Below, in pieces: positions 1 through 64,000 of a stretch of DNA of 64,000 nt. The notes beneath the pieces are model-generated. The model did not search any database and had not been told where the DNA came from. It worked only from the letters and a program-made list of their open reading frames with translations. A program made the translations under genes and the position numbers. How positions within the stretch are numbered: position 1 is the first letter of the stretch; the number at the start of each line of letters is the position of its first letter. This stretch comes from Patescibacteria group bacterium (lineage in GTDB: Bacteria > Patescibacteriota > Minisyncoccia > Phycocordibacterales > UBA1550): the NCBI GenBank assembly GCA_038057125.1, contig JBBUDU010000002.1, forward strand, positions 85,240 through 149,239, given 5' to 3'.

Positions 1-109
1 CTGCAAAGAAAGCAACATAAATAATCATTTCCACAAGAGTAAACCCGCTAAAATTTTTCTTTGAAAAATTTTGACGGGTAAACCCAGTTTGTTTTTGTTT
101 GCCATTCAT
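1..109 (-). CDS. prepilin-type N-terminal domain (pilin-like) protein, first 36 codons only; continues past window start
   Basis: Own translation of minus strand from ATG at 109-107: MNGKQKQTGFTRQNFSKKNFSGFTLVEMIIYVAFFA. It has a G/FTLVE class-III signal motif (Glu+5) followed by a hydrophobic helix. The ATG lies 2 nt after the stop of the 112-600 gene. Confidence 0.6.
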   Translation of the reverse strand, partial: MNGKQKQTGFTRQNFSKKNFSGFTLVEMIIYVAFFA

Positions 110-111
110 AC

Positions 112-600
112 TCAGTTTCCAAATAAGTTCAAAATGTACGTCTGTATTGATCGCGTTGTCGTACCAACGACAGGGCTCCACCATGACACAAACACATTAA
201 CTAGCTTAGTCTCAGGATCATACGTTCCCGATGTAGCAATATCATTATTTAAATCGCGCTTAACGTCTGAAATGGTGAACCCGCGCTCAAACTTTCCGTC
301 GACAAGTGTTACAGCTGTTGTCCTTTCCCAGTTTGTACCGTTCCATAAAAAATAGTAAGTGGTTGTTGTAGATAGGCTAAAAATGTTGCTTGTATAGTTA
401 GTGTCGCGAAAAATCTTTACCACCTCAATACCTTCTTCAAGGAGGTAATCTCCTTGAATTGCCGACCCCGTTACGTTACTTGCGCGAAGTGTCGCCTGAA
501 AAAAAGTTGAAATACCCAAAAGAGATACAGACAGTACTGCTGAAGCAACAACAACTTCAACAAGACCGAAACCACGTGTGTAATATTGATTTTTTTTCAT
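112..600 (-). CDS. pilin-like protein with prepilin-type signal
   Basis: N-terminus MKKNQYYTRG/FGLVEVVVASAVL has Gly-1, Phe+1, Glu+5 and a hydrophobic helix. It sits in an operon with pilC and two other pilin-like genes. Confidence 0.75.
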   Translation of the reverse strand: MKKNQYYTRGFGLVEVVVASAVLSVSLLGISTFFQATLRASNVTGSAIQGDYLLEEGIEVVKIFRDTNYTSNIFSLSTTTTYYFLWNGTNWERTTAVTLVDGKFERGFTISDVKRDLNNDIATSGTYDPETKLVNVFVSWWSPVVGTTTRSIQTYILNLFGN

Positions 601-606
601 TTGTTA

Positions 607-1071
607 TTAATTAATTGTAGCAACCCCCGTCTGGAGTATCAATACTGTGGTACTTGCGGTCGTCCCCGTGACCAAAAGTGTCGTCGTTGCATTTTGAGTC
701 GTCGCACCGGTTATTTTTTGAAAAACAACTTCAGAGCCGCCGCCGTTTATCGTTGTAGTTGCTATGGTAAGAGAGAGATCAAAAATGTGTTCTTCGTTTG
801 TTGTCGAGGTCGCCACATAAGTCGTCCCCTGAAACAACACTATTTTCCCGGACTCAAAATATACACCGAATTGATTGTCGTTTTTTGATGAAACAGACAG
901 GAGACGTGCGCGGTTGATAGTCGTCAACAGTTCTTGTGTTTCCGTGTTTAAAATACTTTTTTGTCGGAAGGTTACGAACGAAGGGATTATGGTTGCAAGA
1001 AGAATACCCAAAATTGAAATTACGATGACTATCTCGAGGGCGGTAAAACCAGAACGGGTGAAATATTTCAT
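607..1071 (-). CDS. pilin/pseudopilin-like protein with prepilin-type signal
   Basis: N-terminus MKYFTRSG/FTALEIVIVISILGILLA is the classic prepilin cleavage/methylation motif. The start lies 1 nt from the pilC stop. Confidence 0.8.
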   Translation of the reverse strand: MKYFTRSGFTALEIVIVISILGILLATIIPSFVTFRQKSILNTETQELLTTINRARLLSVSSKNDNQFGVYFESGKIVLFQGTTYVATSTTNEEHIFDLSLTIATTTINGGGSEVVFQKITGATTQNATTTLLVTGTTASTTVLILQTGVATIN

Positions 1072-1072
1072 A

Positions 1073-2287
1073 TTAGATATTACTCATCACGCTATACATC
1101 GGCGAAATCATCGAGATTGCAAAAAATCCAACCGATACGCCAATGACCACCATAAGAACAGGTTCTATAATCGTCGACATATTTTTTGTTGCCTCATCAA
1201 CTTCGTTCTCGTAAAAGAGCGCGACATTGAGAAGCATTGCGGAAAGCTTTCCCGTCTCCTCTCCCACTTCAACCATATCGCCTACTAAAATTGGATAAAT
1301 ATCATTACCCGCAAAAACCGACGAAAGCGGAATACCTTTTTGAACACGCTCGCCCGCAAGAATCATCAAGTCCTTGTAGTACGAATTCTGGAGAACATCT
1401 TTTGTAATGTTGATTGCCGCGACCATATCGACGCCTGATGAAAGGAGCGACGAAAGCGTGCGGGTTGTGCGTGCCGCATTCGACTGACGCACAAGGTTTC
1501 CAACAATCGGCAATCGAAAAGATATTGTCTCAAATGCGCGCTTTCCTTTCTTTGTTCTGAGTATCATAATGATAGCCGTCACGGATCCAAAAACAGCGAG
1601 GGCTACCAACAAAAAGTTGTTCGACAAAGTATCGGATATCCAAATGATAACTTTTGTGCTCGTAGGAAGCTCGGTATTAAGGTCTTTGAATGTCGCGGCA
1701 AGAGTGGGGACCACGAAAATAAACATGAGCACCGCGATAATGAGAAGCGTTACGATAACAACCGCCGGATAAATCATAGCACCCTTAATCTTTTTTTTCA
1801 GCAAATAGCTTTTTTCAAGCTGATCGCCTACAACCAAAAGTGAGTCGGAAAGTCCGCCCGACTCTTCTCCTGCACGCACCATGGAAATAAAAATTGGTGA
1901 GAAAACTTTTGGGAACTTTGCCATTCCCGCCGAGAGCGTGGACCCGCGGCTGATTTCACTTACCAAGGTTTCAATAGTTTTTTTAAACGCAAGGTTTTTT
2001 GTTTGCCGACCCAAAATAGAAAGACCGCGAGAAAGGGAGAGTCCGGCTTTCATTATCGCGCTCAAGTTGTGCGCAAGTACAATGAGCTCTTGCATCTTTA
2101 CGCGTGAAAACATCGCGTTTATAGAATCCATGCTGAGTGTGAACCCGCTACTCATCTCCTCGACAGACACGACAGATTTACCGCTACTTCGCAAGTCTGA
2201 TGCAACGGCAAAACGATCCGCGGCTTCCATCTCGCCCGCGGTCTCTTCTCCCGACAGCTCCCGCACTCTGTATTTAAATTTTGGCAT
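1073..2287 (-). CDS. pilC: type IV pilus assembly platform protein PilC (GspF family)
   Basis: 404 aa with an internally duplicated GspF-type domain; the signature occurs twice (RAGEESGGL and EVGEETGKL). Three TM helices. Followed by pilin genes. Confidence 0.9.
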   Translation of the reverse strand: MPKFKYRVRELSGEETAGEMEAADRFAVASDLRSSGKSVVSVEEMSSGFTLSMDSINAMFSRVKMQELIVLAHNLSAIMKAGLSLSRGLSILGRQTKNLAFKKTIETLVSEISRGSTLSAGMAKFPKVFSPIFISMVRAGEESGGLSDSLLVVGDQLEKSYLLKKKIKGAMIYPAVVIVTLLIIAVLMFIFVVPTLAATFKDLNTELPTSTKVIIWISDTLSNNFLLVALAVFGSVTAIIMILRTKKGKRAFETISFRLPIVGNLVRQSNAARTTRTLSSLLSSGVDMVAAINITKDVLQNSYYKDLMILAGERVQKGIPLSSVFAGNDIYPILVGDMVEVGEETGKLSAMLLNVALFYENEVDEATKNMSTIIEPVLMVVIGVSVGFFAISMISPMYSVMSNI

Positions 2288-2332
2288 TGATTATATACTC
2301 TACAGTATATCAAAGTTTATTATTTTTCATTA
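2262..2332. repeat. 71-bp perfect direct repeat, copy 1 (last codons of paralog + 32-nt spacer + first 9 codons of pilC)
   Basis: Identical base for base to 3631-3701. Contains the inverted repeat ATATACT-CTAC-AGTATAT and TATAAT 2 nt upstream of the ATG (minus strand). Confidence 0.95.
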
Positions 2333-3405
2333 GTTTTATAGATTTTCTTCTCCCCACTCGGCAGTTCATACTGCAGTTCGGTATCGGAGAGCCACTCGGG
2401 TTTAAACCAGAATATAGGTTCATTTGTTGTTTCTATGAGTTTTTTTTCTTTTGTAAAAAGGTTATAGAGATAGAGAATTGATTTTTTGCCTTCCCGCTTA
2501 TGTTGTTCTTTTAATTCTTGGTCGAATTCAACATCTCCTGTCCAAACCTGTCCTGGCTGAATTGGGAGATAACCGGTATTAACATTGAGCGGAGAACCAC
2601 CCATAGCGCCGTTCGGCGCTTCAAATATCTCAGCTTTCCAATTTTGAGTATCTATCCTGAAGTAGCCGTTAACATAGGCGCCGTCAAAAATATCACCCCA
2701 GAAGTATCTGCTGTCATCTGTCCACGTATCAAAACCGAAACTTCCTGCCATATTTGGATATTGATCAAAGGTTGATTTTGCCGACAAAACAAAGACGTCT
2801 TTCAGGGTTTTGAGGTCTTTGATGATGAGTGCGTAGTCATCCTGACCGAGGTAACCTTTCTCGAGGGCGATATATTGTTCAAGCGGGGAGACGCGGAAGG
2901 TGGGGGAATAGTTATTGTTATTAAGATTATCTTCTTTTCCAAAATCAAACAAAACCATCAATAATTTCCCTCCTTCATTATTATAACCGTACTGCCACAA
3001 TTCGCCTCTATAATTTGGTAATGGTAATCCTTTTCCGTTATCATAATTAAAATCTTGAATAAAATAAACACCACATTTATGTAATTCCATAGGGTACGCA
3101 GAATCTCGAACATTATTAATTCGAAAGCTCTTAATTGCCACTCCTGTGTTTCTATTTTTTACAAAAATCAGCGGAGACCTTTCTTTAGGCTGAGTAATCT
3201 CTGGGAACAAGCTCGCACGATCATAATCGGCTATTTCATTTTCTTCTAGACATCCGTTTGGTGATAATTCCTTTTGTGTAACTTGCGTTTGATTGTTGTT
3301 TGCTTGACTAGCTGGTTTTTTTGAAAAGACAGAATAAATAACGCTTGCACCAATAACAAACAGAGCGACAACAAGAATACTCAAGATTGTAGTTTTTCTG
3401 CTCAT
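2320..3405 (-). CDS. membrane-anchored hypothetical protein, paralog A
   Basis: 361 aa with an N-terminal TM anchor. Full-length similarity to the 3689-4762 product, with shared blocks FRVSP.EQYIAL.KGY, IIKD.KTLKDVFVL and WLSDTELQYELP.GEKKIYK.NEK. Confidence 0.7.
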   Translation of the reverse strand: MSRKTTILSILVVALFVIGASVIYSVFSKKPASQANNNQTQVTQKELSPNGCLEENEIADYDRASLFPEITQPKERSPLIFVKNRNTGVAIKSFRINNVRDSAYPMELHKCGVYFIQDFNYDNGKGLPLPNYRGELWQYGYNNEGGKLLMVLFDFGKEDNLNNNNYSPTFRVSPLEQYIALEKGYLGQDDYALIIKDLKTLKDVFVLSAKSTFDQYPNMAGSFGFDTWTDDSRYFWGDIFDGAYVNGYFRIDTQNWKAEIFEAPNGAMGGSPLNVNTGYLPIQPGQVWTGDVEFDQELKEQHKREGKKSILYLYNLFTKEKKLIETTNEPIFWFKPEWLSDTELQYELPSGEKKIYKTNEK

Positions 3406-3410
3406 GGTAG

Positions 3411-3656
3411 TTAATATTCAAACCCAAGCACTCCCGATTTTGTAGTCAGTTTAACAATCACCAGTCCGGAAAGTGTTTGCTTGGTTTCCTCCTCGCCATT
3501 CTTTTTAACTTTTATTTCCGTTTCATTCTTCTCGCGACTATACTTTGCTTTGATTTCAAAAGCCTCTTTGCTTTCAATTTTCTGCTCCAATTCTTTAATT
3601 TCGCCTTCGGTTTCATCTCCAGACAATTCGCGCACTCTGTATTTAAATTTTGGCAT
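3411..3656 (-). CDS. 81-aa chimeric ORF (duplicated PilC N-terminus fused to a copy of the C-terminal module of the 1036-aa protein)
   Basis: The first 13 aa, MPKFKYRVRELSG, equal the PilC start. The remainder aligns to the last ~68 aa of the 5490-8600 product (KELEQK; LSGLVIVKLTTKSGVLGFEY vs FTGLRILKLMTDKGNLTVEY). Confidence 0.4.
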   Translation of the reverse strand: MPKFKYRVRELSGDETEGEIKELEQKIESKEAFEIKAKYSREKNETEIKVKKNGEEETKQTLSGLVIVKLTTKSGVLGFEY

Positions 3657-3701
3657 TGATTATATACTCTACAGTATATCAAAGTTTATTATTTTTCATT
3701 A
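3631..3701. repeat. 71-bp perfect direct repeat, copy 2
   Basis: Identical to 2262-2332. Identity decays gradually on both sides. Confidence 0.95.
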
Positions 3702-4762
3702 ATTTTGTATATCTTCTTTTCCCCAGTCGGCAACTCGTATTGAAGTTCAGTATCGGATAGCCAATAGGGTCGGAAATAATAAGTAGGGTCAGTGGTTGTG
3801 GCGATAAGATATTTCTTTTTTGTAAATAGGTTGTAAATGTAAAAAGAGGAGATTTGCCCAGTTTGTATTGCTTCTTTTTGAATTTGCTGGTCAATTTCCA
3901 CAACTCCAGACCAAGGAGCAACATCTTCCCCATAAGTTAACATCCCATTGTTTATGTTAAGCGCATCGCCACCCATTGTCATTTTGGGCGCAGGAAGCAC
4001 CTCGTATGTCCAATCTATTGTATTGATACGAACGAATCCATATACCTCGGCACCAATGAACATATTGACCCAAAGATATTTACCGTCGGAAGTCCAACCA
4101 CCAGGATTAAAACCAATATCACCCGCTACCTCGGGATTCTTTTTTGTTACGTCTGTAATCGGTAATACAAAAACATCTTTCAGCGTCTTGATGTCCTTGA
4201 TGACGATGGAATGATCATCTCTGCCTCCATATCCTTTTATGAGAGCGATATATTGTTCAAAGGGGGAGACACGAAAACTACCAGTATAGTATGAAATAAA
4301 TTCTTTTGGTTTCTCTGCCATCAAAATAATAGGTTCCCCATTCCCAGAATAATTATATTTCCACAGCTCTTCTTTATATCCTACATCGTGCTTTCCTTTT
4401 TTGGGATCATAATTAAATATCCTAACCACATAAATATTACATTTAAATAGCTGCAGAGTGAAAAGTCCGGTAGAATTGCCACTTATCTGAAAATTACGCC
4501 TTTCCAAATTAGTTATTTTATCTTTTACAAAAATTGTTACGGGGGATGTTGCAAAATATCCCATATTCCCCTTTCCACGAAGTGCCGAATTTTCACCTAT
4601 TTCGTCATCCATTAAGCAAGCATCATCTATCGACCTGCTGTCCACGATGAACTCCTGCACCACTGGTGTAATCTTCCTAATACCCCAAACATAATACCCG
4701 CCCACAACAAAAGCAATGATGGCGAGGAGTACGATAATAAAAACATATTTACCAAATTTCAT
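3689..4762 (-). CDS. membrane-anchored hypothetical protein, paralog B
   Basis: 357 aa with an N-terminal TM anchor (VFIIVLLAIIAFVVGGYYVW). Paralog of the 2320-3405 product. Confidence 0.7.
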   Translation of the reverse strand: MKFGKYVFIIVLLAIIAFVVGGYYVWGIRKITPVVQEFIVDSRSIDDACLMDDEIGENSALRGKGNMGYFATSPVTIFVKDKITNLERRNFQISGNSTGLFTLQLFKCNIYVVRIFNYDPKKGKHDVGYKEELWKYNYSGNGEPIILMAEKPKEFISYYTGSFRVSPFEQYIALIKGYGGRDDHSIVIKDIKTLKDVFVLPITDVTKKNPEVAGDIGFNPGGWTSDGKYLWVNMFIGAEVYGFVRINTIDWTYEVLPAPKMTMGGDALNINNGMLTYGEDVAPWSGVVEIDQQIQKEAIQTGQISSFYIYNLFTKKKYLIATTTDPTYYFRPYWLSDTELQYELPTGEKKIYKINEK

Positions 4763-4763
4763 A

Positions 4764-4892
4764 TTAATAATCTATTGTTTGCGTATTGTTTGCACTTGGT
4801 TTTTGTGGAAACTGCTTACGCAGGTATACCACTGCGCCGGTGGTGAATAGAGCAAGGATGATAAGCGACGCGATGATGGTTTTCTTGGTCAT
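4764..4892 (-). CDS. possible 42-aa single-TM peptide
   Basis: Own translation: MTKKTIIASLIILALFTTGAVVYLRKQFPQKPSANNTQTIDY. Its ATG overlaps the upstream stop (ATGA) and it fills an otherwise empty gap in the operon. It is below the ORF-track size cut-off. Confidence 0.35.
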   Translation of the reverse strand: MTKKTIIASLIILALFTTGAVVYLRKQFPQKPSANNTQTIDY

Positions 4893-5485
4893 TTGGTAAA
4901 TTTAAAGGTGGAGAGAATACTCTTTAATCCTACCTCGTGCTGACCTTCTACGCCAAACAAAACAATAAATTCATGCAACGGGAAAAAAACGTCTACCATT
5001 TTCATCCCTTCAAAATCATAGCGATATTGAGTTCCAGTAATATTATCAATCATAATTTCAGACTTTTTAGCGTTCAATCTTTGCATATTGATTAGGTAGT
5101 ATTTTAAAAAATCCTGGGGCTGAGTAACTATACTAATAGAATCTTGCTGATTTGTATTTTCCCCATCAATCTTCATTACCGTCGTGTTAAATTTATTAGA
5201 TGGATCTGTGGATACATTCTCTTCCCACTCCCACCCCTCCGGATACCAGAACTCAAAACCAAACTCTTCATTGCGATAGAGTTTCATACCAGGATGATTC
5301 TTGCTCGTTTGCGGTTGTGTTGTTGACGAAGAAATGCTGGTCGTGCTTAGTGCTTGTGTAGAGGTCGCAACAATAACTCCGATGTTGTTGAGATAATTTG
5401 TCTGTTGATATCGATACACAATTCCTATTATCGTTAGCGTGCCGACCAATATCACTACCACCGCGATGATTATTTTCTTTTTCAT
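4889..5485 (-). CDS. membrane-anchored hypothetical protein
   Basis: The track ORF starts at a TTG (5500). The ATG at 5485 gives MKKKIIIAVVVILVG, a TM anchor followed by a Ser/Thr linker and a globular domain (FGFEFWYPEGW). Confidence 0.6.
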   Translation of the reverse strand: MKKKIIIAVVVILVGTLTIIGIVYRYQQTNYLNNIGVIVATSTQALSTTSISSSTTQPQTSKNHPGMKLYRNEEFGFEFWYPEGWEWEENVSTDPSNKFNTTVMKIDGENTNQQDSISIVTQPQDFLKYYLINMQRLNAKKSEIMIDNITGTQYRYDFEGMKMVDVFFPLHEFIVLFGVEGQHEVGLKSILSTFKFTK

Positions 5486-5489
5486 GGTG

Positions 5490-8400
5490 CTAATATTCAA
5501 CAGTTAAGTTTCCCTTGTCCGTCATCAGCTTCAGAATCCTCAATCCTGTAAAAGTTTCTTTGACTCCGCTGGTGTCGTCATCTTCATTGTTATCATTGTT
5601 CCCTTTGATTTTCTTTTTAATTTTTGTGGTGTTTTTCTTCGCATCATAGTGTGCCTCAATTTTTAGGGTACCCACCGTCGTTTTTTGTTCAAGTTCTTTG
5701 AGGTTTCCCGACTTATCCACAGACCATTCGTATTTTAGTGTAGTTTTAGGAATTGTGCTCGTTAATACACCGTTATAGACAAGTCCACCCAGCTCCAGTT
5801 TAATTTCTTTTTTCCCTTGCTTATATTTACTGAAAATGATTTGAAGGGTATTGTCTGATTTGTCGGCAACAATCGTGCTCGTGGCAGTGGTTGAGACCAT
5901 GGTGGCGGAAAGATTGTCGGTGCCGATGATATTCAATTTTTGCGTAACTACATCAAAGGTTAGGGTCGCCTCGGGAGGCGTGGTGTCAAGGGTGATGGAA
6001 TTGTCGGCTCCAACAACGACACCGTATCCACCGGTAACTGGTATTTGACTCAATGGAACATTTTGCGCCAGCGGGATAGTAGTACTACCGGCAGTGAAAT
6101 CAAGGGAGTAGGTTTGGTCGGGAGTTGTACTTGCCATCGGAGAAATCTGTATACGGTAGGTGCCTTGTTTGAGGACGGGAGAGTAGGCAACATCCTCGGG
6201 GTAGCCCTGTGGGTCTATGTCTATCGTAGTATACATAAGATCACCGGATGACCGAATGTATTCTTCGTCGGTTGAAACGCCGGCAGTATCAGAAACACTA
6301 TTACCATCTGGGTCGGTAACAGAAAGGTGTATTGGTGAATGCTTGGTAATAGCCATGGCGATAGTGGCATTTTTGGGACGACCAAAGGCGACAAAACCTG
6401 AAACTTGTTTGTATGAATTTTTTAACTTGCCTTCAATTTTTTTACCTGGTTTTGGTGCGCTAACTACATCAAAGCCCCCGCTCTCACCAACATACATAGC
6501 CTCATGGTCAATACGCCCATTTCCATCCCAATCAAAAAATAACAAATCCCCAGGCTGCAAATCTGACTCTGCTACTGGCTGTACATTGTTGTAATATTGA
6601 TCATTCGCACTTTCATATTTAATAAAATTAGAGACAAAGTTTTTATGTGGATTATTTGATCGATTGTATGACCATCCAATTAAACCGGAACAATCAACAC
6701 CATCCCCTATCCCAAAATCTCCCTTCCCTGGCGCCTTGGCATCAGGATTCCAGTATTTGTAATTTGTCTTTACGGTATTAGTGTCAGTAAAAAGTCTGTT
6801 TGCAAAATCCCACCCTTTACCACCCCAAAGATAGTTCTGGTTTAACAACTCCTTTGCCAAGTCCGCTGCTTTTATATTTAAAGGTACCTTCACCTCAAAA
6901 TCTACATTCCCCACCACACCAAACTCCTGCCACGCACTCGTATTCCCCTTGTCGTCCACCGCTCGCGCGCGCCAGTGATACGCACCTTCAGGAATAGAAT
7001 TTTCTGTGGTGGTGGCAATACCTCCAGAAACAACGAAACTGCTTTCTAAAAGATTTGTTCCATCAAACAGTTGGCTTGATTCTTTTAATTCTACTTGGAG
7101 CTTAATGTGGTCATTGTCGATGTCGGAGAGAGTTGCTTCAAAAACAACTCTTTGTTCGGCAGTCATTACTCCTTCATTAATTGTAGTTACGCCGTCCGAT
7201 TTAAATTGCAAAATATTTGAAATTGTCGGTGGTTGATTGACGGGAACCTTCCACCCATCCTGTGTTATCCACGGCAAATTATCCTGGTCGCCGTAGAAAA
7301 CATACGGTGAATCACAGAAGTTGTCACTGTTTGCATCATTGCAACCCTCGACTGGCGTATCGTAATCGCTCCAATAGTTGCCACTGACTGGAGAAACAAG
7401 ATTGAATATGTTGCCACTGCCACCACTAACATAAGTCTGCGTGGAGTTATTGATAAAATTGTTATTATAGATTTGATTACCACTGGAATAATAGAAATGG
7501 ATTCCATAGTAATTATTTGACACAGTATTGCTGGTTATGGTGTTGCCACTGGAATAGGAAAGATAGGTTCCTAAATAATTATTAGATGTAGTGTTGTTGG
7601 TCAGGGTGTTATTATTACTGAAATAGTATAATTCAATTCCGGAAACATTATTTGATACATTGTTGTTGGTCAGCATATTGCCCATGGAAGAGTAGAAAAG
7701 TAGAATTCCTCTGCTGTTATTATTTAACGAAGTATTACTGGTCAGTGTGTTGCCACTGGAAGAGTAGAGGAAGATTCCGATGTTATTATTTGATAGGGTA
7801 GTGTTACTAGTCAGTGTGTTTCCAGTGGAAGATTCAAGGTAGATTCCATGGTAATTATTTGATAAAATGTTGTTGGCTATGGTATTCTTACTCGAAAAGT
7901 AAAGATAGATTCCGAATGAAAATTTTTTAATAATGAAGTTTCTGACAGTAACGCCAGTTCTTCCGTAAAGATAGACACCGGTTCCAGTATTGCTTCCTGT
8001 CAGAGTGTGGCCGTTGCCATCTAAGGTTACACTATCACTATCTATCTGAATGGTCTCGGTTAAATCTATATTAAGTGTGCAGGTTTTAGTAGTGATATCC
8101 CAATTACCGATGAGGTAACAATCGCCGCCAGTGGTGTCGTCTTTGATAAACTTGGTGCTGTGGCGTGGCTGGATGAAAATTACATGATTGGTTGATATAT
8201 CTTGTGTATATGAATATGCTCCACTACCGTCCGATTTGAATTCGGTTAGATTATGATAATTATCCTCATATCTATAGTATATGGTGCTTGGTTGGAAACC
8301 ATGAAGGGTTATTTGGGTTGAGGTGGAGGAAGTTGAAAAAGTGGGTGGCCATATCATCATAGTTACCATCTCGGGGACTGATTCCAGTTTTAATTTGACG

Positions 8401-8600
8401 GATTCAGTGCTGTCTAAAGTAATATTAAGGTAGCTACTATCGGTAATAGAAAAACTTGTACCAATACCTTCTGTTGTGCCTGCTGGAGTAAGTACGAACG
8501 AAGGAGGTATAACTTGTGCAGAGGCAGTATTGGCAATCAAAAAAACAGAAGAAACGACAAATAAAAATGAGGTTAGTGCGAAATCGCGCAAGGAAATCAT
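5490..8600 (-). CDS. large exported protein: parallel beta-helix repeats + NlpC/P60-type cell-wall peptidase domain
   Basis: 1036 aa.
- N-terminal signal-like segment ending ANTASAQ.
- About 10 tandem ~22-aa Asn/Ser-rich units (N.L..N..GI.L..SS.N).
- Papain-like NlpC/P60 signature DCSGLIGWSY ... GRIDHEAMYVG.
- Ig-like C-terminal part. Confidence 0.85.
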   Translation of the reverse strand: MISLRDFALTSFLFVVSSVFLIANTASAQVIPPSFVLTPAGTTEGIGTSFSITDSSYLNITLDSTESVKLKLESVPEMVTMMIWPPTFSTSSTSTQITLHGFQPSTIYYRYEDNYHNLTEFKSDGSGAYSYTQDISTNHVIFIQPRHSTKFIKDDTTGGDCYLIGNWDITTKTCTLNIDLTETIQIDSDSVTLDGNGHTLTGSNTGTGVYLYGRTGVTVRNFIIKKFSFGIYLYFSSKNTIANNILSNNYHGIYLESSTGNTLTSNTTLSNNNIGIFLYSSSGNTLTSNTSLNNNSRGILLFYSSMGNMLTNNNVSNNVSGIELYYFSNNNTLTNNTTSNNYLGTYLSYSSGNTITSNTVSNNYYGIHFYYSSGNQIYNNNFINNSTQTYVSGGSGNIFNLVSPVSGNYWSDYDTPVEGCNDANSDNFCDSPYVFYGDQDNLPWITQDGWKVPVNQPPTISNILQFKSDGVTTINEGVMTAEQRVVFEATLSDIDNDHIKLQVELKESSQLFDGTNLLESSFVVSGGIATTTENSIPEGAYHWRARAVDDKGNTSAWQEFGVVGNVDFEVKVPLNIKAADLAKELLNQNYLWGGKGWDFANRLFTDTNTVKTNYKYWNPDAKAPGKGDFGIGDGVDCSGLIGWSYNRSNNPHKNFVSNFIKYESANDQYYNNVQPVAESDLQPGDLLFFDWDGNGRIDHEAMYVGESGGFDVVSAPKPGKKIEGKLKNSYKQVSGFVAFGRPKNATIAMAITKHSPIHLSVTDPDGNSVSDTAGVSTDEEYIRSSGDLMYTTIDIDPQGYPEDVAYSPVLKQGTYRIQISPMASTTPDQTYSLDFTAGSTTIPLAQNVPLSQIPVTGGYGVVVGADNSITLDTTPPEATLTFDVVTQKLNIIGTDNLSATMVSTTATSTIVADKSDNTLQIIFSKYKQGKKEIKLELGGLVYNGVLTSTIPKTTLKYEWSVDKSGNLKELEQKTTVGTLKIEAHYDAKKNTTKIKKKIKGNNDNNEDDDTSGVKETFTGLRILKLMTDKGNLTVEY

Positions 8601-8797
8601 ATGCCGTAACTCTAGGTAAAAAGTGGAGTGGTGTCAAGTGCAAAAAGAAACAATGAACAACTAATTATTTGCATCTAAACCCCTCGACTTTTTAATCAGC
8701 TGACGGGTCACCAGAGCCGTGTCTTGGGCACTGGGCTTGGACATAAACACCTTGAAGACTTCCAACTCGTTTTATTCCCACTATCTGACCGCCAATA

Positions 8798-8861
8798 TAA
8801 AATAAATATCCTGCATAATAAGTTCACGACCGTGAACTTATTATGCAGGATATTTATTTTA
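8798..8861 (-). terminator. 31-bp-arm perfect palindrome downstream of pilB
   Basis: Arms 8798-8828 and 8831-8861 pair at every position (checked base by base), with a 2-nt centre. AT-rich and followed by a T-run on the minus strand. Confidence 0.6.
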
Positions 8862-8989
8862 CTCCAACACATGATCAGCCACATGCCTCGTATACAAGGC
8901 ACAAATATCAAGTTTTCTTGAGGCGTACTTTTCGTACTGTGAAAGGAAACTTTATATTTGTAACAAAGTAGACGTGGATGTGTGACGGA

Positions 8990-10738
8990 TCATTCTGACA
9001 CCACACGCAATACTTCTTCTATTGTTGTCATTCCTTGCACTGACTTCAATATACCGTCTTCGAGCATCGTACTCATCCCTTCTTTTTTTGCATGCTCTTC
9101 AATGGCGACTGGAGTTTCTCCTTTCATGATGAGGTCGCGGATAGTAGGAGACATTTTCAAAACCTCGTGAATGCCCACACGGCCTTTGTAGCCGTCCTCC
9201 GACTCTTCTGATTTTTTGGGACGATAAAACGGAATATCTTTCCATGTTGCATTTGGCGCAACGATGTTTTCTTCTTTCAAAACTTTCATCACGCGGTCAA
9301 GGTCAACAGATTTTTTAAGCGCATCGACTTCGGCGGGACTAAGGAAATATTTTTCTTTTGAGGAGGCTAGTCGGCGCACAAGACGCTGTGCGATGATAAC
9401 ATTTACCGTTGAAACAATGAGGAACGGCTCGATATCCATATCGAGAAGACGTGGCATTGTGGCGGCGGCTGAGTTTGTGTGGAGCGTTGAAAGCACGAGG
9501 TGCCCCGTGAGCGCTGCATTCACCGCAAGCGACGCCGTTTCATTGTCACGAATTTCACCTACCATAATGATGTCCGGATCCTGACGAACGAGAGAGCGAA
9601 GACCGGAGGCAAAAGTGAGTCCTATCTCCGTCTTTACCTGCGTTTGATTTACGCGGGTCATTTGGTATTCAATCGGGTCTTCAATGGTGGAAATATTCAC
9701 ATCGGGCTCGTTTAAAATGTCCAAAATAGTATAGAGCGTTGTCGATTTACCGGACCCTGTCGGCCCCGTGGTGAGAATCATTCCCACGCGCTGTTTTGTG
9801 GCTGCATAAATACGCTCGAGCCCGGCGCCGTGAAAACCAAGACCCTCGAGAGTAAAACCAGAAACCGATTCACGCAAAAGACGCATAACCGTCTTCTCTC
9901 CGTAGTAGACAGGAAGAGTAGACACACGAAATGCAACTTTCTCTCCAGCCGATTCTATTTTGAAACGCCCGTCTTGCGGAAGACGCTTTTCATCGAGCTT
10001 CAAACTTGCAAGCACTTTAATGCGCGCGACAATTCCCGGAGCCGCGGTTTTTGGCAGAACCATCGCATCATGCAAAAGCCCGTCGATGCGATACCTTATG
10101 ACTACTTGCGAGTCCATCGGCTCAATATGAATATCTGACGCGCCCTGAATGATTGCGTGGTTGAGCAGAGTGTCCACTATCTTTACCACTGGCAAATCCT
10201 CGGCGAGTTTTTTCAAGTCCTCTTCGCTTTGCGCTTCATCGCCTTCCGCGACCATCTTGAGCGCGCTCGCCTCTTTTTCAATGATGTCACCAAACTCCGC
10301 CTTAAGACTCTTCTGATACTGGAGAAGCATTCCTTTAATAGATTCTTTGTCGGTGAGGCGTGGGAGAATCTTTAGTCCAACTTTCTTTTTGACGAACTCA
10401 ATAGCGCCGAGGTCGTCCGTGTCGAGCATCGCAACTTCAAGAGCGGAAGGTGTCTTCTTAAATGCGACAATATTGTGCTTGCGGGCGATCGGCTCCGGAA
10501 TAAGCGAGAGGATTTCAAAATCAATTTTCTGTCCTTTCAAATTTACAAAAGGAATACCGAGGATATATGCTTCCGTGCGACTGAGGTCGTCTTCGGAAAG
10601 TTTTCCTTCAGAAACGAGGATGTCCCCAAGGTACATCTTCTTTTCGACGGCACGCTTCTCGGCGTTTTCAAGCTCTGTGCGCGGTACGAGCCCCGAGTCG
10701 ATGATGAAATCCTTGAGCTGTTGATTGTTAACGGTCAT
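8990..10738 (-). CDS. pilB: type IV pilus assembly ATPase PilB (GspE family)
   Basis: 582 aa with Walker A GPTGSGKST, IIMVGEIRD, and His box LTGHLVLSTLHT. N-terminal GspE-N type domain. Confidence 0.92.
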   Translation of the reverse strand: MTVNNQQLKDFIIDSGLVPRTELENAEKRAVEKKMYLGDILVSEGKLSEDDLSRTEAYILGIPFVNLKGQKIDFEILSLIPEPIARKHNIVAFKKTPSALEVAMLDTDDLGAIEFVKKKVGLKILPRLTDKESIKGMLLQYQKSLKAEFGDIIEKEASALKMVAEGDEAQSEEDLKKLAEDLPVVKIVDTLLNHAIIQGASDIHIEPMDSQVVIRYRIDGLLHDAMVLPKTAAPGIVARIKVLASLKLDEKRLPQDGRFKIESAGEKVAFRVSTLPVYYGEKTVMRLLRESVSGFTLEGLGFHGAGLERIYAATKQRVGMILTTGPTGSGKSTTLYTILDILNEPDVNISTIEDPIEYQMTRVNQTQVKTEIGLTFASGLRSLVRQDPDIIMVGEIRDNETASLAVNAALTGHLVLSTLHTNSAAATMPRLLDMDIEPFLIVSTVNVIIAQRLVRRLASSKEKYFLSPAEVDALKKSVDLDRVMKVLKEENIVAPNATWKDIPFYRPKKSEESEDGYKGRVGIHEVLKMSPTIRDLIMKGETPVAIEEHAKKEGMSTMLEDGILKSVQGMTTIEEVLRVVSE

Positions 10739-10845
10739 CTGTTTCTATAGTATACCTCCACACCTACTTTTCGCATAGTGTTTTTGTTGTGTCTTTCAAG
10801 TAAAAACTTAGATTAGTTTTTTAAATAGATTTTTCAGTGAGCACA

Positions 10846-10873
10846 TTGACATATGCACAGGCTTTGATATAAT
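10846..10873 (+). promoter_or_regulatory. sigma70-like promoter upstream of nusA
   Basis: TTGACA (10846-10851), 16-nt spacer, TATAAT (10868-10873). Confidence 0.5.
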
Positions 10874-10936
10874 GACCTGGTTAATGTCCGTCTCGAAAAC
10901 GGGCAATTTTTATTAAAAATTTCCGGAAAATCAACC

Positions 10937-12145
10937 ATGTTAGACCTAAAAACAATGGGGTCGGCGCTTGAACAGCTTGAGGTGGAGCGCGGTATCCCTC
11001 GTGCGAAAATTATTGAGGCTATCGAGCAAGCGCTTGCGGCCGCGTATAAAAAAGACTTCGGCAAGAAGGGGCAAATTGTCCGCGCGGTTTTTGATATAAA
11101 TTCCGGAAAAACCGAATTTATTCAGGTAAAAATTGTCGTTGATGAAAATGCCGTGCGCATGCCCGAGGATACAGACGAAGACGCCGATGCAAAAGAGGTG
11201 GCACTAAATAAAGGCCTAGCCGAAGGCGAGGAAATTTCACTCCGTCGTTTTAGCCCTGAGCACGATATCCTACTTAGAGACGCACAGCGCATCAAGCGCG
11301 ATGCTATTTCCGGTGATGAAGTAATATTTCCTCTTGAGGCGCATGACGACTACGGTCGCATCGCCGCACAAACAGCAAAGCAGGTAATAATCCAGAGAAT
11401 TCGTGAAGCGGAAAAAGTTGCTATTATCAGCGAATACGGCACAAAACAGGGGGACATTGTCCATGGTACTGTCCAAAGAATGGAGCGTGGCAACATCTTT
11501 GTTGATCTTGGAAAAACAACCGGCCTCCTTGCCTATGAGGACCAGATTCCGAGCGAGCGATACAAACAAGGAGAGCGTGTAAGTGCGTACCTATACAAAG
11601 TTGAAGAGACTCCTCGAGGAATCGATGTGCGCCTTTCCCGTTCGCACCCAAAGATGATCGAAAAACTATTCGCACAAGAGGCTCCAGAAGTTGCAGTGGG
11701 CACGGTACAGATAAAAGCAGTAGCACGCGAAGCAGGATCACGCGCAAAAGTTGCGGTGACTTCCAGTGATACTCATGTTGACCCTATCGGCTCATGCGTG
11801 GGTCAACGCGGTGTGCGTGTTTCAACGGTTATGAACGAGCTCGGCGGTGAAAAAATCGACCTTATCTTGTGGTCAGAGGATGCAAAAAAGTTCATCCAAG
11901 ACGCGCTTTCGCCAGCACAGGTACAGTCTGTGGTGCTTGACGATGAAAAACACCAAGCGACGGTTACCGTATCTGCAGACCAGCAATCACTCGCTATTGG
12001 TCGCGGAGGACAAAATGTGCGCCTTGCCGCAAAGCTCACCGGATGGAAACTCGATATTGTGGGCGCAGCAGGCGAAGTAGTTGCCGAAGCTGAAGCTGAA
12101 GCCCCAAAGGAAGCAGCTTCTGAAGCTCCTACTGTTGCTCTATAA
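10937..12145 (+). CDS. nusA: transcription termination/antitermination factor NusA
   Basis: 402 aa with an S1 domain (GDIVHGTVQRMERGNIFVDLG) and two KH motifs (GSCVGQRGVRV, AIGRGGQNVRLA). Confidence 0.92.
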   Translation: MLDLKTMGSALEQLEVERGIPRAKIIEAIEQALAAAYKKDFGKKGQIVRAVFDINSGKTEFIQVKIVVDENAVRMPEDTDEDADAKEVALNKGLAEGEEISLRRFSPEHDILLRDAQRIKRDAISGDEVIFPLEAHDDYGRIAAQTAKQVIIQRIREAEKVAIISEYGTKQGDIVHGTVQRMERGNIFVDLGKTTGLLAYEDQIPSERYKQGERVSAYLYKVEETPRGIDVRLSRSHPKMIEKLFAQEAPEVAVGTVQIKAVAREAGSRAKVAVTSSDTHVDPIGSCVGQRGVRVSTVMNELGGEKIDLILWSEDAKKFIQDALSPAQVQSVVLDDEKHQATVTVSADQQSLAIGRGGQNVRLAAKLTGWKLDIVGAAGEVVAEAEAEAPKEAASEAPTVAL

Positions 12146-12173
12146 TTACTCCACTTAATTTTTTCAAACCACT

Positions 12174-12710
12174 ATGAAAATGAATCTCTGGCACGATGTT
12201 TCACTTGGTGAGAACGCTCCAAAAGAAATCAACGTAATTGTTGAAATCCCAAGGGGCTCGAAAAACAAGTACGAAATCAACAAGGAAACAGGGCTTATTG
12301 CGCTCGACCGCGCGCTTCATACGGCGCAGGACTATCCATTTGACTATGGATTCGTCCCACAGACTTTATGGGACGACGGCGATGCACTGGATGTGGTACT
12401 GCTAACCACTTACCCATTGTTCCCCGGTATACTCGTTGACGCTCGCCCTGTTGCCATTATGCACATGACCGACTCCGGCGAAAGTGACGACAAGGTGATT
12501 GCGGTGCCTATGAATGATCCGCGTTGGGACGATGTAAAAGACTTGGAAGATATAAACAAACATACTATCAAAGAAATGGAGCATTTTTTTACCACCTACA
12601 AAAAGATTCAAAAGAAAGTAGTTGAAGTATCTGGGTTTGAAGGGCGTGACGCAGCCTACAGTGCAGTCACAAAGAGTGTCGAATTATACAAAAAGAAGTT
12701 TGATAGATAA
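12174..12710 (+). CDS. ppa: inorganic pyrophosphatase (family I)
   Basis: 178 aa; DYPFDYGFVPQT...DGDALDVVLL signature. Confidence 0.92.
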   Translation: MKMNLWHDVSLGENAPKEINVIVEIPRGSKNKYEINKETGLIALDRALHTAQDYPFDYGFVPQTLWDDGDALDVVLLTTYPLFPGILVDARPVAIMHMTDSGESDDKVIAVPMNDPRWDDVKDLEDINKHTIKEMEHFFTTYKKIQKKVVEVSGFEGRDAAYSAVTKSVELYKKKFDR

Positions 12711-12720
12711 AAAATAGCAC

Positions 12721-12756
12721 AAAAGCCCCATTGTTCGGCTGAACAATGGGGCTTTT
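12721..12756 (+). terminator. rho-independent terminator after ppa
   Basis: AAAAGCCCCATTGTTC / GAACAATGGGGCTTTT 16-bp stem, 4-nt loop, T-run. Confidence 0.75.
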
Positions 12757-12957
12757 GTAATACTCACACTTATCCACCGTCTTCTGTTGTAGGTGATTAA
12801 GATATCTTATATACTATTATATGTATAAGAGAGAGATTATTAGAATTGATTACTAGTTTAAAATATAACTGGGTACAATATTTCGACGGCATTCGGACGC
12901 TGTGAATGAGATTACTCACCCACGCGCTCCTCACTTGTCGAAATAATAACGAAACAT

Positions 12958-13719
12958 ATGAAAAAAAATATCAGTATTGCCCTCGTTGCTCTTTTCGCGC
13001 TCGGAGGGATCACAGCAAGTGCGCAAACGACAGGTGCAACAGGCACAACCAACACGGACGCCACAGTAGTGACACCTCGCGACCGAGCATCAGGCCTGCC
13101 AACAGGAAAAAGACAGCATAAGCCACTCTCTGTCACCAATGAAGAGCGTGAGAGAAGGAACGCTTCGTCAACAGTGCGCAGAGAGTTTCGTGATGAAAGA
13201 AAAGGCAATCGCGAGGAAATGGAAGCTCGCGCAAAGGCTCTCCGCGCATCAACCACAGCGGCACGAGCAAACATTAAAGACGAACAGCGCAAAAAACGCC
13301 TCGAGCAAGCGAGCAAGAAAATGGAGATAATAAGCAAGCGTATGCACGGAGCAATAGAGCGTGTGCAGAAACTTTCTGACCGTGTTTCTGAAAGACTTAC
13401 AAAACTTGAAGCAGCGGGCGTTAATGTAGCTGTTTCTCGCGGGCACCTTGCAGAAGCCAAAGCAAAACTCGATGAAGCACGCACAAAAGCTGCTGCCGTA
13501 AAGCTCCTGCTTGAGACCGCACTTTCAAATGCGACAGCAAGCACATCCACAAGCACGGCACCCAAAAACATAGTAAAGGGTATGCAAGATGCCGTTAAAG
13601 ATACAGTAAAAACGATTCAGGAAGCGCATCGCCATGTTGCCCTTGCTATCTCGTCGGTAAAACCAGGACAAAATAAGCCGCGCCCAGCTACAACAACGAG
13701 CGCAACAACTACTCAATAA
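12958..13719 (+). CDS. secreted Arg/Lys/Glu-rich coiled-coil hypothetical protein
   Basis: Signal peptide MKKNISIALVALFALGGITASAQ. Preferred over the antisense 219-aa ORF, which has an odd S/A/R composition. Confidence 0.6.
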   Translation: MKKNISIALVALFALGGITASAQTTGATGTTNTDATVVTPRDRASGLPTGKRQHKPLSVTNEERERRNASSTVRREFRDERKGNREEMEARAKALRASTTAARANIKDEQRKKRLEQASKKMEIISKRMHGAIERVQKLSDRVSERLTKLEAAGVNVAVSRGHLAEAKAKLDEARTKAAAVKLLLETALSNATASTSTSTAPKNIVKGMQDAVKDTVKTIQEAHRHVALAISSVKPGQNKPRPATTTSATTTQ

Positions 13720-13740
13720 TTTTAATCTCACCACACAACT

Positions 13741-14037
13741 ATGGAACAGAACATGAACATGGGCACCCAAATGCCTGAAAAAAAACCAGTTGGGGCGACA
13801 GTAGGAATCATTCTTATTGTGCTTGTCCTCGCTTTCGGCGCATACTACTTCCTTAAGCAGGTTCCAGCACCGACAACAGAAGCTGGAACTCCGACCAGCG
13901 CCGAAGTACAGGCAGACCAAGTAATCTCTTCTCTCTCGACTCAAGGAACATCAACAGATCTTGCTGACATCCAAAAAGACCTCGATTCAACAAACTTCTC
14001 GGGTATCGATGCAGGGTTAAGCGATATCATAATCTAA
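13741..14037 (+). CDS. small single-TM hypothetical protein
   Basis: 98 aa with TM GATVGIILIVLVLAFGAYYF; followed by a strong terminator. Confidence 0.5.
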   Translation: MEQNMNMGTQMPEKKPVGATVGIILIVLVLAFGAYYFLKQVPAPTTEAGTPTSAEVQADQVISSLSTQGTSTDLADIQKDLDSTNFSGIDAGLSDIII

Positions 14038-14056
14038 TAATCTCTCACTTTATCTC

Positions 14057-14107
14057 AAAAAAACCCGCTGAGCACCAGAATGGTGCTCAGCGGGTTTTTT
14101 CTTTTTT
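14057..14107 (+). terminator. rho-independent terminator
   Basis: ACCCGCTGAGCACCA / TGGTGCTCAGCGGGT stem followed by TTTTTTCTTTTTT. Confidence 0.8.
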
Positions 14108-14148
14108 GTTTCTTGCCAAGTTTGAACGAAAAGTATATATTACGGCTC

Positions 14149-15165
14149 ATGACCGATATCAAAACAACACTTAAAAATACTTCCGAGGTTGAAATTGAAA
14201 TCCTCTGTGAAGTCCCGACGGATGTGTTTGAAAAAGAGCGCCCAATTGCACTTAAAAAAATTAGCGAAGAGGTTTCTTTGCCGGGCTTTCGCAAGGGGCA
14301 CGTTCCGGAAGCAATGCTTATTCAAAAGTTTGGTGAAGCGCTCATTCTTAATGAGATGGCTAACCTTGCAATGGACAGGGCTTATCCGGAGATTTTGAAT
14401 CGACACAAGGTTCATGCCATTGCTATGCCGCAAGTCGCGATAAAAAAACTTGCAAAAAGCAATCCATTCGAGTTCGCCCTTACTTTTCAAATAATGCCCG
14501 AGATAAAACTACCAGACTACAAAAAGATTGCAAAAGAAGTAATGTCTGTAGACGAAAAGACGGAAGCGACCGACGAGGAAGTTACAAAAGCGGAAAATGA
14601 ACTCATCAAACAATTTGCAACCAAGAACGCAGAAGGGAGGGAGGTTCTCCCAGAGATAAACGACGAGCTCGCGCAAAAATTCGGACCATTTGAAAATGTA
14701 GCCGCGTTCCGAGCGAAAGTTCGCGAATCAATTGCGCATGAAAAAACAAACCGTGGGCGTGAGAAAAAGCGAATGCAAACAATGGAAAAAATTGCTGAGG
14801 GTATTACAGCAAAACTTCCGAAGGTGCTCATTGATGGAGAACTCGAGCGAATGATTGGGCAGTTTCGCCACGATGTCGAGCAAATGGGTATGAAATTTGA
14901 AGACTACCTCGCCACGACAAAAAAGAGTGTCGAGGAAATGCGTAAAGAGTGGACATCTGATGCAGAGAAACGCGCCAAGGTACAAATTGCACTTAATGAA
15001 ATCTCGCTTCTAGAAAAAATAGATGTCCCAAAGGAAGACCTAGACCGCGAATCAAAATTCTTTATGGAAAAATATAAAGACGCAGAGCCGGGCCGTGTAC
15101 GTATGCACCTAGAAATGATGCTCACCAATGAAAAAGTCTTCCAGTTCCTGGAGTCACAGAAGTAA
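14149..15165 (+). CDS. tig: trigger factor-like chaperone lacking the PPIase domain
   Basis: Ribosome-binding N-domain motif PGFRKGHVP plus a C-terminal arm domain. Start moved to the in-frame ATG at 14149 because the track start overlaps the upstream terminator. 338 aa. Confidence 0.8.
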   Translation: MTDIKTTLKNTSEVEIEILCEVPTDVFEKERPIALKKISEEVSLPGFRKGHVPEAMLIQKFGEALILNEMANLAMDRAYPEILNRHKVHAIAMPQVAIKKLAKSNPFEFALTFQIMPEIKLPDYKKIAKEVMSVDEKTEATDEEVTKAENELIKQFATKNAEGREVLPEINDELAQKFGPFENVAAFRAKVRESIAHEKTNRGREKKRMQTMEKIAEGITAKLPKVLIDGELERMIGQFRHDVEQMGMKFEDYLATTKKSVEEMRKEWTSDAEKRAKVQIALNEISLLEKIDVPKEDLDRESKFFMEKYKDAEPGRVRMHLEMMLTNEKVFQFLESQK

Positions 15166-15211
15166 CTTACTCAAAACTTGCATACATAAATAAGTGTGGT
15201 ACTATCTGCCT

Positions 15212-15808
15212 ATGTCATACTTAATCCCAACTGTTATTGAAAAAACATCATCAGGCGAACGAGCCTACGATATTTATTCACGCCTACTCAAAGAGCGCAT
15301 CATTTTTCTGTCGGGTGCTATTGATGACAATGTTGCAAACATTACCATAGCCCAGCTCCTCTTTCTTGAATCCGAAGACCCAAAGAAAGACATTTATTTG
15401 TATGTAAACTCACCTGGTGGTTCAGTATCTGCAGGACTTGCGCTCTATGACACTATGCAACATATTAAGCCAGATGTTTCTACAATTTGCGTTGGCATCG
15501 CCGCGTCTATGGGCGCTGTACTCCTCTCCGCAGGAGCAAAAGGGAAACGCTTCATTCTTCCTAATGCAGAAGTGATGATTCACCAGCCCCTCGGTGGTAC
15601 AGAAGGACAGGCATCCGATATTGCAATCACCGCAAAACACATTTTGAAAATAAAAGAATCCTTAAACAAAATACTTGCCAAAAACACCGGCAGGCCTCTG
15701 TCGCAAATAGAAAAGGATACCGATCGCGACTTCTTTATGTCAGCCGATGAAGCAAAAAAGTACGGTATTATAGACGAAATCTACAAGCCGAAGAATCCAC
15801 GCGCGTAG
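15212..15808 (+). CDS. clpP: ATP-dependent Clp protease proteolytic subunit
   Basis: [24 protein letters not shown] (Ser), MIHQPLGG (His). Start set at the ATG at 15212. Confidence 0.92.
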
Positions 15809-15815
15809 GCAACAC

Positions 15816-15885
15816 TCGAGCCAAAACAAAAACACAGCAATAGTGTGCTATAGCACACTATTGCTGTGTTTTTGTTTTGGCTCGA
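15816..15885 (+). terminator. 70-bp perfect palindrome (35-bp arms) centred on GCTATAGC, after clpP
   Basis: TCGAGCCAAAACAAAAACACAGCAATAGTGTGCTA | TAGCACACTATTGCTGTGTTTTTGTTTTGGCTCGA. Confidence 0.7.
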
Positions 15886-16031
15886 CAATCACCAGAAACC
15901 AAGGTAATATGAAAGTGTACCCATTTGTAATTTAAATTGACACTTTTATTAGCAGTTTGGCATTAATCGCTCGCAGATCTGGAGAAAACGACTGATTTTT
16001 CAGTAATTTCAAGGCTTGGCGAGTAATAACT

Positions 16032-17564
16032 ATGGACATTAACATTGCACTCACGCTCGGCGGCGTGATGGCAATTCTGGTCGGTGCGACACTTGGCTAT
16101 CTTTTGCGCTGGTTTATCGCAATCAGCAAACGCGGATCAGTCGAAATTGAAGTAAAACAAGTCTTACTTTCCGCAAAAGAAGAGGCCCAAAAAATTACTG
16201 AAGAAGCCGACCGAAGAGCCGAAGTATACGGGCGCGAACTCCATGAAGAAGAGCGCGAACAATCTGAGCGCTTCAAAAAAACCGAGGAGCGCCTCATCAA
16301 AAAAGAGGGATTCCTCGACAAGCGTCAGGAAGATATTGACAAGGAGACAGCGCATATAAAAGAGAGGGATGATGAAATCAGGCTCATCCGTGAAAAAACC
16401 AACAAAGAGAAAGAGTTTGCGCACAAAGAGCTCGAGCGTATTGCGCGACTGAGTGCTATGGACGCAGTAGAGGAGCTCATCAAGCGCGCCGAGAAGCTTT
16501 ACGAAGAGGATATTTCGGTTCGAATAAAAAAAATTGAAACAGGTGGAGAAGAGAGGCTCGCACAAAAAGCGCGGGACATTCTCGCCACTTCGATTCAACG
16601 CCTTGCTACGTCAACAGCATCAGAAATGATGGCAACATCTGTCTCCATTGCTTCAGACGAAATAAAGGGGAAAATTATTGGTAAAGAAGGCAGAAATATC
16701 AGAGCTTTTGAGCGTGCAGCTGGCGTAGAGGTTATTGTTGACGATACTCCTGGTTCGATTCTCATCTCATCGTTTGACCCTATTCGGCGACAAGTTGCGC
16801 GTGTTGCGCTTGAGGAGCTCATCGCTGATGGGCGCATTCAACCTGCAAGAATCGAGGAAACGGTAGAAAAAGCGCGAGGAGAAATAAACAAAATAACGAA
16901 AGAACGAGGGGAGCAGGCGGCATACGAATGCGGTGTGTTCAACCTTGACCCGCGTATCATTGCAATCCTCGGGCGCCTCCATTTCCGCACGAGTTATGGG
17001 CAAAACGTACTCCAGCATTCGATTGAAATGGCGCATATTTCGGGAATAATCGCCGAGGAGCTTGGAGCAAATGTTGCTGTCGCGAAAGCTGGAGCGCTCC
17101 TTCACGACCTTGGGAAAGCGGTTGATCACGAAGTACAGGGTACCCATGTTGAAATTGGTCGTAGGATCCTGCAAAAGTTTGGCGTAGATACACGCATCAT
17201 TCAAGCAATGCAATCACATCACGAGGAATACCCTTATGAAACAATTGAATCAATTATTGTACAGACCGCTGACTCGATTTCTGGTGGCCGGCCGGGGGCT
17301 CGCCGTGATTCTGCGGAAAATTATATAGACCGCCTCAAGGACCTAGAAGCGATAGCAAAATCCTTCCCTGCCGTCGAAAAAACCTATGCAATTCAAGCCG
17401 GAAGAGAGCTTCGTGTATTTGTGAAGCCTGAAGAAATCACAGACATTGAAGCAAAGAAACTTGCGCGCGACATTGCAATGCGTGTTGAAAAGGAACTTAA
17501 ATATCCGGGTGAAATAAAAGTAGCGGTCATTCGCGAGTCACGGGCGATTGAGTACGCAAGATAG
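16032..17564 (+). CDS. rny: ribonuclease Y
   Basis: 510 aa with an N-terminal TM, coiled coil, KH motif (IGKEGRNIRAFE) and HD domain (LLHDLGK). Confidence 0.92.
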   Translation: MDINIALTLGGVMAILVGATLGYLLRWFIAISKRGSVEIEVKQVLLSAKEEAQKITEEADRRAEVYGRELHEEEREQSERFKKTEERLIKKEGFLDKRQEDIDKETAHIKERDDEIRLIREKTNKEKEFAHKELERIARLSAMDAVEELIKRAEKLYEEDISVRIKKIETGGEERLAQKARDILATSIQRLATSTASEMMATSVSIASDEIKGKIIGKEGRNIRAFERAAGVEVIVDDTPGSILISSFDPIRRQVARVALEELIADGRIQPARIEETVEKARGEINKITKERGEQAAYECGVFNLDPRIIAILGRLHFRTSYGQNVLQHSIEMAHISGIIAEELGANVAVAKAGALLHDLGKAVDHEVQGTHVEIGRRILQKFGVDTRIIQAMQSHHEEYPYETIESIIVQTADSISGGRPGARRDSAENYIDRLKDLEAIAKSFPAVEKTYAIQAGRELRVFVKPEEITDIEAKKLARDIAMRVEKELKYPGEIKVAVIRESRAIEYAR

Positions 17565-17623
17565 AATAAAATTACGAAACAATTTTCGAATCTTGACAAT
17601 ATTCCCAAAAATCCTTGCGCCTA

Positions 17624-17652
17624 TTGCGTAAAAAAACCTGTGGGGGTATACT
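17624..17652 (+). promoter_or_regulatory. candidate promoter of hup (TTGCGT-N17-TATACT, G5 run abutting the -10)
   Basis: TTGCGT at 17624-17629, a 17-nt spacer ending GGGGG, TATACT at 17647-17652. Same architecture as at 43857-43885. Confidence 0.4.
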
Positions 17653-17748
17653 TGTCTGCAAGGGAGCTTGGGTACACCTTTGCGCCCGAGTAACTCACTG
17701 AAGTTTTAGTATTACAAGAATTAAAAGAGGCGTTAATAAAATATCATT

Positions 17749-18021
17749 ATGAACAAAGCAGCTATCGCTGAAATTATTCACGAGAAGATGGGAGGGACCA
17801 AAGTATCTGCAGAGCAGACACTTGACGCAATCCTTGAAGGGATGGTAAGCACCTTGAAGAAAGGTGGAGAAGTGTCAATCGCAGGACTCGGTATCTTTTC
17901 TACAAAGGCTCGCGCAGCCCGCACAGCGCGTAACCCAAAAACTGGTGAGGCTATTCAAGTAAAAGCAACAACAGTTCCAAAGTTTCGTGCCGCAAAGGCG
18001 CTCAAGGACGCAGTGAAGTAA
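17749..18021 (+). CDS. hup: DNA-binding protein HU
   Basis: 90 aa HU/IHF fold sequence (GLGIFSTKARAARTARNPKTGE). Confidence 0.9.
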   Translation: MNKAAIAEIIHEKMGGTKVSAEQTLDAILEGMVSTLKKGGEVSIAGLGIFSTKARAARTARNPKTGEAIQVKATTVPKFRAAKALKDAVK

Positions 18022-18039
18022 AGACTGCTACTCCAAAAG

Positions 18040-18075
18040 AAAACCGAGCCTCCTATGGAGGCTCGGTTTTCTTTT
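18040..18075 (+). terminator. rho-independent terminator after hup
   Basis: AAAACCGAGCCTCC-TAT-GGAGGCTCGGTTTT followed by CTTTT. Confidence 0.8.
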
Positions 18076-18078
18076 GGG

Positions 18079-18235
18079 TGCGGGATGGGCTCTCGGTCAC
18101 GAGTTACTAAGTGTGCTCGTGTGAGTACACACTGCGCGCACTAAGTACTCTCGACCCCGCCTCACTGTCGCAGAGCGACATGTTCCGGCTTTCGATTCTC
18201 CACGCAAGGCGCGCAGGCGTCTTGCTCATCCCGCA
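18079..18235. other. tRNA-end-bounded structured element, Gly locus unit A (157 nt)
   Basis: - Starts TGCGGGATGGG, the same as the 3' end of the tRNA-Gly(UCC) gene in plus coordinates.
- Ends ATCCCGCA, the inverted complement of that start.
- First 81 nt are identical to unit B.
- Contains a long imperfect hairpin and the blocks TCGGTCACGA, TCTCGACCCCG and CTTTCGATT. Confidence 0.6.
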
Positions 18236-18237
18236 CA

Positions 18238-18279
18238 ATGTAAAAATCCCCAGACCGAAACGGTTGGGGATTTTTACAT
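18238..18279. terminator. 15-bp-stem hairpin separating units A and B
   Basis: ATGTAAAAATCCCCA / TGGGGATTTTTACAT, symmetric with A/T runs on both sides. Confidence 0.55.
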
Positions 18280-18281
18280 TG

Positions 18282-18418
18282 TGCGGGATGGGCTCTCGGT
18301 CACGAGTTACTAAGTGTGCTCGTGTGAGTACACACTGCGCGCACTAAGTACTCTCGACCCCGGCTCGCCTCTTCGCTACGCTCAGTATGGCTCCGCCTTT
18401 CGATTCTCCCATCCCGCT
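18282..18418. other. tRNA-end-bounded structured element, Gly locus unit B (137 nt)
   Basis: The 5' GCGGGATGGG pairs with the 3' CCCATCCCGC. The right end TTCGATTCTCCCATCCCGC is an inverted copy of the tRNA-Gly(UCC) T-loop, T-stem and acceptor 3' strand. Confidence 0.6.
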
Positions 18419-18430
18419 ACAAAATGCAAC

Positions 18431-18456
18431 AACGCCGAAGTTTTCACTTCGGCGTT
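18431..18456 (-). terminator. hairpin immediately 3' of tRNA-Gly(UCC)
   Basis: AACGCCGAAGT / ACTTCGGCGTT stem. Confidence 0.5.
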
Positions 18457-18465
18457 GGCATTTTG

Positions 18466-18536
18466 TGCGGGATGGGAGAATCGAACTCCCGCCAAGAGTT
18501 TGGAAAACTCCTATTCTACCATTAAACTAATCCCGC
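18466..18536 (-). tRNA. tRNA-Gly (anticodon UCC)
   Basis: Hand-folded 71 nt: acceptor GCGGGAT/ATCCCGC, D arm GTTT-AATGGTA-GAAT, anticodon arm GGAGT-TTTCCAA-ACTCT, T arm GGGAG-TTCGATT-CTCCC. CCA is not encoded. Confidence 0.9.
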
Positions 18537-18636
18537 GATTAAAACCTCTCAAGACAATAGCAAAAGCACAGATGTTTCGCAAATATGTCCCCAAAACATC
18601 TGTACTACTACATACTACGACTGAAAGCCTGCCACT

Positions 18637-19521
18637 CTACCCAACAATCGATCGCACCTTCGTCACGATCTCGTCAAGCGTGAAGTTTGCCTTTACCATA
18701 AAGTCTTTTGCTCCAAGCGCCATTGCTTTATCGAGGTCTTCTTTCTGACCAAGGTTGCTCAAAATAACAACGGGAACGTCCATAATCTTTGGATCTGCTT
18801 TAATCCGCGCAAGAATTTCAAATCCATCTGTGCCGGGTAAAATAAGGTCACAGAGAATCATATTTGGCTTACGCTCAGACAAAATTGCAAACGCCGCCAC
18901 TGCGTCAATTGCGTTTTGAACATCAAACCCCTCACTCGCAAGCTTGCGCACCAAAAGCTCGCGCAAAAATTTGTCATCCTCAATAACAAGGATAAACTTT
19001 TTTTTGCCACCAGTTGATGGTGTTGTAACATCTGTCACGCCTTGCGACATTTTATAGACTGGGGCCTCTGCCACGGCTTCTGAAACCCCTGAGCTGTTTA
19101 CATTTTGTGTGCGCACACCCCATTCCCCTCTAGGAGCCGCGGCAACTCCTCCGAGTACGCGCTCTACTTTTTCAAGGACTTCGTTTGGGTCAAACACTGC
19201 TTTGATCAAAAATTCTCGCGCGCCAAGCTCTTGTGCTCGCTTTATCTCCACTGGTTGACCGGAATTTGAAATAATAATAACTGGAATATCGCGAAGTGTT
19301 GGATCTGCATGTATCTCTTCCAATACCTCAATACCACCCTTGCGCGGCATAAGGATATCCAAGAGCACGCAATCAGGCCTGACGGCGCGAATCTTTTCTA
19401 TGGCGACAATACCGTCCTCTGCTATGTCCACAACATAACCGCTCTTTTCAAGTTTTTGTGCAAGGACATCACGGAGTACCGCGTCGTCTTCCACAATGAT
19501 AATTCTTTTTTTCTCTTCCAT
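18637..19521 (-). CDS. response regulator with two receiver domains and no output domain
   Basis: Two REC modules (IIIVEDDAVLRD...VLLDILMPRKGG and ILVIEDDKFLRE...ILCDLILPGTDG). Confidence 0.85.
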   Translation of the reverse strand: MEEKKRIIIVEDDAVLRDVLAQKLEKSGYVVDIAEDGIVAIEKIRAVRPDCVLLDILMPRKGGIEVLEEIHADPTLRDIPVIIISNSGQPVEIKRAQELGAREFLIKAVFDPNEVLEKVERVLGGVAAAPRGEWGVRTQNVNSSGVSEAVAEAPVYKMSQGVTDVTTPSTGGKKKFILVIEDDKFLRELLVRKLASEGFDVQNAIDAVAAFAILSERKPNMILCDLILPGTDGFEILARIKADPKIMDVPVVILSNLGQKEDLDKAMALGAKDFMVKANFTLDEIVTKVRSIVG

Positions 19522-19612
19522 GATGATTCTGTGTTATTGAGGGTACTATTATTATAGTATAAAATTGATGTCTACGCTATCAAATTAACCTTCTGTATTA
19601 CTCCTGATCGCA

Positions 19613-21517
19613 TCATATGTTCTCTTTTTCTACCGCTTTTACCAACTCTCTTGGTAAAAGTTTTGCGATGACCGGAACCACAATAGTAAACGTTGTGCCT
19701 CCCCCCTCCACTGAATCAACCCAAATTTGCCCACCGTGTCTCATAATGATACTTTTCACGATAAACAAACCGAGTCCGGAGCCATCTGTTTGCAAGTGAA
19801 TAACGTTTGAGGCACGGAAGAATTTTGAAAACAGTTTCGCTATGTCTGCCTTTGGAATACCGACTCCGGAGTCGCTTACTTTCACTTCTACGAAGTCCCC
19901 TTTCTTTTCAACAGCTATCGTAACTTTCCCACCGGGCAATGTGTACTTCATCGCATTGTCAACGATGTTTTGAAAAGCAATAAGAAGTTTCTCGGGATCG
20001 AATGAAAAGTTATGAATATCTCCTGCGTGATTCACAAACTGTACTTCAACATTGCGCTCCTTTGAAGGGAGCTCTGTGTTTTCAACGAGGGTATTCAAGA
20101 GCTTCATAAAATCATTCTCTTCAAAATTATAACCAAACATTCCATTCTCAATACGCGAAACATTCAAGAGGTCGTTCACCAACTGAATCATTTTTTCGTT
20201 CGTCTCATACCCGCGCTTTAGCATCCCCTTTTGGTCATCATTTATTGCACCCAAATCCCCGTCGAGCAGAAGCTTGAGCACCCATTTTACGCCAGAAAGC
20301 GGCGTGCGGAGCTGATGCGCAGCTATGGAAATAAAATCAGACTTCAGTCTGTCAATCTCGCCCAAGTTTACCACCATCGAGTTGAACACATCTCCAAACT
20401 GCCCAATCTCATCGTTTGAGGTATGTTCTACTTTTTGACTAAGGTCTCCATCCGCAATCTTTCGCGCAACAAATGAATATCGTCGAATAGGCCCCACTAC
20501 TTGTCGTTCAAGGATTATCGAGAGCACAATCACGAGTATAGATGTAAAGACAACGCCGACACCGAGCAACCGGACACGAAATCCGCTGACACGGTTCTCA
20601 TAAGCGCTCTTCAATAAATGAGACTCCGACACGCCGACGATGCGAGAACCTTTTGCATTTTCAATCTTTATTGGTTTCACATACACGACAACCTCGTGTC
20701 CTTCGTGAATGCGTTCGTATTGCATGCTTTCTTTCGCTCCGGTCGCTATGTCGCGACGCGCTTGTATTTGTTCTTGGGTATCATTATCAAATTTTCTTGC
20801 GCCTTGTCCCATGTTTGCGAGAACATTAAGACTCGTATCGAGGACGACAAAATCGTGAAAAAACCCAAATTCGTCAGTTTTATTTATTTTCCCAAGCTGA
20901 GAAGCATCGTCAATAATTTTTTGCAGATACTGTGATCCGTCCTCAATTGCAATGTTTATTGCTCGTGTACTTTGCTCGACACTGGCTGAAGCAAGGTCTA
21001 GTAAACGTCTTGCCTCCAAAACGTCTTGCGAACTCTTAGACCTAGTCTTTACCTCTGTTTCAATAATATTAATAATATTATTATTGCCATCAAAAACTGG
21101 TGCGTAATGTTCAATCCTGTAATAATTTTCGTTTGTATTTGTTTTTGAAACAACCGCCTTGTTTTTAACAACCTCATTAATGGCCGCAAGTTTTGCCGCT
21201 ATGTCTTGCGGTGCGTCGCTTGAACGGGTTGTGGCAACATCAACTCCCTTTGTATCCAAAACTTCTATGTAGTTTACTCCGGAGATACGGCTTGCAAGTG
21301 TGTCTACAATCTCTTGAAGCGATCCCTTCTGTGCCGAAATCTGCGTAAACATACGTTCTACGTCTTTACGAACCAAATCTGTAACAGTACTGGTGTTGTT
21401 GATAACTTCGGTTTTTATATTTTTTGACTCAATTGTATCAATGATCCAAAATCCAAGAGTAAGAATGGTAACGACGACCACAACGAGCACAAGATTTATT
21501 TTTGTACCAAGCTTCAT
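19613..21517 (-). CDS. sensor histidine kinase (TM-sensor-TM-HAMP-HisKA-HATPase)
   Basis: HAMP (IADGDLSQKVEHTSNDEIGQF), H-box SIAAHQLRTPL, ATP-binding DSGVGIP / GSGLGLFIVKSI. Confidence 0.88.
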   Translation of the reverse strand: MKLGTKINLVLVVVVVTILTLGFWIIDTIESKNIKTEVINNTSTVTDLVRKDVERMFTQISAQKGSLQEIVDTLASRISGVNYIEVLDTKGVDVATTRSSDAPQDIAAKLAAINEVVKNKAVVSKTNTNENYYRIEHYAPVFDGNNNIINIIETEVKTRSKSSQDVLEARRLLDLASASVEQSTRAINIAIEDGSQYLQKIIDDASQLGKINKTDEFGFFHDFVVLDTSLNVLANMGQGARKFDNDTQEQIQARRDIATGAKESMQYERIHEGHEVVVYVKPIKIENAKGSRIVGVSESHLLKSAYENRVSGFRVRLLGVGVVFTSILVIVLSIILERQVVGPIRRYSFVARKIADGDLSQKVEHTSNDEIGQFGDVFNSMVVNLGEIDRLKSDFISIAAHQLRTPLSGVKWVLKLLLDGDLGAINDDQKGMLKRGYETNEKMIQLVNDLLNVSRIENGMFGYNFEENDFMKLLNTLVENTELPSKERNVEVQFVNHAGDIHNFSFDPEKLLIAFQNIVDNAMKYTLPGGKVTIAVEKKGDFVEVKVSDSGVGIPKADIAKLFSKFFRASNVIHLQTDGSGLGLFIVKSIIMRHGGQIWVDSVEGGGTTFTIVVPVIAKLLPRELVKAVEKENI

Positions 21518-21576
21518 ATTACTTTACAGTATACACCACTAATGGAGAAAAATGATTGGTGACATGTGGAGAATTG

Positions 21577-21668
21577 TGCCCTCATGAGGAGTCTGCCAAG
21601 CGCTCGCTCGACCCGTTTTGTTAAACGGGTAAACCCGAGCTCACTTTCGACTCCTCGTTCGCGCTACA
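21577..21668. other. degenerate tRNA-end-derived element next to tRNA-Arg(CCG)
   Basis: Starts with a 17-nt copy (TGCCCTCATGAGGAGTC) of the tRNA-Arg(CCG) 3' end. Contains GCGCTCGCTCGACCC, a hairpin ACCCGTTT-TGTT-AAACGGGT, and an inverted T-loop copy TTTCGACTCCTC. There is no closing acceptor complement. Confidence 0.45.
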
Positions 21669-21712
21669 AAAACATACTCCAAAAATGCTTCGCATTTGTT
21701 TCGTTCTTTTTG

Positions 21713-21784
21713 TGCCCTCATGAGGAGTCGAACCTCAATTACAAGCTTCGGAAGCTTGTGTCCTATCCGTTGAACGATAAGGGC
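21713..21784 (-). tRNA. tRNA-Arg (anticodon CCG)
   Basis: Hand-folded 72 nt: acceptor GCCCTTA/TGAGGGC, anticodon arm CAAGC-TTCCGAA-GCTTG, T arm TGAGG-TTCGACT-CCTCA. Confidence 0.88.
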
Positions 21785-21835
21785 TTTTTGGTACTGTGGT
21801 CCGTTGTACCACGAGCGCAGGTTTGGAAAAGTAGA

Positions 21836-22915
21836 CTAATTAATCTCAATGTCGATATGCCGCACCGTGGGTATTTCTTTTTTAATCCGCGCCTCAAGCT
21901 CGTCGATGCGCGTACCGATAACGCGCGGCACACGATCGGTAAACTCCACGCAAAAGCGCACAAACTCCTGATAGTCCTCTTTTGCGATTTCATAATCCTC
22001 TTTTAGCATTACACCATTTGAAACTTCTCGAAAAAGAGCCGAGCCATTTATCTCCACCTCGCACTTTGCTCGATATTTTCCAAGCTCCACGACAGATGAT
22101 TTAAAATCGTACACACGCTCAATCATTGGGTCAGATACGAGCATTTCAATAATACGATCTTTCACTTCTTCAGGAATTGATTTCTCCACTAAAAAACGTT
22201 TATTTTTTAATATCAAAACTACCGCGACCCAAGCCAAAAGCCCGCCGATAACAATAGAACCCATTGCGTCCCAAACAGGGTTGCCGGTAACGTACGAGAG
22301 TCCGACAGAAACAGTGGCGACAAAAATGCCAAATACAGCAACACCATCTTCATACACAACAGCAAGAACCGTCGGGTCGCCATCGCGAAGCGTGTCGCCA
22401 AGCGTTGTCCCGTCCCCTCTCTGGCTCCGCAATTCACGAAATGCAATCAAAAATGTAATAAGCTCAACAATAAACGAAATTGCAAGAATAAAAAATATTA
22501 TCGGTTCAAACACAAGCTCACTTGGACTAAAGAGTGTTGAAACACCGTGGTATATAGTAATACCGGCGCCTACAAAGAAAACTCCGCAGGCTGAAATAAG
22601 CGCCCAAAAGAAACGTTCTAGTCCGTATCCATAAGAAGAGTCCTCGTCTGGAGCACGACGGCTCTTCACAATACCAACCATCAGAAGCGCTTGATTGGCC
22701 GTGTCTGCAAAACTATGCACGGCCTCAGAAAAAAGAGAGCTCGACCCTGAGATGGCAAAACCAATGGTTTTAAGGATCGTAATAACAAAATTACCCAAAA
22801 GTGCCGCAATAACTGAAACAAAGCCGGGCTCACGTCTGTGGATAACTGACGATTTACCAAATTTCATGGCTTGGCCATGAATTATTCCACTATTAAGTTT
22901 TTCTTTTTTCTTCAT
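21836..22915 (-). CDS. cation diffusion facilitator (CDF) family transporter
   Basis: 359 aa with six TM helices, a HSFADTANQ motif in TM2, and a C-terminal cytoplasmic domain. Confidence 0.85.
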   Translation of the reverse strand: MKKKEKLNSGIIHGQAMKFGKSSVIHRREPGFVSVIAALLGNFVITILKTIGFAISGSSSLFSEAVHSFADTANQALLMVGIVKSRRAPDEDSSYGYGLERFFWALISACGVFFVGAGITIYHGVSTLFSPSELVFEPIIFFILAISFIVELITFLIAFRELRSQRGDGTTLGDTLRDGDPTVLAVVYEDGVAVFGIFVATVSVGLSYVTGNPVWDAMGSIVIGGLLAWVAVVLILKNKRFLVEKSIPEEVKDRIIEMLVSDPMIERVYDFKSSVVELGKYRAKCEVEINGSALFREVSNGVMLKEDYEIAKEDYQEFVRFCVEFTDRVPRVIGTRIDELEARIKKEIPTVRHIDIEIN

Positions 22916-22950
22916 ACATCGCTCTTACGAGCTCTTCCGGTTAAAGCCCT

Positions 22951-23123
22951 TGTCGGGGTGCCCTATGTCCAAGACAAGATTCTACTGAATCTGAATCCCC
23001 GCCTGCCACCGCCCAAAGTTACATAAGTAAAATACAACACCGCCATTTATATTCCAACTGTTTGTAGTATTGAAACTAACCCAATTTGCGGTTAGGCTTT
23101 GGCGGGCAGGGAACTCGGCCTAT
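22951..23123 (-). pseudogene. tRNA-Pro 3'-part pseudo-copy interrupted in the T-loop
   Basis: TGTCGGGGTGCC (22951-22962) and GAACTCGGCCTAT (23111-23123) are exact copies of 23259-23270 and 23278-23290. They are separated by 148 nt instead of 7 nt. Confidence 0.55.
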
Positions 23124-23260
23124 TTTGACGAGAGAGGAGCGTGTGGAAGTGTACCCACTTACACAACGTCCGAGCGATGTTAAAATATTGTACCCGTTAT
23201 ATCTAAATTTCTTATGGAAATTTCCACGGAAGCATCCAATGCTTCCGATTAAAAACTGTG

Positions 23261-23331
23261 TCGGGGTGCCGAGAATCGAACTCGGCCTATCTGCTCCCAA
23301 AGCAGACGTACTACCGATATACTACACCCCG
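23261..23331 (-). tRNA. tRNA-Pro (anticodon UGG)
   Basis: Hand-folded 71 nt: acceptor CGGGGTG/CACCCCG, anticodon arm TCTGC-TTTGGGA-GCAGA, T arm CCGAG-TTCGATT-CTCGG. Confidence 0.88.
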
Positions 23332-23344
23332 ACACAATTTTTAA

Positions 23345-23460
23345 TCCCAAAGCAGACGTACTACCGATATATAACTGAATACAATATATTCTGCGCTCGC
23401 TCGGAAATTAAAACTTGCTAGTTTTATTTCGCTCACTCGCTTGAATATACTACACCCCGA
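23345..23460 (-). pseudogene. tRNA-Pro 5'-half pseudo-copy with a 73-nt insertion in the D-loop
   Basis: A 27-nt exact copy (23345-23371 = 23295-23321) and a 16-nt exact copy (23445-23460 = 23317-23332). ATATA is present on both sides of the insert but only once in the intact gene. Confidence 0.6.
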
Positions 23461-23508
23461 TTTAAACTGTAAGTCATATCTTTAGTCTCGCGTGAAACCG
23501 TTACGGAA

Positions 23509-23991
23509 CTATAGCACGATATTATCTAAAAATCTAATGCGCGCTCGTCGATTTTTTGCGTCAATCTCCACCGTAATAGCATCAAAAATCCATTCAGGCT
23601 CCCCTTTTGGGTACTTTTCAAGCAAGTAAACTTGAATTGTCCGTGCCAGTCTCTTCAGTTTATGCTGGTGAATGTTATCTTCTGGTCGATAACTGTCCGT
23701 TACTGAATTAGCAAATTCTGAGTCAGCAGACTTCACGCCTGGGGCGCAGACCCTTGGGCGCAGGGAAACATTCACCTTATTACATAGGTCCGACCTATGT
23801 AAATTTTCACGTGAAACACTTTTTACCTCAATAAAATGGAGGATTTTACCTTTTTTGGCAATAATATCGATTTCCCCACATTTTTTAAGATAATTTTGCC
23901 CAATTACTAAAAACCCCTTATTTTGTAAGTATTTTACGGCAATATCCTCCCCCAAACGCCCTATTTTCTGCTTTTCTGTAGGTTCAGCCAT
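23509..23991 (-). CDS. yraN: YraN-family (UPF0102) endonuclease-like protein with ~35-aa internal extra segment
   Basis: GRLGEDIAVKYL...CGEIDIIAKKGKILHFIEVKS ... FDAITVEID. The track start is a TTG; the ATG at 23991 is preferred. Confidence 0.75.
   Translation of the reverse strand: MAEPTEKQKIGRLGEDIAVKYLQNKGFLVIGQNYLKKCGEIDIIAKKGKILHFIEVKSVSRENLHRSDLCNKVNVSLRPRVCAPGVKSADSEFANSVTDSYRPEDNIHQHKLKRLARTIQVYLLEKYPKGEPEWIFDAITVEIDAKNRRARIRFLDNIVL
23803..23818. promoter_or_regulatory. parS-like site (14/16 to TGTTTCACGTGAAACA) inside yraN
   Basis: ATTTTCACGTGAAACA; its palindromic core encodes VSRE in the yraN frame. Confidence 0.4.
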
Positions 23992-24038
23992 TACTACACA
24001 ATTATACCCAATGTTCAATGATTAACATAAAAAGAGTG

Positions 24039-24054
24039 TATTTCACGTGAAACA
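24039..24054. promoter_or_regulatory. parS-like site (15/16 to consensus)
   Basis: TATTTCACGTGAAACA, intergenic, upstream of yraN. Confidence 0.6.
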
Positions 24055-24359
24055 CCTCGTTTTTAGACTATATTTAGGTCGAAAACAAGCATTTTTCTAA
24101 AAACTCCATATTTATCAAGGGTTTCTTGGGTTTTAGGTGACAATTTTCCAATGTCTTGAATCTTAGTCTACTGGCTTTTTATGTCCTTTATCAACAGTAT
24201 CCACATAGTTATCCACAGTTTTGAGCTTTTTTCCCCATATTTTCCCGCTTCTGACCGTTGACAGGCTGTGTCAGAATAGTGGTTTTTGTGAAAAATGTCC
24301 TTTACAAAAAACTTATTGTACTGGTGCGGCTCTCGATAACGAACAATTGATTTTTTATT

Positions 24360-24433
24360 TGGTGCGGGTACGGAGAATCGAACTCCGATCTCGTCCTTGG
24401 CAAGGACGCGTTCTACCACTAAACCATACCCGC
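24360..24433 (-). tRNA. tRNA-Gly (anticodon GCC), CCA encoded
   Basis: Hand-folded: acceptor GCGGGTA/TACCCGC, anticodon arm CGTCC-TTGCCAA-GGACG, T arm CGGAG-TTCGATT-CTCCG, 3' ACCA. Confidence 0.9.
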
Positions 24434-24477
24434 AAACTTTCTCAACCATTATACATTTTTTTTATCTTTTTGGAAGA

Positions 24478-24618
24478 GCGCCCGGAGGGATCGGTCACGA
24501 ATATTTTTCTTGTCGTCACAAGAAAAATTTCTCGACCCCGACTCGCCCGTTTTTTCTGCTGAAAAAACATGGCTCCGTCTTTCGATTTACTCACGCGAGC
24601 TTTGCTCGCTCGGGCGCA
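24478..24618. other. tRNA-end-bounded structured element, Arg(UCG) locus (141 nt)
   Basis: The 5' GCGCCCG... pairs with ...CGGGCGC at the 3' end; these are direct and inverted copies of the tRNA-Arg(UCG) 3' end. It shares the blocks TCGGTCACGA, TCTCGACCCCG, CTCGCC, ATGGCTCCG and CTTTCGATT with Gly unit B. The hairpins between the blocks differ in sequence. Confidence 0.6.
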
Positions 24619-24620
24619 GA

Positions 24621-24654
24621 AATAATAAAAACCCCATCAGGGGTTTTTATTATT
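24621..24654 (-). terminator. hairpin between tRNA-Arg(UCG) and the element
   Basis: AATAATAAAAACCCC-ATCA-GGGGTTTTTATTATT. Confidence 0.6.
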
Positions 24655-24656
24655 TG

Positions 24657-24729
24657 TGCGCCCGGAGGGAATCGAACCCCCAACCCCTTGGTTCGAAGCC
24701 AAGTACTCTATCCGTTGAGCTACGGGCGC
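24657..24729 (-). tRNA. tRNA-Arg (anticodon UCG)
   Basis: Hand-folded 73 nt: acceptor GCGCCCG/CGGGCGC, anticodon arm CTTGG-CTTCGAA-CCAAG, T arm GGGGG-TTCGATT-CCCTC. Confidence 0.9.
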
Positions 24730-24818
24730 AAAAATTTGACAGGTTTCTCGTGAAACCTACACAGAGAGCATACCGCAAATTGGTAAAAAAGCCAAAAATA
24801 CACTAGACTATAACCTAT

Positions 24819-26309
24819 ATGATAGGCGCTTCAATAAAAACGAATATCTCGTACAAAATCCCTAAAGAAGTTTCACATGTAACCGAAACCTTGCGAAATG
24901 CAGGGTTTGAGGCGTATCTTGTGGGTGGATGCGTGCGCGACATCTTGCAGGAAATCAAGCCAAAAGACTGGGACGCAACAACAAACGCAACACCGGAACA
25001 AATCCAAGCCCTTTTTGAAAATTCTTTTTACGAAAACGATTACGGAACAGTTGGTATAGTAAATGAAACAGATGATGAAACACTTAAGGTTGTTGAAGTA
25101 ACTCCGTACCGAAGCGAAGGCGCATACACTGACAAGCGACGCCCGGATAGCGTTTCGTTTCACGGGAAACTAGACGAGGATCTAAAACGTCGCGATTTCA
25201 CAATTAACGCAATAGCGTATGATGAATCTAAAGGACATCTAACGGACATGTTTGGTGGTATAAAGGACATAAAGGACAAAGTCTTAAGGACAGTAGGGGA
25301 TCCAAGAGAACGCTTCAACGAAGATGCCCTCCGTGTCCTTCGCGCCGTGCGCCTTGCTACCGATCTTGGTTTCACGATTGAGATAGAGACTCAAAATGCA
25401 CTCACTGAAAAAGCTTCAGACCTGAAACATGTCTCTATGGAGCGTATTCGTGATGAATTCACCAAAATGGTAATGACAAAAAATCCAATGGTTGGCATTG
25501 TAATGTGCCAGAAACTTGGCATCCTTAAATATATTGCGCCGGATATCGAACGTGGGATTGGCATTGAGCAAAATGGCGACCATATTTACACCGTATGGGA
25601 ACACAACCTCCGCGCGCTCCAGCACTCGGCAGACCGTGGATGGCCGCTCCATGTACGACTCGGAGCGCTCTTTCATGATGTTTCAAAACCGGAAACACGA
25701 CGCTGGTCTCCCGAAAAAGACGACTGGACCTTTTATGGTCACGACGTAGTTGGCGGACGTGTTGCAAAAAAAGCTCTGGAAAATTTAAAATATCCTAAAA
25801 AAATCGTTGAGGTTGTGTCCGCGCTTGTGCGTTATCATTTGTTTTTCTCTGATATCGAAAAAATTACGCTTTCTGCGGTACGTCGTATTGTAAAAAACGT
25901 CGGACCTGACAATGTTTGGGACTTGATGAAAGTTCGAGCGTGCGACCGTATCGGCATGGGTCGTCCAAAAGAAGCGCCGTATCGTTTGCGTAAATATGAA
26001 TCAATGATTGATGAGGCGATGCGCGCGCCGGTGTCTGTGGGAATGCTCAAAATTGACGGGCAAAAAATAATGGAAGTTACCCATGAAACACCGGGGCCAA
26101 AACTCGGTTTTATCCTCCACGCGCTCCTCGAAGAAGTGCTTGATGACCCGGAGCGCAACACGGAAGTTTTTCTCGTGAAACGAACACTCGAACTCGCAAA
26201 ACTTCCGATTGATGAATTAAAAAAACTGGGGGAGGAAGGTAAGGAGAAAAAAGAAGAGGAAGAGGAAAAAGAGCTCGCTGTGATTCGCAAGCGTCATGGA
26301 GTAAAGTAA
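24819..26309 (+). CDS. cca: CCA-adding enzyme / poly(A) polymerase family nucleotidyltransferase with HD domain
   Basis: LVGGCVRD, RRDFTINA, HD motif FHDVSKP. Lys/Glu-rich C-terminal tail. Confidence 0.88.
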   Translation: MIGASIKTNISYKIPKEVSHVTETLRNAGFEAYLVGGCVRDILQEIKPKDWDATTNATPEQIQALFENSFYENDYGTVGIVNETDDETLKVVEVTPYRSEGAYTDKRRPDSVSFHGKLDEDLKRRDFTINAIAYDESKGHLTDMFGGIKDIKDKVLRTVGDPRERFNEDALRVLRAVRLATDLGFTIEIETQNALTEKASDLKHVSMERIRDEFTKMVMTKNPMVGIVMCQKLGILKYIAPDIERGIGIEQNGDHIYTVWEHNLRALQHSADRGWPLHVRLGALFHDVSKPETRRWSPEKDDWTFYGHDVVGGRVAKKALENLKYPKKIVEVVSALVRYHLFFSDIEKITLSAVRRIVKNVGPDNVWDLMKVRACDRIGMGRPKEAPYRLRKYESMIDEAMRAPVSVGMLKIDGQKIMEVTHETPGPKLGFILHALLEEVLDDPERNTEVFLVKRTLELAKLPIDELKKLGEEGKEKKEEEEEKELAVIRKRHGVK

Positions 26310-26368
26310 AATAAAAATAAAGGACCGACCTTAAGAATTAAAAAAGGTCGGTCCTTTATTTTTATTTT
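26308..26368. terminator. bidirectional terminator between convergent cca and xth
   Basis: 23-bp perfect arms AAAATAAAAATAAAGGACCGACC / GGTCGGTCCTTTATTTTTATTTT. Confidence 0.75.
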
Positions 26369-27129
26369 AACTCTAGCACAATAGGGCAGTGGTCGGAGCC
26401 GAGAAAATCGCTCATGATGGTGACTTTTTTTACGCGAGGAAGGAGATCAGAGCTAATAAAAAAATAATCAATACGCCAGCCGACATTGCGATCGCGAGCA
26501 GAAGACTTTATATCCCAATATGTGTACGCATCGCGAACGTGTGGATGCAAGTGGCGATAAATGTCCATGTAGCCGTGATAGATAAGCTCATCGATCCACG
26601 CACGTTCTTCAGGCAAGAAACCGGTGCTTTTTTCATTTTCTTTTGGGCGGGCGAGGTCGACTGCTTCGTGTGCAGTATTCACATCGCCACATATGATAAT
26701 CTTTTTGCCACGCTTTCGAAGTTTTTCTATAAACTTCAAAAAATGGTCATAAAATTCAAGTTTGTACTTTAAGCGCTCTGGCCCGCCGCCCCCGTTTGGG
26801 AAATAGCAATTCAAAAGGACAAAGTCGGGATAATAAAGGACAATGAGTCGACCCTCTTGGTCCATGTCCTTTACACCCATTCCTTCCTCAACCTTTTCGG
26901 GTTTTGTTTTTGTGTACACCGCTACCCCGCTATATCCTTTGCGCTTTTTTGAATGTGAAAAATATGCGTGGTAGCCTCTTGGCGTGCGCACTTCTTCCGT
27001 AAGTTGTTCTGCCTCTACTTTTGTTTCCTGAAAACACAGGATGTCAAAATCTTTTTTAATGATGTCAGCAAAATTGCCCTTCTTGTGAATCGCGCGCAGT
27101 CCATTCACATTCCAAGAAATAAGTTTCAT
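26362..27129 (-). CDS. xth: exodeoxyribonuclease III
   Basis: MKLISWNVNGLRA ... SDHCPIVLEL. Confidence 0.92.
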   Translation of the reverse strand: MKLISWNVNGLRAIHKKGNFADIIKKDFDILCFQETKVEAEQLTEEVRTPRGYHAYFSHSKKRKGYSGVAVYTKTKPEKVEEGMGVKDMDQEGRLIVLYYPDFVLLNCYFPNGGGGPERLKYKLEFYDHFLKFIEKLRKRGKKIIICGDVNTAHEAVDLARPKENEKSTGFLPEERAWIDELIYHGYMDIYRHLHPHVRDAYTYWDIKSSARDRNVGWRIDYFFISSDLLPRVKKVTIMSDFLGSDHCPIVLELK

Positions 27130-27216
27130 GGCAATAGTATAGCCGATGGTTGTGCATTTTACGAATGCGGTCTACACTTACATCAGAGTCGTCACCACTT
27201 GATAAGGAGGTGCTCC

Positions 27217-27441
27217 ATGAGTACTTTTGACTCCCAAAAAGAAGACGTGCAGTACCTGATACTGCGGCAACGTTTTGAAAGTTTACAAACAATGGTAGTT
27301 AGTCGACGAAACACAATCCTTGCTTTGAAGACAGACATTAAAATAACAACCCAGAGGTTGAACCAAGAAGAGGCGAGTCTTACAAAAAACGAAATGGAGC
27401 TAAAACGTTTGCGCGCCCTGCTTCATCCTGACGAACAATAG
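27217..27441 (+). CDS. 74-aa coiled-coil hypothetical protein
   Basis: The ATG at 27217 is preceded by AAGGAGGTG. The longer track ORF (26968) overlaps xth antisense and is unlikely. Confidence 0.45.
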   Translation: MSTFDSQKEDVQYLILRQRFESLQTMVVSRRNTILALKTDIKITTQRLNQEEASLTKNEMELKRLRALLHPDEQ

Positions 27442-27492
27442 TTTCCAAACGAACCAAACACGCCATAATCTAATTATTTGGCGTGTTTTCTT

Positions 27493-27561
27493 TTATTGAC
27501 GACGTAGTGCGAGAAAGACATGAAAGTAAACTTTCATGTCTTCGAGCCGAGGAGTTAATAA
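27493..27561. repeat. conserved hairpin motif, copy 1
   Basis: TTATTGAC-GACGTAGTGCGAG-[13-bp hairpin]-CGAGCCGAGGA-GTTAATAA. It aligns with 30903-30965, with fully compensated stems. Confidence 0.55.
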
Positions 27562-27569
27562 AGTACTCT

Positions 27570-28505
27570 TTACCTCCCTTTACCATGAAACTTTTTATGC
27601 ACATTACGAAGCTCACTATCGGTGATGTGGGTATAAATTTGCGTTGTGGAAATGCTTGAATGACCGAGCATCATTTGCACCGAGCGAATATCCGCGCCAT
27701 TGAAAAGCAAGTCAGTTGCAAAACTGTGACGCAAAATGTGAGGTGTAACCTTATCCATAATGCCGGCTTTTGCGGCGTAGAATTTTACCATACGTTCTAC
27801 CGAGCGAGGACTGAGACGAAGTGAACCGTCATCGCGACCACGCTTCATTTCACTCACAAAGAGCGCATCATCCATGTCGGTTCTCTTTTTTAAGTATGCG
27901 TTAATTGCTTTCTTTGCTACGTCTGCAATAAACACAACGCGTACTTTTTCACCCTTACCGCGCACAGATATTTCGTCGCGGCTTAGGTCAATGTCACGTC
28001 CGAGCGCGCACAATTCTGAAAGACGAAGCCCTGTGGAAAAGAAAAGTTCGAGGATTGCTTTATCGCGAAGCTCTTTTATATCGTCGCCATTGGGCGCATC
28101 GAGAAGTCGTCTCAAATCCTCTCCAGTCAGAAGGTCAATCGTACGCTCGGCAACTTTTGCGAGTTCAATTTTTTCCGGAGCATAAGACTCAATTCCACGC
28201 TTGCGCAAATACTTCAAAAAACTTCGAATGGCGATGAGATAATAATTTTGTGTTTTCTTTTTGAGTGTTTCATGGCGACCTTCACGAACGCCTGCGTCTT
28301 GGCGGTTAAGCCACAATCTAAAAGAGCGTATGACATCGTCTGTAATATCACTTGGCTTTTTTGCGCCGCTTGCCATAAAAAAGCGAACGAGGTATCGTTC
28401 ATAGTTCTCAATGGTTTTTAAACTCCGCCCGCGCTCGATTTCCAAATATTCTAAATATTGTCGTGCGAGTGTGCCAAGGGGAGAGGATGGAATATTGTGC
28501 GACAT
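27570..28505 (-). CDS. tyrosine recombinase, XerC/XerD-like
   Basis: HILRHSFATDLL, LGHSSISTTQIYTH. The ATG at 28505 is preferred over the GTG at 28523. Confidence 0.85.
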   Translation of the reverse strand: MSHNIPSSPLGTLARQYLEYLEIERGRSLKTIENYERYLVRFFMASGAKKPSDITDDVIRSFRLWLNRQDAGVREGRHETLKKKTQNYYLIAIRSFLKYLRKRGIESYAPEKIELAKVAERTIDLLTGEDLRRLLDAPNGDDIKELRDKAILELFFSTGLRLSELCALGRDIDLSRDEISVRGKGEKVRVVFIADVAKKAINAYLKKRTDMDDALFVSEMKRGRDDGSLRLSPRSVERMVKFYAAKAGIMDKVTPHILRHSFATDLLFNGADIRSVQMMLGHSSISTTQIYTHITDSELRNVHKKFHGKGR

Positions 28506-28568
28506 GTAAATACAGTATACCACCGTAGACTACTAGCAAAAACGTTTCATCTACGCTAGAATCTTCTT

Positions 28569-28865
28569 ATGGCTAAATTAGACAACTATATCTTGGTCAC
28601 TGGATCGCGCAATTTAAATGATGACGCTAGTGGCTCTGACGAAAAGGCAATCGAGGACGATTCCGCATCGCTTCTTGTTCTAGAGGGGCAAGGAATATCA
28701 ATCCTTGAAGACGGGAATAGTCCGCGTGAGGACCGTAGTCCAAAAGAGCACGACAATGTTGGTTCGTCAGCAAACTTGGAGCCTCGCGACCAGATATCGC
28801 GCGAGCTTATGGATCAGGGCGGTATAGAAATTATCTCAAGTGATGAAGAAGAGTCATTTTTGTAG
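28569..28865 (+). CDS. acidic hypothetical protein
   Basis: 98-aa ORF filling the intergenic space; no recognisable motif. Confidence 0.4.
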   Translation: MAKLDNYILVTGSRNLNDDASGSDEKAIEDDSASLLVLEGQGISILEDGNSPREDRSPKEHDNVGSSANLEPRDQISRELMDQGGIEIISSDEEESFL

Positions 28866-28904
28866 ACGGTATAATACCACGCGAATCCGGCGCGTTATAT
28901 TTTC

Positions 28905-30317
28905 ATGATTGCAACATTTGTACTTATCTATATGTTGATGATGGTACCAATCGGTATCTACGCGTCACGCAGGGTAAAGTCCTCCGCGGACTACGCTGTT
29001 TCCGGTCGCAACTTGCCTTTTTCTTTAGCGATGGCAACCGTGTTTGCGACATGGTTTGGATCAGAAACATTTTTAGGAGCAGGATCGCGCATGGCGGAAG
29101 GTGGATTTTTATCCGTCATTCAAGATCCATTCGGGGCTAGCGTCTGTCTCATACTCGTCGGTTTCTTTTTTGCAAAAAAACTTTACGCGCGCCAAAACCT
29201 TACAATCGGAGATTATTTTCACGAACGATACAACAAAATAGTTGCAACACTACTATCAGTTGCAATCATTCTTACTTATTTTGGTTGGGTTGCCGCACAA
29301 TTTGTAGCATTTGGCGTCATCCTAAACATGCTTCTTGGTATCCCCACAATAACCGGAATAATTTTTGGGGCAATTGTCGTTGTTATATACACATATGTCG
29401 GCGGTATGTGGTCTGTGTCCATCACCGACGCCGTGCAAATGAGCGTCATTGTAGTCGGCCTCATTGTTATTTTGGTCGAAGTCCTCTGGCAAAATGGTGG
29501 TATTGGGACGATCATCGAAAATACGCCATCTGACTTTTTCAGACTTACGCCGGCAGATGCAACCACAAAAGACTGGCTCGCATGGGTAGCCGCGTGGGTT
29601 ACTATAGGACTAGGCTCTATCCCACAGCAGGATGTATACCAACGCGTGATGTCTGCAAAGTCTGCAACAATCGCAAAGTGGGCATCCATATCGGCAGGAT
29701 TTATGTATTTTACAATTGCACTCATTCCTCTTACTCTAGGACTCATCGCGCGCGCAAAATACCCGGAGCTTGTTATTAGCGACCCACAACAACTTCTTCC
29801 AACGCTTATTCTCGGCAACGCAAGCGCTATCACTCAAATCTTTTTCTTTGGCGCGCTTCTGTCGGCTATAATGAGTACCGCGTCCGGTGCGATCCTTGCG
29901 CCCGCAACACTCCTAGGAGAAAATATTATAAAGCCATTCTTTGCCAAAATTACGGACAAAACTCGGCTAGCAATCATGCGCTTTGCGGTTATTATTATTG
30001 CTTTGTGCGCGCTATTGCTCGCTTTAGCACAAGGAAGTATCTACGAGCTCATAATCGGAGCATACTCAATCACGCTTGTTTCAGCGTTCGTGCCACTCGT
30101 AATGGGGCTCTACACCACCAAGGCAAACAGTCTTGGCGCACTTCTTGCTATCATTTTTGGGGCCATTGGTTGGCAGTTTACAGAACTCTACGTCATTGAC
30201 CCAACTATCCCGCCAATTCTTGTTGGTCTTGGTTTAAGTTTTCTTGGAATGATTATCGGGATATTTACATGGGACAAAATCTATAAAATACGAGAAATCT
30301 TCACAAAAACGGCTTAA
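28905..30317 (+). CDS. sodium:solute symporter (SSF) family transporter
   Basis: 470 aa with ~13 TM helices; GRNLPFSLAMATVFATWFGSETFLGAGS. Confidence 0.85.
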   Translation: MIATFVLIYMLMMVPIGIYASRRVKSSADYAVSGRNLPFSLAMATVFATWFGSETFLGAGSRMAEGGFLSVIQDPFGASVCLILVGFFFAKKLYARQNLTIGDYFHERYNKIVATLLSVAIILTYFGWVAAQFVAFGVILNMLLGIPTITGIIFGAIVVVIYTYVGGMWSVSITDAVQMSVIVVGLIVILVEVLWQNGGIGTIIENTPSDFFRLTPADATTKDWLAWVAAWVTIGLGSIPQQDVYQRVMSAKSATIAKWASISAGFMYFTIALIPLTLGLIARAKYPELVISDPQQLLPTLILGNASAITQIFFFGALLSAIMSTASGAILAPATLLGENIIKPFFAKITDKTRLAIMRFAVIIIALCALLLALAQGSIYELIIGAYSITLVSAFVPLVMGLYTTKANSLGALLAIIFGAIGWQFTELYVIDPTIPPILVGLGLSFLGMIIGIFTWDKIYKIREIFTKTA

Positions 30318-30521
30318 AATCGAGGCAAAGGGGGTATGGTGGCATGACTTGCCCCAACACCTATCCTCATATCGCTTTTGTTCTGCCTCCTTAAAAACAA
30401 ATAGGCTTTGTGGAACCAGCAGTGTAGATACTCCCCTTAGATACTATTCCCAAAAGCAGAACAATGCGAGGAAAGGTGTACGGGCTTGCATTTTATGGCT
30501 GGATATGCTAAAGTACTAACA

Positions 30522-30785
30522 ATGATTACGACAAAGCAGAAACAGACTATTATCAAGAAAGCGCAGATTCATGCGACTGATACTGGCTCGCCTGAGGCTC
30601 AGGTTGCCCTTCTTTCGAAGAGTATTGACGAACTCGCTACCCACCTGAAGAAAAACCACAAGGATAATCACTCCAGACGCGGGCTTCTCCAGATGGTCGC
30701 AGATCGTCGCACGCACCTAAACTATCTCAAGCGCAAAAACAAAAGCCGCTACGAGTCGTTGGTCAAAAAAATCGGGCTAAAATAA
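30522..30785 (+). CDS. rpsO: 30S ribosomal protein S15
   Basis: TGSPEAQVALLS...HLKKNHKDNHSRRGLLQMV; start at the ATG at 30522. Confidence 0.92.
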   Translation: MITTKQKQTIIKKAQIHATDTGSPEAQVALLSKSIDELATHLKKNHKDNHSRRGLLQMVADRRTHLNYLKRKNKSRYESLVKKIGLK

Positions 30786-30786
30786 A

Positions 30787-30823
30787 AATAAGAAACTCCG
30801 CTCTGCGGAGTTTCTTATTTTTG
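30787..30823 (+). terminator. rho-independent terminator after rpsO
   Basis: AATAAGAAACTCCGC-TCT-GCGGAGTTTCTTATT followed by TTTG. Confidence 0.8.
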
Positions 30824-30902
30824 AAACTTCATGAGATACTATGAGTAGTTTCTTGTAATCATTTTTAATAACTTTCGCGCGCTTCGTGCGCGCACATTTT
30901 CA

Positions 30903-30965
30903 TTAGCGACGTAGAGCGAGCAGGATGCAAAAGTAATCTTTTGCATCCTCGAGCCGAGAAGCTAA
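30903..30965. repeat. conserved hairpin motif, copy 2
   Basis: TTAGC-GACGTAGAGCGAG-[12-bp hairpin]-CGAGCCGAGAA-GCTAA. It ends 18 nt before the NYN gene ATG and is preceded by the GC hairpin GCGCGC-TTCGT-GCGCGC. Confidence 0.55.
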
Positions 30966-30982
30966 TATAGTAACCTATATAT

Positions 30983-31573
30983 ATGGCAATCATTAAACAA
31001 AAAGAACAACGCGTTGCAATGTTCATTGACGCACAAAACCTTTACCACAGCGCTCGCAATCTCTATGGGGCAAAAGTAAATTTCGGCGCTGTCCTCAAAG
31101 AAGCGGTGGCAGGCAGGCACCTCGTGCGAGCTATCGCGTACGTAATCACCACCGAGGGTGAAGAAGAAAAAAGTTTCTTTGAAGCCCTCAACAATCTCGG
31201 TATTGAAACAAAAACAAAAGACCTCCAAATATTTTTTGGCGGAGCAAAGAAAGCCGACTGGGATGTCGGTCTCGCGGTTGACGCAATCCGCCTTGGGTCA
31301 AAGGTTGACGCCGTAGTGCTCGCGTCCGGCGATGGCGACTTTGTCCCTCTCGTTGAATACTTAAAGTTCATGGGAACGCAGGTCGAAGTTATCACCTTTG
31401 GACGCTCTGCCTCGGGGAAACTTCGTGAAGTGGCCGATGATTTTGTAGACATGTGCGATGATCAGCGCAAATACCTTCTCGGTTCTCGAGGTGGAAATAT
31501 TGGTGGTGGAAATCCTCGCCGTAGCGCACACAGGCAGCCGCTAGTCCGTCGCAAGGAAAACCCGAAAGAGTAA
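30983..31573 (+). CDS. NYN-domain (LabA-like) protein
   Basis: MFIDAQNLYHSA ... VLASGDGDFVPLVEYLK. Confidence 0.8.
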   Translation: MAIIKQKEQRVAMFIDAQNLYHSARNLYGAKVNFGAVLKEAVAGRHLVRAIAYVITTEGEEEKSFFEALNNLGIETKTKDLQIFFGGAKKADWDVGLAVDAIRLGSKVDAVVLASGDGDFVPLVEYLKFMGTQVEVITFGRSASGKLREVADDFVDMCDDQRKYLLGSRGGNIGGGNPRRSAHRQPLVRRKENPKE

Positions 31574-31616
31574 TTTGATTGCGGGAATCGTTAATTGTGG
31601 GTGATATAAATTAATA

Positions 31617-32621
31617 ATGGAACCAAAAGTACCTAATAAAAAACTTGAACCGAGCGTCTACAGCGGAAACCCTGGCACCACAGAGGCAAAGAACGGGGAT
31701 TTTTCTCCGCGCTTTATTCGCACAATGAAGATAGACGTGGCGGAAGCAATAAAAAAACAGAACGAAACATCTGTCTCGATCGCAATTGCCCAAGAAAAAC
31801 AGGTAGCGAAATCACGCGCGGACGATCTCGCATCACGACGCATGCAAGGCGAAGACGCTACTCCGGCGCCAAAAAAAATTGGGCGTGTGGTCATTGTGCT
31901 AGCCATCCTGCTTATCGTCTTCTTGTCTGTATTGGCGTATATGTTTATTTTGCCAAAAATTAGCGCAATACGAATACCGGGCATCCAACTCCCATCCTTT
32001 GAAAAATCTACGAGTACAAATGTTCTGCCAATAACAAAGGCAACGGAAACGCTTGCGCCATCAATTATTCCCGCGCAGTCCGAGAAACGTTTCAATATAG
32101 GGGAGGGTACACTAGCGCAAATAGTTGCTATAAACATAGAAAAACGCGCAAAGGGAATTTCAGCGGGGTCCATTAAAAATTTATACTTCACTGATAATAA
32201 AGACGGCGTTGCTGTTCCGCTGACCACGAATCGCCTGTTTGCATTTGTGGGCATTCAAATCCCCGACATCCTCGCGCGTTCACTTGAAAAACAGTTTATG
32301 ACAGGGTTCTTTGGAGAGAGAAACGGTGTGGCAACACCATTTCTCATACTAAAAGTTTCCGACAAGAACACAGGGATTGCCGGAATGCTTGAATGGGAGT
32401 CAAGTATCTCAGGATTTTTTGATACTATCTTTGGAACAAATATTGGAAGTGGCGCAAATATAAAGTTTCGTGACGTTGTTGTGTTCGGCAAAGATGCGCG
32501 TTTATTCGACACTTCTTCCGGCACGAAAATTATGTACTCATTTGCGAACCAAAACACAATCGTGATTGCGGGAAGCCAGAGCGCGCTCGAGGCATTGATT
32601 CCTCTTGCCACAAAAAACTAG
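31617..32621 (+). CDS. membrane-anchored hypothetical protein
   Basis: 334 aa with a single TM (VVIVLAILLIVFLSVLAYMFIL). Confidence 0.6.
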   Translation: MEPKVPNKKLEPSVYSGNPGTTEAKNGDFSPRFIRTMKIDVAEAIKKQNETSVSIAIAQEKQVAKSRADDLASRRMQGEDATPAPKKIGRVVIVLAILLIVFLSVLAYMFILPKISAIRIPGIQLPSFEKSTSTNVLPITKATETLAPSIIPAQSEKRFNIGEGTLAQIVAINIEKRAKGISAGSIKNLYFTDNKDGVAVPLTTNRLFAFVGIQIPDILARSLEKQFMTGFFGERNGVATPFLILKVSDKNTGIAGMLEWESSISGFFDTIFGTNIGSGANIKFRDVVVFGKDARLFDTSSGTKIMYSFANQNTIVIAGSQSALEALIPLATKN

Positions 32622-32631
32622 ACAGGTTACA

Positions 32632-33000
32632 ATGCTCGATATGACAAACATTTCTGAACTAAAAAATATGCTTCTCGAGGAAAAAGCCCGTCTTACAGGC
32701 GAGCTTTCCGGAGTAGGGCACAAGAATCCCGACATCCCAGGAGATTGGGAGCCGTCTGCTCCAAACTTGAACAATCCTGCCGCTGATCCAAACGATGTTG
32801 CCGACAGCATTGAAGCGTTTGAGGGAAACGCCGCGATAGAAGTAGAGCTTGAGGCTCGCCTTCTTGAAGTAGACACAGCGCTTGCACGCATTGAAGCTGG
32901 AACATACGGCACTTGCCACATTTGTGGTGCCGCCATCGAGGATGCGCGTCTTCACGCAAACCCTGCCGCCCCAACATGCATCGCACATCGCGAAGGGTAG
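32632..33000 (+). CDS. DksA/TraR-type zinc-finger protein
   Basis: Coiled-coil N-part plus CHICGAAI...TCIAH (CxxC-N17-CxxH). The ATG at 32632 is preferred. Confidence 0.7.
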   Translation: MLDMTNISELKNMLLEEKARLTGELSGVGHKNPDIPGDWEPSAPNLNNPAADPNDVADSIEAFEGNAAIEVELEARLLEVDTALARIEAGTYGTCHICGAAIEDARLHANPAAPTCIAHREG

Positions 33001-33023
33001 GTTAGCTCCACGCGAGGACGACC

Positions 33024-34565
33024 ATGCAATTTTCAAAACTATTTTCCGCTCAAGTAGTCGGGCTCGTTGCTCATATTGTTGACGTAGAGGTGGATCTCTC
33101 CAAAGGGCTCCACGCTTTTTCTTTGGTGGGATTACCGAGCGCATCGGTCGACGAATCACTCGACCGTGTCAGCTCTGCGATAAAAAACTCCGGTTTCACT
33201 TCACCGAAACAGAAAAATCAAAAAGTTGTTATATCGCTCGCTCCAGCGGAACTCAAAAAAGAAGGTTCGCATTATGACCTTTGTATTTCACTCGCATACT
33301 TGTTCGCATCAGGAGAAACAACATTTGAACCGAACGGGAAACTGTTTCTTGGAGAGCTTTCTTTGGATGGAGCCCTGCGCCCGATTCACGGTGCGCTACT
33401 CATAACAAGTGCCGCAAAAAACGCCGGTTTCACAGAAGTGTTTTTACCAAATGCAAACGCAGAGGAGGCTGCGCTCGTGGAGGGAATTACCATTTACGGT
33501 GTGCGCAATCTTTCTGAAGTACTGCACCATCTCGATAAAAATAAAAAGTTTACACTTACGAAAAGCGTGCGTGATATTTCCCGACTTGGTATGGAACCAG
33601 CTGGTTCGAAAATGATGGTTGACCTTTCCCACATCAAAGGACAAGAGTTTGCAAAACGCGCACTCGAAATTGCCGCCGCAGGAAATCACAATCTCGCAAT
33701 GTGGGGACCTCCGGGTACCGGAAAAACAATGCTTGCGCAGGCGTTTTCACATCTTCTCCCTGATTTACAAAACGACCATTCGCTTGAGGTTACCGGAATT
33801 CATTCCGTAGCGGGGACTTTGCGCGAAACTATTATGACACGCCCGCCTCTTCGCGCGCCACACCACACAGCATCATATCCTGCAGTCATCGGCGGAGGAA
33901 CAATACCAAAACCCGGAGAGATTACGCTTGCACACAGAGGCGTACTGTTCCTTGATGAGTTCCCAGAGTTCGACCGTCGTGTTATCGAGTCTTTGCGTGA
34001 ACCGCTCGAGGAAGGACACATACGCATTACCCGCGCAAAGGGGCACGACACTTTTCCAGCGCGTTTTATTTTACTTGCCGCAATGAATCCATGTCCGTGC
34101 GGAAAATACGGAAGCGAAGAAAGGTGTGTTTGTATGCCCGGCACTCTTGCATCGTATACACGAAAAATTTCGGGCCCCATTGTCGACCGCATCGAGCTTT
34201 GGGTCAAAGTTGCGCATATGAGTCATGACAAACTTTCTGAAGCAAAGAAAGGCGAGTCAACGGAAGTTGTGCGTAAACGCATTGAAAACGCGCGTAATGT
34301 ACAAAAGGCGCGCTTCTCAAACCACGCGCGCAAAATTACCACCAACAGCGAAATGCGCGCAGATGATATTGAAACTTTCATAAACCTCGCACCAAAACTT
34401 CGCACGCTTTTCAACACATCCGCTGAACGCTTGAAACTTTCCCCGCGTGCGCATCACAAGACGATAAAAGTCGCGCGCACCATCGCCGACCTTGCTTCAT
34501 CAGACGACATTTGCGAGGAGCATTTACTTGAAGCGCTTGCGTATCGCCCGACGGAGTTGAAGTAA
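33024..34565 (+). CDS. comM: Mg-chelatase-like ATPase YifB/ComM
   Basis: Lon-like N-domain, Walker A GPPGTGKT, VLFLDEFPEF, zinc motif CPCGKYG..C.C. Confidence 0.9.
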   Translation: MQFSKLFSAQVVGLVAHIVDVEVDLSKGLHAFSLVGLPSASVDESLDRVSSAIKNSGFTSPKQKNQKVVISLAPAELKKEGSHYDLCISLAYLFASGETTFEPNGKLFLGELSLDGALRPIHGALLITSAAKNAGFTEVFLPNANAEEAALVEGITIYGVRNLSEVLHHLDKNKKFTLTKSVRDISRLGMEPAGSKMMVDLSHIKGQEFAKRALEIAAAGNHNLAMWGPPGTGKTMLAQAFSHLLPDLQNDHSLEVTGIHSVAGTLRETIMTRPPLRAPHHTASYPAVIGGGTIPKPGEITLAHRGVLFLDEFPEFDRRVIESLREPLEEGHIRITRAKGHDTFPARFILLAAMNPCPCGKYGSEERCVCMPGTLASYTRKISGPIVDRIELWVKVAHMSHDKLSEAKKGESTEVVRKRIENARNVQKARFSNHARKITTNSEMRADDIETFINLAPKLRTLFNTSAERLKLSPRAHHKTIKVARTIADLASSDDICEEHLLEALAYRPTELK

Positions 34566-34627
34566 GGAACAAAAAAATCCTAACAATTATTTGCTATAGC
34601 AAATAATTGTTAGGATTTTTTTGTTCC
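34566..34627. terminator. 62-bp perfect palindrome centred on GCTATAGC between convergent genes
   Basis: GGAACAAAAAAATCCTAACAATTATTTGCTA | TAGCAAATAATTGTTAGGATTTTTTTGTTCC. Confidence 0.75.
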
Positions 34628-34649
34628 TGCTACTCAATATTCCAGTATC

Positions 34650-35903
34650 CTAAAACGGATTCTTCGCCCCGCGGACTTCAAAGTGAAGATGGTACCCTGT
34701 TGACCTGCCTGTATTGCCGACCTCTCCTATCCACTGACCTTTATCGACACGCACACCAACTTGGGTATACACAGAGCTCAGGTGTCCATACAAAGTCTGT
34801 GTGCCGTTTGGATGCTCAATGACAATATAATTGCCGTAACCTCCAAAACATGAGCGACCGCAAGATGCTGATTTAAATCGGCTCACGATTACCGTACCTT
34901 CAGCCGCTGCATACACTGGTGTTCCTGCTGGCGCGCCATAGTCTACTCCATTATATCCGTGAATGTTCTGTGTTTTGCGCCCACTTGGTACGGGGTGCGT
35001 ATAGTACCCATCGTATGATGGATATGAAGAAATGGTGCGAGAACGACTCGTACTCCTAACTCCTGACGATGAAACCACTACTTCTTTTCCATCAGGAATA
35101 ATGACGACATCTCCAACAGAGAGCTTTTGATCTGCTGTCATGTTGTTGAACTCAAGAATCTCACTAAGGTCTCCCTTGTATTTCTTTGCGATACCTTGAA
35201 GAGTGTCTCCTTTTTTCACAATATATTGTACGCCGTCAATAGGCAATATTACTAAGTGTTGTCCGTCGCGAAGACTTGTGCCTCGTGTAATATCATTTGC
35301 CCAAAGAATAGTGTCCACCGTAACATTAAACATTTTAGCAATCTGGGCAATCGTGTCTCCAGAACGAACAACATAAAGGCTTACTTTTCCTTGGTGGTCG
35401 TTTGAAACAATGTCCGCCCAAGTACCGGAGGGACCAACCTCGGCAGAAAACGCTTTGTCGTCCATTGTAATGTCGCCACCTCCTATCGCCGAGCTTGGAT
35501 CAAAATTGACTGCGCTCTCCAAAAAAGCGATACTCTGCGAGTTTTGGGGTTCTGAACGAACTGAAGAAACTGCGACATTGTTCGACTTGACTGATAATCC
35601 GAAATAAGCGCGAGCATAGACTGAATCTAGCGGAGCACCGAGCCCAAACAGGACAAAAGCAAAAAAGAACCCGGCGCTTGAAAACCCGCCAAAAGTCGCC
35701 CACCACGACTTTTTACGGGTGAACCTTGAAAAATATGAGTATTTCGCCCGACCTGCTTTCGTTTGCCCTCGGTCGAGGTCCTGAAGTTGTGTAGAAATAG
35801 GTCTATAGGATATGTATCGTTCTGCCTTGCTGTCTGGACGGGAAGTTCTCTCTTTTCTGTGAACCTGGGGCCAATCCCCAAAGTCTCTTAAATGGTAGCA
35901 CAA
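34650..35903 (-). CDS. LysM-domain M23 family metallopeptidase
   Basis: Two LysM repeats (YVVRSGDTIAQIAKMF, YIVKKGDTLQGIAKKY). M23 motifs HGYNGVDYGA and GNTGRSTGYHLHFE. The start (TTG) is uncertain. Confidence 0.85.
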   Translation of the reverse strand: MCYHLRDFGDWPQVHRKERTSRPDSKAERYISYRPISTQLQDLDRGQTKAGRAKYSYFSRFTRKKSWWATFGGFSSAGFFFAFVLFGLGAPLDSVYARAYFGLSVKSNNVAVSSVRSEPQNSQSIAFLESAVNFDPSSAIGGGDITMDDKAFSAEVGPSGTWADIVSNDHQGKVSLYVVRSGDTIAQIAKMFNVTVDTILWANDITRGTSLRDGQHLVILPIDGVQYIVKKGDTLQGIAKKYKGDLSEILEFNNMTADQKLSVGDVVIIPDGKEVVVSSSGVRSTSRSRTISSYPSYDGYYTHPVPSGRKTQNIHGYNGVDYGAPAGTPVYAAAEGTVIVSRFKSASCGRSCFGGYGNYIVIEHPNGTQTLYGHLSSVYTQVGVRVDKGQWIGEVGNTGRSTGYHLHFEVRGAKNPF

Positions 35904-35954
35904 AGGGGGGTCATCCGGTAGGGCAGTGTGGAAATACTGTGGATAACAAAAACA

Positions 35955-35983
35955 TTGACTTTTGTGTGTAAATTTGGTATAAT
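35955..35983 (+). promoter_or_regulatory. strong sigma70-like promoter with extended -10
   Basis: TTGACT (35955-60), 17-nt spacer ending TGG, TATAAT (35978-83). Confidence 0.6.
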
Positions 35984-36046
35984 TTTAAGACATCAATACT
36001 ATTAATTGTACGAAAATAAAAAAATGTGCGATAATTCAAAGCAACT

Positions 36047-38386
36047 ATGGAAAAACTCGAGAAACAAGCAGATGATGCACTACTAATCAAAGAATTTAGG
36101 CAATTACTTGGGACATCTCCAGAAGAAGCAAGCGCGGAAACCTTGGTTGGGCAGTTTACCCAAATTGAAGACAGTAGCATTCGAGGAGGCAGGGGGGGAA
36201 AGGGAAAGCCAAATGAAATCAGGAAGTCCGTAGATGAAGCCCGCAGAGAAGCGGTTCGTATCGACCACGATCTTACAAGACTAAAAAACGACAAGGAAGC
36301 GCTTCTGTTTATTGTTGCTGATTTGCGTGTCAAGGAAAGGCAAATGGTAGACAAAAAACTTACTAAAGAAACAGACTATTTCCGCGAGGAGATTGCCAAG
36401 GCGCTAAAAAAGCTCGAAGAGATTAACGGCGTGATCCCTGAAGCAAATATTTCTGAAGACCACAAAAAGGTTCAAAAAATCATAAGTGAGTGGAGCAGTG
36501 GAAAACGGGACTGGAGAAAGGAAAATGAGCAGTTCAAAGAAGCGGAAAAGAAACTGGAAAAAAATCCCGATGACCGTCGCGCGCAAGGTGACGCAAACCG
36601 AGCCCGTGCAGAGATGAAGGCAACTGGTGATGGTCTAGAAAGAGTCGCCAACGATGCAAAGGTTATTGAGGAAAATGAAGCCGCGACTCCAGCGCAAAAC
36701 GAAAGTGTTTTATATACACACGAACAGGCAGTCCTAGACCGCAAAGAATGGGAAAAGCGTCACAAAACAGAACAAGAGGAAGCGGTGCTTGAGGCTGTAC
36801 CTGTAGTGGAGCAAGTAGAAGTAGTCCCTTTAGCCGTACCTATACAAGAAGACTCTGTTCATACAGAGGCTCTCCAAGCTCTACAAGAAGAAATAGTGGA
36901 GGAATCCGTAAACCCTGTGCAACTTTCTCCGGAAGTTGAAGCAAGTCTATCTCCGGAACAATCAGCTCTAATCAAAAGATGCCGATACGGTCTGTCAGTA
37001 GCCGAGAGGGAGGTGAGGACGCGTGCAGAAAGGGCGAGTGCCGTTGATGCCGTCCGTAAAGTTGGTGAAGTTTATAATAAAATTCCTCGTCATTATAAAT
37101 GGCTATTCGCTGGAGGATTGCTTGTTTCCGGCGCTGGAGCAGTGGCTCTTGGAGCAACTTTCGCTGTTGGAGCGACTGGAACTCTTGCTGTTGTGATGCG
37201 CGGACTCGGTGGTGCAGGGCTTTTTGTTACATTTGAAAAAATGCTGAAGGGCGCCGAAGAAAAAAAGACTGGCTTACCGCGCTCAAAGAATGCGGAGCTT
37301 CGCCACACAGCAGAAGCAAGCGCTCTTGCCATTATTATCGGAGCGCTTCTTCCAAACATGATCCACGACACCGTGCTTGCTAGCGGCATCCCAGATGCTA
37401 TCAGTGAGTATTTTAATTCCACAGAAGATGTAGCGCCTCCAACTCAACCATTAATTGAAGAAATCCCTGAGGTTTCACCGAGCGAATACACTGGCGTGGC
37501 GGAAGCCGGAGATTCAAGGTGGAGCCTAGCGGAACGAGCGCTAACGGAAGGTCCATACAAGGATCAGTTTAATCAAATAACATCAAGGGGGCAAAGAATG
37601 TACATTATTGATTCAATAAAAGACAGACTTGTCGCAGGAATGACGGAGGGAGAGGCAGACACTTTAAGCATCGGTGATAAAATTGATTTCAAGGAAATTT
37701 TTAATGACAAGGAATTTATGGACAATGCTTTTGCTGGCGCACAAGGACTAAACCCGGAAGAAGCAACAAGTATTCATAATGATGGCGAGGCGCTAGGTAT
37801 CCCAGAAGTTGGCTTGACGCCAGTTGAAACTTTGGTGAGCACTCAAGAAAACATAACGTCACCAGAAAATAACGAAGATATGGCCTCTGGGCAAGGTCAG
37901 CCGCTTCTTACGGAGTTTACACCGCCGGAAAACGAAGTGACCTATGCTTCTGGGGAAACAGTTTCCTTTACGCCGGAAATTACCGACACAAATGCCGCGC
38001 CGGAAACAAATATCATGCCGCAAGAAATTTTACCGAACTCTTCGCAAGGAATCCTGATGGAGGGGCAGGAAACGACGAATAATCCGCAAGCAATCTCGCT
38101 TGCTAAAAAACAGGTTCACGATATCATAGAAAGTATATGGGGCAAAAAGGGTGGGTGGTTTGGCATCGGTTCATCAGACGGAATGGAAGTCTTTAGCAAC
38201 TTTAGCGACAAAACCGTCGAAGAAGTTATGAAGATGGACGCAACCAGCACAAATAAAGAAGTGCAGGACTTGCTAGGCCAAGCTTACGAACAAACACGAG
38301 TTAAGTCAGTACATGGAGAAAAAGTAATGAACTACTTAAACCGCGCTACCGCAGTCGGCATTGATAGGTTTCTAGAAAACAAGTAA
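36047..38386 (+). CDS. large hypothetical protein (coiled coil, central Gly/Ala-rich TM pair, acidic C-terminal region)
   Basis: 779-aa uninterrupted ORF. TM segments LFAGGLLVSGAGAVALGATFAVGATGTLAVV and ASALAIIIGALLPNMI. Confidence 0.65.
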   Translation: MEKLEKQADDALLIKEFRQLLGTSPEEASAETLVGQFTQIEDSSIRGGRGGKGKPNEIRKSVDEARREAVRIDHDLTRLKNDKEALLFIVADLRVKERQMVDKKLTKETDYFREEIAKALKKLEEINGVIPEANISEDHKKVQKIISEWSSGKRDWRKENEQFKEAEKKLEKNPDDRRAQGDANRARAEMKATGDGLERVANDAKVIEENEAATPAQNESVLYTHEQAVLDRKEWEKRHKTEQEEAVLEAVPVVEQVEVVPLAVPIQEDSVHTEALQALQEEIVEESVNPVQLSPEVEASLSPEQSALIKRCRYGLSVAEREVRTRAERASAVDAVRKVGEVYNKIPRHYKWLFAGGLLVSGAGAVALGATFAVGATGTLAVVMRGLGGAGLFVTFEKMLKGAEEKKTGLPRSKNAELRHTAEASALAIIIGALLPNMIHDTVLASGIPDAISEYFNSTEDVAPPTQPLIEEIPEVSPSEYTGVAEAGDSRWSLAERALTEGPYKDQFNQITSRGQRMYIIDSIKDRLVAGMTEGEADTLSIGDKIDFKEIFNDKEFMDNAFAGAQGLNPEEATSIHNDGEALGIPEVGLTPVETLVSTQENITSPENNEDMASGQGQPLLTEFTPPENEVTYASGETVSFTPEITDTNAAPETNIMPQEILPNSSQGILMEGQETTNNPQAISLAKKQVHDIIESIWGKKGGWFGIGSSDGMEVFSNFSDKTVEEVMKMDATSTNKEVQDLLGQAYEQTRVKSVHGEKVMNYLNRATAVGIDRFLENK

Positions 38387-38396
38387 TATTACCACT

Positions 38397-38705
38397 ATGA
38401 ACAATCAAGAACTTCGTGAAATTTTAATAAAAGAACTCGGTATCGGTGGTCTGCCGGAAGAGGCGCAGGACGAAATCGTTAGTAAACTCAGCGAAATTAT
38501 CTTGAAATCGCTTACCGTTGCCATATTTGAAAAACTTCCCGACAATGCGAGGGCAGAGTTTGAACAGATTGGCGCAAAAGGTGACCATGCTTTAATTCAG
38601 GAATTTCTTGAAAGAAACATACCAAATCTACACGCACTCATGGAAGAAGAGGTAAAGAAAACACTGCAAAATTTTGCAGCAAACGAAGAGAAGAAGAACG
38701 GATAA
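38397..38705 (+). CDS. small hypothetical protein
   Basis: 102 aa, begins 10 nt after the upstream stop. Confidence 0.5.
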   Translation: MNNQELREILIKELGIGGLPEEAQDEIVSKLSEIILKSLTVAIFEKLPDNARAEFEQIGAKGDHALIQEFLERNIPNLHALMEEEVKKTLQNFAANEEKKNG

Positions 38706-38783
38706 AATGTATGTAAGGACAACGGGGGCGCAATCGCGTAGCGACTGCGCCCCCGTTCCACATTTCTGTGCTAAAGTGTCTCG

Positions 38784-40781
38784 ATGGAACATCTCAAGCA
38801 CCTCAATGAAAAACAAAAGGAAGCGGCTCTTCACAAAGAAGGACCGATTCTCATAATCGCTGGCGCAGGTACCGGAAAAACAAGCACGCTCACACACCGA
38901 ATCCTGCATATTATTAAAGAAGGTGTCCCGCCAAGCGAGATTCTTGCAATCACATTTACAAACAAAGCCTCAAAGGAAATGCAGGAACGCGTGAACGAGC
39001 TTCTTTTAAAACACGGCTTCGATGTCGGTATTCGCTACGGCCTGCCCGCCACTGCCTATCGCTCAAAAGAAGAAGTAGGGCGATGGCAGGCTGGTGATTC
39101 GCGTCCTTTTATTGGCACATTCCACTCGCTCGGTGTTCACATTCTCCGCGCACATGCGCAGATTTTCGGTCTTACGAAACATTTTACTATCGTCGACAAA
39201 AATGGCGCAAGTTCACTTATTAAAGAAGCGGTGAAGGAGCAGGGTATTGATTCAAAACAATTTTCACCAGACCGAATCGCTGGTGTCATCTCACGCCAAA
39301 AAGGCGCGCTCATTACACTTAATCAATATAAAAGTGATGTCGGAAATGCATATTTTCCAATGATTGTTTCGGCAGTATGGGAAAGGTATGAAAAACTTTT
39401 GGCGCGCGAAAGGGCGCTAGACTTTGACGATCTTATTTTAAAAACGGTTATCCTTTTGCGCGACCATCCTGAAATACGCGAGGAATACCAAAGACGCTGG
39501 AAATATATTCACATAGATGAGTACCAAGACACCAACACTGTGCAGTACGAAATGGCGCGCTTGCTTGCGGGTGCAAAAATGAATATATGCGCGGTGGGAG
39601 ACGGTGACCAAAACATTTACAGTTGGCGTGGCGCAAACCTGCAAAACATTTTGAATTTTGAAAAAGACTATGCGGGCGCGCAAACAATTCTTCTAGAGGA
39701 AAATTACCGTTCAACGCAAACAATTCTTGCCGCCGCAAACGACGTCATTAAAAAAAATACGGTACGAAAAGAAAAAAATCTTTACACGAGAAACGCCGAA
39801 GGAGATAAAATTTCTCTTATCGAAAGTTACGATGAAGGCGGGGAAGCGCGCACTATAGGAGAAAAAATTAAAAATCTTATTGATAGCGGGACTAACCCAG
39901 AAAATATTGCGGTGCTATATCGTGCAAACTTTCAGTCGCGCGCGCTCGAGGAAGCGTTCCTTATCATGGAAATCCCTTATCAAGTCCTCGGTGTGCGTTT
40001 TTTCGAACGAAAAGAAGTAAAGGACATTCTCTCCTTCATTCGCGCGGCGCTAAACCCCGAAAGTCTATCGGACATTAAGCGCATCATCGACTCGCCACCC
40101 AGAGGAATCGGCAAAGCGACACTTGTGAAAATGTTTGCAAAAGACGAAGCGAGCCTGACTCCCGCTGCGCAAAAACGCGTGAATGAATTCTGGGTACTCC
40201 TCGCTTCTATCCAAGAGTACGCACTTGTAGAAAAAACTTCAAAGCTCATTAAATTTGTTTCAGAAAAATCAGGAATTGAAGCGTCGCTTAAAACAGGGAC
40301 CGATGAAGACAATGACCGTCTAGAAAATATCCACGAGCTCGTGACCCTTGCGACCAAGTATGACATTCTGCCTCCCGAAGAAGCAGTTGAAAAACTTTTA
40401 GGTGACGCGGCGCTTGCGAGCGACCAAGACTCAATGATTAAAAGCTCGCGCGCTGTAAAACTCATGACCGTCCACGCGGCAAAAGGGCTTGAGTTCCCTT
40501 ATGTATTTGTCACGGGGCTTGAGCAAGACCTTTTTCCTCATAAACGAATGAGTTCGGGGACTGTATCAAAAGAAGACAGTGAGGAGGAGCGCAGACTTTT
40601 CTACGTCGCCATCACGCGCGCAAAGAAGAAACTTTATCTCTCATATGCATCCGTGCGCACGATTTTCGGACAGCGTCAGGTCAATGCGCCATCAGAGTTT
40701 CTCTCCGACATCGACGACGCCTACACCGAACGCGAAGTTGTAGACAACGACAGCGAACCAATAGTACGGATAGATTGGTAG
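38784..40781 (+). CDS. pcrA: UvrD/PcrA-type DNA helicase
   Basis: AGAGTGKT, DEYQDTN, ENYRST, VHAAKGLEF, YVAITRAK. Confidence 0.92.
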   Translation: MEHLKHLNEKQKEAALHKEGPILIIAGAGTGKTSTLTHRILHIIKEGVPPSEILAITFTNKASKEMQERVNELLLKHGFDVGIRYGLPATAYRSKEEVGRWQAGDSRPFIGTFHSLGVHILRAHAQIFGLTKHFTIVDKNGASSLIKEAVKEQGIDSKQFSPDRIAGVISRQKGALITLNQYKSDVGNAYFPMIVSAVWERYEKLLARERALDFDDLILKTVILLRDHPEIREEYQRRWKYIHIDEYQDTNTVQYEMARLLAGAKMNICAVGDGDQNIYSWRGANLQNILNFEKDYAGAQTILLEENYRSTQTILAAANDVIKKNTVRKEKNLYTRNAEGDKISLIESYDEGGEARTIGEKIKNLIDSGTNPENIAVLYRANFQSRALEEAFLIMEIPYQVLGVRFFERKEVKDILSFIRAALNPESLSDIKRIIDSPPRGIGKATLVKMFAKDEASLTPAAQKRVNEFWVLLASIQEYALVEKTSKLIKFVSEKSGIEASLKTGTDEDNDRLENIHELVTLATKYDILPPEEAVEKLLGDAALASDQDSMIKSSRAVKLMTVHAAKGLEFPYVFVTGLEQDLFPHKRMSSGTVSKEDSEEERRLFYVAITRAKKKLYLSYASVRTIFGQRQVNAPSEFLSDIDDAYTEREVVDNDSEPIVRIDW

Positions 40782-40842
40782 TGTGCGAAGACATAAGACA
40801 TATGTTCAACATATCCCGCAAAGTGGTTCCAAACTATTGAAC

Positions 40843-40902
40843 CATTACTGAGCATTACACAACACTGTATAACGCTGTATGACATTGTATAACATTATAT
40901 AA
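40843..40902. repeat. six phased 10-bp degenerate repeats (CAnTGTATAA)
   Basis: cattactgag / cattacacaa / cactgtataa / cgctgtatga / cattgtataa / cattatataa. Confidence 0.7.
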
Positions 40903-40903
40903 C

Positions 40904-40943
40904 AACAGAGCAATAGTATGCTATAGCATACTATTGCTCTGTT
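40904..40943 (+). terminator. 40-bp perfect palindrome centred on GCTATAGC
   Basis: AACAGAGCAATAGTATGCTA | TAGCATACTATTGCTCTGTT. Confidence 0.6.
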
Positions 40944-40968
40944 ATGCAAAACACTCTATACTGTTGTT

Positions 40969-41562
40969 ATGATAAAAAATACTAAATCACGAAAAAAGGG
41001 TGGGTCAGGACAAAAACGCCGTAGCGCCATGCAAAAGAAAATTCTTCTTCTTCTATATGGTGGACTAGCTCTCGGTCTAACCAGAAATCCAAATCAGTAT
41101 TTCAGGATCGTACGCGAGATAAACCGAGAGTGGGATGACATAAGCCGCAATTCACTTAACCGCGCGATTCGAACTCTCTATGAATCAAAGCTGGTTTCGG
41201 TTAAAGACAATCGAGACGGAACATCTACTCTCGTACTATCCAAAGAAGGGGAGCGCCTCAGTCTTACTTATGATATTGAAAACATAGGAATACAAACCCC
41301 CGCACAATGGGACGGTAAATGGCGCATTGTCATGTTCGATATCCCAGAACCTCTTAAGCGCACTCGCGAGACCATCCGCATGCACTTCAAAAACATGGGG
41401 TTCTACGAATTTCAAAAATCTGTTTTTGTGCATCCATACCCATGCGCAAAAGAAATCGAATACCTCATGGAATTCTATCAAGCACGGCGGTTTGTACGTT
41501 TCATCGTTGCAAAAGAAGTAGATAACGCTCTTGAGCTTAAACGGCACTTTCATCTTGTCTAA
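40969..41562 (+). CDS. PaaX-like regulator (winged-helix N-part + Cas2/PaaX_C-like fold)
   Basis: WRIVMFDIPEPLKRTRETIRMHFKNMGFYEFQKSVFVHP resembles the Cas2/PaaX C-domain beta-alpha-beta signature. Call made from memory of the family. Confidence 0.6.
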   Translation: MIKNTKSRKKGGSGQKRRSAMQKKILLLLYGGLALGLTRNPNQYFRIVREINREWDDISRNSLNRAIRTLYESKLVSVKDNRDGTSTLVLSKEGERLSLTYDIENIGIQTPAQWDGKWRIVMFDIPEPLKRTRETIRMHFKNMGFYEFQKSVFVHPYPCAKEIEYLMEFYQARRFVRFIVAKEVDNALELKRHFHLV

Positions 41563-41573
41563 GTGTTCCATGC

Positions 41574-41617
41574 ATAACCGAGCAATAACATGCTATAGCA
41601 TGTTATTGCTCGGTTAT
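41574..41617 (+). terminator. 44-bp perfect palindrome centred on GCTATAGC
   Basis: ATAACCGAGCAATAACATGCTA | TAGCATGTTATTGCTCGGTTAT. Confidence 0.6.
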
Positions 41618-41661
41618 TGTTTCTGTTGCTGTTCTTGCAGAGTAGTTGGTATACTTGGTTT

Positions 41662-42459
41662 ATGATTCACGCGAAAAAATCACTCGGGCAGAATTTTTTG
41701 AATTCGAAAGCGGTCGCACGTGACATCGTGCGTGAGGCCAATCTTTCACCATCCGACACGGTGCTAGAAATAGGCCCCGGAAAAGGTTTCTTGACGTCAG
41801 AGCTCCTAGCCTCTGGCGCGCACATTATTGCAGTCGAGATGGACAGTCGAATGATTCCGATTCTTCAAGAGAAGTTCGCCGAGGAAATAAATAAAAACAA
41901 ATTCACGCTTATCCATGGCGATATTTTAAAAGAACTCGTGAAAAACACGATAGGGCTTCCAGAGAAGTACAAACTCATTGCGAACATTCCTTATTACCTG
42001 ACGGGACAAATAATACGAACATTCCTCGAAACAAGTTTACAGCCGGAGCGAATGGTTATTATGGTACAAAAAGAAGTCGCAACACGCATCGTGGCGCGCG
42101 ATAAAAAAGAAAGCATTCTCTCCATCGCCGTAAAAGTATATGGCACGCCAAAGCTTATAAAAAAAGTTCCTGCGCGTTACTTTACCCCTGCTCCAAAAGT
42201 TGACTCGGCAATTCTATCTATTGGAAATATTTCTCACAAAAACTTTCCAAGTCAGGTTTCCGAAAAAGTTTTTTTTGAAATCGTACGAGCCGGATTTGCA
42301 CACAAGAGAAAAATTCTTGCAGGAAATCTGAAAGAAATTCTTGGTGAAAAAACGCTTTATATTCTAAAGGAAACTGGAATCAAAGAAAACACTCGCGCAG
42401 AAAATCTCTCCCTTGACCAGTGGCTTGTCATCACATCGAAGTACCTACACTATCAATAA
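41662..42459 (+). CDS. rsmA: 16S rRNA dimethyladenosine transferase
   Basis: KKSLGQNFL, VLEIGPGKG. The ATG at 41662 is preferred because the track start lies inside the palindrome. Confidence 0.9.
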   Translation: MIHAKKSLGQNFLNSKAVARDIVREANLSPSDTVLEIGPGKGFLTSELLASGAHIIAVEMDSRMIPILQEKFAEEINKNKFTLIHGDILKELVKNTIGLPEKYKLIANIPYYLTGQIIRTFLETSLQPERMVIMVQKEVATRIVARDKKESILSIAVKVYGTPKLIKKVPARYFTPAPKVDSAILSIGNISHKNFPSQVSEKVFFEIVRAGFAHKRKILAGNLKEILGEKTLYILKETGIKENTRAENLSLDQWLVITSKYLHYQ

Positions 42460-42814
42460 TCCCGTCAGGACTGACGAACTGAATACAATCAGGTCCAGAA
42501 ATTTCCAGACAAACACCACCTGTGGTGTACGTTCCTAATGTCCAAGATCCAGTGCTAAATAAATTATAATGTTCATAAATAGTAGTTGTCGGCTCCCACA
42601 TAAAAACGCCGGGTGTTGGAGTTCCCACGACGATGGCAATATTATCACTACAGGTACAGGTTATTACATCTTCTATTTGCCCGCCAAAACCCAACAGGGC
42701 TTTGCTTGGTGTGGCCTTTATACTAAAAGAAGTAACGATCAGTAACAAGACAAAGCCGGTGCCAAACAACACTTTATATTTTTTTAGATAATGAAGAAAT
42801 TTCATATATTTCAT
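42431..42814 (-). CDS. small exported Cys-containing hypothetical protein
   Basis: 127 aa with an N-terminal TM/signal. Its 3' end overlaps the rsmA 3' end by 29 nt. Confidence 0.5.
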   Translation of the reverse strand: MKYMKFLHYLKKYKVLFGTGFVLLLIVTSFSIKATPSKALLGFGGQIEDVITCTCSDNIAIVVGTPTPGVFMWEPTTTIYEHYNLFSTGSWTLGTYTTGGVCLEISGPDCIQFVSPDGIIDSVGTSM

Positions 42815-42856
42815 TCTTTCATATTAATGCTGGCACCGCAACCACACATGGATAAT

Positions 42857-43828
42857 TTAAATTTCTAAGGTGTAGCTCTTTGCATTGCTAACGCCATTTT
42901 CATTTATTACATAAGCGCGCACCGGCAATGAAATCTTTCGCGTGCGCGCAAGAGAAGAGGTGCTTGCCTTTAAGATGTTTACTGGAACAGAAAACGAAAG
43001 TGTGGTGCCGTCTACGGACGAAACGTCATTGATAATTCCCGCGCCATAACGTATGGTATTACCGCTAGGAAGAAAGCCTGTACCTTTGATTGTTGCGCTT
43101 CCTCCTCGCATCACACGTTCCGGAGTAATACTTTCTATTTTGGGCTCTTGTGTCACACCGTCCGTCACAACAAAAAACTGTTTTTTATCACTCTCACCGC
43201 GAGCATTTTTTACAGAAATAGAGTAATTTCCTTTTGGAATTACTGGGATCTTGAACGTGATGGACCGACTGTTCCACGATACCGCTTTTTCGACAGCGTG
43301 GGTATCCCCAAAATAAATAGTGTTATCCGTGGCAGTGAAACCAACACCGGATAGAGTGATTATCGTACCGGGTTTTCCAGAATACACAGAGGGGAACATC
43401 AAAATTACTTTTCCTTTTTCGACAGGAAGTGCGGGAGTAGTGGTAGCTTTTTTCGGTGTCGTCACCACAGGCACTGGCGCGATACTTGCAAGCGAATTTA
43501 CTTTCGCGCGCGTCTTTTCACCAAAAAATCCTGTACCGTTCGTTAATCCAATAGGCGCAAGTATTTCCGCGCGATATTTTTCTTGAAATTTTATAACCGC
43601 CCTTTTTGTTGCGTTGCCAAAGTAATCAGTTTCATTTCCGGGAGACCCTGCTCCGGCATCGGCAATGCGAGTTTCGGCATCAGTGTTGAGAAACTTTTGA
43701 AGCCCTGTTACATCATCTCCGCGCATCCCCGAAAAAAGAGTGCGCGTAAAAATATCAGACGAAGCAAGTGCTAGTGGTGGAATCGCACATACACAGACAA
43801 ACAAAAGTATACGTAGCTTAGTATTCAT
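42857..43828 (-). CDS. exported protein with peptidoglycan-binding domain and IPT/TIG-like repeats
   Basis: Signal peptide, PG_binding_1-like LQKFLN...YFGNATKRAVIKFQEKY, and two Ig-like repeats (ITLSGVGF, ATIKGTGF). Confidence 0.7.
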   Translation of the reverse strand: MNTKLRILLFVCVCAIPPLALASSDIFTRTLFSGMRGDDVTGLQKFLNTDAETRIADAGAGSPGNETDYFGNATKRAVIKFQEKYRAEILAPIGLTNGTGFFGEKTRAKVNSLASIAPVPVVTTPKKATTTPALPVEKGKVILMFPSVYSGKPGTIITLSGVGFTATDNTIYFGDTHAVEKAVSWNSRSITFKIPVIPKGNYSISVKNARGESDKKQFFVVTDGVTQEPKIESITPERVMRGGSATIKGTGFLPSGNTIRYGAGIINDVSSVDGTTLSFSVPVNILKASTSSLARTRKISLPVRAYVINENGVSNAKSYTLEI

Positions 43829-43856
43829 GAATAAATGTTACCACACGGACTATCCA

Positions 43857-43885
43857 TTGCATAACTAAATGAGCGGGGGTATACT
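43857..43885 (+). promoter_or_regulatory. candidate promoter giving a leaderless mRNA for the 43892 gene
   Basis: TTGCAT (43857-62), a 17-nt spacer ending GGGGG, TATACT (43880-85). The ATG at 43892 is exactly 7 nt after the -10 hexamer, and there is no SD sequence. Confidence 0.45.
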
Positions 43886-43891
43886 TAAAAG

Positions 43892-45541
43892 ATGGACAAT
43901 ATTAGAAATATCATACAGGGTGTTTTGCAAGACGAAAAAAAGAAGAAAATTTTAATTATTGGAATCGCCATATTTTTACTTATTATTGGTACTATATTTT
44001 TCTTAACAAGAAATTCAAACGGTCCACAGGATGATAGTCAGCTTTTATCAGACATTGCCGGATTGGCGCCAAGGGACACACTTTTAAACAGGAACTTTCA
44101 GCTGTCACCCACCATCGAGCTGTCTGCGGAACCAGCAGCCATCGCCCCAGGACAGACATCAAAAATTTCATGGGTCTCTTCCAACGCAACAAATTGCGTT
44201 GATGGAAACGGTGACACCATAAACCTAGAAGGAGACCGTTCCGTTTCACCCACGGAACCCTACACTTTTGAAGTTAGTTGCGTTGGCCCAAAAGGAACTG
44301 AAATACAGTCAATAACCGTGATTGTGACAACAGCGCCAATCATCAACCTGGTCGCAACGCCAAAATCAGTTATTCCCGGAGCACAATCATTAATATCGTG
44401 GAACACAGTTAACGCAGACAGATGTGTTGACAGTGCCAGCAGTACTTTGCGTTTAAGCGGCAGTATGTTTGTCTCACCTAAAAAGCCCTACACCTTTAGC
44501 ATGAGTTGTGTTGGGCCAAAGGGCACATCGGTAAAATCAGTCACGGTCACTATAGCGGCGGCACCGCCAAAATACGTCAAGAAGCCGACCTCTCCTTCAA
44601 GGGGAAGCACGCCGGTGTATGACACACCTACAATAATAGTAGGACCCCCAGACCTTGAGGATCCTCCAACTCCCGCAGGAAAAGCAAAGATTACCTTGTC
44701 CGCAAGCCCGCTAAGGGTCAAGTACGGGGAACCATCTGTTATCTCATGGCAAACAGAAGGTGCGACAAACTGCACAGGAACAACCCCGACCGGTCTTGAA
44801 ATGTTCAACCCAGACACTAACGAAAGTATTATCCTGCAACCAGGATACCCGCCAATACCTCTTCCTGAAAATGGGAAAATGTCTATCCGTGTTTTGGGTG
44901 ACAAAACTATCGCCACACTTACTGTTAAATGTTTTGGCGCTGACGGTACTATAACGGAACGCTCAATAACGGTTAGAAGCGATCCGCGCATACCGGGTGC
45001 GTGTGAAGGCACTATTCGCCCAACGTTCACAAGTTTTTCTGCACTTCCCACAGTTGTAGAGAATCCAGGAGACCCATCTGTTGTGACATGGAATAGTAAA
45101 TGCGCAACAAGCTGTGTCGCCACCGTTGTTCCTAATGGGGACCTTATTACTTACCCCGACACAAGCACAATACCTGACTATGTTGAGGGTCAAGATTACA
45201 ATAAATATACCCCAACGAACGGCATACCAAATTTAGCGGTAAACACGACCGGTGGTATACGTATCCGCCCAGGAGCTGGAGACAAAAAACCTTCTATAAT
45301 AGACAGGCTATGTGCTATTGGAGATTACTGCACGTCATCATCAAAGTCGACCGCCTCCGTTACTGTCAAGTGCACCAATGTCAACACTGGGTTCTCAATA
45401 ACAAAATCAGTGACCGTGGGCATAACGCCGAAAAAAGGTAAGTGTAAAAACTTTTTCTGTAAGCTATACGCAGCGGTGCTTACGGTAGCTGCTATAACCA
45501 CAGTACCGGGTGTGGCACCAGCAGCACAACAGTCGCTTTAA
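43892..45541 (+). CDS. membrane-anchored protein with repeated Ig-like modules
   Basis: 549 aa with an N-terminal TM and at least four ~75-aa repeats of the pattern L.A.P..I.PG..S.ISW...NA..C. Confidence 0.65.
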   Translation: MDNIRNIIQGVLQDEKKKKILIIGIAIFLLIIGTIFFLTRNSNGPQDDSQLLSDIAGLAPRDTLLNRNFQLSPTIELSAEPAAIAPGQTSKISWVSSNATNCVDGNGDTINLEGDRSVSPTEPYTFEVSCVGPKGTEIQSITVIVTTAPIINLVATPKSVIPGAQSLISWNTVNADRCVDSASSTLRLSGSMFVSPKKPYTFSMSCVGPKGTSVKSVTVTIAAAPPKYVKKPTSPSRGSTPVYDTPTIIVGPPDLEDPPTPAGKAKITLSASPLRVKYGEPSVISWQTEGATNCTGTTPTGLEMFNPDTNESIILQPGYPPIPLPENGKMSIRVLGDKTIATLTVKCFGADGTITERSITVRSDPRIPGACEGTIRPTFTSFSALPTVVENPGDPSVVTWNSKCATSCVATVVPNGDLITYPDTSTIPDYVEGQDYNKYTPTNGIPNLAVNTTGGIRIRPGAGDKKPSIIDRLCAIGDYCTSSSKSTASVTVKCTNVNTGFSITKSVTVGITPKKGKCKNFFCKLYAAVLTVAAITTVPGVAPAAQQSL

Positions 45542-45587
45542 GGTAGGGTACTGTCTCCTATACTTACTGCTTAGCTCTATTTAGATT

Positions 45588-45630
45588 AAAATACCGCCAC
45601 GACTTTCATTCAAGTCGTGGCGGTATTTTT
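45588..45630 (+). terminator. rho-independent terminator
   Basis: AAAATACCGCCACGACTT / AAGTCGTGGCGGTATTTT 18-bp stem, followed by a T-run. Confidence 0.8.
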
Positions 45631-45697
45631 ATAAGCAAGAAAATTGACTATGCAAAAAGTATGCGTGGGGGTATAATGCATATGAGGAAAGCGCGTT

Positions 45698-46495
45698 ATG
45701 GATCGGCGATTTAAAAAAATTTTTTCTGTCCTGTTCGCGCTCCTCATTGGGATTGGTGTTGTTTTCTTTGCGTGGAAAAGCGGGACAGTAACATACACGG
45801 GAAATGTGCCAAGCGACAACTCATGGAAGGACACTTTGAACGTTGTTCCTCAGGTTGATTCCTTGAAAACCTTAATTGCTTCTCAAGAAAGCTTTGTGGG
45901 AAGTGACGCAACGACCACAGTAGACATCGTTGCGCGCAACCTGCTTACAAGCTATGCTCTCGCGCAAAGAAACAACCTGTCCACGACGACACTTCGAGAC
46001 AATGACATCGAGGCAATAGCAGAGGAGGCTGTCAGTAAAATAGCACTACCTCAGGCAACACAGTTTACAATAAAAAATCTTAACATTTCAAGCGACAACA
46101 GCCCTTCCGCGATTGACGCGTACATGAAAGAACTTGGCACTGCTGTTAAGACATTCGCATCGTCCCAAACACAAAGCGACACAGATGTTGCGTTTGCAAT
46201 ACCGAAGACGGGCGACGACACAAAAAGGTTTCTAGGTATCGCGAGGAATATTTCCAACTACGAAAAACTTATAAGGGGGCTACTCACCATAAAAACCCCT
46301 TCCGTCGTCACACAACCGCACCTGCACCTTGTACAAAAATATGCAAATATCCAAGCGAGGATAAAACCAATGGCGGACATTTTCACGGACCCACTCCGTG
46401 GACTCGCAGCCCTTGCGGAGTACAGGGGAGAAATCGCGGGTTTCAACATTATTGCGGAGGAATACACGGATTACATTTCTAGACACCAGCAGTAA
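45698..46495 (+). CDS. membrane-anchored hypothetical protein (first gene of T4SS-like cluster)
   Basis: 265 aa with TM IFSVLFALLIGIGVVFFAW. Confidence 0.55.
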   Translation: MDRRFKKIFSVLFALLIGIGVVFFAWKSGTVTYTGNVPSDNSWKDTLNVVPQVDSLKTLIASQESFVGSDATTTVDIVARNLLTSYALAQRNNLSTTTLRDNDIEAIAEEAVSKIALPQATQFTIKNLNISSDNSPSAIDAYMKELGTAVKTFASSQTQSDTDVAFAIPKTGDDTKRFLGIARNISNYEKLIRGLLTIKTPSVVTQPHLHLVQKYANIQARIKPMADIFTDPLRGLAALAEYRGEIAGFNIIAEEYTDYISRHQQ

Positions 46496-46496
46496 C

Positions 46497-48023
46497 ATGA
46501 ATCACTATTTAAAAATATCAAAGATACTAATCATAGCACTGATTATTGTTCCTCTTTTTTCTGCGAGAGTTGCGTACGCAGACGACCATGACTCCAAGGA
46601 AATAGCCGGATGCGTAGTGACGGGGGTTGTCGCTTCATATGCCGTGAGCACAGTCGCCGAATACTTTCCCAGCAGCAGCGCAACACAAAGAAAGGTTGCA
46701 CGGAAGACGGATGAAACCGCAACCACACGCACGGAAACGCAGGCCGACACGGCAAAAACAGAGTCAACTTCGGTAGCTGTACCAATCACTGATGCAGTTT
46801 CTAATGTTTACTTGGGCACAATCGACGGTGTTACCGCCGCCAGCGCCTCGTTTCAAGACGTTGGAAAAATGAATCTTGATGCATTTGCTTACAAAGTTGC
46901 CCAATGCATACTTTCTCAGTTGACCAATAACATCGTAAGTTGGATCAAGGGCGGCTTCAACGGTAGCCCAAAGTTTGCTGTTGACACGCGCAGACTTTTT
47001 GAAGACATAGCAGAGGGAGTTTCCGCAGACTTTGTAAGACAAGTAAAAGGCCTTGGGGTCTGTAAATTCACGCCAACCTTTGTAGACGATCTTACAAACT
47101 CTATAGACCGCTCCAATAAGAGCAAAAGACAGCTACCAATTAAATGTCCTTTCCCTGAGCAGGTTGTAAAAGCTTCGCAATTTTATAATGACTTCAGCAC
47201 ATACGGGTGGAAGGGAATGCGAATGGCCCTCGAAGACGGAGGCAATCCGTTTAGTGTTAATGTTATCACGAGCCAAGAACTTGCGAGCCGCCAAGCGGAA
47301 GCCAAGACTGCTGAAGATCAAAAGAAGAGCTGGTCAGGCGGATTTGCCGATATTATAGACACAGAAAACTGCGCATTCCCTAGCGATGTTTATGATGCAA
47401 TGCAAGAACCCGACATCTCTTCTCAGCAAAGGGCTCATTACGAAAGAACTTATTGCCCAACAACTACTCCTGGGAAGCTCGTGGGGGACCAGCTCACGAA
47501 AACCATTGGCGCCGAGCAAGATCGCCTCGGCCTTGCGGACAATATGAACAAAATTATTTCAGCGCTTATCGGACAGCTTACCAAAGAATCCATAAAGGGT
47601 ATCTTTAAAGCGGTAAACAATGCCGACGGAGGTGGTGGAAGTGGGGGGGGTGGTACTGGTGGTGGAGGCGGAAGTGGAGGTGGTGGTACTGGAGGAGGGG
47701 GAGGAACTGCTGTTCCGTATGTTTCCACAAGCGTAAGCGGTGTAGCACGAAACGGAGTAGTGCTAAACGCGCACATCAGTCCCACGACTCTGTCCGGTAC
47801 TACATGGTTTGAGTGGAGCACATCGCAAGACCTCCTCATACAGTCCCAAGGAACAATCACGCCGTCACAGTCCTACGGAGTTAGTCCGGCACTGGCAACT
47901 TACAGTTACCAGCTTGACGGGCTTACTCGCGGGGCTACATATTACTTCCGCGCAACAGGAAGAACCTCACAAAAGGTCGTCTGGTACAGCGCTCCGCAAG
48001 CCTTTTCTACTCTTACACGCTAA
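46497..48023 (+). CDS. exported hypothetical protein with 26-aa Gly linker
   Basis: The ATG at 46497 lies 1 nt after the upstream stop. Signal peptide IIALIIVPLFSARVAYA. GGGGSGGGGTGGGGGSGGGGTGGGGG linker followed by a C-terminal beta-rich domain. Confidence 0.6.
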   Translation: MNHYLKISKILIIALIIVPLFSARVAYADDHDSKEIAGCVVTGVVASYAVSTVAEYFPSSSATQRKVARKTDETATTRTETQADTAKTESTSVAVPITDAVSNVYLGTIDGVTAASASFQDVGKMNLDAFAYKVAQCILSQLTNNIVSWIKGGFNGSPKFAVDTRRLFEDIAEGVSADFVRQVKGLGVCKFTPTFVDDLTNSIDRSNKSKRQLPIKCPFPEQVVKASQFYNDFSTYGWKGMRMALEDGGNPFSVNVITSQELASRQAEAKTAEDQKKSWSGGFADIIDTENCAFPSDVYDAMQEPDISSQQRAHYERTYCPTTTPGKLVGDQLTKTIGAEQDRLGLADNMNKIISALIGQLTKESIKGIFKAVNNADGGGGSGGGGTGGGGGSGGGGTGGGGGTAVPYVSTSVSGVARNGVVLNAHISPTTLSGTTWFEWSTSQDLLIQSQGTITPSQSYGVSPALATYSYQLDGLTRGATYYFRATGRTSQKVVWYSAPQAFSTLTR

Positions 48024-48026
48024 CAA

Positions 48027-50015
48027 ATGACTAAACTCTTCCAAAAAAGAACCTTGTTCGTCTCAATCCTCTTCGGCCTTATTTTATTCTTTGGCGGAAT
48101 GTCGACGGTAGCTGTAGCCCAAGAAAATGAAACTCCTCCTTCGGATTCTACAGAACGCACTACTGATGAAGAAGACAAGATTTATAAACAGCTTAATTGT
48201 TTATCCCTAGGAATACCACCTGAACTCAATATTGCCGATTGTGGCGCTGTGATAGTTTATTATGTCATATATAGACCAGCGGCACTTTTTCTGGCAGGCA
48301 CTGGCTACATTTTTGACGTAGCACTTTCGCTCAGTACAGACAACAGCAAAAAAATGGTTACTCCGGATTTTATCGGTTCCTCGTGGACTGTCGTACGCGA
48401 TTTCTCTAATATGCTTTTTATTTTCGTACTTCTTTACACAGGAATAATGACCATGTTTGGCGCTGCCGACTGGAGAAAAGTGGTCCTTCAGGTGGTCATC
48501 GTCGCCCTCCTTATCAATTTCAGTCTTTTCTTTACAAAGGTCGTCATTGACGCGGGGAACATTCTTGCTGTGGGTATCAGGAGCAGTATCAGTCCGGGTC
48601 AAAGTATTTCGGAAGGCCTCGCCAGTGCCTTTCAACCACAACAATTCCTCATCACGGCGGGAGAGAAAGTCGACGCGGGAACCTCAATCATTATATTCCT
48701 CGTTGCTGCCGTCGTTAGCGGATTCGCAGGTTATTATTTTTTCAAAGCGGCCTTGCTTTTCATGGGGCGGCTCATTGCTTTTTGGGGACTTATGATCATA
48801 TCTCCGTTTGCTTTTATTTCTATCACTCTGCCTAAAGCTAATATTTTTGACAAATGGCTTAGCACTCTCCTTAGTCAAGCATTCGTTGCACCCGTATTCC
48901 TGTTTTTTATTTATCTCATTATGCAGGCCATATCAGCTGGAAATGGGATACTTGGAAGTTTTGATAGAGATGGTGATTGGTTTGACAAGCTTATCGGCCC
49001 TGTCATTGTTGCAACACTCCTTGTCCTTGCGCTCAAAAAAGTGCTTAACATTGCAGAAAATATGGCTGGCGAATTTGGCAAGGCTGGTTCAAGCTTTGTA
49101 AGCGGAGCGCTTGGAGTTGCAGCTGGGGTAGCGATGGGTGGTACAGGCCTTGTGGGACGCGCAGTAGGAGGGCGCCTCGCGCAAAGAATCCAAGAAAGCG
49201 GAACATTCCAAAAAATGGCGACAGGGGAAAATGCGCTTGGGAGGTTTGCAGGTCGCCAAGGAATTGCCTTGACTGACAAGGCGCGCACTGGTACGTGGGA
49301 CGCCAGAGGACTGGGCCTTGTGCAAAAAGGGGCGCAGGCGGCCGGAATTAAAATAGAGAAGCCTGGGGAAAGCGTGAAGGGTGGTTTTGAAGGAGCTATG
49401 AAGAGGCAAGAAAAACAAACAATGGATGAGGTGAAGAAATATAAAGTAACCGAACAAGAAAAAGCAAAAGTTGAAGGATACGCACCAAAAGAAAAAGCGA
49501 AGGAGGCAAAAGAAGCGGTGGCGACAAGCGGGAAGAGGGTCGCAGAAGCTACTCAAAAAATGAATGACGCGCAAACTGCGCATGACACAATGCGTAATTC
49601 CGGGAAGCTTGATCCGAATATGTCTAAATTTCTTGATGCAGCCAAAAAAGAAAAAGCTGCCGCAGATGAAGCTCTTGCAAAGGCAGAGGAGGTGTCTAAA
49701 AAAATCGAGGATGCCAGTGACACCATAGAAAAGGAAAATCAACGCCGTAGAAGGAAATATGCAGAACATCTCCAGAGCAAGGTTCGAACAGGGATAGTAC
49801 TTGCAACAGGAAACTTGGCATACAGTCACGACCAAGCCAATCGCAGCGCAGACAAAATTCTAAAGAACACCATTGAGAAACAATTGGAGGAGGAAAAGGA
49901 AAAAAAGAAGGAAGACCGCGCCGAGAAGTTTGAGAAGATTATGGATAAAGATGAAGGAAAAGGGGTTGAAAAAGAGGCAAAGAAGGCAAAAACAGAAGAT
50001 GAAAAACCTCATTAA
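48027..50015 (+). CDS. polytopic membrane protein, VirB6/TrbL-like, with Lys/Glu-rich C-terminal tail
   Basis: 662 aa with a signal-like N-terminus and at least 6 TM helices in aa 60-400, then a ~230-aa charged coiled-coil tail. Its position in the cluster with VirB4 supports the call. Confidence 0.65.
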   Translation: MTKLFQKRTLFVSILFGLILFFGGMSTVAVAQENETPPSDSTERTTDEEDKIYKQLNCLSLGIPPELNIADCGAVIVYYVIYRPAALFLAGTGYIFDVALSLSTDNSKKMVTPDFIGSSWTVVRDFSNMLFIFVLLYTGIMTMFGAADWRKVVLQVVIVALLINFSLFFTKVVIDAGNILAVGIRSSISPGQSISEGLASAFQPQQFLITAGEKVDAGTSIIIFLVAAVVSGFAGYYFFKAALLFMGRLIAFWGLMIISPFAFISITLPKANIFDKWLSTLLSQAFVAPVFLFFIYLIMQAISAGNGILGSFDRDGDWFDKLIGPVIVATLLVLALKKVLNIAENMAGEFGKAGSSFVSGALGVAAGVAMGGTGLVGRAVGGRLAQRIQESGTFQKMATGENALGRFAGRQGIALTDKARTGTWDARGLGLVQKGAQAAGIKIEKPGESVKGGFEGAMKRQEKQTMDEVKKYKVTEQEKAKVEGYAPKEKAKEAKEAVATSGKRVAEATQKMNDAQTAHDTMRNSGKLDPNMSKFLDAAKKEKAAADEALAKAEEVSKKIEDASDTIEKENQRRRRKYAEHLQSKVRTGIVLATGNLAYSHDQANRSADKILKNTIEKQLEEEKEKKKEDRAEKFEKIMDKDEGKGVEKEAKKAKTEDEKPH

Positions 50016-50024
50016 AACAAACTA

Positions 50025-50756
50025 ATGGACAACGAAACAGAAAAAATTATTAAGGAGCAGGCAAGGAAACTTCCAGCAGAAGTTATTGCATTTCTTTTGT
50101 CCTCAAACTGGAGCGAAAGCCTTGATGAAATAAGCTCTATCTACAACTTCTCAGATGAAGAGCGTTTTGTTTTCAAGCACGAAGTGGTCCTTGTTTTAAC
50201 AGGGCTTACATACCCCGACGAACTCCTAGAAATGCTCGTAGAGCGAGTGCCGACAAAACGAAACACTGTCCTTGAGTCCGTTGTTGCCGATGTGGAAAAG
50301 AAAATTTTTGCACCTATACGTCCCGCTCTCGTTGATTTTTTTGACAGGGAGGCGGAGGCATATGAGAAAGAGACTAGAAGTGAGGCGCCTGTGGCAACAG
50401 AAGCCCCGATAGAAAAATTAGCTCCTACGGCTCACATGTGGGAAAAAATATCAGGTGCAGTTCCAGAAAATCTTCCTATTTTGGAATCGATGAAACCACT
50501 CATGCCGCCTATCCCGCCAAAAACACCGAACTCAGAGGCTAGGCCTATGGCTGTGGGTGAAGTGCCCGCACATCCGTTTGAAGAAAAGATGAAGAAAGTT
50601 TTTACCGCGGGACAACAATCAACGGGCGACCTCGTTATTAAGTCAGAACCCGCATCCGCACCTTTGTCAGTTGTTCCCCCTGTTCCCATTGTCCAAAATG
50701 TCCCCATTGCTCCGAGTACATATCGCGCGGACCCATACCGCGAAGCGATTGAGTAA
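50025..50756 (+). CDS. hypothetical protein (Pro-rich C-terminus)
   Basis: 243-aa ORF, co-directional with the cluster. Confidence 0.5.
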   Translation: MDNETEKIIKEQARKLPAEVIAFLLSSNWSESLDEISSIYNFSDEERFVFKHEVVLVLTGLTYPDELLEMLVERVPTKRNTVLESVVADVEKKIFAPIRPALVDFFDREAEAYEKETRSEAPVATEAPIEKLAPTAHMWEKISGAVPENLPILESMKPLMPPIPPKTPNSEARPMAVGEVPAHPFEEKMKKVFTAGQQSTGDLVIKSEPASAPLSVVPPVPIVQNVPIAPSTYRADPYREAIE

Positions 50757-50770
50757 TATATCTTCGCAAA

Positions 50771-50811
50771 ACTACGGGCGGTTTTGTTTGAAAAACAAAA
50801 CCGCCCGTAGT
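50771..50811 (+). terminator. terminator-like hairpin inside the T4SS-like cluster
   Basis: ACTACGGGCGGTTTTGTTT-GAA-AAACAAAACCGCCCGTAGT, 19-bp stem. Confidence 0.65.
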
Positions 50812-50836
50812 CAATTGTGCCATCGCTGTGTATAAT
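50808..50836 (+). promoter_or_regulatory. candidate promoter giving a leaderless mRNA for the PrgI-like gene
   Basis: TAGTCA-N17-TATAAT (50831-36). The ATG at 50843 is exactly 7 nt after the -10. Confidence 0.4.
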
Positions 50837-50842
50837 GTATGT

Positions 50843-51292
50843 ATGCAGTTTCACATTCCTCAATACATCGACATCGAGGATAAACTTTTTGGACCGCTTA
50901 CTCTGAAGCAGGCTATCTATGTGGCTGGCGGAGCAGGTGGAATCTATTTGGTGTGGCGACTCGTTCCATACATTTTTATCTCTGCGCCCATTATTGCGGG
51001 AATTGCGGGGCTCACGTGGGCGCTCGCGTTCTTTCCAAAAGAAAAGCTCGGGAAACCATTTATTGAAATCCTAGAGGCCGGTTTCAATTATATGAGGCGT
51101 GACAAACTCTACACGTGGAAAAAAACAACAAAGGAAGCCACCGCAGGGAAAGAAGAGAGGTTTATTTCTTCACTTCCAGCTTCTACCCCCATCATACCTT
51201 CCGGCAAGCTGTCTAGCGCTTCATTCAACCTCGATGTTCGCGGTGCCCCAAAGGTCAAAGAAGAAAAAGAGCTTGGTAACAAGCCCCTATAA
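50843..51292 (+). CDS. PrgI-family / VirB3-like small membrane protein
   Basis: MQFHIPQYIDIEDKLFGPLTLKQAIYVAGGAGGIYLVW plus a second TM. It lies immediately upstream of the VirB4-like genes. Confidence 0.65.
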   Translation: MQFHIPQYIDIEDKLFGPLTLKQAIYVAGGAGGIYLVWRLVPYIFISAPIIAGIAGLTWALAFFPKEKLGKPFIEILEAGFNYMRRDKLYTWKKTTKEATAGKEERFISSLPASTPIIPSGKLSSASFNLDVRGAPKVKEEKELGNKPL

Positions 51293-51300
51293 ACCAAACT

Positions 51301-51960
51301 ATGGCAGTCAAATCAAAAGCAGCGCAAGATTTTGTCCCCGTCAAAGAAATCCGTGACGGTGTGGTGATATTAAGAGATGGCACCATCCGCATGCTTCTTA
51401 TGGCGTCATCGGTCAACCTTGCGCTCAAATCTTCGGACGAACAAAAGGGGGTTTTGATGCAATTTCAAAGTTTTCTAAACTCGCTTGAGTTTTCAACACA
51501 AATTTTTATCCAGTCACGCCGTCTTGATATACGTCCGTACCTCATACTCCTCGAGGGGCGCCTCAAAGAAGAAGTGAACGACCTTTTGAAGATTCAGATT
51601 CGCGAGTATATGGGTTTCGTAAAAACAATAGCGCAGTCGACGAATATCATGAGCAAGCTTTTTGTTATAGTCGTTCCGTATGCACCGCCGAAGTCTGTCA
51701 CCGCAAGCACGCAGTCGTCTGGTGGTGTCCTATCGAAACTTTTTGGTAAAAAGGAGGCGACAAGTGCGGCGCCATCGCAGAGCGCCATCGAAGCATTTGA
51801 AGAAGCGCGAACACAGCTTGAGCAACGCGCGGGGATTATAAGCCAAGGGCTCTCCCGCACGGGGGTGCGCGTAATACCGCTCGGCACCGAAGAGCTCACT
51901 GAGCTGTATCACCGCCTATTCAACCCTGGAGAAGCGGAAAAGAAGGTCGATGTAAGATAA
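51301..51960 (+). CDS. VirB4-type protein, N-terminal portion as a separate ORF
   Basis: QDFVPVKEIRDGVVILRDGTIRMLLMASSVNLALKSSDEQ resembles the N-terminal entry of Gram-positive VirB4 homologs (from memory). Its stop is 14 nt before the next ATG, in a different frame. Confidence 0.5.
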   Translation: MAVKSKAAQDFVPVKEIRDGVVILRDGTIRMLLMASSVNLALKSSDEQKGVLMQFQSFLNSLEFSTQIFIQSRRLDIRPYLILLEGRLKEEVNDLLKIQIREYMGFVKTIAQSTNIMSKLFVIVVPYAPPKSVTASTQSSGGVLSKLFGKKEATSAAPSQSAIEAFEEARTQLEQRAGIISQGLSRTGVRVIPLGTEELTELYHRLFNPGEAEKKVDVR

Positions 51961-51974
51961 TAAATACAAAAATA

Positions 51975-53810
51975 ATGATTAATTTTTTTGGAAAAACAAA
52001 AGATACTGGTATGGAAGCGACAGACAACACTGTCCCTGTCCTCCCGCAAGACCTATACAGCGACACTGGGCTCAACTTGGCTGATGTTATCGCACCATCT
52101 GCGGTAAAAGTAAGTTCTAAGGAGCTTATTTTGGGAGAAAAAATTGTACGGTCATTTTTTATCACATCGTATCCGAGCGTTGTTTCTGACAATTGGCTTT
52201 CTCCACTCATAAACCTCGACAAAGTTTTTGACATTGCAATCTACATTCACCCTGTCGATACTGCGGCGATAATGAAAAAGTTTGAGAAAAAAGTTGCCGA
52301 AGTGCAAAGCCAAATAAGTGTGCGTGAGAGCAAGGGCTTTGTGCGCGACCCGATGCTTGAGTCCGCATACCGCGACCTCGAGGAGCTTCGCGACCGCCTC
52401 CAGCAAGCGCAAGAAAAAATGTTTGATGTCGGACTCTATCTCTCTCTTTACGCCGATACAGAGGAAGAACTCAATCATGCCGAGGCGGAAATCAAATCGA
52501 TGCTTGAATCACGCCTCATATATATCCGCCCAGCTCTTTTTCAACAAGAAGAGGCGTTCCAGAGCATCATCCCCGTTAACGACGACAAAATTGCCGTCAC
52601 AAAAAAAATTAACTCTGAACCACTCTCGAGCTTTTTCCCTTTTGTGTCATTCGACCTCACTTCCGACAAAGGCATTCTTTATGGAATGAACCGCCACAAC
52701 TCATCGCTTGTGCTTTTTGATAGGTTCTCTCTCGAGAATTACAATTCCATTACCTTTGCAAAATCCGGCTCCGGTAAATCATTTTTTACAAAACTTGAAA
52801 TCCTCCGCTCGCTCATGTTTGATATCGATGTTATCGTCATCGACCCCGAGCGCGAGTACGAGGCAATGGCAGAAGCTGTGGGGGGGCGCTACTTCAACAT
52901 ATCGCTCAATTCCGAGCACCACATAAATCCGTTTGACCTGCCAACGCCACGCGAAGACGAATCGCCGTCCGATGTCCTACGCGCCAACATTATTTCGCTA
53001 GTTGGGCTTTTCCGCATCATGCTTTCCGGCCTTACCGCCGAAGAAGACGCTCTCGTAGACCGCGCAATAGCCGAAACATACGCACTAAAGGACATAACGC
53101 CTGACTCGGATTTTTCCGCCATCGAACCACCGCTTCTTTCTGACTTTGAAATGGTATTGTCGGGAATGGAGGGGGCGGAGGGAATACTCACCAAACTTAC
53201 AAAGTACACGCGTGGATCATGGTCGGGCTTCATCAATCAACCATCAAATGTAGACATCAACCGAAAATTTATTGTCTTTTCTGTTCGCGACATGGAAGAC
53301 GACCTAAAGCCTGTTGCAATGTATCTCGTTACGCACTTTATCTGGAATGCTATTCGTCGCACACTAAAAAAGCGCCTCCTTGTCGTGGATGAAGCGTGGT
53401 GGATGATGAAATCCGAAGACACAGCCGCCTTTCTCTACGCACTCGCAAAGCGCGGACGTAAATACTATTTGGGTATTGCAACAATCACTCAAGACGTAAA
53501 TGACTTTTTGAAATCGCCATATGGTTTACCCATTATGACCAACTCGTCTATTCAAGTTCTCCTCAAGCAGTCGCCGACATCAATTGATGCAGTACGAAAA
53601 GCCTTCAACCTGACCGATGAAGAAAAGTTCCTCCTACTTGAGTCAGGGGTAGGGGAAGGTATCTTTTTTGCGGGAATGAAGCATGTGGCTATTCGCTCCA
53701 TTGCATCGTATACCGAGGAGCAGATTATCACCTCGGACCCGGGGCAGATTCTCGCTATCAAAAAGGCCAAGCGAGAGCTTGCCGATGCGGAAGGCGCCCC
53801 GGCGGTGTAG
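51975..53810 (+). CDS. virB4: VirB4/TraC-type T4SS ATPase
   Basis: 611 aa with Walker A FAKSGSGKSFF and Walker B LLVVDEAWWMM. N-domain pattern YPSVVSDNWLSPLIN. Confidence 0.88.
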   Translation: MINFFGKTKDTGMEATDNTVPVLPQDLYSDTGLNLADVIAPSAVKVSSKELILGEKIVRSFFITSYPSVVSDNWLSPLINLDKVFDIAIYIHPVDTAAIMKKFEKKVAEVQSQISVRESKGFVRDPMLESAYRDLEELRDRLQQAQEKMFDVGLYLSLYADTEEELNHAEAEIKSMLESRLIYIRPALFQQEEAFQSIIPVNDDKIAVTKKINSEPLSSFFPFVSFDLTSDKGILYGMNRHNSSLVLFDRFSLENYNSITFAKSGSGKSFFTKLEILRSLMFDIDVIVIDPEREYEAMAEAVGGRYFNISLNSEHHINPFDLPTPREDESPSDVLRANIISLVGLFRIMLSGLTAEEDALVDRAIAETYALKDITPDSDFSAIEPPLLSDFEMVLSGMEGAEGILTKLTKYTRGSWSGFINQPSNVDINRKFIVFSVRDMEDDLKPVAMYLVTHFIWNAIRRTLKKRLLVVDEAWWMMKSEDTAAFLYALAKRGRKYYLGIATITQDVNDFLKSPYGLPIMTNSSIQVLLKQSPTSIDAVRKAFNLTDEEKFLLLESGVGEGIFFAGMKHVAIRSIASYTEEQIITSDPGQILAIKKAKRELADAEGAPAV

Positions 53811-53902
53811 GGTTTTACAAAGACAACCATTTGAAATTTAAAAGTGTGAGACTTTGTGAAACAGTTGTGGTACAGAGCCTCATTTCACGCTATACTATTA
53901 TT

Positions 53903-55027
53903 ATGTATCCTTTGCGTTTTATCGCATTAAGTTTCTTTGTTGCCGTACCTCTTTTTGTGTTTGCGCAAACAACGACAGAGGCTGAGCAACCAACACGAAC
54001 AGACGAGTTGCTTAGGCAACAAATAGACGAGCTCACTACGAGCCGACTAAACATTATTCCTAAAATAGAAGACATTAGGTCAATCGCCATTCGTGATCTT
54101 TTGGACGTAAAAATCATTCCGTCAAACCCTGGCCCAAACGAAACGGTGCGCATTACGATAGAGAGCTATCTTTCCAATATGAACAAAGCGACGATATCAT
54201 GGTCTCTTAATGGCATTGTCGCAATGCAGGGCATCGGAAAAACATCATTTAGTTTTAAAAACGGCGCTGCCGGAAAAACTACGTCTCTTGTTGTTTCGAT
54301 TTTAACAAACGACGGAGAGAGGGTTGTTAAAGAGTTTTCGTGGACTCCTGTTGGAATTACGCTTCTCTGGGAAGCAGGCACTTACACGCCACCGTTTTAC
54401 AGAGGAAAGGCGCTACTCTCGCCACAAGCGCAAGTAAAAATGACTGCAATCCCCGATAACACCGGAACAAGAAACGCACTCAGCGCGGGAAATCTCGTAT
54501 ATGTCTGGGAAAGAAACGGGGCTGTCATATCAGATGCTTCCGGTTATGGGAAAAATTCTTTTTCATTTGTCGGACCAAAACCATATGATGAAACGAATGT
54601 TAAAGTTCGAACGTCCTCAATAGACAATACCGTAAACTCTGAGTCGCGCGTATACCTTCCACTTTCCAACCCGCTTATCTTGTTTTATGAAAAGGACCCG
54701 CTCCTTGGTGTCTGGTATAATAAACCATTAGACACTGAGGCAATGTTAAAGAAAAAAGAGCTCTCTATCAGCGCAGAGCCGTATTTCTTTTCAGGCGAAG
54801 CGCGGGTTGGCGAAAATGCATCGACACTTAAATATATTTGGTCAGTCAATGGAAATGAAGTGCAAAATTATGGCCGCACCATCACGCTTAGAAATGACAC
54901 GGGTGCCAAAGGCAAATCTCTCGTGTCGCTTACGATGCGCGGAGTCTCCAAAACATTCCAATCCGCAAACCGGAATCTCCGAGTCAACTTTACAGAAAAC
55001 GATTCGGATTCGCGTCCAACATTTTAA
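53903..55027 (+). CDS. exported hypothetical protein
   Basis: The ATG at 53903 gives the signal peptide MYPLRFIALSFFVAVPLFVFAQ. Confidence 0.55.
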   Translation: MYPLRFIALSFFVAVPLFVFAQTTTEAEQPTRTDELLRQQIDELTTSRLNIIPKIEDIRSIAIRDLLDVKIIPSNPGPNETVRITIESYLSNMNKATISWSLNGIVAMQGIGKTSFSFKNGAAGKTTSLVVSILTNDGERVVKEFSWTPVGITLLWEAGTYTPPFYRGKALLSPQAQVKMTAIPDNTGTRNALSAGNLVYVWERNGAVISDASGYGKNSFSFVGPKPYDETNVKVRTSSIDNTVNSESRVYLPLSNPLILFYEKDPLLGVWYNKPLDTEAMLKKKELSISAEPYFFSGEARVGENASTLKYIWSVNGNEVQNYGRTITLRNDTGAKGKSLVSLTMRGVSKTFQSANRNLRVNFTENDSDSRPTF

Positions 55028-55033
55028 ATTAAT

Positions 55034-55468
55034 ATGAAACATCTTCCAACAATCTTTGCTTTCACTCTCATCTCTCTTGGTACAGGAGTGCTCGTCGCGC
55101 ATGCGCAAGGTTATGTTCCGCTCGCGCCTCTCCCAGGCACATTTTCATCATCAGGGGGCACAAAGAGCGCAAACATCGGCGGATACCTCTCGGGGATGCT
55201 CAAGCTTCTAATCGCCCTCGGCGGAGCACTGGCGATCCTTATGGCCATTATTGGTGGCACACAATACGTTGCAGCAGGGATTTCTCCCGACGCCAAGAGT
55301 AGCGCAAAGGCGCGCATCGCAAACGCATTCATCGGTCTTGCGCTTATTCTTTCTTCCTATCTAATCCTAAATTCCATCAACCCAAAGCTTGTGGCGTTTG
55401 ATTTGTCGCTTAAAACGGTGTCCAACCCGCAAAAGACTCCATCGGCAGGTGCCGGAGGTGCCCAATAG
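55034..55468 (+). CDS. T4SS pilin-like protein (TrbC/VirB2-like topology)
   Basis: 144 aa with a signal peptide ending AHAQ, a conserved PLAPLPG, and two hydrophobic helices (LIALGGALAILMAIIGG; FIGLALILSSYLIL). Confidence 0.7.
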   Translation: MKHLPTIFAFTLISLGTGVLVAHAQGYVPLAPLPGTFSSSGGTKSANIGGYLSGMLKLLIALGGALAILMAIIGGTQYVAAGISPDAKSSAKARIANAFIGLALILSSYLILNSINPKLVAFDLSLKTVSNPQKTPSAGAGGAQ

Positions 55469-55489
55469 TGAAATTAATCACAATTAAAA

Positions 55490-56875
55490 ATGACTAGTCG
55501 AAAAATCATCATCATATCAGTTCTCATCCTAGGCGCAATCCTTGGTGGAGCGTACTGGTATTTCTCAAATAGAGTAGCCGGACCACCAGGTATTGGAGAA
55601 AAGTTCCCTGGCGAAAGCAGAACGAGTACTGGAAAGCCAAAGCCCGCAGTGACGGCAGAGGAGGATATCGATACCACGCCGGTGTTCACACCTGGGTCTG
55701 GAGCAACCCTCCCACGTCTGTATGAGCTTCATAAACTTCCTGTCGCAGGTGCCGGCTTCATAGAAACGAAGAACAAAAAAAATGTTACTACGGGAATTGC
55801 GGCTCGCTACATTGAGCGTGGCTTGGGTTATGTTTTTGAAACATCGCTTTCAACATTGGCTTCGTCGCGCATCGTCAACGAAACACGGCCTCGCATCTCG
55901 GAAGCGCTTTGGGGCAACAATAGCAAGAGTGTCGTTATACGGTCAATTGACGAGAAGGATGGGAACATGATAAAAACACAAATCTTAAATATTGGCGCGC
56001 CAATAATTTCTTTTGCGAAAAGCACTACGACAGAAACCACGCAAAGTAGTTTCTTGAAAACTGAAGTAATCTTCCTCCCCAACTCCATCCCATTCGCGGC
56101 AACATCCGAGGACAGCGCGGACAAGCTCTTTTACCTTGAAAACAACTCTGATGGGTCAGTGGGATCTGTTTCAACATTCAAAAATTCCGGTGTTTCAAAA
56201 ATCTTTACCTCCTCATTTACAGAATGGCTCCCTCAGTTCGTAAATGAAAGACTTGTAACCATAAACACAAAACCTTCGGCGAAAGTAGCTGGACATTTAT
56301 TCTTTGTTGACACAAAAACAAAGTCAGTCACAAAAATCCTTGGAAACATAAATGGCCTCACCACACAGACAAGCCGTGACGGAAAGTTTGTCCTTTACTC
56401 AGAAACCAAAAGTGGTCGTCCGGAACTTTCAGTACACGACATCGCAAAAAACACGCCGCGCTCCCTCTCTCTCCAGACACTGCCGGAAAAATGCGCGTGG
56501 GGACGCAAAAATTTGTCTCTGGTGTACTGCGCAGTACCTCAAGCTATGCCTTCGGCAGACTACCCCGACAAATGGTACCAAGGAATTGTCTCTTTCTCAG
56601 ATGATGTGTGGGAAATCAACACCACGACTCTAATCAGTCGAAAAATAATGTCACCAAAAGAACTCGGAGTATCCACCCTCGACATTATAAATCCGACACT
56701 CTCATCGGATGATGGATACCTGCTCTTTGTGAACAAAGTCTCCGGAACACCGTGGGTATACCGTATTACCGAAGCCATTCCTGTAAAAGCGGTTACTTCG
56801 GTCTCAACCGCCACAACAACAAAAACAGTGGTGCCACCGTCTGCGGTAACCCCTGACATGAAGAAGCTTAGGTAA
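55490..56875 (+). CDS. membrane-anchored hypothetical protein (beta-rich ectodomain)
   Basis: 461 aa with N-terminal TM IIIISVLILGAILGGAYWYF. Confidence 0.55.
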   Translation: MTSRKIIIISVLILGAILGGAYWYFSNRVAGPPGIGEKFPGESRTSTGKPKPAVTAEEDIDTTPVFTPGSGATLPRLYELHKLPVAGAGFIETKNKKNVTTGIAARYIERGLGYVFETSLSTLASSRIVNETRPRISEALWGNNSKSVVIRSIDEKDGNMIKTQILNIGAPIISFAKSTTTETTQSSFLKTEVIFLPNSIPFAATSEDSADKLFYLENNSDGSVGSVSTFKNSGVSKIFTSSFTEWLPQFVNERLVTINTKPSAKVAGHLFFVDTKTKSVTKILGNINGLTTQTSRDGKFVLYSETKSGRPELSVHDIAKNTPRSLSLQTLPEKCAWGRKNLSLVYCAVPQAMPSADYPDKWYQGIVSFSDDVWEINTTTLISRKIMSPKELGVSTLDIINPTLSSDDGYLLFVNKVSGTPWVYRITEAIPVKAVTSVSTATTTKTVVPPSAVTPDMKKLR

Positions 56876-56876
56876 T

Positions 56877-56940
56877 GCAAAAGACAAGAGAAAATGCCGA
56901 GCACCAGTACTGGTGCTCGGCATTTTCTCTTGTCTTTTGC
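56877..56940. terminator. 64-bp perfect palindrome between convergent genes
   Basis: GCAAAAGACAAGAGAAAATGCCGAGCACCAGT | ACTGGTGCTCGGCATTTTCTCTTGTCTTTTGC. Confidence 0.75.
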
Positions 56941-56947
56941 TAAGGCC

Positions 56948-57676
56948 CTAAGCCTTAATCTCCTTCGCCTTACGCGCCACATAAAGCTCGTGCCCGATAG
57001 AAAACAGGTTGCTTGTGGTCCAATAGAGCGCCACCGCCGCAGAGATGGAGTAAGAAATACCAAAGACAATGACCGGTAGCATGTATCGCATTTGGACATT
57101 AAAACTCCTTGCAAAGTCGTCTTTAAATGATGGCTTTGCGCCTTTTTCAGCCGGTGCCATCGCTGGAATAGAAAGCTTGATTTGATAATACTGGGTAATA
57201 GCCGCGAGGAGCGCGAGGATGATACTTTTTTTTGAGAGCATTATGCCCAAAAACATCATGCTAACAACAGAGGGGAGCTGTACAAAAGAATATAGGTGCT
57301 CGGCATTAAGGTTGGGGAGGCCCTTGAAGAACACAAAGTAAAGCGCAAAAATAATCGGCAACTGCACCAAAACAAGAAGGCATCCCGAAAATGGATTTAT
57401 TCCGTGTTCCTTATAGAGCTCCATCGTTTTACGAGCCTGCTCTTTTTTGTCATCTTTGTGTTTTTCTTTGAGTTTTTCAAGGTCTGGAGCGAGAGAGCGC
57501 ATCTTTGCCTGAGACACCACAGACTTGTGCGAGAGGGGGAGGAGCACTGTGCGCACGACCACAGTAAGAAGGATGATGGCTATTCCAACATTCGCGCCCG
57601 GAACAGCCGAGAGTATAAAAACAAGGGTATTATAAAGCGGTTGATAAAAAACTGTTCCAAAAAATCCTTGTTCCAT
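56948..57676 (-). CDS. yidC: membrane protein insertase YidC (short form)
   Basis: 242 aa, polytopic. Lies in the conserved rpmH-rnpA-yidD-yidC order. Confidence 0.88.
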   Translation of the reverse strand: MEQGFFGTVFYQPLYNTLVFILSAVPGANVGIAIILLTVVVRTVLLPLSHKSVVSQAKMRSLAPDLEKLKEKHKDDKKEQARKTMELYKEHGINPFSGCLLVLVQLPIIFALYFVFFKGLPNLNAEHLYSFVQLPSVVSMMFLGIMLSKKSIILALLAAITQYYQIKLSIPAMAPAEKGAKPSFKDDFARSFNVQMRYMLPVIVFGISYSISAAVALYWTTSNLFSIGHELYVARKAKEIKA

Positions 57677-57729
57677 TTCGCCAGTCTACATTAAATCAGG
57701 GTTTTTAGGAAGCACTACTCTATGTAAAT

Positions 57730-57960
57730 CTACAAAAGTGGGTCAATGTGATCCTTTTGCCATGGATGACAACGAAGGATTCTTCGGAAACCCAGGAAAA
57801 GTCCTTTAAATGCGCCGTACCTTAGAACTGCTTCTTTGGTGTATTCCGAGCAAGTTGGATAAAAAACACAAGTTGTGCCTTTTTTGAGCGAAAAAACACC
57901 GGTGTCCAAAGAAAGAAACTTTTGATAGAAATTTATAAAGGAAATAATGACTTTTCGCAT
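57730..57960 (-). CDS. yidD: membrane protein insertion efficiency factor YidD
   Basis: CVFYPTCSEYTKEAV motif. Confidence 0.88.
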   Translation of the reverse strand: MRKVIISFINFYQKFLSLDTGVFSLKKGTTCVFYPTCSEYTKEAVLRYGAFKGLFLGFRRILRCHPWQKDHIDPLL

Positions 57961-57963
57961 AAT

Positions 57964-58299
57964 TTAAATGATTAGCTTTTCCTTGCGTAACACAGACTCA
58001 ATCTCAGTTTTTAAATATGAGAAATCGACTGTTGCCGTTTCTTTTTTAGGGTAAAATACCAAAAATCCTTGCTGTGTAAAGCTTTTTAGGTTTGGATGGA
58101 GGATCTCATAAAATCTTCGGCGAATGAGGTTGCGGGTGACCGCTGTTTTTGCGGTTTTTTTCGAAACCACGATTGCGACACGCAATTCCCCTTCATTTTT
58201 ATAAAACGTGCCGGAAAATAGTGGCGAGAAAACACGTAATCCCTGCCTTTTGGGGGCAGGGAAGGCTTGTTTGGATATTCGGTTCTTACGAGGAAGCAT
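57964..58299 (-). CDS. rnpA: ribonuclease P protein component
   Basis: 111 aa, basic; positioned between rpmH and yidD. Confidence 0.85.
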   Translation of the reverse strand: MLPRKNRISKQAFPAPKRQGLRVFSPLFSGTFYKNEGELRVAIVVSKKTAKTAVTRNLIRRRFYEILHPNLKSFTQQGFLVFYPKKETATVDFSYLKTEIESVLRKEKLII

Positions 58300-58317
58300 A
58301 AATAAGCTCCCAAAGGG

Positions 58318-58455
58318 CTAAACCGTTGTTAGGCGCTTGCGGCCTTTTTGGCGTCGCGCTTTCAGGACGTTGCGACCACTCTTGGTTGCCGAACGAACAA
58401 GGAATCCATGCGTAGTTGCGCGCTTTTTCTTCTTTGGCTGGTATGTTTGTGACAT
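58318..58455 (-). CDS. rpmH: 50S ribosomal protein L34
   Basis: Own translation: [45 protein letters not shown]. Below the track size cut-off. Confidence 0.9.
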
Positions 58456-58601
58456 AATTTCTTACTCTACACTATAATTCCCAAAAAATCTAGTCCCTTG
58501 CCCACCCAACTTTTCAGTATTGTAATGATCAATAAGCTTTCCAAAACAGGACTCTTTGTCATACAATACCCTAGTTAATAGGTAAAAAGTTGGGTGGGTA
58601 A

Positions 58602-58621
58602 ATATCCACAAGTTATCCACA
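58602..58621 (+). promoter_or_regulatory. two tandem DnaA boxes upstream of dnaA
   Basis: ATATCCACA (58602-10, 8/9) and TTATCCACA (58613-21, 9/9). Confidence 0.6.
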
Positions 58622-58652
58622 CCCTATTCACCGACTCGTCCACCTTGCCTCT

Positions 58653-58681
58653 TTCACTATTTGTTTGACTAAGAATATAAT
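58653..58681 (+). promoter_or_regulatory. candidate dnaA promoter
   Basis: TTCACT-N17-TATAAT (58676-81). Confidence 0.4.
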
Positions 58682-58705
58682 AGGGAAACGGGAATAAACA
58701 CTCTT

Positions 58706-60064
58706 ATGATAAACAACGCGCAACTTTGGGAAAAAACACTGTTCGATCTTGAGGGAGAACTTTCCCGAGCAAATTTCAGTACATGGTTTAAAAATACCGC
58801 AATATTAAAACAAGATGACGGAATGATTATTGTTGGTGTTCCAAATGAGTTTGTAAAAGATTGGCTTCAAAATAAATTTCATAAAACAATACTGCGTTCT
58901 CTTCGTAACCTCTCCGAAAACATACGCAGTGTAGAATATTCAGTTTGCAAAATAGAAGAACCTAAAACAGAAAAGAGGGTGGTGGAACAAATAAAATTTC
59001 CGCAAGGTGCCGAGCTACCATTGGAAAATCTTTATATTAATAAAGAAGATGGGCTAAACCCCCGCTACACATTTAATAATTTTATTATTGGTGCTTTCAA
59101 CGAGCTCGCATATGCCGCATCGCAAGCAATCCTAAAAAAGGTCGGCACCAATGTATACAACCCGCTATTTATATATGGGAACACTGGTCTCGGAAAAACG
59201 CATCTTATTCAAGCAATCGGAAATGAGGTTAAGAAACATTATCCGAACAAGCGCGTTTTTTACACAACCTCTGAAAAGTTCTCTGTTGATTACATAAACT
59301 CTGTTGGGCAAGGTTCAAAAGCGATGGCTATTTTCAAGAATAAATATCGTGTATATGACCTCCTTATTATGGACGACATTCAGTTTTTGTCGAACAAAGA
59401 AAAAACACAAGAGGAGCTTTTTCACATCTTCAACGAGCTCTATCACAACAATAAACAAATTATTTTCTCGTCCGACAAGCATCCAAACTACATCCCCGCT
59501 CTTGAGGCTCGCCTTAAATCGCGTTTTAGTGCGGGAATGATTGTGGACATTCAAGAGCCGGAGTACGAATCCCGTCTCGCAATTTTGCGCGCAAAAGCAG
59601 AAACTCAAAAGTTTTTCCCTCCGGAAGAAGTTATCGAATACCTTGCTTCTTCCGTGCAAGGGAACATTAGGGAGCTTGAGGGTCTTTTAAATGGGATCAT
59701 TTGTCAATCACAGATTAAAAATAGGAACCTTACATTGAATGAAATAAAGCCATTCATTAAAAACACCGCAAAACCCAAAAAACTCTTATCGGTAAAGGAA
59801 ATAGTGAAGGTTGTGTGTGATTTTTACAGCATTGAGGAGTCATTTGTGTATGAAAAAACAAGAAGGAAGGAGATATTGAAACCGCGGCAAATAGCGATGT
59901 TTATTCTTCGTGAAGACTTCAATATCTCTTATCCAACGATTGGTCAAAAGCTTGGTGGTCGAGACCATACCACTGTAATGCATTCTTGTGAAAAAATAAA
60001 AATTGATATCAAAAACGACCTCTCTCTTATGCAGGAGGTTGACCAAATACGAGCGATGTTTTAA
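58706..60064 (+). CDS. dnaA: chromosomal replication initiator protein DnaA
   Basis: 452 aa with GNTGLGKTHL, LLIMDDIQFL, and domain IV RQIAMFILRE...GGRDHTTVMH. Confidence 0.95.
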   Translation: MINNAQLWEKTLFDLEGELSRANFSTWFKNTAILKQDDGMIIVGVPNEFVKDWLQNKFHKTILRSLRNLSENIRSVEYSVCKIEEPKTEKRVVEQIKFPQGAELPLENLYINKEDGLNPRYTFNNFIIGAFNELAYAASQAILKKVGTNVYNPLFIYGNTGLGKTHLIQAIGNEVKKHYPNKRVFYTTSEKFSVDYINSVGQGSKAMAIFKNKYRVYDLLIMDDIQFLSNKEKTQEELFHIFNELYHNNKQIIFSSDKHPNYIPALEARLKSRFSAGMIVDIQEPEYESRLAILRAKAETQKFFPPEEVIEYLASSVQGNIRELEGLLNGIICQSQIKNRNLTLNEIKPFIKNTAKPKKLLSVKEIVKVVCDFYSIEESFVYEKTRRKEILKPRQIAMFILREDFNISYPTIGQKLGGRDHTTVMHSCEKIKIDIKNDLSLMQEVDQIRAMF

Positions 60065-60316
60065 TTATATACGTTATCTTGTTAAATTAGTGTTGATAAG
60101 TAAAAATGTTTATGTGTATAACTATAAAAAAATAATTAGTAAACCTTTATGAATAAATTTTATAAACAAATTAACAGTAATTATCCACATAAACCTATTT
60201 TTATAAATACCAATTAATACATACAACAAAAGCGTATTAATGACTTATCCACTTATCAACATATATAATAGTAATAATAAGTATTTATATATAAAATATT
60301 AAATACAATAAATAAT
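60065..60316. promoter_or_regulatory. candidate oriC (DnaA-box cluster + AT-rich unwinding region)
   Basis: - Boxes: 60091-99 (reverse TTATCAACA), 60113-21 (reverse TTATACACA), 60181-89 (TTATCCACA, perfect), 60245-53 (TTATCCACT), 60253-61 (TTATCAACA).
- The stretch 60262-60316 is almost pure A/T. Confidence 0.7.
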
Positions 60317-61417
60317 ATGAATTTTACCTGTAATAGAGATAGTATACAAAAATGTGTAATGAGTGCTGATAGGGTAACTGGAAAAAATTTATCATTACCA
60401 ATTCTTAATTCCGTATTTTTAGAAACAAATAAAAAATCATTAATTATTAGGGCTACAAACCTTGAAGTTGGTGTAGAATTCCAAATTCCAGCGGAAATTA
60501 AATCAGAAGGAAGTACTGCAATACCAGGATCTCTTTTTTATAATATACTCGCGAGTCTTCCTGATGAAGAAAATATAACCATTTCAGTTTCAAATAATGT
60601 TTGTAAAATAATAACAAAAACAAAAAATATAACTATCAAAGGTTTTATTCCTGATGATTTTCCAACAATACCAATTATTACAGAAGGGGAAAGTTTAACA
60701 ATATCATCACAAAATTTTATTCATGGAGCCAAATCGGTTTTAATGAGCGCGGCAATATCCGACATTAAACCAGAAATTTCAAGTGTTTATATATATCAAA
60801 ACGGAAAATCATTAGTATTTGTGGCCACAGATTCGTTTAGATTGGCGGAGAAAAAAATAAACTACACGGGAGAACCATTTTCACATGGTGTAATTGTTCC
60901 AATAAAAAACATTATTGAAATAATAAAAATTTTTGAGTCAGTAAATGAAAATATTTTATTTAAAATAACAAAAACACAAATTTCATGCGTTAGTAAGTCT
61001 GTATATGTAACATCAAGGGTTATTCAAGGTGTATATCCGGATTATGAGCAGATTTTACCAAAAAACAGCACAACGGAGGTTATTATTTTAAAACAAGACC
61101 TTATTAACACACTTAAATTATCAACACTTTTTTCCGACAAGTTCAATAAAATCCAATTCATCGTCGACCCTGCGCAAAAAAAATGTTTAATTACCACAAA
61201 AAATTCCGACATCGGTGAAACAGAAGCAAGTCTTACGGCAACAATATCCGGAGAGCCGATAGAGATTTCATTAAATGGAAAGCATTTATTCGATTGTTTA
61301 AATGCAATAACGGAAGACAGTATCACGATTCAATGTAGTGGGGCAAGTAAACCGGCAGTAATTCGTGGTGTAGGGGATAAATCGTTTACATACCTAACGA
61401 TGCCGCTTACGCGCTAG
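60317..61417 (+). CDS. dnaN: DNA polymerase III beta sliding clamp
   Basis: 366 aa with three-domain clamp length and the position after dnaA; LEVGVEF, ATDSFRLAE. Confidence 0.92.
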   Translation: MNFTCNRDSIQKCVMSADRVTGKNLSLPILNSVFLETNKKSLIIRATNLEVGVEFQIPAEIKSEGSTAIPGSLFYNILASLPDEENITISVSNNVCKIITKTKNITIKGFIPDDFPTIPIITEGESLTISSQNFIHGAKSVLMSAAISDIKPEISSVYIYQNGKSLVFVATDSFRLAEKKINYTGEPFSHGVIVPIKNIIEIIKIFESVNENILFKITKTQISCVSKSVYVTSRVIQGVYPDYEQILPKNSTTEVIILKQDLINTLKLSTLFSDKFNKIQFIVDPAQKKCLITTKNSDIGETEASLTATISGEPIEISLNGKHLFDCLNAITEDSITIQCSGASKPAVIRGVGDKSFTYLTMPLTR

Positions 61418-61430
61418 TAACAAACCCACA

Positions 61431-61685
61431 ATGCTCCAGTTAAACCAACTTCTTGAACGGTTTAAAAACCTTACAAATAGTGAAAAAGTAAAAAAACAGT
61501 TGATCGTTGAGGTTTTGGTAAACAACAAAATCCCCGCTAGTGTAAGCCAAGTATCCCTGTCAAAAAACACACTATTTATAAAAACTCAACCAATCATAAA
61601 AACAGAGGTACTTCTCAAAAAAGAAATAATACTTAAACAAATACAAAAAATCCCCGGATTATCTATCGTTTCAAATATTCAATAA
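61431..61685 (+). CDS. DUF721/DciA-like small protein (tentative)
   Basis: 84 aa, immediately after dnaN, where DUF721 genes commonly sit. Sequence support is weak. Confidence 0.45.
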   Translation: MLQLNQLLERFKNLTNSEKVKKQLIVEVLVNNKIPASVSQVSLSKNTLFIKTQPIIKTEVLLKKEIILKQIQKIPGLSIVSNIQ

Positions 61686-61704
61686 GTAGTGGGTCAAGCA
61701 ATAC

Positions 61705-64000
61705 CTACTCCACTCGCAATTGCGCCGAATAAACTCCTTTATTTAAAATCGAATCGTAGGCGATAGCGGTAATCGTATTTAAGGTTGAAATGGAAGCAAC
61801 ACCCCTTGGGTTGAAAGAAAAAATAAATGGCGCTGCAGTTCTTTTACCAACAAGTTCGTCGTTTACAAAAAACTCAACACTGCTGATGGGGTATCTGCTT
61901 GAGACAGAAACTGTCGCAGTCATGTTCTCGTCCGCCGAGTGTGTTGAAACGAAGTCAATTCCGGAAACAGAAACAACAGGAATAGACTCTGGTGTACGAC
62001 TGGTGTCATACCCAGTAGGAATACCGCTACGGTCGCCCTCACGGATGTTTTGAGAGAGAACCCACTCACGCACCGGTATCTCCCAAAGATTGTACTGAGA
62101 ATCGTTTTGGGGGGTTGCTGGCGGTAGTCCTCGGGGATCTTCCTTTCTGACCCAATGAAGAATATTATGCACTTCTGGCACAACCACAACACCCTTCATT
62201 TCGACGGGAGTTAACGGTGTTGCAAGCCCACCAGAAGACTTGTCAATAATATATTTTTCACCACCTTGCCATACGCCCTGAAGTGGAGCAGGAAGAACAG
62301 TCAAGTCTTCTTTTTCCGGAACAATAAAACGCTCAGACGGAATAAGTTTCATTGCCTCTTCCATAAACGCTCGCCAAACAGGGGTAATAATGAATCCGGC
62401 AGTATTTTTGTGCATAGGTGAGTTGTTGTTATTGCCGGCCCACATGCCAACCACGATATTAGGCGTATATCCTATTGTCCACACATCACGGTAATCGTTT
62501 GTTGTACCGGTTTTTACAGCCACGTCTTTGCCTGGGAAATGAAGGGCGGAGTTGACGCCGAACATCGGAGTCCTCGCCGCATTATCTGAAAGAATGTTAG
62601 TTATTTTCCGCGCAACTTCAACAGGGATGACTTCCTCGCTCGACTCTTTAAACTCCTCGATAAGGTTTCCATCCTTGTCTTCAACACGGAGAATTGTTTC
62701 TGTTTTGTTGCGCACACCGTCGTTTGCGAAAACACTGTATGCTCCAGTAATTTCAAGAAGTGAAACTTCGCCTCCGCCGAGGACAAGCGTGAGCCCGTAT
62801 TGTGCCGGATTGGTCAAGCTCGTAATACCCATCCGCTTAACGGTATTCAAAGAGTCCTGTATACCTGCAAGGTAAAGTGTTTTAACCGACGGAACATTGA
62901 GCGACTGCGCGAGAGAGCTCCGGAGAGAAACCGGCCCGCGATATTTACCATCATAGTTTTCCGGCACGTAGCAGTCTTCCGGCTTTATGTTTGGGGAAAA
63001 CGGAATACCTTTTGCGTCGCAGTTTGTACTGAAGTTTGTTCGAAGGTCAAAAAGGACAGTTTCCGGTGTGTACCCCTTCATAAACGCAGTCGCGTACACA
63101 AATGGTTTAAAGGTAGAGCCGGGCTGACGGTTTGGCGCAAGGGAAACATTGAAGTTACCTTCATTTTTCATGTCAAAATAGTTTCGCGAGCCGACCATGG
63201 CTAGCAATTGTCCGTTTTTTGGGCTGATGGCGACAAGCCCCATATTCTTTGCCTCAAAATTCTTTTCCATGCTTGGTCCAAAACGGTCAACTGCCTCCTC
63301 CGCCTTTTTTTGGAGCTCATAGTCGAGTGTGGTGATGACCTTGTAGCCATTTTCCTCGACAGCGCGCTCCCCGTATTTTTCAACAAGTTGCTCCTTGACC
63401 CAGATGACAAAATGCGGCGCCTTAACACCCTTTGATTCTCGTGGCAGGAATTCAACTTTTTCCATGCGGGTGGCTTCGTACTCAGCGGTGGCAATAAGGC
63501 CGAGCTCGTGCATACGACGCAATACAAGATTTTTTCGATCATCAAGTTTATCGCGGTTGTTGCCATAAGGGGAAAAGTAGGTAGGAGCGTTGGGGATTGA
63601 CGCTAGGTAGGCAGATTGCGCAAGCGTTAAGTCTTTTGCGGTCTTTCCAAAAAAAGTAAAACTTGCCTCGCCAATACCATAGATACTTCCACCGTACGGT
63701 ATCTCATTTAAGTAAAGCGTAAGAATCTCGTCTTTTGTAAATGCTTGTTCAAGCCTGAAAGACAGAATAATTTCTTTTAGCTTGCGAGTGATGAGTTTCT
63801 CGTCGGTAAGAAGCGTTTTCTTTATTACCTGTTGTGTGATCGTGGATCCACCACCACGTGTTCCACCGTATAGTACTGCACGCGCAATACCGCGAATACT
63901 AATACCGCCATGTTTGTAAAACTCAAAGTCCTCAATCGCAATTACCGCATTTTTAAGTGATTGCGGTATCGCGTCAAAAGGAACAATTGTACGTTTTACA
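61705..64000 (-). CDS. class A penicillin-binding protein (PBP1A-type), N-terminus beyond window end
   Basis: The reading frame stays open upstream of the track Met (63522) to the window edge. Own translation there gives the GT51 motifs EDFEFYKHGG and GGSTITQQ. Transpeptidase motifs STFK, SLN and KTGTT are present. Confidence 0.9.
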   Translation of the reverse strand, partial: VKRTIVPFDAIPQSLKNAVIAIEDFEFYKHGGISIRGIARAVLYGGTRGGGSTITQQVIKKTLLTDEKLITRKLKEIILSFRLEQAFTKDEILTLYLNEIPYGGSIYGIGEASFTFFGKTAKDLTLAQSAYLASIPNAPTYFSPYGNNRDKLDDRKNLVLRRMHELGLIATAEYEATRMEKVEFLPRESKGVKAPHFVIWVKEQLVEKYGERAVEENGYKVITTLDYELQKKAEEAVDRFGPSMEKNFEAKNMGLVAISPKNGQLLAMVGSRNYFDMKNEGNFNVSLAPNRQPGSTFKPFVYATAFMKGYTPETVLFDLRTNFSTNCDAKGIPFSPNIKPEDCYVPENYDGKYRGPVSLRSSLAQSLNVPSVKTLYLAGIQDSLNTVKRMGITSLTNPAQYGLTLVLGGGEVSLLEITGAYSVFANDGVRNKTETILRVEDKDGNLIEEFKESSEEVIPVEVARKITNILSDNAARTPMFGVNSALHFPGKDVAVKTGTTNDYRDVWTIGYTPNIVVGMWAGNNNNSPMHKNTAGFIITPVWRAFMEEAMKLIPSERFIVPEKEDLTVLPAPLQGVWQGGEKYIIDKSSGGLATPLTPVEMKGVVVVPEVHNILHWVRKEDPRGLPPATPQNDSQYNLWEIPVREWVLSQNIREGDRSGIPTGYDTSRTPESIPVVSVSGIDFVSTHSADENMTATVSVSSRYPISSVEFFVNDELVGKRTAAPFIFSFNPRGVASISTLNTITAIAYDSILNKGVYSAQLRVE

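Follow-up and report, generated by a model that had tools for sequence, protein, structure and literature searches.

Patescibacteria are tiny, uncultured bacteria. They make up a large share of bacterial diversity, and their minimal genomes are thought to be low in spare DNA, yet they keep a module of 100-170 nt that is the subject of this study. One copy of it came to light in a 64,000-nucleotide stretch of a Patescibacteria genome (hereafter, the window) at positions 24478-24618, between the genes for tRNA-Gly(GCC) (24360-24433) and tRNA-Arg(UCG) (24656-24729), both on the minus strand. A first-pass annotation of the sequence had described this element as a fixed order of conserved blocks separated by unrelated hairpins, with ends tailored to the acceptor stem of the Arg tRNA. 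We show that this 141-nt element is one intact copy of a large family that trails tRNA and tmRNA genes in Patescibacteria, and that apparently has so far gone undescribed.

The element behind tRNA-Arg(UCG)

Read along the plus strand, the element opens with a copy of the acceptor strand, GCGCCCG (24478-24484). The block TCGGTCACGA (24491-24500) comes next, followed by a hairpin formed by ATTTTTCTTGT and ACAAGAAAAAT (24503-24528), the block TCTCGACCCCG-a-CTCGCC (24530-24547), a second hairpin, GTTTTTTC/GAAAAAAC (24549-24568), the block ATGGCTCCG-t-CTTTCGATT (24569-24587), a third hairpin, GCGAGC/GCTCGC (24595-24609), and finally an inverted copy of the acceptor strand, CGGGCGC (24611-24617). 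All of the sequence features originally listed, namely five blocks, three hairpins, and Arg-matched ends, are present in this interval. The plus-strand description, however, has to be turned around, as the strand that folds is the tRNA-sense strand, i.e., the minus strand of the window.

On that strand the whole element (24478-24618) scores 85.5 bits with our covariance model R1 (E = 4.6e-21), and can be divided into a closing helix, P1, two hairpins, P2 and P3, and a side hairpin, P4. The 3' strand of P1 (24478-24493, minus strand) directly copies the 3' end of tRNA-Arg(UCG); it consists of the acceptor sequence CGGGCGC, the T-stem sequence CCCUC, and then CGAU, with one T-loop base fewer than in the tRNA itself. 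In plus-strand terms, the left end of the element equals 13 nt of the tRNA-Arg(UCG) gene (24658-24670; GCGCCCGGAGGGA), followed by TCG. The terminal helix does match the Arg tRNA, as had been claimed, but the match is longer than the 7 nt of the acceptor.

Hairpin P2 (24493-24537, minus strand) has an invariant base, GGUCGAGA/UCGUGACC in the sense strand, that contains a G-U pair and an A.G mismatch; above it are a variable stem and the loop GACG. Hairpin P3 (24540-24579, minus strand) is built from the base G-N-C/G-N'-C, an internal loop that reads GGA/GA in the sense strand, and a variable stem. The junction strand and the inner 5' strand of P1 follow (24580-24592, minus strand; sense GAGUA-AAUCGAA-A). 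This segment is a templated complement of the T loop and T stem of the tRNA, with two substitutions in the Arg copy. Side hairpin P4 (24593-24610, minus strand) sits at the junction of the acceptor stem and T stem, and is shortened here, with an AAA loop. The outer 5' strand of P1 (24611-24618, minus strand) is an inverted copy of the acceptor 3' strand together with the discriminator. Two of the "conserved blocks" are in part derived from the tRNA, since CTTTCGATT repeats the T loop in inverted orientation. The two variable positions within the blocks pair with each other and covary, being a/t, g/c, and c/g in three copies in the window.

The tRNA-Arg(UCG) gene (24656-24729, minus strand), which is the template of the element's ends, is separated from the element by a terminator-like spacer hairpin (24619-24656). 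One arm of this hairpin runs on into the end of the tRNA and the other into the inverted copy, so that a near-perfect palindrome of ~2 x 28 nt is formed. Similar terminator-like spacers are present at other loci. Both strands fold far better than shuffled sequences, with z scores of -3.1 to -6.4 using RNA parameters and -3.5 to -6.3 using DNA parameters. Since both strands score well with either parameter set, folding energies do not discriminate between RNA and DNA.

Other copies in the window and in a close relative

Two further units lie in tandem behind tRNA-Gly(UCC). Gly unit B (18283-18418, minus strand; R1, 77.1 bits) has no P4, a weak middle hairpin, and a 10-bp closing helix copied from the Gly tRNA. 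Its five blocks, 45 nt in total, were again found to be identical to those of the Arg element. Gly unit A (18080-18236, minus strand; R1, 68 bits) possesses a P4, and its blocks are close to those of the other two. Exact TCGGTCACGA plus TCTCGACCCCG occurs in only three copies in the window; shuffled sequences gave ~0.6 to 2.8 matches with one mismatch allowed. Element ends differ within this one genome, being GCGCCCG... at the Arg locus versus GCGGGAT... at the Gly locus. The spacer at the Gly locus scored terminator-like on both strands.

The window also contains eroded material. A degenerate member behind tRNA-Arg(CCG) (21576-21656, minus strand) is matched weakly by R1 (E = 1.1); it starts with GAGGAGUCGAAAG, and its last 17 nt are identical to the 3' end of tRNA-Arg(CCG). 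Next to tRNA-Gly(GCC) there is a distal-end remnant (24324-24342, minus strand; GTGCGG-CTCTCG-ATAACGA on the plus strand). Fuller copies occupy the tRNA-Gly(GCC) site in L245, L003, and L005, and the window keeps the remnant.

An ortholog of the Arg element was found in L250, from the same aquifer, where the neighboring CCA enzyme is 87% identical. All of the blocks and the GACG loop are kept between the two copies, and changes in the stems are compensated, while the spacer and the flank cannot be aligned. Where the window copy carries its two substitutions, L250 has the exact complement, GAGGG-AAUCGAAAG. No clean pair of filled and empty orthologous sites was seen among the relatives compared; the sites were rearranged or imprecisely deleted.

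A family that follows tRNA and tmRNA genes

The core pattern was matched in at least 120 species genomes, nearly all of them Patescibacteria, and in at least 119 metagenome contigs. Four matches in high-GC genomes (L042, L062, L088, and L099) were rejected as chance, those that were run with the covariance model not being recovered. Members of the family are ~100-170 nt in length, and the combination first seen in the window, conserved junction blocks with compensated variable stems and tRNA-templated ends, recurs in hundreds of other genomes. Among the genome matches listed that have a tRNA within 400 nt, 89 of 96 have the gene immediately upstream and in the same sense, at a median distance of ~70 nt. 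The picture from metagenome contigs is similar: among the matches listed, 89 of the 105 evaluable cases follow a tRNA or tmRNA gene at ~70 nt from its 3' end and share its orientation, and none is oppositely oriented. The tRNAs that carry an element represent at least 35 anticodons. At least five genome loci and at least seven metagenome loci are behind tmRNA, and one element is behind a tRNA that carries a group I intron.

The unpaired bases of the junction are invariant in at least 240 loci from very diverse Patescibacteria, and the P2 and P3 modules are common to different tRNA loci. Only a minority of tRNAs per genome carry an element; copies are sporadic, may be in tandem, and some have decayed. 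Because few tRNAs carry the element and copies decay, an essential role is excluded. The tRNA genes examined have no encoded CCA. Genes for a CCA enzyme (24819-26309) and a XerC-like recombinase close to the Arg locus had been put forward as candidate partners; their closeness is incidental, because the family follows tRNAs of every amino acid as well as tmRNA, whatever the neighboring genes.

Neither a recombinase, a transposase (RAYT, DDE, or Y1), nor a longer autonomous relative was seen beside or inside any copy. Two candidates for a long, "autonomous" version, with kilobases of DNA separating tRNA and element, were rejected: the insert in L017 consists of IS3 copies, and that in L009 is an island with a large serine recombinase. 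In L009, two units are intact at a distance of 6.7 kb from their tRNA.

The ends are copied from the neighboring tRNA

Across the family, the 3' strand of P1 repeats the final ~19 nt of the neighboring gene in direct orientation, from C56 to the discriminator and usually including C74; the copy is exact over 19 nt in 31 of the 90 cases among the matches listed. The 5' strand is the templated complement of the same 3' end, and often runs on into the trailer of the gene. As the 3' strand is copied and the 5' strand is complementary to it, P1 reproduces the acceptor/T-arm minihelix of the neighbor, with 7 + 5 bp copied and with the discriminator and C74 included. The 5' arm of the element complements this 3' arm; it is not the tRNA's own 5' half.

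Where the distal arm is unlike the tRNA, compensation by the other arm was counted at 69 positions versus 30. Close relatives have tRNA-Arg(UCG) genes of two dissimilar sequence types, and the ends of the element match whichever type occurs. The T loop is split (AAUCGAA ... CGAUU), with the P3/P2 junction placed inside it, and an intact T loop or elbow is absent.

Fold, covariation, and strand

The family fold consists of closing helix P1, an optional side hairpin P4, and a three-way junction from which the variable hairpins P3 and P2 emerge. The three-way junction occupies the place of the T loop, and the invariant bases of the junction and internal loops are rich in tandem G.A. P4 is always located at the acceptor/T stem junction, the point from which the D and anticodon arms branch off in a genuine tRNA. 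Among the matches listed, 73 of 124 copies have a hairpin at the P4 position, 33 of them with the loop CUGC (sense).

Paired cells in the alignment made up 97.2% of the total, compared to 77.4% in shuffles, and cells changed on both sides numbered 390 versus 125. The covariation score was 0.47, against 0.126 for shuffled alignments and 0.03-0.09 for slid controls. The stems hold in other genomes, a point on which the first-pass annotation had made its structured-RNA reading depend. In P2, seven base pairs have both-side changes across 100 copies among the matches listed. The N:N' pair of P3 also covaries (GA/TC in 39, GC/GC in 34, GG/CC in 26, GT/AC in 6, and AG/CT in 5 of the matches listed).

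Several features distinguish the two strands. Among the matches listed, folding is better on the sense strand for 107 of the 122 variable P2 parts and for 87 of the 115 variable P3 parts. The sense strand also has 112 predicted G-U pairs, versus 51 on the other, and it alone carries purine-rich G.A internal loops. The motif GCGNAGC was counted 69 times on the sense strand versus twice on the antisense strand, again among the matches listed. G-U at covarying positions is scarce (~1.5% of cells). The commonest hairpin tip is a C-GNA-G triloop, GNRA and UNCG loops being rare. The GCGNAGC mini-hairpin is extraordinarily stable as DNA and much weaker as RNA (PMC13037366). In their chemistry, the hairpin tips are no less compatible with folded single-stranded DNA than with RNA.

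Tests against known families

At the gathering score of Rfam 15, five tRNAs were matched, and no family, RtT, Y RNA, T-box, hammerhead, twister, hatchet, and pistol included, was matched on the body of the element. With E values of up to 10, region 17900-24800 yielded chance miRNA-type matches on spacer hairpins only. Rfam searches of 19 further loci recovered tmRNA, tRNA, the group I intron, and LOOT, none of them on the element. The blocks are part of a widespread repeat, as the first-pass annotation had considered, but not of one already described as far as Rfam 15 and the searched literature go, in neither of which a description of this family was found. The element is absent from IMG/VR viral contigs, and a phage origin was rejected on that ground.

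Other candidates were also rejected. An intron-containing, permuted, or split tRNA was discarded because ARAGORN and the tRNA model detected five normal tRNAs only and because the 5' arm does not derive from the tRNA's 5' half. A remnant of a group I intron was discarded because the intron model does not match the element and because the known group I introns of Patescibacteria tRNAs sit in the anticodon loop (PMC13011429). A hammerhead ribozyme would need CUGANGA and GAAA with an NUH site; the junction strands of the element are instead GAAAG, GG, and none, and no Rfam match was obtained. The defining features of other ribozymes and of the T-box were likewise missing, also without an Rfam match. 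As to a kink-turn, tandem G.A pairs are possible in P3 (GGA/GA) and in the tips (GA-GC-GNA-GC-GA), but the bulge is only 0-1 nt instead of the 3 nt that define this motif.

Discussion

The reading that we tentatively prefer, while giving it rather less than an even chance, is that the element is an RNA made by read-through, with a tRNA minihelix as its cap, and set free by the processing of tRNA ends. The promoter of the tRNA or tmRNA would drive transcription through the weak terminator hairpin, and the downstream RNA would fold into the minihelix-capped module. RNase P would then cut at the 5' foot of P1, and an RNase Z-type 3' endonuclease would cut after the discriminator, possibly followed by CCA addition. 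The invariant junction would be the working part, serving as a protein-binding or catalytic site. At the DNA level, fold-back or template-switch copying across two nested palindromes, one formed by tRNA end, spacer, and inverted copy and the other by inverted copy, core, and direct copy, would keep the ends matched to the tRNA. Such copying would also allow tandem duplication, as well as re-tailoring of the ends upon a change of tRNA. This reading is supported by position and orientation, strand bias, covariation, tRNA-like topology, conservation in place, and ends that follow the tRNA. Given the terminator-like hairpin after the tRNA and the failure to find a conserved promoter, expression of the element would depend on read-through.

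Part of the evidence counts against this reading. The C-GNA-G tips, the scarcity of covarying G-U pairs, the decayed copies, and the minority of tRNAs served all do so, as does the replacement of the T loop, which is normally contacted by RNase P, RNase Z, and CCA enzymes. In addition, template switching in palindromes can give "compensated" changes without selection.

A close rival, which we rate only a little lower, is that the element is mobile or integrative, non-autonomous, and active in the form of folded single-stranded DNA. Its sense strand would become accessible in the lagging-strand template, or else as a dumbbell-like circle of ~190 nt after excision. P1 would rebuild the double-stranded 3' end of the tRNA or tmRNA gene, i.e., the classical attachment site of tRNA recombinases, and a recombinase or nuclease supplied in trans would recognize the element by its junction. 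If integration proceeded as for CTX-phi/XerCD or integron attC, the observed order of tRNA end, spacer, inverted copy, core, and direct copy would result. The one-sided distribution of GCGNAGC, a motif typical of functional single-stranded DNA sites (G4 origin, ssiA), fits such an element, and so do the few G-U pairs among covarying pairs, the long and near-perfect palindromes, and the direct repeat of the tRNA or tmRNA 3' end that bounds the inserted DNA. Genes for tRNA and tmRNA are reportedly, from work by Williams in 2002, the favorite targets of integrases, which speaks for the same reading. Tandem arrays, sporadic occurrence, decayed copies and remnants, and P2/P3 modules shared by different tRNA loci are also in its favor, as is the terminator between tRNA and element, because of which transcription of the element is not obviously provided for.

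On the other hand, no recombinase, transposase, or autonomous relative was seen beside or inside the copies, the large inserts (IS3, serine-recombinase island) being unrelated, and viral contigs in IMG/VR lack the element. Site-specific systems normally keep one core site, whereas here every one of at least 35 tRNAs has its own version of the ends. The remnant at tRNA-Gly(GCC) reflects an imprecise deletion rather than a clean excision. Finally, the unpaired blocks are kept in place between orthologs, which is not predicted for a resident selfish copy.

Either of these readings could be carried a step further, to something new in kind, although we consider this unlikely. On the DNA side, it would be a new kind of self-propagating, geneless element. 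This replicon or integrative module of ~190 nt (spacer hairpin, P1, and three-way junction) would be single-stranded and shaped like a rod or dumbbell; it may attach by way of a folded copy of the end of a tRNA or tmRNA gene, which may be re-templated on each tRNA that it lands beside. On the RNA side, it would be a new ribozyme or RNP core acting on tRNA 3' ends, with the invariant junction perhaps acting via its built-in 19-nt antisense arm.

A cis-acting role appears less probable still. The element would then be a tRNA 3' trailer that switches maturation, termination, or decay of its own tRNA or tmRNA, the 19-nt complementary arm having two alternative partners, the 3' end of the tRNA itself and the mimic arm downstream, and the switch perhaps being set by whatever binds the junction. 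Strict adjacency and orientation, an exact complement to the neighbor's 3' end that often reaches into the trailer, two mutually exclusive pairing partners, and conservation of the element in place all speak for such a switch, and 3' processing is obligatory here because the tRNA genes have no encoded CCA. However, most tRNAs in the same genomes manage without an element, the distal units of tandem arrays are far from the tRNA, the two L009 units remain intact although separated from theirs, and a 28-bp duplex with mature tRNA sequence would endanger the tRNA.

That the elements are functionless by-products, i.e., terminator palindromes grown by replication template switching, with hairpin-rich filler hitch-hiking by recombination, is highly improbable. 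Extension of a palindrome does explain the inverted copy of tRNA end and trailer, and it accounts for apparent compensation without selection; decayed copies exist as well. Evidence against a by-product comes from unpaired junction bases that stay invariant over at least 240 loci, from the fixed position of P4 and its conserved loop, from the strong strand bias, and from blocks kept in place while flanks diverged. Scars of islands or prophages that repeatedly integrated and left at tRNA/tmRNA 3' ends, leaving duplicated att cores behind, are near refuted. The ~19-nt direct repeat, from T loop to 3' end, does have the usual extent of a tRNA att core, and islands do occur at these sites (L009, large serine recombinase). 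However, only ~130-200 nt of non-coding sequence separates the repeats, and its structured core is the same for at least 35 different tRNAs; no integrase or cargo lies between the repeats, there is no single core site per family, an inverted copy is also present, and att arms are not characterized by covariation or strand bias.

Were the element an RNA, as we tentatively prefer, it would represent a new widespread class with customized tRNA mimics as ends, and an entry to the maturation of tRNAs without encoded CCA. Were it instead mobile, and folded as single-stranded DNA, it would represent a new way to choose a target, in which the target is copied into the element's own stem. Either way, it is a testable object with exact coordinates, a covariance model, and hundreds of copies. 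The family also explains many apparent partial duplications of tRNAs in candidate phyla radiation assemblies, a possible source of confusion in tRNA annotation and in binning.

Comparison with known systems

The rtT RNA or tyrT-distal repeats of Escherichia coli (RF00391) are tandem units, each ending in the 3'-terminal ~19 nt of the tRNA, and it is presumably tRNA-processing nucleases that free them from the transcript of the tRNA operon. Like them, units of the present family lie downstream of a tRNA and each end in a direct copy of its 3' end. However, rtT belongs to one enterobacterial operon and has neither an inverted copy of the tRNA end nor a junction core common to many tRNAs, whereas this family serves at least 35 anticodons and tmRNA and gave no RF00391 match even at E values of up to 10.

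Acceptor/T-arm mimics that lie within longer transcripts and recruit RNase P, RNase Z, and the CCA enzyme occur in mascRNA/menRNA, plant mitochondrial t-elements, and viral 3' tRNA-like structures. The closing helix likewise mimics stacked acceptor and T stems with a discriminator at the 3' end. Mimics of the mascRNA type have a fixed sequence and keep the T loop and elbow, whereas the element is re-templated for each tRNA and carries a ~100-nt three-way junction instead.

REP/REPIN, BOX, Correia, RPE, and MITE sequences, whose function or mobilizing agent is often unknown, are similarly short, intergenic, hairpin-forming, modular, and variable in copy number, and often overlap terminators. 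Repeats of the REP/BOX/MITE type have constant terminal repeats and vary inside; here the interior junction is constant and the ends vary, and the family is confined to the 3' flank of tRNA and tmRNA genes.

The CTX-phi attP(+) site and integron attC sites are ~60-150 nt in length; after integration one arm is found beside the regenerated target, and tandem arrays are common. They are strand-specific imperfect palindromes whose stem rebuilds a duplex recombination site. The strand bias of the element and the P1 copy of the gene end would fit a site like CTX-phi attP(+)/XerCD or attC; RNA folding explains the same data. In contrast to those sites, no dif-like or R/L boxes were noticed by eye in the element, and its stem differs with each target tRNA. 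The complementary-strand origins of G4, St-1, and alpha3, and ssiA of RSF1010, are single-stranded DNA priming signals with GCGNAGC mini-hairpins (PMC13037366). The element resembles G4-type signals (~140 nt, about three hairpins) in having hairpins on one strand capped by GCGNAGC. Those signals are phage or plasmid origins without a tRNA-derived closing helix, whereas the element is chromosomal and located behind tRNA genes.

A deeply conserved core joined to tRNA-derived modules that differ by subfamily is also known from the CORE-SINEs of vertebrates. CORE-SINEs are eukaryotic, genome-wide, and dependent on Pol III and LINEs, and their tRNA part is a promoter-bearing 5' head. In the Patescibacteria family, by contrast, the tRNA part is a copy of the 3' end of the adjacent gene.

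Results

Copies of the element and tRNA genes in the window

The window contains five tRNA genes, which all lie on the minus strand: tRNA-Gly(UCC) (18465-18536), tRNA-Arg(CCG) (21712-21784), tRNA-Pro (23260-23331), tRNA-Gly(GCC) (24360-24433), and tRNA-Arg(UCG) (24656-24729). The first-pass annotation had placed an element of conserved blocks and variable hairpins between the last two (the Arg-locus element, 24478-24618), and all of its blocks and hairpins were indeed present there. Its five blocks, as had been claimed, recur identically in unit B (18283-18418) behind tRNA-Gly(UCC), and those of unit A (18080-18236), behind the same tRNA, are close to them; the two longest blocks have no exact copy in the window outside these three places. 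Intact copies in the window thus stand behind two tRNAs, one of them with two in tandem. A degenerate family member (21576-21656, minus strand) behind tRNA-Arg(CCG) terminates in an exact 17-nt copy of the tRNA 3' end and is devoid of most core blocks, and a remnant of the element's distal end (24324-24342) lies directly beside tRNA-Gly(GCC). At the latter site, relatives carry fuller copies (loci L245, L003, L005, and L246) or a terminator only (L004 and L248). The CCA-enzyme gene, located 90 nt away from the Arg-locus element on a contig of Hainich groundwater origin, has its closest relatives among Paceibacteria, Yonathbacteria, and Nomurabacteria proteins from metagenome-assembled genomes.

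The tRNA likeness of the Arg-locus element extends further than the annotation recognized. On the plus strand, its left end consists of 13 nt of the tRNA gene followed by the T-loop bases TCG; CTTTCGATT copies the T loop in inverted orientation, and the two positions formerly written as "n" are mutually paired and covary. All window copies are far more stably folded than shuffled sequence, on both strands and with RNA and DNA parameters alike.

Other features were observed nearby. An extended -10 promoter (TGTATAAT) for tRNA-Gly(GCC) is located at 24440-24470 (minus strand), immediately after the Arg-locus element, and relatives share the motif "ttggaagag", which lies at the distal border of the element, where the insertion has its edge. 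Three adjacent DnaA-box-like 9-mers (TTATCAACA, GTATCCACA, and TTATCCACA) between the UPF0102 gene and tRNA-Gly(GCC) (24188-24217) are conserved at the same site in L003, L004, L005, and L248; nine further clustered sites of this type at 58600-62500, where the window's GC content is lowest (0.36), may mark a replication origin. A 13-nt stretch from the variable-loop/T-arm region of tRNA-Pro (AUAGGCCGAGUUC) is directly repeated at ~23112-23127 (minus strand), ~150 nt downstream of that tRNA; the duplicate has no relation to the element family and may be what remains of an old att site.

Anatomy of the element

On the tRNA-sense strand (the minus strand of the window), the first part after the tRNA is a palindromic terminator-like spacer hairpin, whose arms reach into the tRNA end on one side and the element on the other. 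It is followed, 5' to 3', by the complement of the tRNA discriminator and acceptor 3' strand, often by the side hairpin P4 with a CUGC loop (a hairpin in 73 of 124 copies, the CUGC loop in 33), and by the complement of the T stem and T loop (…AAUCGAA). Then come AG and the hairpin P3, with the base G-N-C/G-N'-C and an internal loop GGA/GA; GG and the hairpin P2, with the invariant base GGUCGAGA/UCGUGACC; and finally a direct tRNA copy from C56 to the discriminator. This distal arm, in which the 19-nt copy is exact in 31 of 90 cases, usually extends 1-5 nt into the trailer, C74 being nearly always copied. Paired, the two arms form the closing helix P1, which copies the neighbor's stacked acceptor and T stems; P4 is located at the point where the D and anticodon arms leave the real tRNA, and the T loop is replaced by the three-way junction. 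The ends of the element are templated on the neighboring tRNA or, at some loci, tmRNA.

A phylum-wide family

In three relatives, an element of this kind stands behind tRNA-Arg(UCG) and tRNA-Gly(GCC) at syntenic loci. A scan pattern of core blocks only (TCGGTCACGA, 20-50 nt, CGACCCCNNCTC, 15-45 nt, CTCCG) was found at at least 120 loci in a scan of one genome per species and at at least 119 loci in JGI metagenomes, with no match in the viral contigs scanned. Apart from four chance matches in high-GC genomes, all matches listed in the species-genome scan belong to Patescibacteria, including the Parcubacteria-group lineages Moranii-, Yonath-, Kaiser-, Wolfe-, Taylor-, Nomura-, Zambryski-, and Yanofskybacteria and many assemblies labelled Saccharibacteria. 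The family is large and spans the phylum. No Rfam family matches the element, even at E up to 10, and no description was found in the literature searched; the family is apparently undescribed. LOOT RNA (RF03000) was matched above the gathering score at 3852-3985 of L009 and 1534-1651 of L103, both among the Patescibacteria loci.

Position and orientation are strict. A tRNA directly follows the pattern on the opposite strand in 89 of the 96 listed genome matches with a tRNA within 400 nt, and the element therefore lies ~70 nt 3' of the tRNA, in tRNA sense; in the other seven, as for the window's Arg copy, the next downstream tRNA is closer by chance. The same arrangement was seen in 89 of 105 evaluable metagenome contigs among the matches listed, and the opposite orientation in none. 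Among the genome matches listed, the element accompanies tRNAs with at least 35 different anticodons, and all 20 amino acids are represented. Among listed loci without a detected tRNA, five genome and seven metagenome loci have a tmRNA upstream, with element ends copied from the tmRNA 3' end. In one case, the tRNA upstream of the element contains a group I intron (L086, 6188-6428); such introns have been reported in the anticodon loop of Patescibacteria tRNA-Asn/Asp genes (PMC13011429). The element is sporadic: 96 of 206 tRNAs in the sampled loci have one, and since about one element per locus is owed to ascertainment, most other tRNAs lack it.

Two loci have inserts beside the element. In L009 (1060-7600), a ~6.7-kb insert encoding a large serine recombinase adjoins a partly masked tRNA and parts it from two identical tandem elements still carrying the tRNA's 19-nt end. 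In L017, ORFs for IS3-family transposases (1188-3906) separate tRNA-Ser(UGA) from an element with an exact copy of that tRNA's end. The spacer may be a preferred target of insertion sequences.

Fold, strand bias, and covariation

The family has a covarying fold with a strand bias. The sense strand is better folded in the variable parts of P2 (107 of 122) and P3 (87 of 115), and has more predicted G-U pairs (112 vs. 51 on the other strand). Purines predominate in its internal loops and hairpin tips (tandem G.A, GA-GC-GNA-GC-GA), and GCGNAGC occurs 69 times on it vs. twice on the other. In an alignment of 100 distinct copies, standard pairs made up 97.2% of cells (77.4% shuffled), 390 cells were changed on both sides (125 shuffled), and the covariation score was 0.47 (0.126 shuffled, 0.03-0.09 in slid controls). 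Double changes affected 12 of 20 pairs, and the N:N' pair at the P3 base took five Watson-Crick forms. A covariance model built from this alignment recovered the window copies at 68-86 bits and ~17 more divergent copies in other loci, and none of the chance pattern matches among the loci searched.

Evolution at the tRNA-Arg(UCG) locus

Among relatives with a CCA enzyme 78-90% identical, the tRNA-Arg(UCG) beside its gene is of two very unlike sequence types, one in L003, L005, L246, L248, L249, and L251 and the other in the window, L004, L245, and L250. The element ends follow whichever type occurs; in one of the three first syntenic relatives, the acceptor stem is GCCCUCA and the ends are altered accordingly. 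The occurrence of two tRNA types suggests that the tRNA gene, or a tRNA-plus-element cassette, was replaced by recombination. The long-P2 module of the window's Gly units recurs behind tRNA-Arg in L003 and L251.

L250, which comes from the window's aquifer and whose tRNA differs by one base, allows the best comparison. Its element is orthologous, with all blocks and the P2 GACG loop retained and stem differences compensated, while the spacer and distal flank are unalignable; the blocks are therefore conserved in place. The opposite trend is seen in L248, L003, L004, and L245, where copies are mutated, truncated, or replaced by a gene. The family shows both conservation in place and the birth and death of copies. 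Departures of the distal arm from the tRNA are matched by compensation in the other arm at 69 positions vs. 30, and P1 pairing therefore matters in itself or is restored mechanically.

Discussion

On sequence grounds, we tentatively prefer an RNA interpretation, as a possibility. Transcription would run through into the element, the RNA would adopt a fold with a tRNA minihelix as its cap, and the processing of tRNA ends would set it free. Activity would reside in the invariant junction, and fold-back copying at the DNA level would maintain the match of the ends to the tRNA. The RNA interpretation is favored by the fixed orientation relative to a transcribed gene, the tRNA-like topology with discriminator and C74 copied, the invariant unpaired bases around the three-way junction, as in structured RNAs, and the blocks conserved in place.

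A close rival, a somewhat weaker possibility, is a non-autonomous element working as folded single-stranded DNA, with a stem that rebuilds the tRNA gene end as an attachment site. Several features favor DNA. A terminator-like hairpin separates tRNA and element, and a conserved promoter was not seen for the element. The dominant hairpin tips are C-GNA-G/GCGNAGC, which form mini-hairpins of extraordinary stability in DNA but far lower stability in RNA, and whose natural occurrences are single-stranded DNA priming sites (PMC13037366, a review). GNRA and UNCG loops are rare, G-U makes up ~1.5% of cells at varying pairs, and the palindromes are long and near-perfect; template switching within palindromes can mimic compensatory evolution. 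Under either reading, an origin at the DNA level is required for the inverted copy of the tRNA end and trailer.

The scar of an ordinary island was rejected because the repeats enclose only ~130-200 non-coding nt and because at least 35 tRNAs have the same core. The element is not a hammerhead, a T-box, or a canonical kink-turn. Nor is the family a classical MITE/REP, in which the ends are constant and the interior varies. The parallel proposed for a single-stranded DNA element is CTX-phi, where a stem rebuilds dif much as the element's stem would rebuild the end of the tRNA gene.

Follow-up and report, generated by a model that had tools for sequence, protein, structure and literature searches.

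The window, by which we mean the whole 64-kb stretch of patescibacterial DNA analysed here, carries a xerC gene, together with a small convergent gene on the + strand, a NYN-domain gene and a shortened second copy of the tRNA-Pro 5′ half. The xerC gene is a core gene, both here (Pfam) and in the 80 syntenic loci retrieved by means of it. Two copies of a hairpin motif, at 27493-27561 and 30903-30965, had been described in a first-pass annotation, and both were confirmed at those positions on the + strand. Copy 1 lies antisense within the 3′ region of xerC and copy 2 in what is probably the 5′ leader of the NYN gene. Around their stems the two copies share the conserved strands GACGTAGNGCGAG ... 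CGAGCCGAGRA, the fixed portions of which read GACGTAG(T/A)GCGAG and CGAGCCGAG(G/A)A. Indeed, the pattern GCGAG-N15-45-CGAGCCGAG has exactly two matches in the 64 kb, compared with none in 100 dinucleotide-preserving shuffles. The stems are unrelated in sequence between the copies yet complementary within each: the inner 12-bp stems pair fully, and the outer stems are TTGAC/GTTAA in copy 1 (with one G.T pair) and TTAGC/GCTAA in copy 2. The predicted + strand folds of the two copies have energies of -28.1 and -29.4 kcal/mol (z = -4.6 and -5.7), and the covariance model R1 recovers copy 1 with 85.2 bits (E = 3.7e-25) and copy 2 with 82.8 bits (E = 2.2e-24).

Whilst the motif itself was upheld on the + strand, its limits were not. 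The full unit measures 77 bp in both copies (27496-27572 and 30903-30979; Table 1) and runs further 3′ than first seen, where it includes a second, 5-bp hairpin (P3), namely TAAAG-tact-CTTTA at 27559-27572 in copy 1 and TATAG-taac-CTATA at 30966-30979 in copy 2. The unit thus has a 5-bp outer stem (P1) and a purine-rich, asymmetric internal loop, whose strands measure 13 and 11 nt; the 12-bp hairpin P2 and the short hairpin P3 complete it. In one notation of the loop, a GUA/GA bulged-G module lies between two tandem G.A motifs. It had been suggested that GCGAG opposite CGAGC would give tandem G.A/A.G pairs between Watson-Crick pairs; these strands can pair as G-C, C-G, G.A, A.G and G-C, and the predicted fold uses those same Watson-Crick pairs. 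One continuous internal segment, GCTAA-TA.AGG, is complementary to the 3′ strand of P3 and also to the 5′ strand of P1, so that the termini of the element would lie side by side once one strand folds. When RNA energy parameters are used P1 closes the large loop; with DNA parameters P1 leaves it unclosed.

Table 1. Copies of the element in the window, their parts and the neighbouring hairpins.
Feature	Position	Strand	Basis or remark
Copy 1, complete 77-bp element	27496..27572	+	Filled/empty site comparison with L121; R1 model
Copy 1, P1 5′ strand TTGAC	27496..27500	+	Pairs with 27554-27558 (GTTAA), one G.T pair
Copy 1, internal loop 5′ strand GACGTAGTGCGAG and bulged A	27501..27514	+	Sequence
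Copy 1, P2 hairpin, 12 bp: AAGACATGAAAG - TAAA - CTTTCATGTCTT	27515..27542	+	Sequence, covariation, fold
Copy 1, internal loop 3′ strand CGAGCCGAGGA	27543..27553	+	Sequence
Copy 1, P1 3′ strand GTTAA, then P3 TAAAG-tact-CTTTA	27554..27572	+	Sequence, empty-site comparison
Copy 2, complete 77-bp element, boundary ±1 nt	30903..30979	+	Filled/empty comparison with L126; R1 model
Copy 2, internal loop 5′ strand GACGTAGAGCGAG	30908..30920	+	Sequence
Copy 2, P2 hairpin: AGGATGCAAAAG - TAAT - CTTTTGCATCCT	30922..30949	+	Sequence, fold
Copy 2, 3′ loop strand CGAGCCGAGAA, P1 3′ strand GCTAA, P3 TATAG-taac-CTATA	30950..30979	+	Sequence, fold, empty site
Copy 3, diverged 'B-type', loop strands AAGCGAGTGAG and CGAGCGAGCGCA	23368..23445	-	R1 18.9 bits, E = 0.0018
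Terminator hairpin and T-tract of small convergent gene (about 27220-27441, + strand)	27452..27495	+	Outside element
GC hairpin (30877-30893) and ACATTTTCA, terminator-like, pre-existing	30877..30902	+	Outside element; copy 2 directly after

The ends of the element were defined by two comparisons of filled with empty sites, both concerning the TTRRC subfamily, and in each the insertion is 77 bp. At site 1 the empty locus (L121) reads ...TTTTTTA/CCTCC, and the window reads ...CTTTTA/(27496-27572)/CCTCC, where slashes mark the junctions; at site 2 the sequence is ...CATTTTCA/TATATGG in the empty locus (L126) and ...CATTTTCA/(30903-30979)/TATATGG in the window. The boundary of copy 1 is uncertain by up to 4 nt because both of its junctions have TTTA. 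Copy 1 ends in TTA, complementary to the stop codon that it supplies to xerC, and its target is the T-tract of the small convergent gene (within 27452-27495), after TTTA. Copy 2 lies between TTTTCA and TATATG, 3 nt upstream of the start codon of the NYN-domain gene (30983), whilst copy 3 interrupts the truncated tRNA-Pro duplicate and has homologous copies at two other loci (L130 and L140). Terminator-like hairpins on the low-coordinate side of the motif, noted in the first pass, are present on the + strand (27452-27488 and 30877-30893), but they are not the motif's own. The orthologous hairpin and T-tract of the first are found in both L121 and L126 without the element, and L126 has the equivalent of the second hairpin, followed by CCATTTTCA, likewise without it; the retention of these hairpins in motif-less relatives identifies them as pre-existing terminators of upstream + strand genes. 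Across the family, a terminator hairpin and T-tract directly precedes about a quarter of copies, and the idea that an upstream hairpin is part of the element was rejected on this count and because such hairpins also stand at empty sites.

Positions -8, -7 and -6 are T, T and A in 91%, 95% and 98% of copies, respectively, and insertion occurs directly 3′ of this T-T-A, which is usually TTTA and often belongs to the T-tract of an intrinsic terminator. The element's own final bases are (T/A)TA. Terminal inverted repeats are absent, as seen when the left end (TTRRCGACGTAG) is set against the right end (...AGG..CCT(T/A)TA); P1 and P2 stand at the left end and P3 at the right, and both covary or vary compensatorily. 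A target duplication of TTA or TTTA is compatible with site 1 but not with site 2, where the left side has TCA and the right ATA. Among the 80 syntenic xerC loci (575 kb) the element is present in four. Elements occupy the xerC 3′ spacer in the window, in L040 and in L137 (xerC amino-acid identity to the window 85% and 69%), and their exact positions and their P2 or P3 sequences differ.

About 100 further copies were found by a genome scan and covariance model, the extension proposed in the first pass, and all are in Patescibacteria metagenome-assembled genomes (MAGs), at about 90 loci. The carriers include Saccharibacteria, Paceibacteria, Kaiserbacteria, Doudnabacteria and other lineages. In Actinomycetota and other high-GC phyla the pattern matched about 30 times, antisense to a single conserved protein-coding stretch that resembles GTP-dependent PEPCK in its motifs; these were discarded as chance matches. 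IMG/VR viral contigs gave no match to the element, and a viral origin was set aside. Minimal members are 77 bp and others reach about 200 bp through expansion of the hairpin tips; variants carry modular optional hairpins, three-way-junction forms (L076, L088 and L050) or extensions tipped with GCGAAGC. P1 is mostly TTAGC, CTGGC or CGAGC. The B-type subfamily is without GUA in the loop, and all three of its copies are upstream of, and co-oriented with, a tRNA gene. Among the 44 same-length members, covariation is seen at 12 of 12 P2 pairs and 4 of 7 P1 pairs, 16 of 19 pairs change on both sides, and none of 500 shuffles reaches the observed covariation score. The reservation that two copies could not secure covariation is thereby lifted, and the compensated stems and fixed loop strands first noticed in the window represent a conserved, selected fold. 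The loop strands are conserved across deeply divergent classes of the CPR, although exact-match searching inflates the apparent conservation and matches found by the model only have substituted strands (such as GACATAG, CGAGCTGAG and CAAGCCGAG).

The same family data bear on the strand. In 91 of 92 copies the + strand is more stable than the - strand, the mean difference being 5.8 kcal/mol, and in P2 G.T pairs outnumber A.C pairs (42 versus 17), so that the informative strand is the + strand; this speaks against the minus-strand small RNA envisaged at first. At 53 of 85 loci the folding strand is also the G-rich one (p = 0.03), a weak bias in the direction expected for single-strand transposition on a lagging-strand template (PMC5027513). 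The GC skew of the 64-kb window itself is too weak to orient replication. Furthermore, 20 pairs of copies have P2 sequences that are at least 90% identical (six of them 100%), and their flanks are about 50% identical, which is the level of unrelated sequence. Tandem, self-targeted copies occur at three loci (L092, L034 and L089). The element is an insertion with sharp boundaries, close relatives have no copy at the corresponding sites, and identical copies of it stand in unrelated places. We consider it probable that the window motifs are copies of a family of gene-less miniature mobile DNA elements specific to Patescibacteria (CPR). Against this reading, the conservation of the loop strands exceeds what is expected for a purely selfish element, an effect that exact-match searching inflates. 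The failure of P1 to close the loop under DNA parameters and the likeness of the loop to RNA tertiary modules also count against it.

A different account would see in the motif a structured functional RNA, either a small RNA or a protein-binding module built on tandem G.A pairs and loop E, with its genomic spread secondary or with the element co-opted for transcript stabilisation, processing or termination. The purine-rich loop does fit a bulged-G (GUA/GA) module between tandem G.A pairs, RNA parameters close P1 over the loop with the predicted Watson-Crick pairs, the + strand tolerates G.U-type pairs, and the modular hairpins, the junction variants, the tRNA-linked B-type copies and the place of copy 2 in a leader would all suit such a role. 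The genomic setting makes it unlikely, however. Flanking genes occur in all four orientations relative to the copies (++24, --21, +-21, -+14), which argues against the 3′ UTR element considered in the first pass and against any other cis-acting RNA role: orientation is random, 21 copies are antisense to both neighbours, and copy 1 is itself antisense to xerC. No sequence is conserved across copies upstream of position -12, hence a promoter conserved at constant spacing is lacking, and a terminator immediately precedes about a quarter of copies. When 322 flanking open reading frames (ORFs) were clustered all against all, no recurrent neighbour family emerged, and close relatives are without the element at the same sites; a tie to xerC, NYN or any other neighbour gene was rejected on the absence of a recurrent ORF family and on the 79 of 80 xerC loci without an adjoining element. 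Insertion in frame into genes, as in Rickettsia RPE, was likewise rejected, since at L039, L107, L029 and L063, where long open frames span the copies, the element is upstream of the real start; the same holds for every copy checked for overlap with an open frame, so that these copies are intergenic. The Rfam comparison suggested in the first pass matched no family: Rfam 15 at gathering thresholds returned only tRNAs from the window and 18 family loci, and permissive scans (E <= 10) of both copies gave chance-level matches only (E of at least 0.16). Far less probable still is an RNA-based mobile element or self-cleaving ribozyme, in which a catalytic loop would cleave at UUA/ and UA/ and the splinted ends would yield a circular RNA. 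The internal complementary segment that juxtaposes the ends, boundaries exactly at the helix feet, the invariant purine-rich loop and the better fold as RNA than as DNA are consistent with it; against it stand the absence of a promoter, of linkage to a reverse transcriptase and of similarity to known Rfam ribozyme families.

Two further accounts keep the element as DNA and differ in the enzyme. A tyrosine recombinase, either housekeeping XerC/XerD or integron-integrase-like, might act on a duplex site formed by the folded single strand, with TTTAYT as a short shared crossover core; integron attC sites and the attP of CTX phage set the precedent. Junctions of TTTA/TT or TTTA/C are found on both sides, and the left hexamer is perfectly repeated downstream in 28 of 80 copies compared with 8 of 80 in the upstream control. 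C follows the right-hand TTTA in 8 of 12 members of the C-starting subfamily and in 6 of 32 of the T-starting one, a correlation that is only suggestive because automated calling of right ends is noisy. When stacked, P3 and P1 would form one continuous duplex centred on the junction, and xerC is at hand as a core gene. This account is nonetheless improbable. Most copies are without the attC R-box consensus (RYYYAAC/GTTRRRY), cassette arrays and an intI gene are absent, dif-like arms were not recognised on inspection, and at site 2 the shared core is at most one base (TCA/T versus ATA/T). The link to the recombinase raised by the position of copy 1 did not hold up either: only 1 of 80 syntenic xerC loci has an adjoining element, the closest relatives have a clean empty site, and the proximity is coincidental. 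Mobilisation as a REP or REPIN-type element by a RAYT (REP-associated Y1 transposase) has very little to recommend it, even though the elements are dispersed and intergenic, carry the REP tetranucleotide GTAG inside GACGTAG and have a Y1_Tnp gene within 2 kb at 2 of about 90 loci. That number is near chance expectation; the only two Y1 (IS200-like) genes in the loci analysed, at L044 and L087, have around them hairpin repeats of their own that are unrelated to the element, the window has no Y1 gene, copies are single or tandem rather than inverted REP pairs, and GTAG sits within the loop, not at the hairpin foot.

If the motif is a mobile DNA element, its movement may proceed by cutting and rejoining of the folded + strand as single-stranded DNA. 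The putative catalyst would be a trans-acting enzyme, host- or IS-encoded, working in the 'peel and paste' manner of IS200/IS605: the element would be excised as a single-strand circle and then inserted 3′ of a short target. The conserved loop could serve as the recognition surface of this enzyme, and the stems may be maintained by selection for mobility. No linked transposase or autonomous copy was found in about 1.2 Mb of analysed loci. We also entertain, with low confidence, the idea of a new class of element with a self-organised three-way fold and splint-joined termini, whose purine core either recruits a CPR housekeeping enzyme (e.g. Xer or some other enzyme acting on single-stranded DNA) or has catalytic activity of its own in the manner of a small ribozyme or DNAzyme. 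Were this so, the mechanism would match none of the known HUH, DDE, serine and integron systems and would be CPR-confined and ancient.

The CPR, or Patescibacteria, have tiny, streamlined genomes. The element was previously uncatalogued; a literature search on CPR RNA motifs, repeats or MITEs gave nothing relevant, and no paper on dispersed CPR repeats was found. Structured mini-elements common to CPR lineages would offer a new marker of genome dynamics in a large, mostly uncultured bacterial branch. The combination of compensated stems, an invariant tandem-G.A, loop-E-like core and a splint gives the search for the enzyme a definite substrate to work with, and that search could lead to a transposase or recombinase activity on single strands that has so far gone unrecognised. 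A covariance model would avoid the misnaming of such hairpins as riboswitches, small RNAs or terminators, and would explain indels at gene boundaries, as with the xerC stop codon and the NYN-domain start codon of the window.

Comparison with known systems begins with the core. As in K-turns and loop E, tandem sheared G.A pairs would lie between Watson-Crick pairs, and GUA stands opposite GA with flanking C-G and G-C. Tandem G.A-type non-canonical pairs are stable also in DNA, in a Y-GA-R context. A candidate loop-E module can be placed, by sequence and predicted fold, at C12-G13-U14-A15-G16 opposite C57-G58-A59-G60, with C12-G60 and G16-C57 paired. The K-turn, suggested at first, was not borne out on inspection: no tandem G.A is preceded by a 3-nt bulge beside a Watson-Crick stem, G20A21/G53A54 being flanked by Watson-Crick pairs on both sides and G10A11/G61A62 abutting P1 on both strands. 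In TIGR-Tas systems, conserved box C/D-like motifs alternate with variable spacers in tandem arrays beside a tas (Nop-domain) gene (PMC12045711). A guide array of this type was rejected here, where the loops are invariant, the variable parts are base-paired, and there are neither arrays nor a recurrent neighbour.

Among small repeats, Correia, BOX, ERIC, RUP and Rickettsia RPE elements resemble the present one in being small, non-coding, multi-copy and structured, with insertion polymorphism between strains; they are either long imperfect palindromes or bounded by terminal inverted repeats and/or TA-type target duplications, whereas the CPR element has no inverted repeats and a conserved non-Watson-Crick core. 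REPs and REPINs are likewise short, dispersed, intergenic hairpins with GTAG, long persistence and tens of copies per genome. In contrast to the asymmetric element common to CPR classes, they are species-specific, near-perfect palindromes, often in inverted pairs flanking a RAYT gene; the RAYT genes near the CPR element have other repeats around them. Integron attC and CTX-phage attP sites share a conserved structure with free stem sequence, a terminal structure of variable length and a recombination point in a stem formed by folding one strand. The element differs from them in having no R-box or L-box consensus, arrays, cassettes or integrase, and in a much larger, sequence-fixed loop; its copies are dispersed among housekeeping genes, and in most of them P1 does not match the R''/R' boxes.

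The IS200/IS605 family and its gene-less PATEs, moved by the Y1 HUH TnpA, differ from the element in several respects: here there is no TnpA/TnpB partner and no autonomous copy, with no tnpA-bearing relative with the same ends in the 1.2 Mb; cleavage points, which in IS200/IS605 lie 10-19 nt from the hairpin, would lie at the hairpin foot; the left end is no near-perfect palindrome but carries a purine-rich internal loop of 24 nt; and an internal splint bridges the two ends. The left end of IS608 lies 3′ of the target TTAC (PMC5027513, PMC3201880). In the CPR element the left end is likewise target-specific, 3′ of T-T-A, with precise empty sites, and as in IS200/IS605 and PATEs there are subterminal hairpins at both ends without terminal inverted repeats and one specific folding strand; the weak tendency of that strand towards the G-rich, lagging-template side would agree with this.

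Two 77-bp copies of the element lie on the + strand of the window, and read TTGAC-GACGTAGTGCGAG-A-[AAGACATGAAAG-TAAA-CTTTCATGTCTT]-CGAGCCGAGGA-GTTAA (copy 1) and TTAGC-GACGTAGAGCGAG-C-[AGGATGCAAAAG-TAAT-CTTTTGCATCCT]-CGAGCCGAGAA-GCTAA (copy 2). The pattern GCGAG-N15-45-CGAGCCGAG has exactly two matches in the 64 kb and none in 100 shuffles, confirming the pair of motifs reported in the first-pass annotation, and R1, a covariance model of the family, recovers them with 85 and 83 bits. The + strand RNAs fold at -28.1 and -29.4 kcal/mol, respectively (z = -4.6 and -5.7), and the reverse strands fold more weakly. The setting is one of housekeeping genes in a reduced genome. The nearest named relative with the same xerC gene (85% identity) is a Minisyncoccia MAG (Patescibacteria/CPR). 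Copy 1 is found between xerC and a convergent 73-aa small gene, and copy 2 between rpsO and an NYN-domain gene, both on the + strand.

Coordinates of the element copies and neighbouring features
Feature	Sequence	Position	Strand	Basis
Copy 1	window	27496-27572	+	
Copy 2	window	30903-30979	+	
Copy 3, B-type	window	23368-23445	-	R1, 18.9 bits, E = 0.002
B-type copy	L130	10582-10646		
B-type copy	L140	6406-6474		
tRNA-Pro(UGG), intact	window	23260-23331		
tRNA-Pro(UGG), truncated duplicate	window	23345-23459	-	
73-aa ORF	window	about 27220-27441	+	
XerC/D-type recombinase (xerC)	window	27573-28523	-	Phage_integrase Pfam match
Conserved non-coding blocks	window	30830-30876		
NYN-domain gene	window	30983-31573	+	Pfam match
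rpsO	window		+	reading of translation
CCA-adding enzyme	window			reading of translation
Exonuclease III	window			reading of translation
Sodium:solute symporter	window			reading of translation
tRNA gene cluster	window			

Both copies can be compared with empty sites, drawn from 80 syntenic metagenome loci (61-85% identity) that were collected with the XerC protein as query. At L121, whose xerC is 85% identical, the first site reads hairpin-TAATTTTTTA^CCTCC (carets mark junctions), TTA being the complement of the xerC stop codon, whereas the window has hairpin-TCTTTTA^TTGAC...CTCTTTA^CCTCC; this is a 77-bp insertion into the terminator T-tract of the small gene, and the xerC stop codon is now provided by copy 1. 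The second site is empty at L126 (hairpin-CCATTTTCA^TATATGgcaatc) and filled in the window (hairpin-ACATTTTCA^TTAGC...AACCTATA^TATATGgcaatc), again by 77 bp, 3 nt 5' of the NYN-domain start codon and with no target duplication. Since the same hairpins stand at the empty sites, they predate the element, do not depend on it and are not its own terminators, contrary to what had been suggested. The proposed link to xerC fares no better: only four of the 80 loci have an R1 match, and only one (L137) has it adjoining xerC. In L040 and L137 the xerC 3' spacer also carries the element, at different positions and with different P2 or P3 sequences, and in seven other relatives (82-85% xerC identity) the spacer is without it, which is best explained by a hot spot with repeated gain or loss.

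Two further features of these neighbourhoods were observed. The 73-aa ORF has no Pfam match; L121 and L126 keep both the ORF and its terminator, and it is missing in L122, L123, L125 and L127, where the exonuclease III gene directly follows xerC. This is probably a genuine small gene, one that automated annotation could miss. Non-coding blocks (CTTCATGAGATACTAT ... AATCATTTTTAATAA), with a GC hairpin after them, are conserved 5' of the NYN-domain gene in the window, L121, L124 and L126, and probably represent its promoter and leader; no Shine-Dalgarno sequence precedes its ATG.

The fold was assessed in 44 family members of the same length, in which 12 of 12 pairs in the inner hairpin P2 and four of seven pairs in the outer stem P1 change on both sides. 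Paired cells amount to 89.6%; shuffles give 72% and slid partners 33-50%. The observed covariation score was reached by none of 500 shuffles. P1 proper comprises 5 bp (YTRGC/GCYAR), within a span conserved from -9 to +13 about the core (TTTAYTRGC^core^GAGYTAAWA.AGG). Directly 3' of P1 stands a second hairpin, P3, with the base WA.AGG/CCT.TW and arms that vary compensatorily (TATAGGC/GCCTATA, AAACCGG/CCGGTTT, AAATTGG/CCAATTT, GAATGGT/ACCATTT); it is a 5-bp mini-hairpin in copies 1 and 2 and elsewhere expands to a three-way junction of ~100 nt. An additional hairpin lies between CGAGCCGAG and GAG in L076, L088 and L050, and P2 tip variants carry GNAGCGAAGCGNAA. In 91 of 92 copies the + strand is the more stable one, and P2 has 42 G.T against 17 A.C pairs, which overturns the earlier minus-strand reading. 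Separately, long P3 domains (L077, L029, L090, L056, L007) enclose nested GC-rich palindromes (CCCTGCGC...GCGCAGGG), and GAGCGAAGCGAA-like hairpin tips, found also next to tRNA genes (L140, around 6200-6700), contain GCGAAGC, which as DNA forms a very stable mini-hairpin; these may represent small palindromes inserted as a second layer.

Between P1 and P2, the 13/11-nt internal loop can be modelled as G10.A62 and A11.G61, C12-G60, a bulged G13, U14.A59 and A15.G58, G16-C57, a bulged R17, G18-C56 and C19-G55, G20.A54 and A21.G53, G22-C52 and one bulged nucleotide before P2. The thermodynamic fold contains exactly the Watson-Crick pairs of this scheme, in which the loop would consist of two tandem G.A motifs and a loop-E-like module. 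The fold and G.A pairing of the first-pass annotation are thus retained; its K-turn is not, as the 3-nt bulge is missing at the right position. Matches found only by R1 carry substitutions in the loop, and its invariance is in part an artefact of exact-match searching.

No Rfam family matches the element in gathering or permissive scans, and no description was found in Rfam or the searchable literature. Scanning species-representative genomes for the loop-strand pattern gave at least 120 loci; among the matches listed about 90 are genuine copies, all in low-GC Patescibacteria MAGs (Saccharibacteria, Paceibacteria, Kaiser-, Doudna-, Komeili-, Buchanan-, Yonath-, Zambryski- and Vogelbacteria, Minisyncoccia). 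R1 adds about a dozen, partly degenerate, from the collected loci, and a viral contig collection holds none. About 30 of the listed matches, in high-GC phyla, were rejected as chance: they carry the exact 21-nt loop pattern (L003-L006, L018, L020, L023, L025 and about 20 others) antisense to one conserved coding stretch, ...FSMGPLGS...TDSPYVVVNMRIMTRMG..., presumably GTP-dependent PEPCK judging by its motifs, and are a caution for pattern-based searches.

Copies are dispersed. P2 is identical in six copy pairs and at least 90% identical in 20, with unrelated flanks; orientations relative to neighbouring genes are mixed (++ 24, -- 21, +- 21, -+ 14), convergent gene pairs being somewhat over-represented; no recurrent neighbour emerged when 322 flanking ORFs were clustered; and copies seemingly within long open frames are actually 5' of true starts. 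The target is short and fixed, the three bases 5' of the element being T in 91%, T in 95% and A in 98% of copies. About a quarter directly follow a strong hairpin and T-tract, so terminator T-tracts are common landing sites. In head-to-tail pairs (L092, about 1478-1650; L034, 1093-1231; L089, 3384-3494) the second copy, often degenerate, begins precisely at the terminal TTTA of the first, consistent with a right end that recreates its target.

The B-type subfamily has the loop strands AAGCGAGTGAG and CGAGCGAGCGCA, in which two tandem G.A motifs are still possible. Copy 3 splits a partial duplicate of the adjacent tRNA-Pro gene, truncated to its first 37 nt; this duplicate (CGGGGTGTAGTATA ... 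TCGGTAGTACGTCTGCTTTGGGA), 13 nt 5' of the intact gene, is broken in its D-loop. Each of the three B-type copies known closely precedes a tRNA gene and shares its orientation; the one in L130 immediately follows a promoter-like block that is conserved. With only three cases, this may point to a target specific to the subfamily or to a role in tRNA leaders.

We consider it likely that the element is mobile, and, less firmly though still favoured, that it moves as single-strand DNA. It lacks terminal inverted repeats, its insertion point directly follows a short fixed target, empty sites are seamless, each end bears a hairpin and only one strand is informative; the same traits typify the single-strand 'peel and paste' transposition of IS200/IS605 elements and their gene-less derivatives (PMC5027513; PMC3201880). 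In such a manner the element would be excised and rejoined as a folded single strand. The P3 3' strand and P1 5' strand (CCT.TA^TTAGC) form the contiguous complement of GCTAATA.AGG, so folding juxtaposes the two ends at a helix junction, which fits an end-to-end single-strand reaction. In 53 of 85 loci the strand that folds is also the G-rich one (p = 0.03), a weak bias in the direction expected for a lagging-strand template. Counting against an IS200/IS605 mechanism, no Y1 transposase is linked to the element, and P1 closes over the loop with RNA but not with DNA energy parameters. The RAYT-like Y1_Tnp genes that lie near two copies have different hairpin repeats of their own on either side (L087, 4300-5120, GAACCAGCAAGGCGACGCCTTGCTGGTT; L044, reverse-complement coordinates 1-1000, CAAGGTGAGTCCTTGACC), so CPR genomes also hold conventional REP/RAYT-type systems.

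Possible alternatives are recombination at a folded site by a tyrosine recombinase, in the way of attC or CTX phage, and an RNA-level role or RNA intermediate. The recombinase would suit junctions that read alike on both sides, 28 of 80 copies repeating the left hexamer at the right junction versus eight of 80 in the control, and a noisy subfamily-specific match of the right-flank base.

The element, probably a small non-autonomous structured mobile repeat, lacks at least one defining feature of every candidate family compared; its closest known counterparts include IS200/IS605 PATEs, REP/REPINs and attC-type folded sites. It differs from known small structured mobile repeats in its invariant non-Watson-Crick core (an invariance that is partly a search artefact), in an internal splint that joins its two ends, and in its spread across the candidate phyla radiation. 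Should the conserved core prove to define a new mobilisation chemistry, the element would be of far greater interest.
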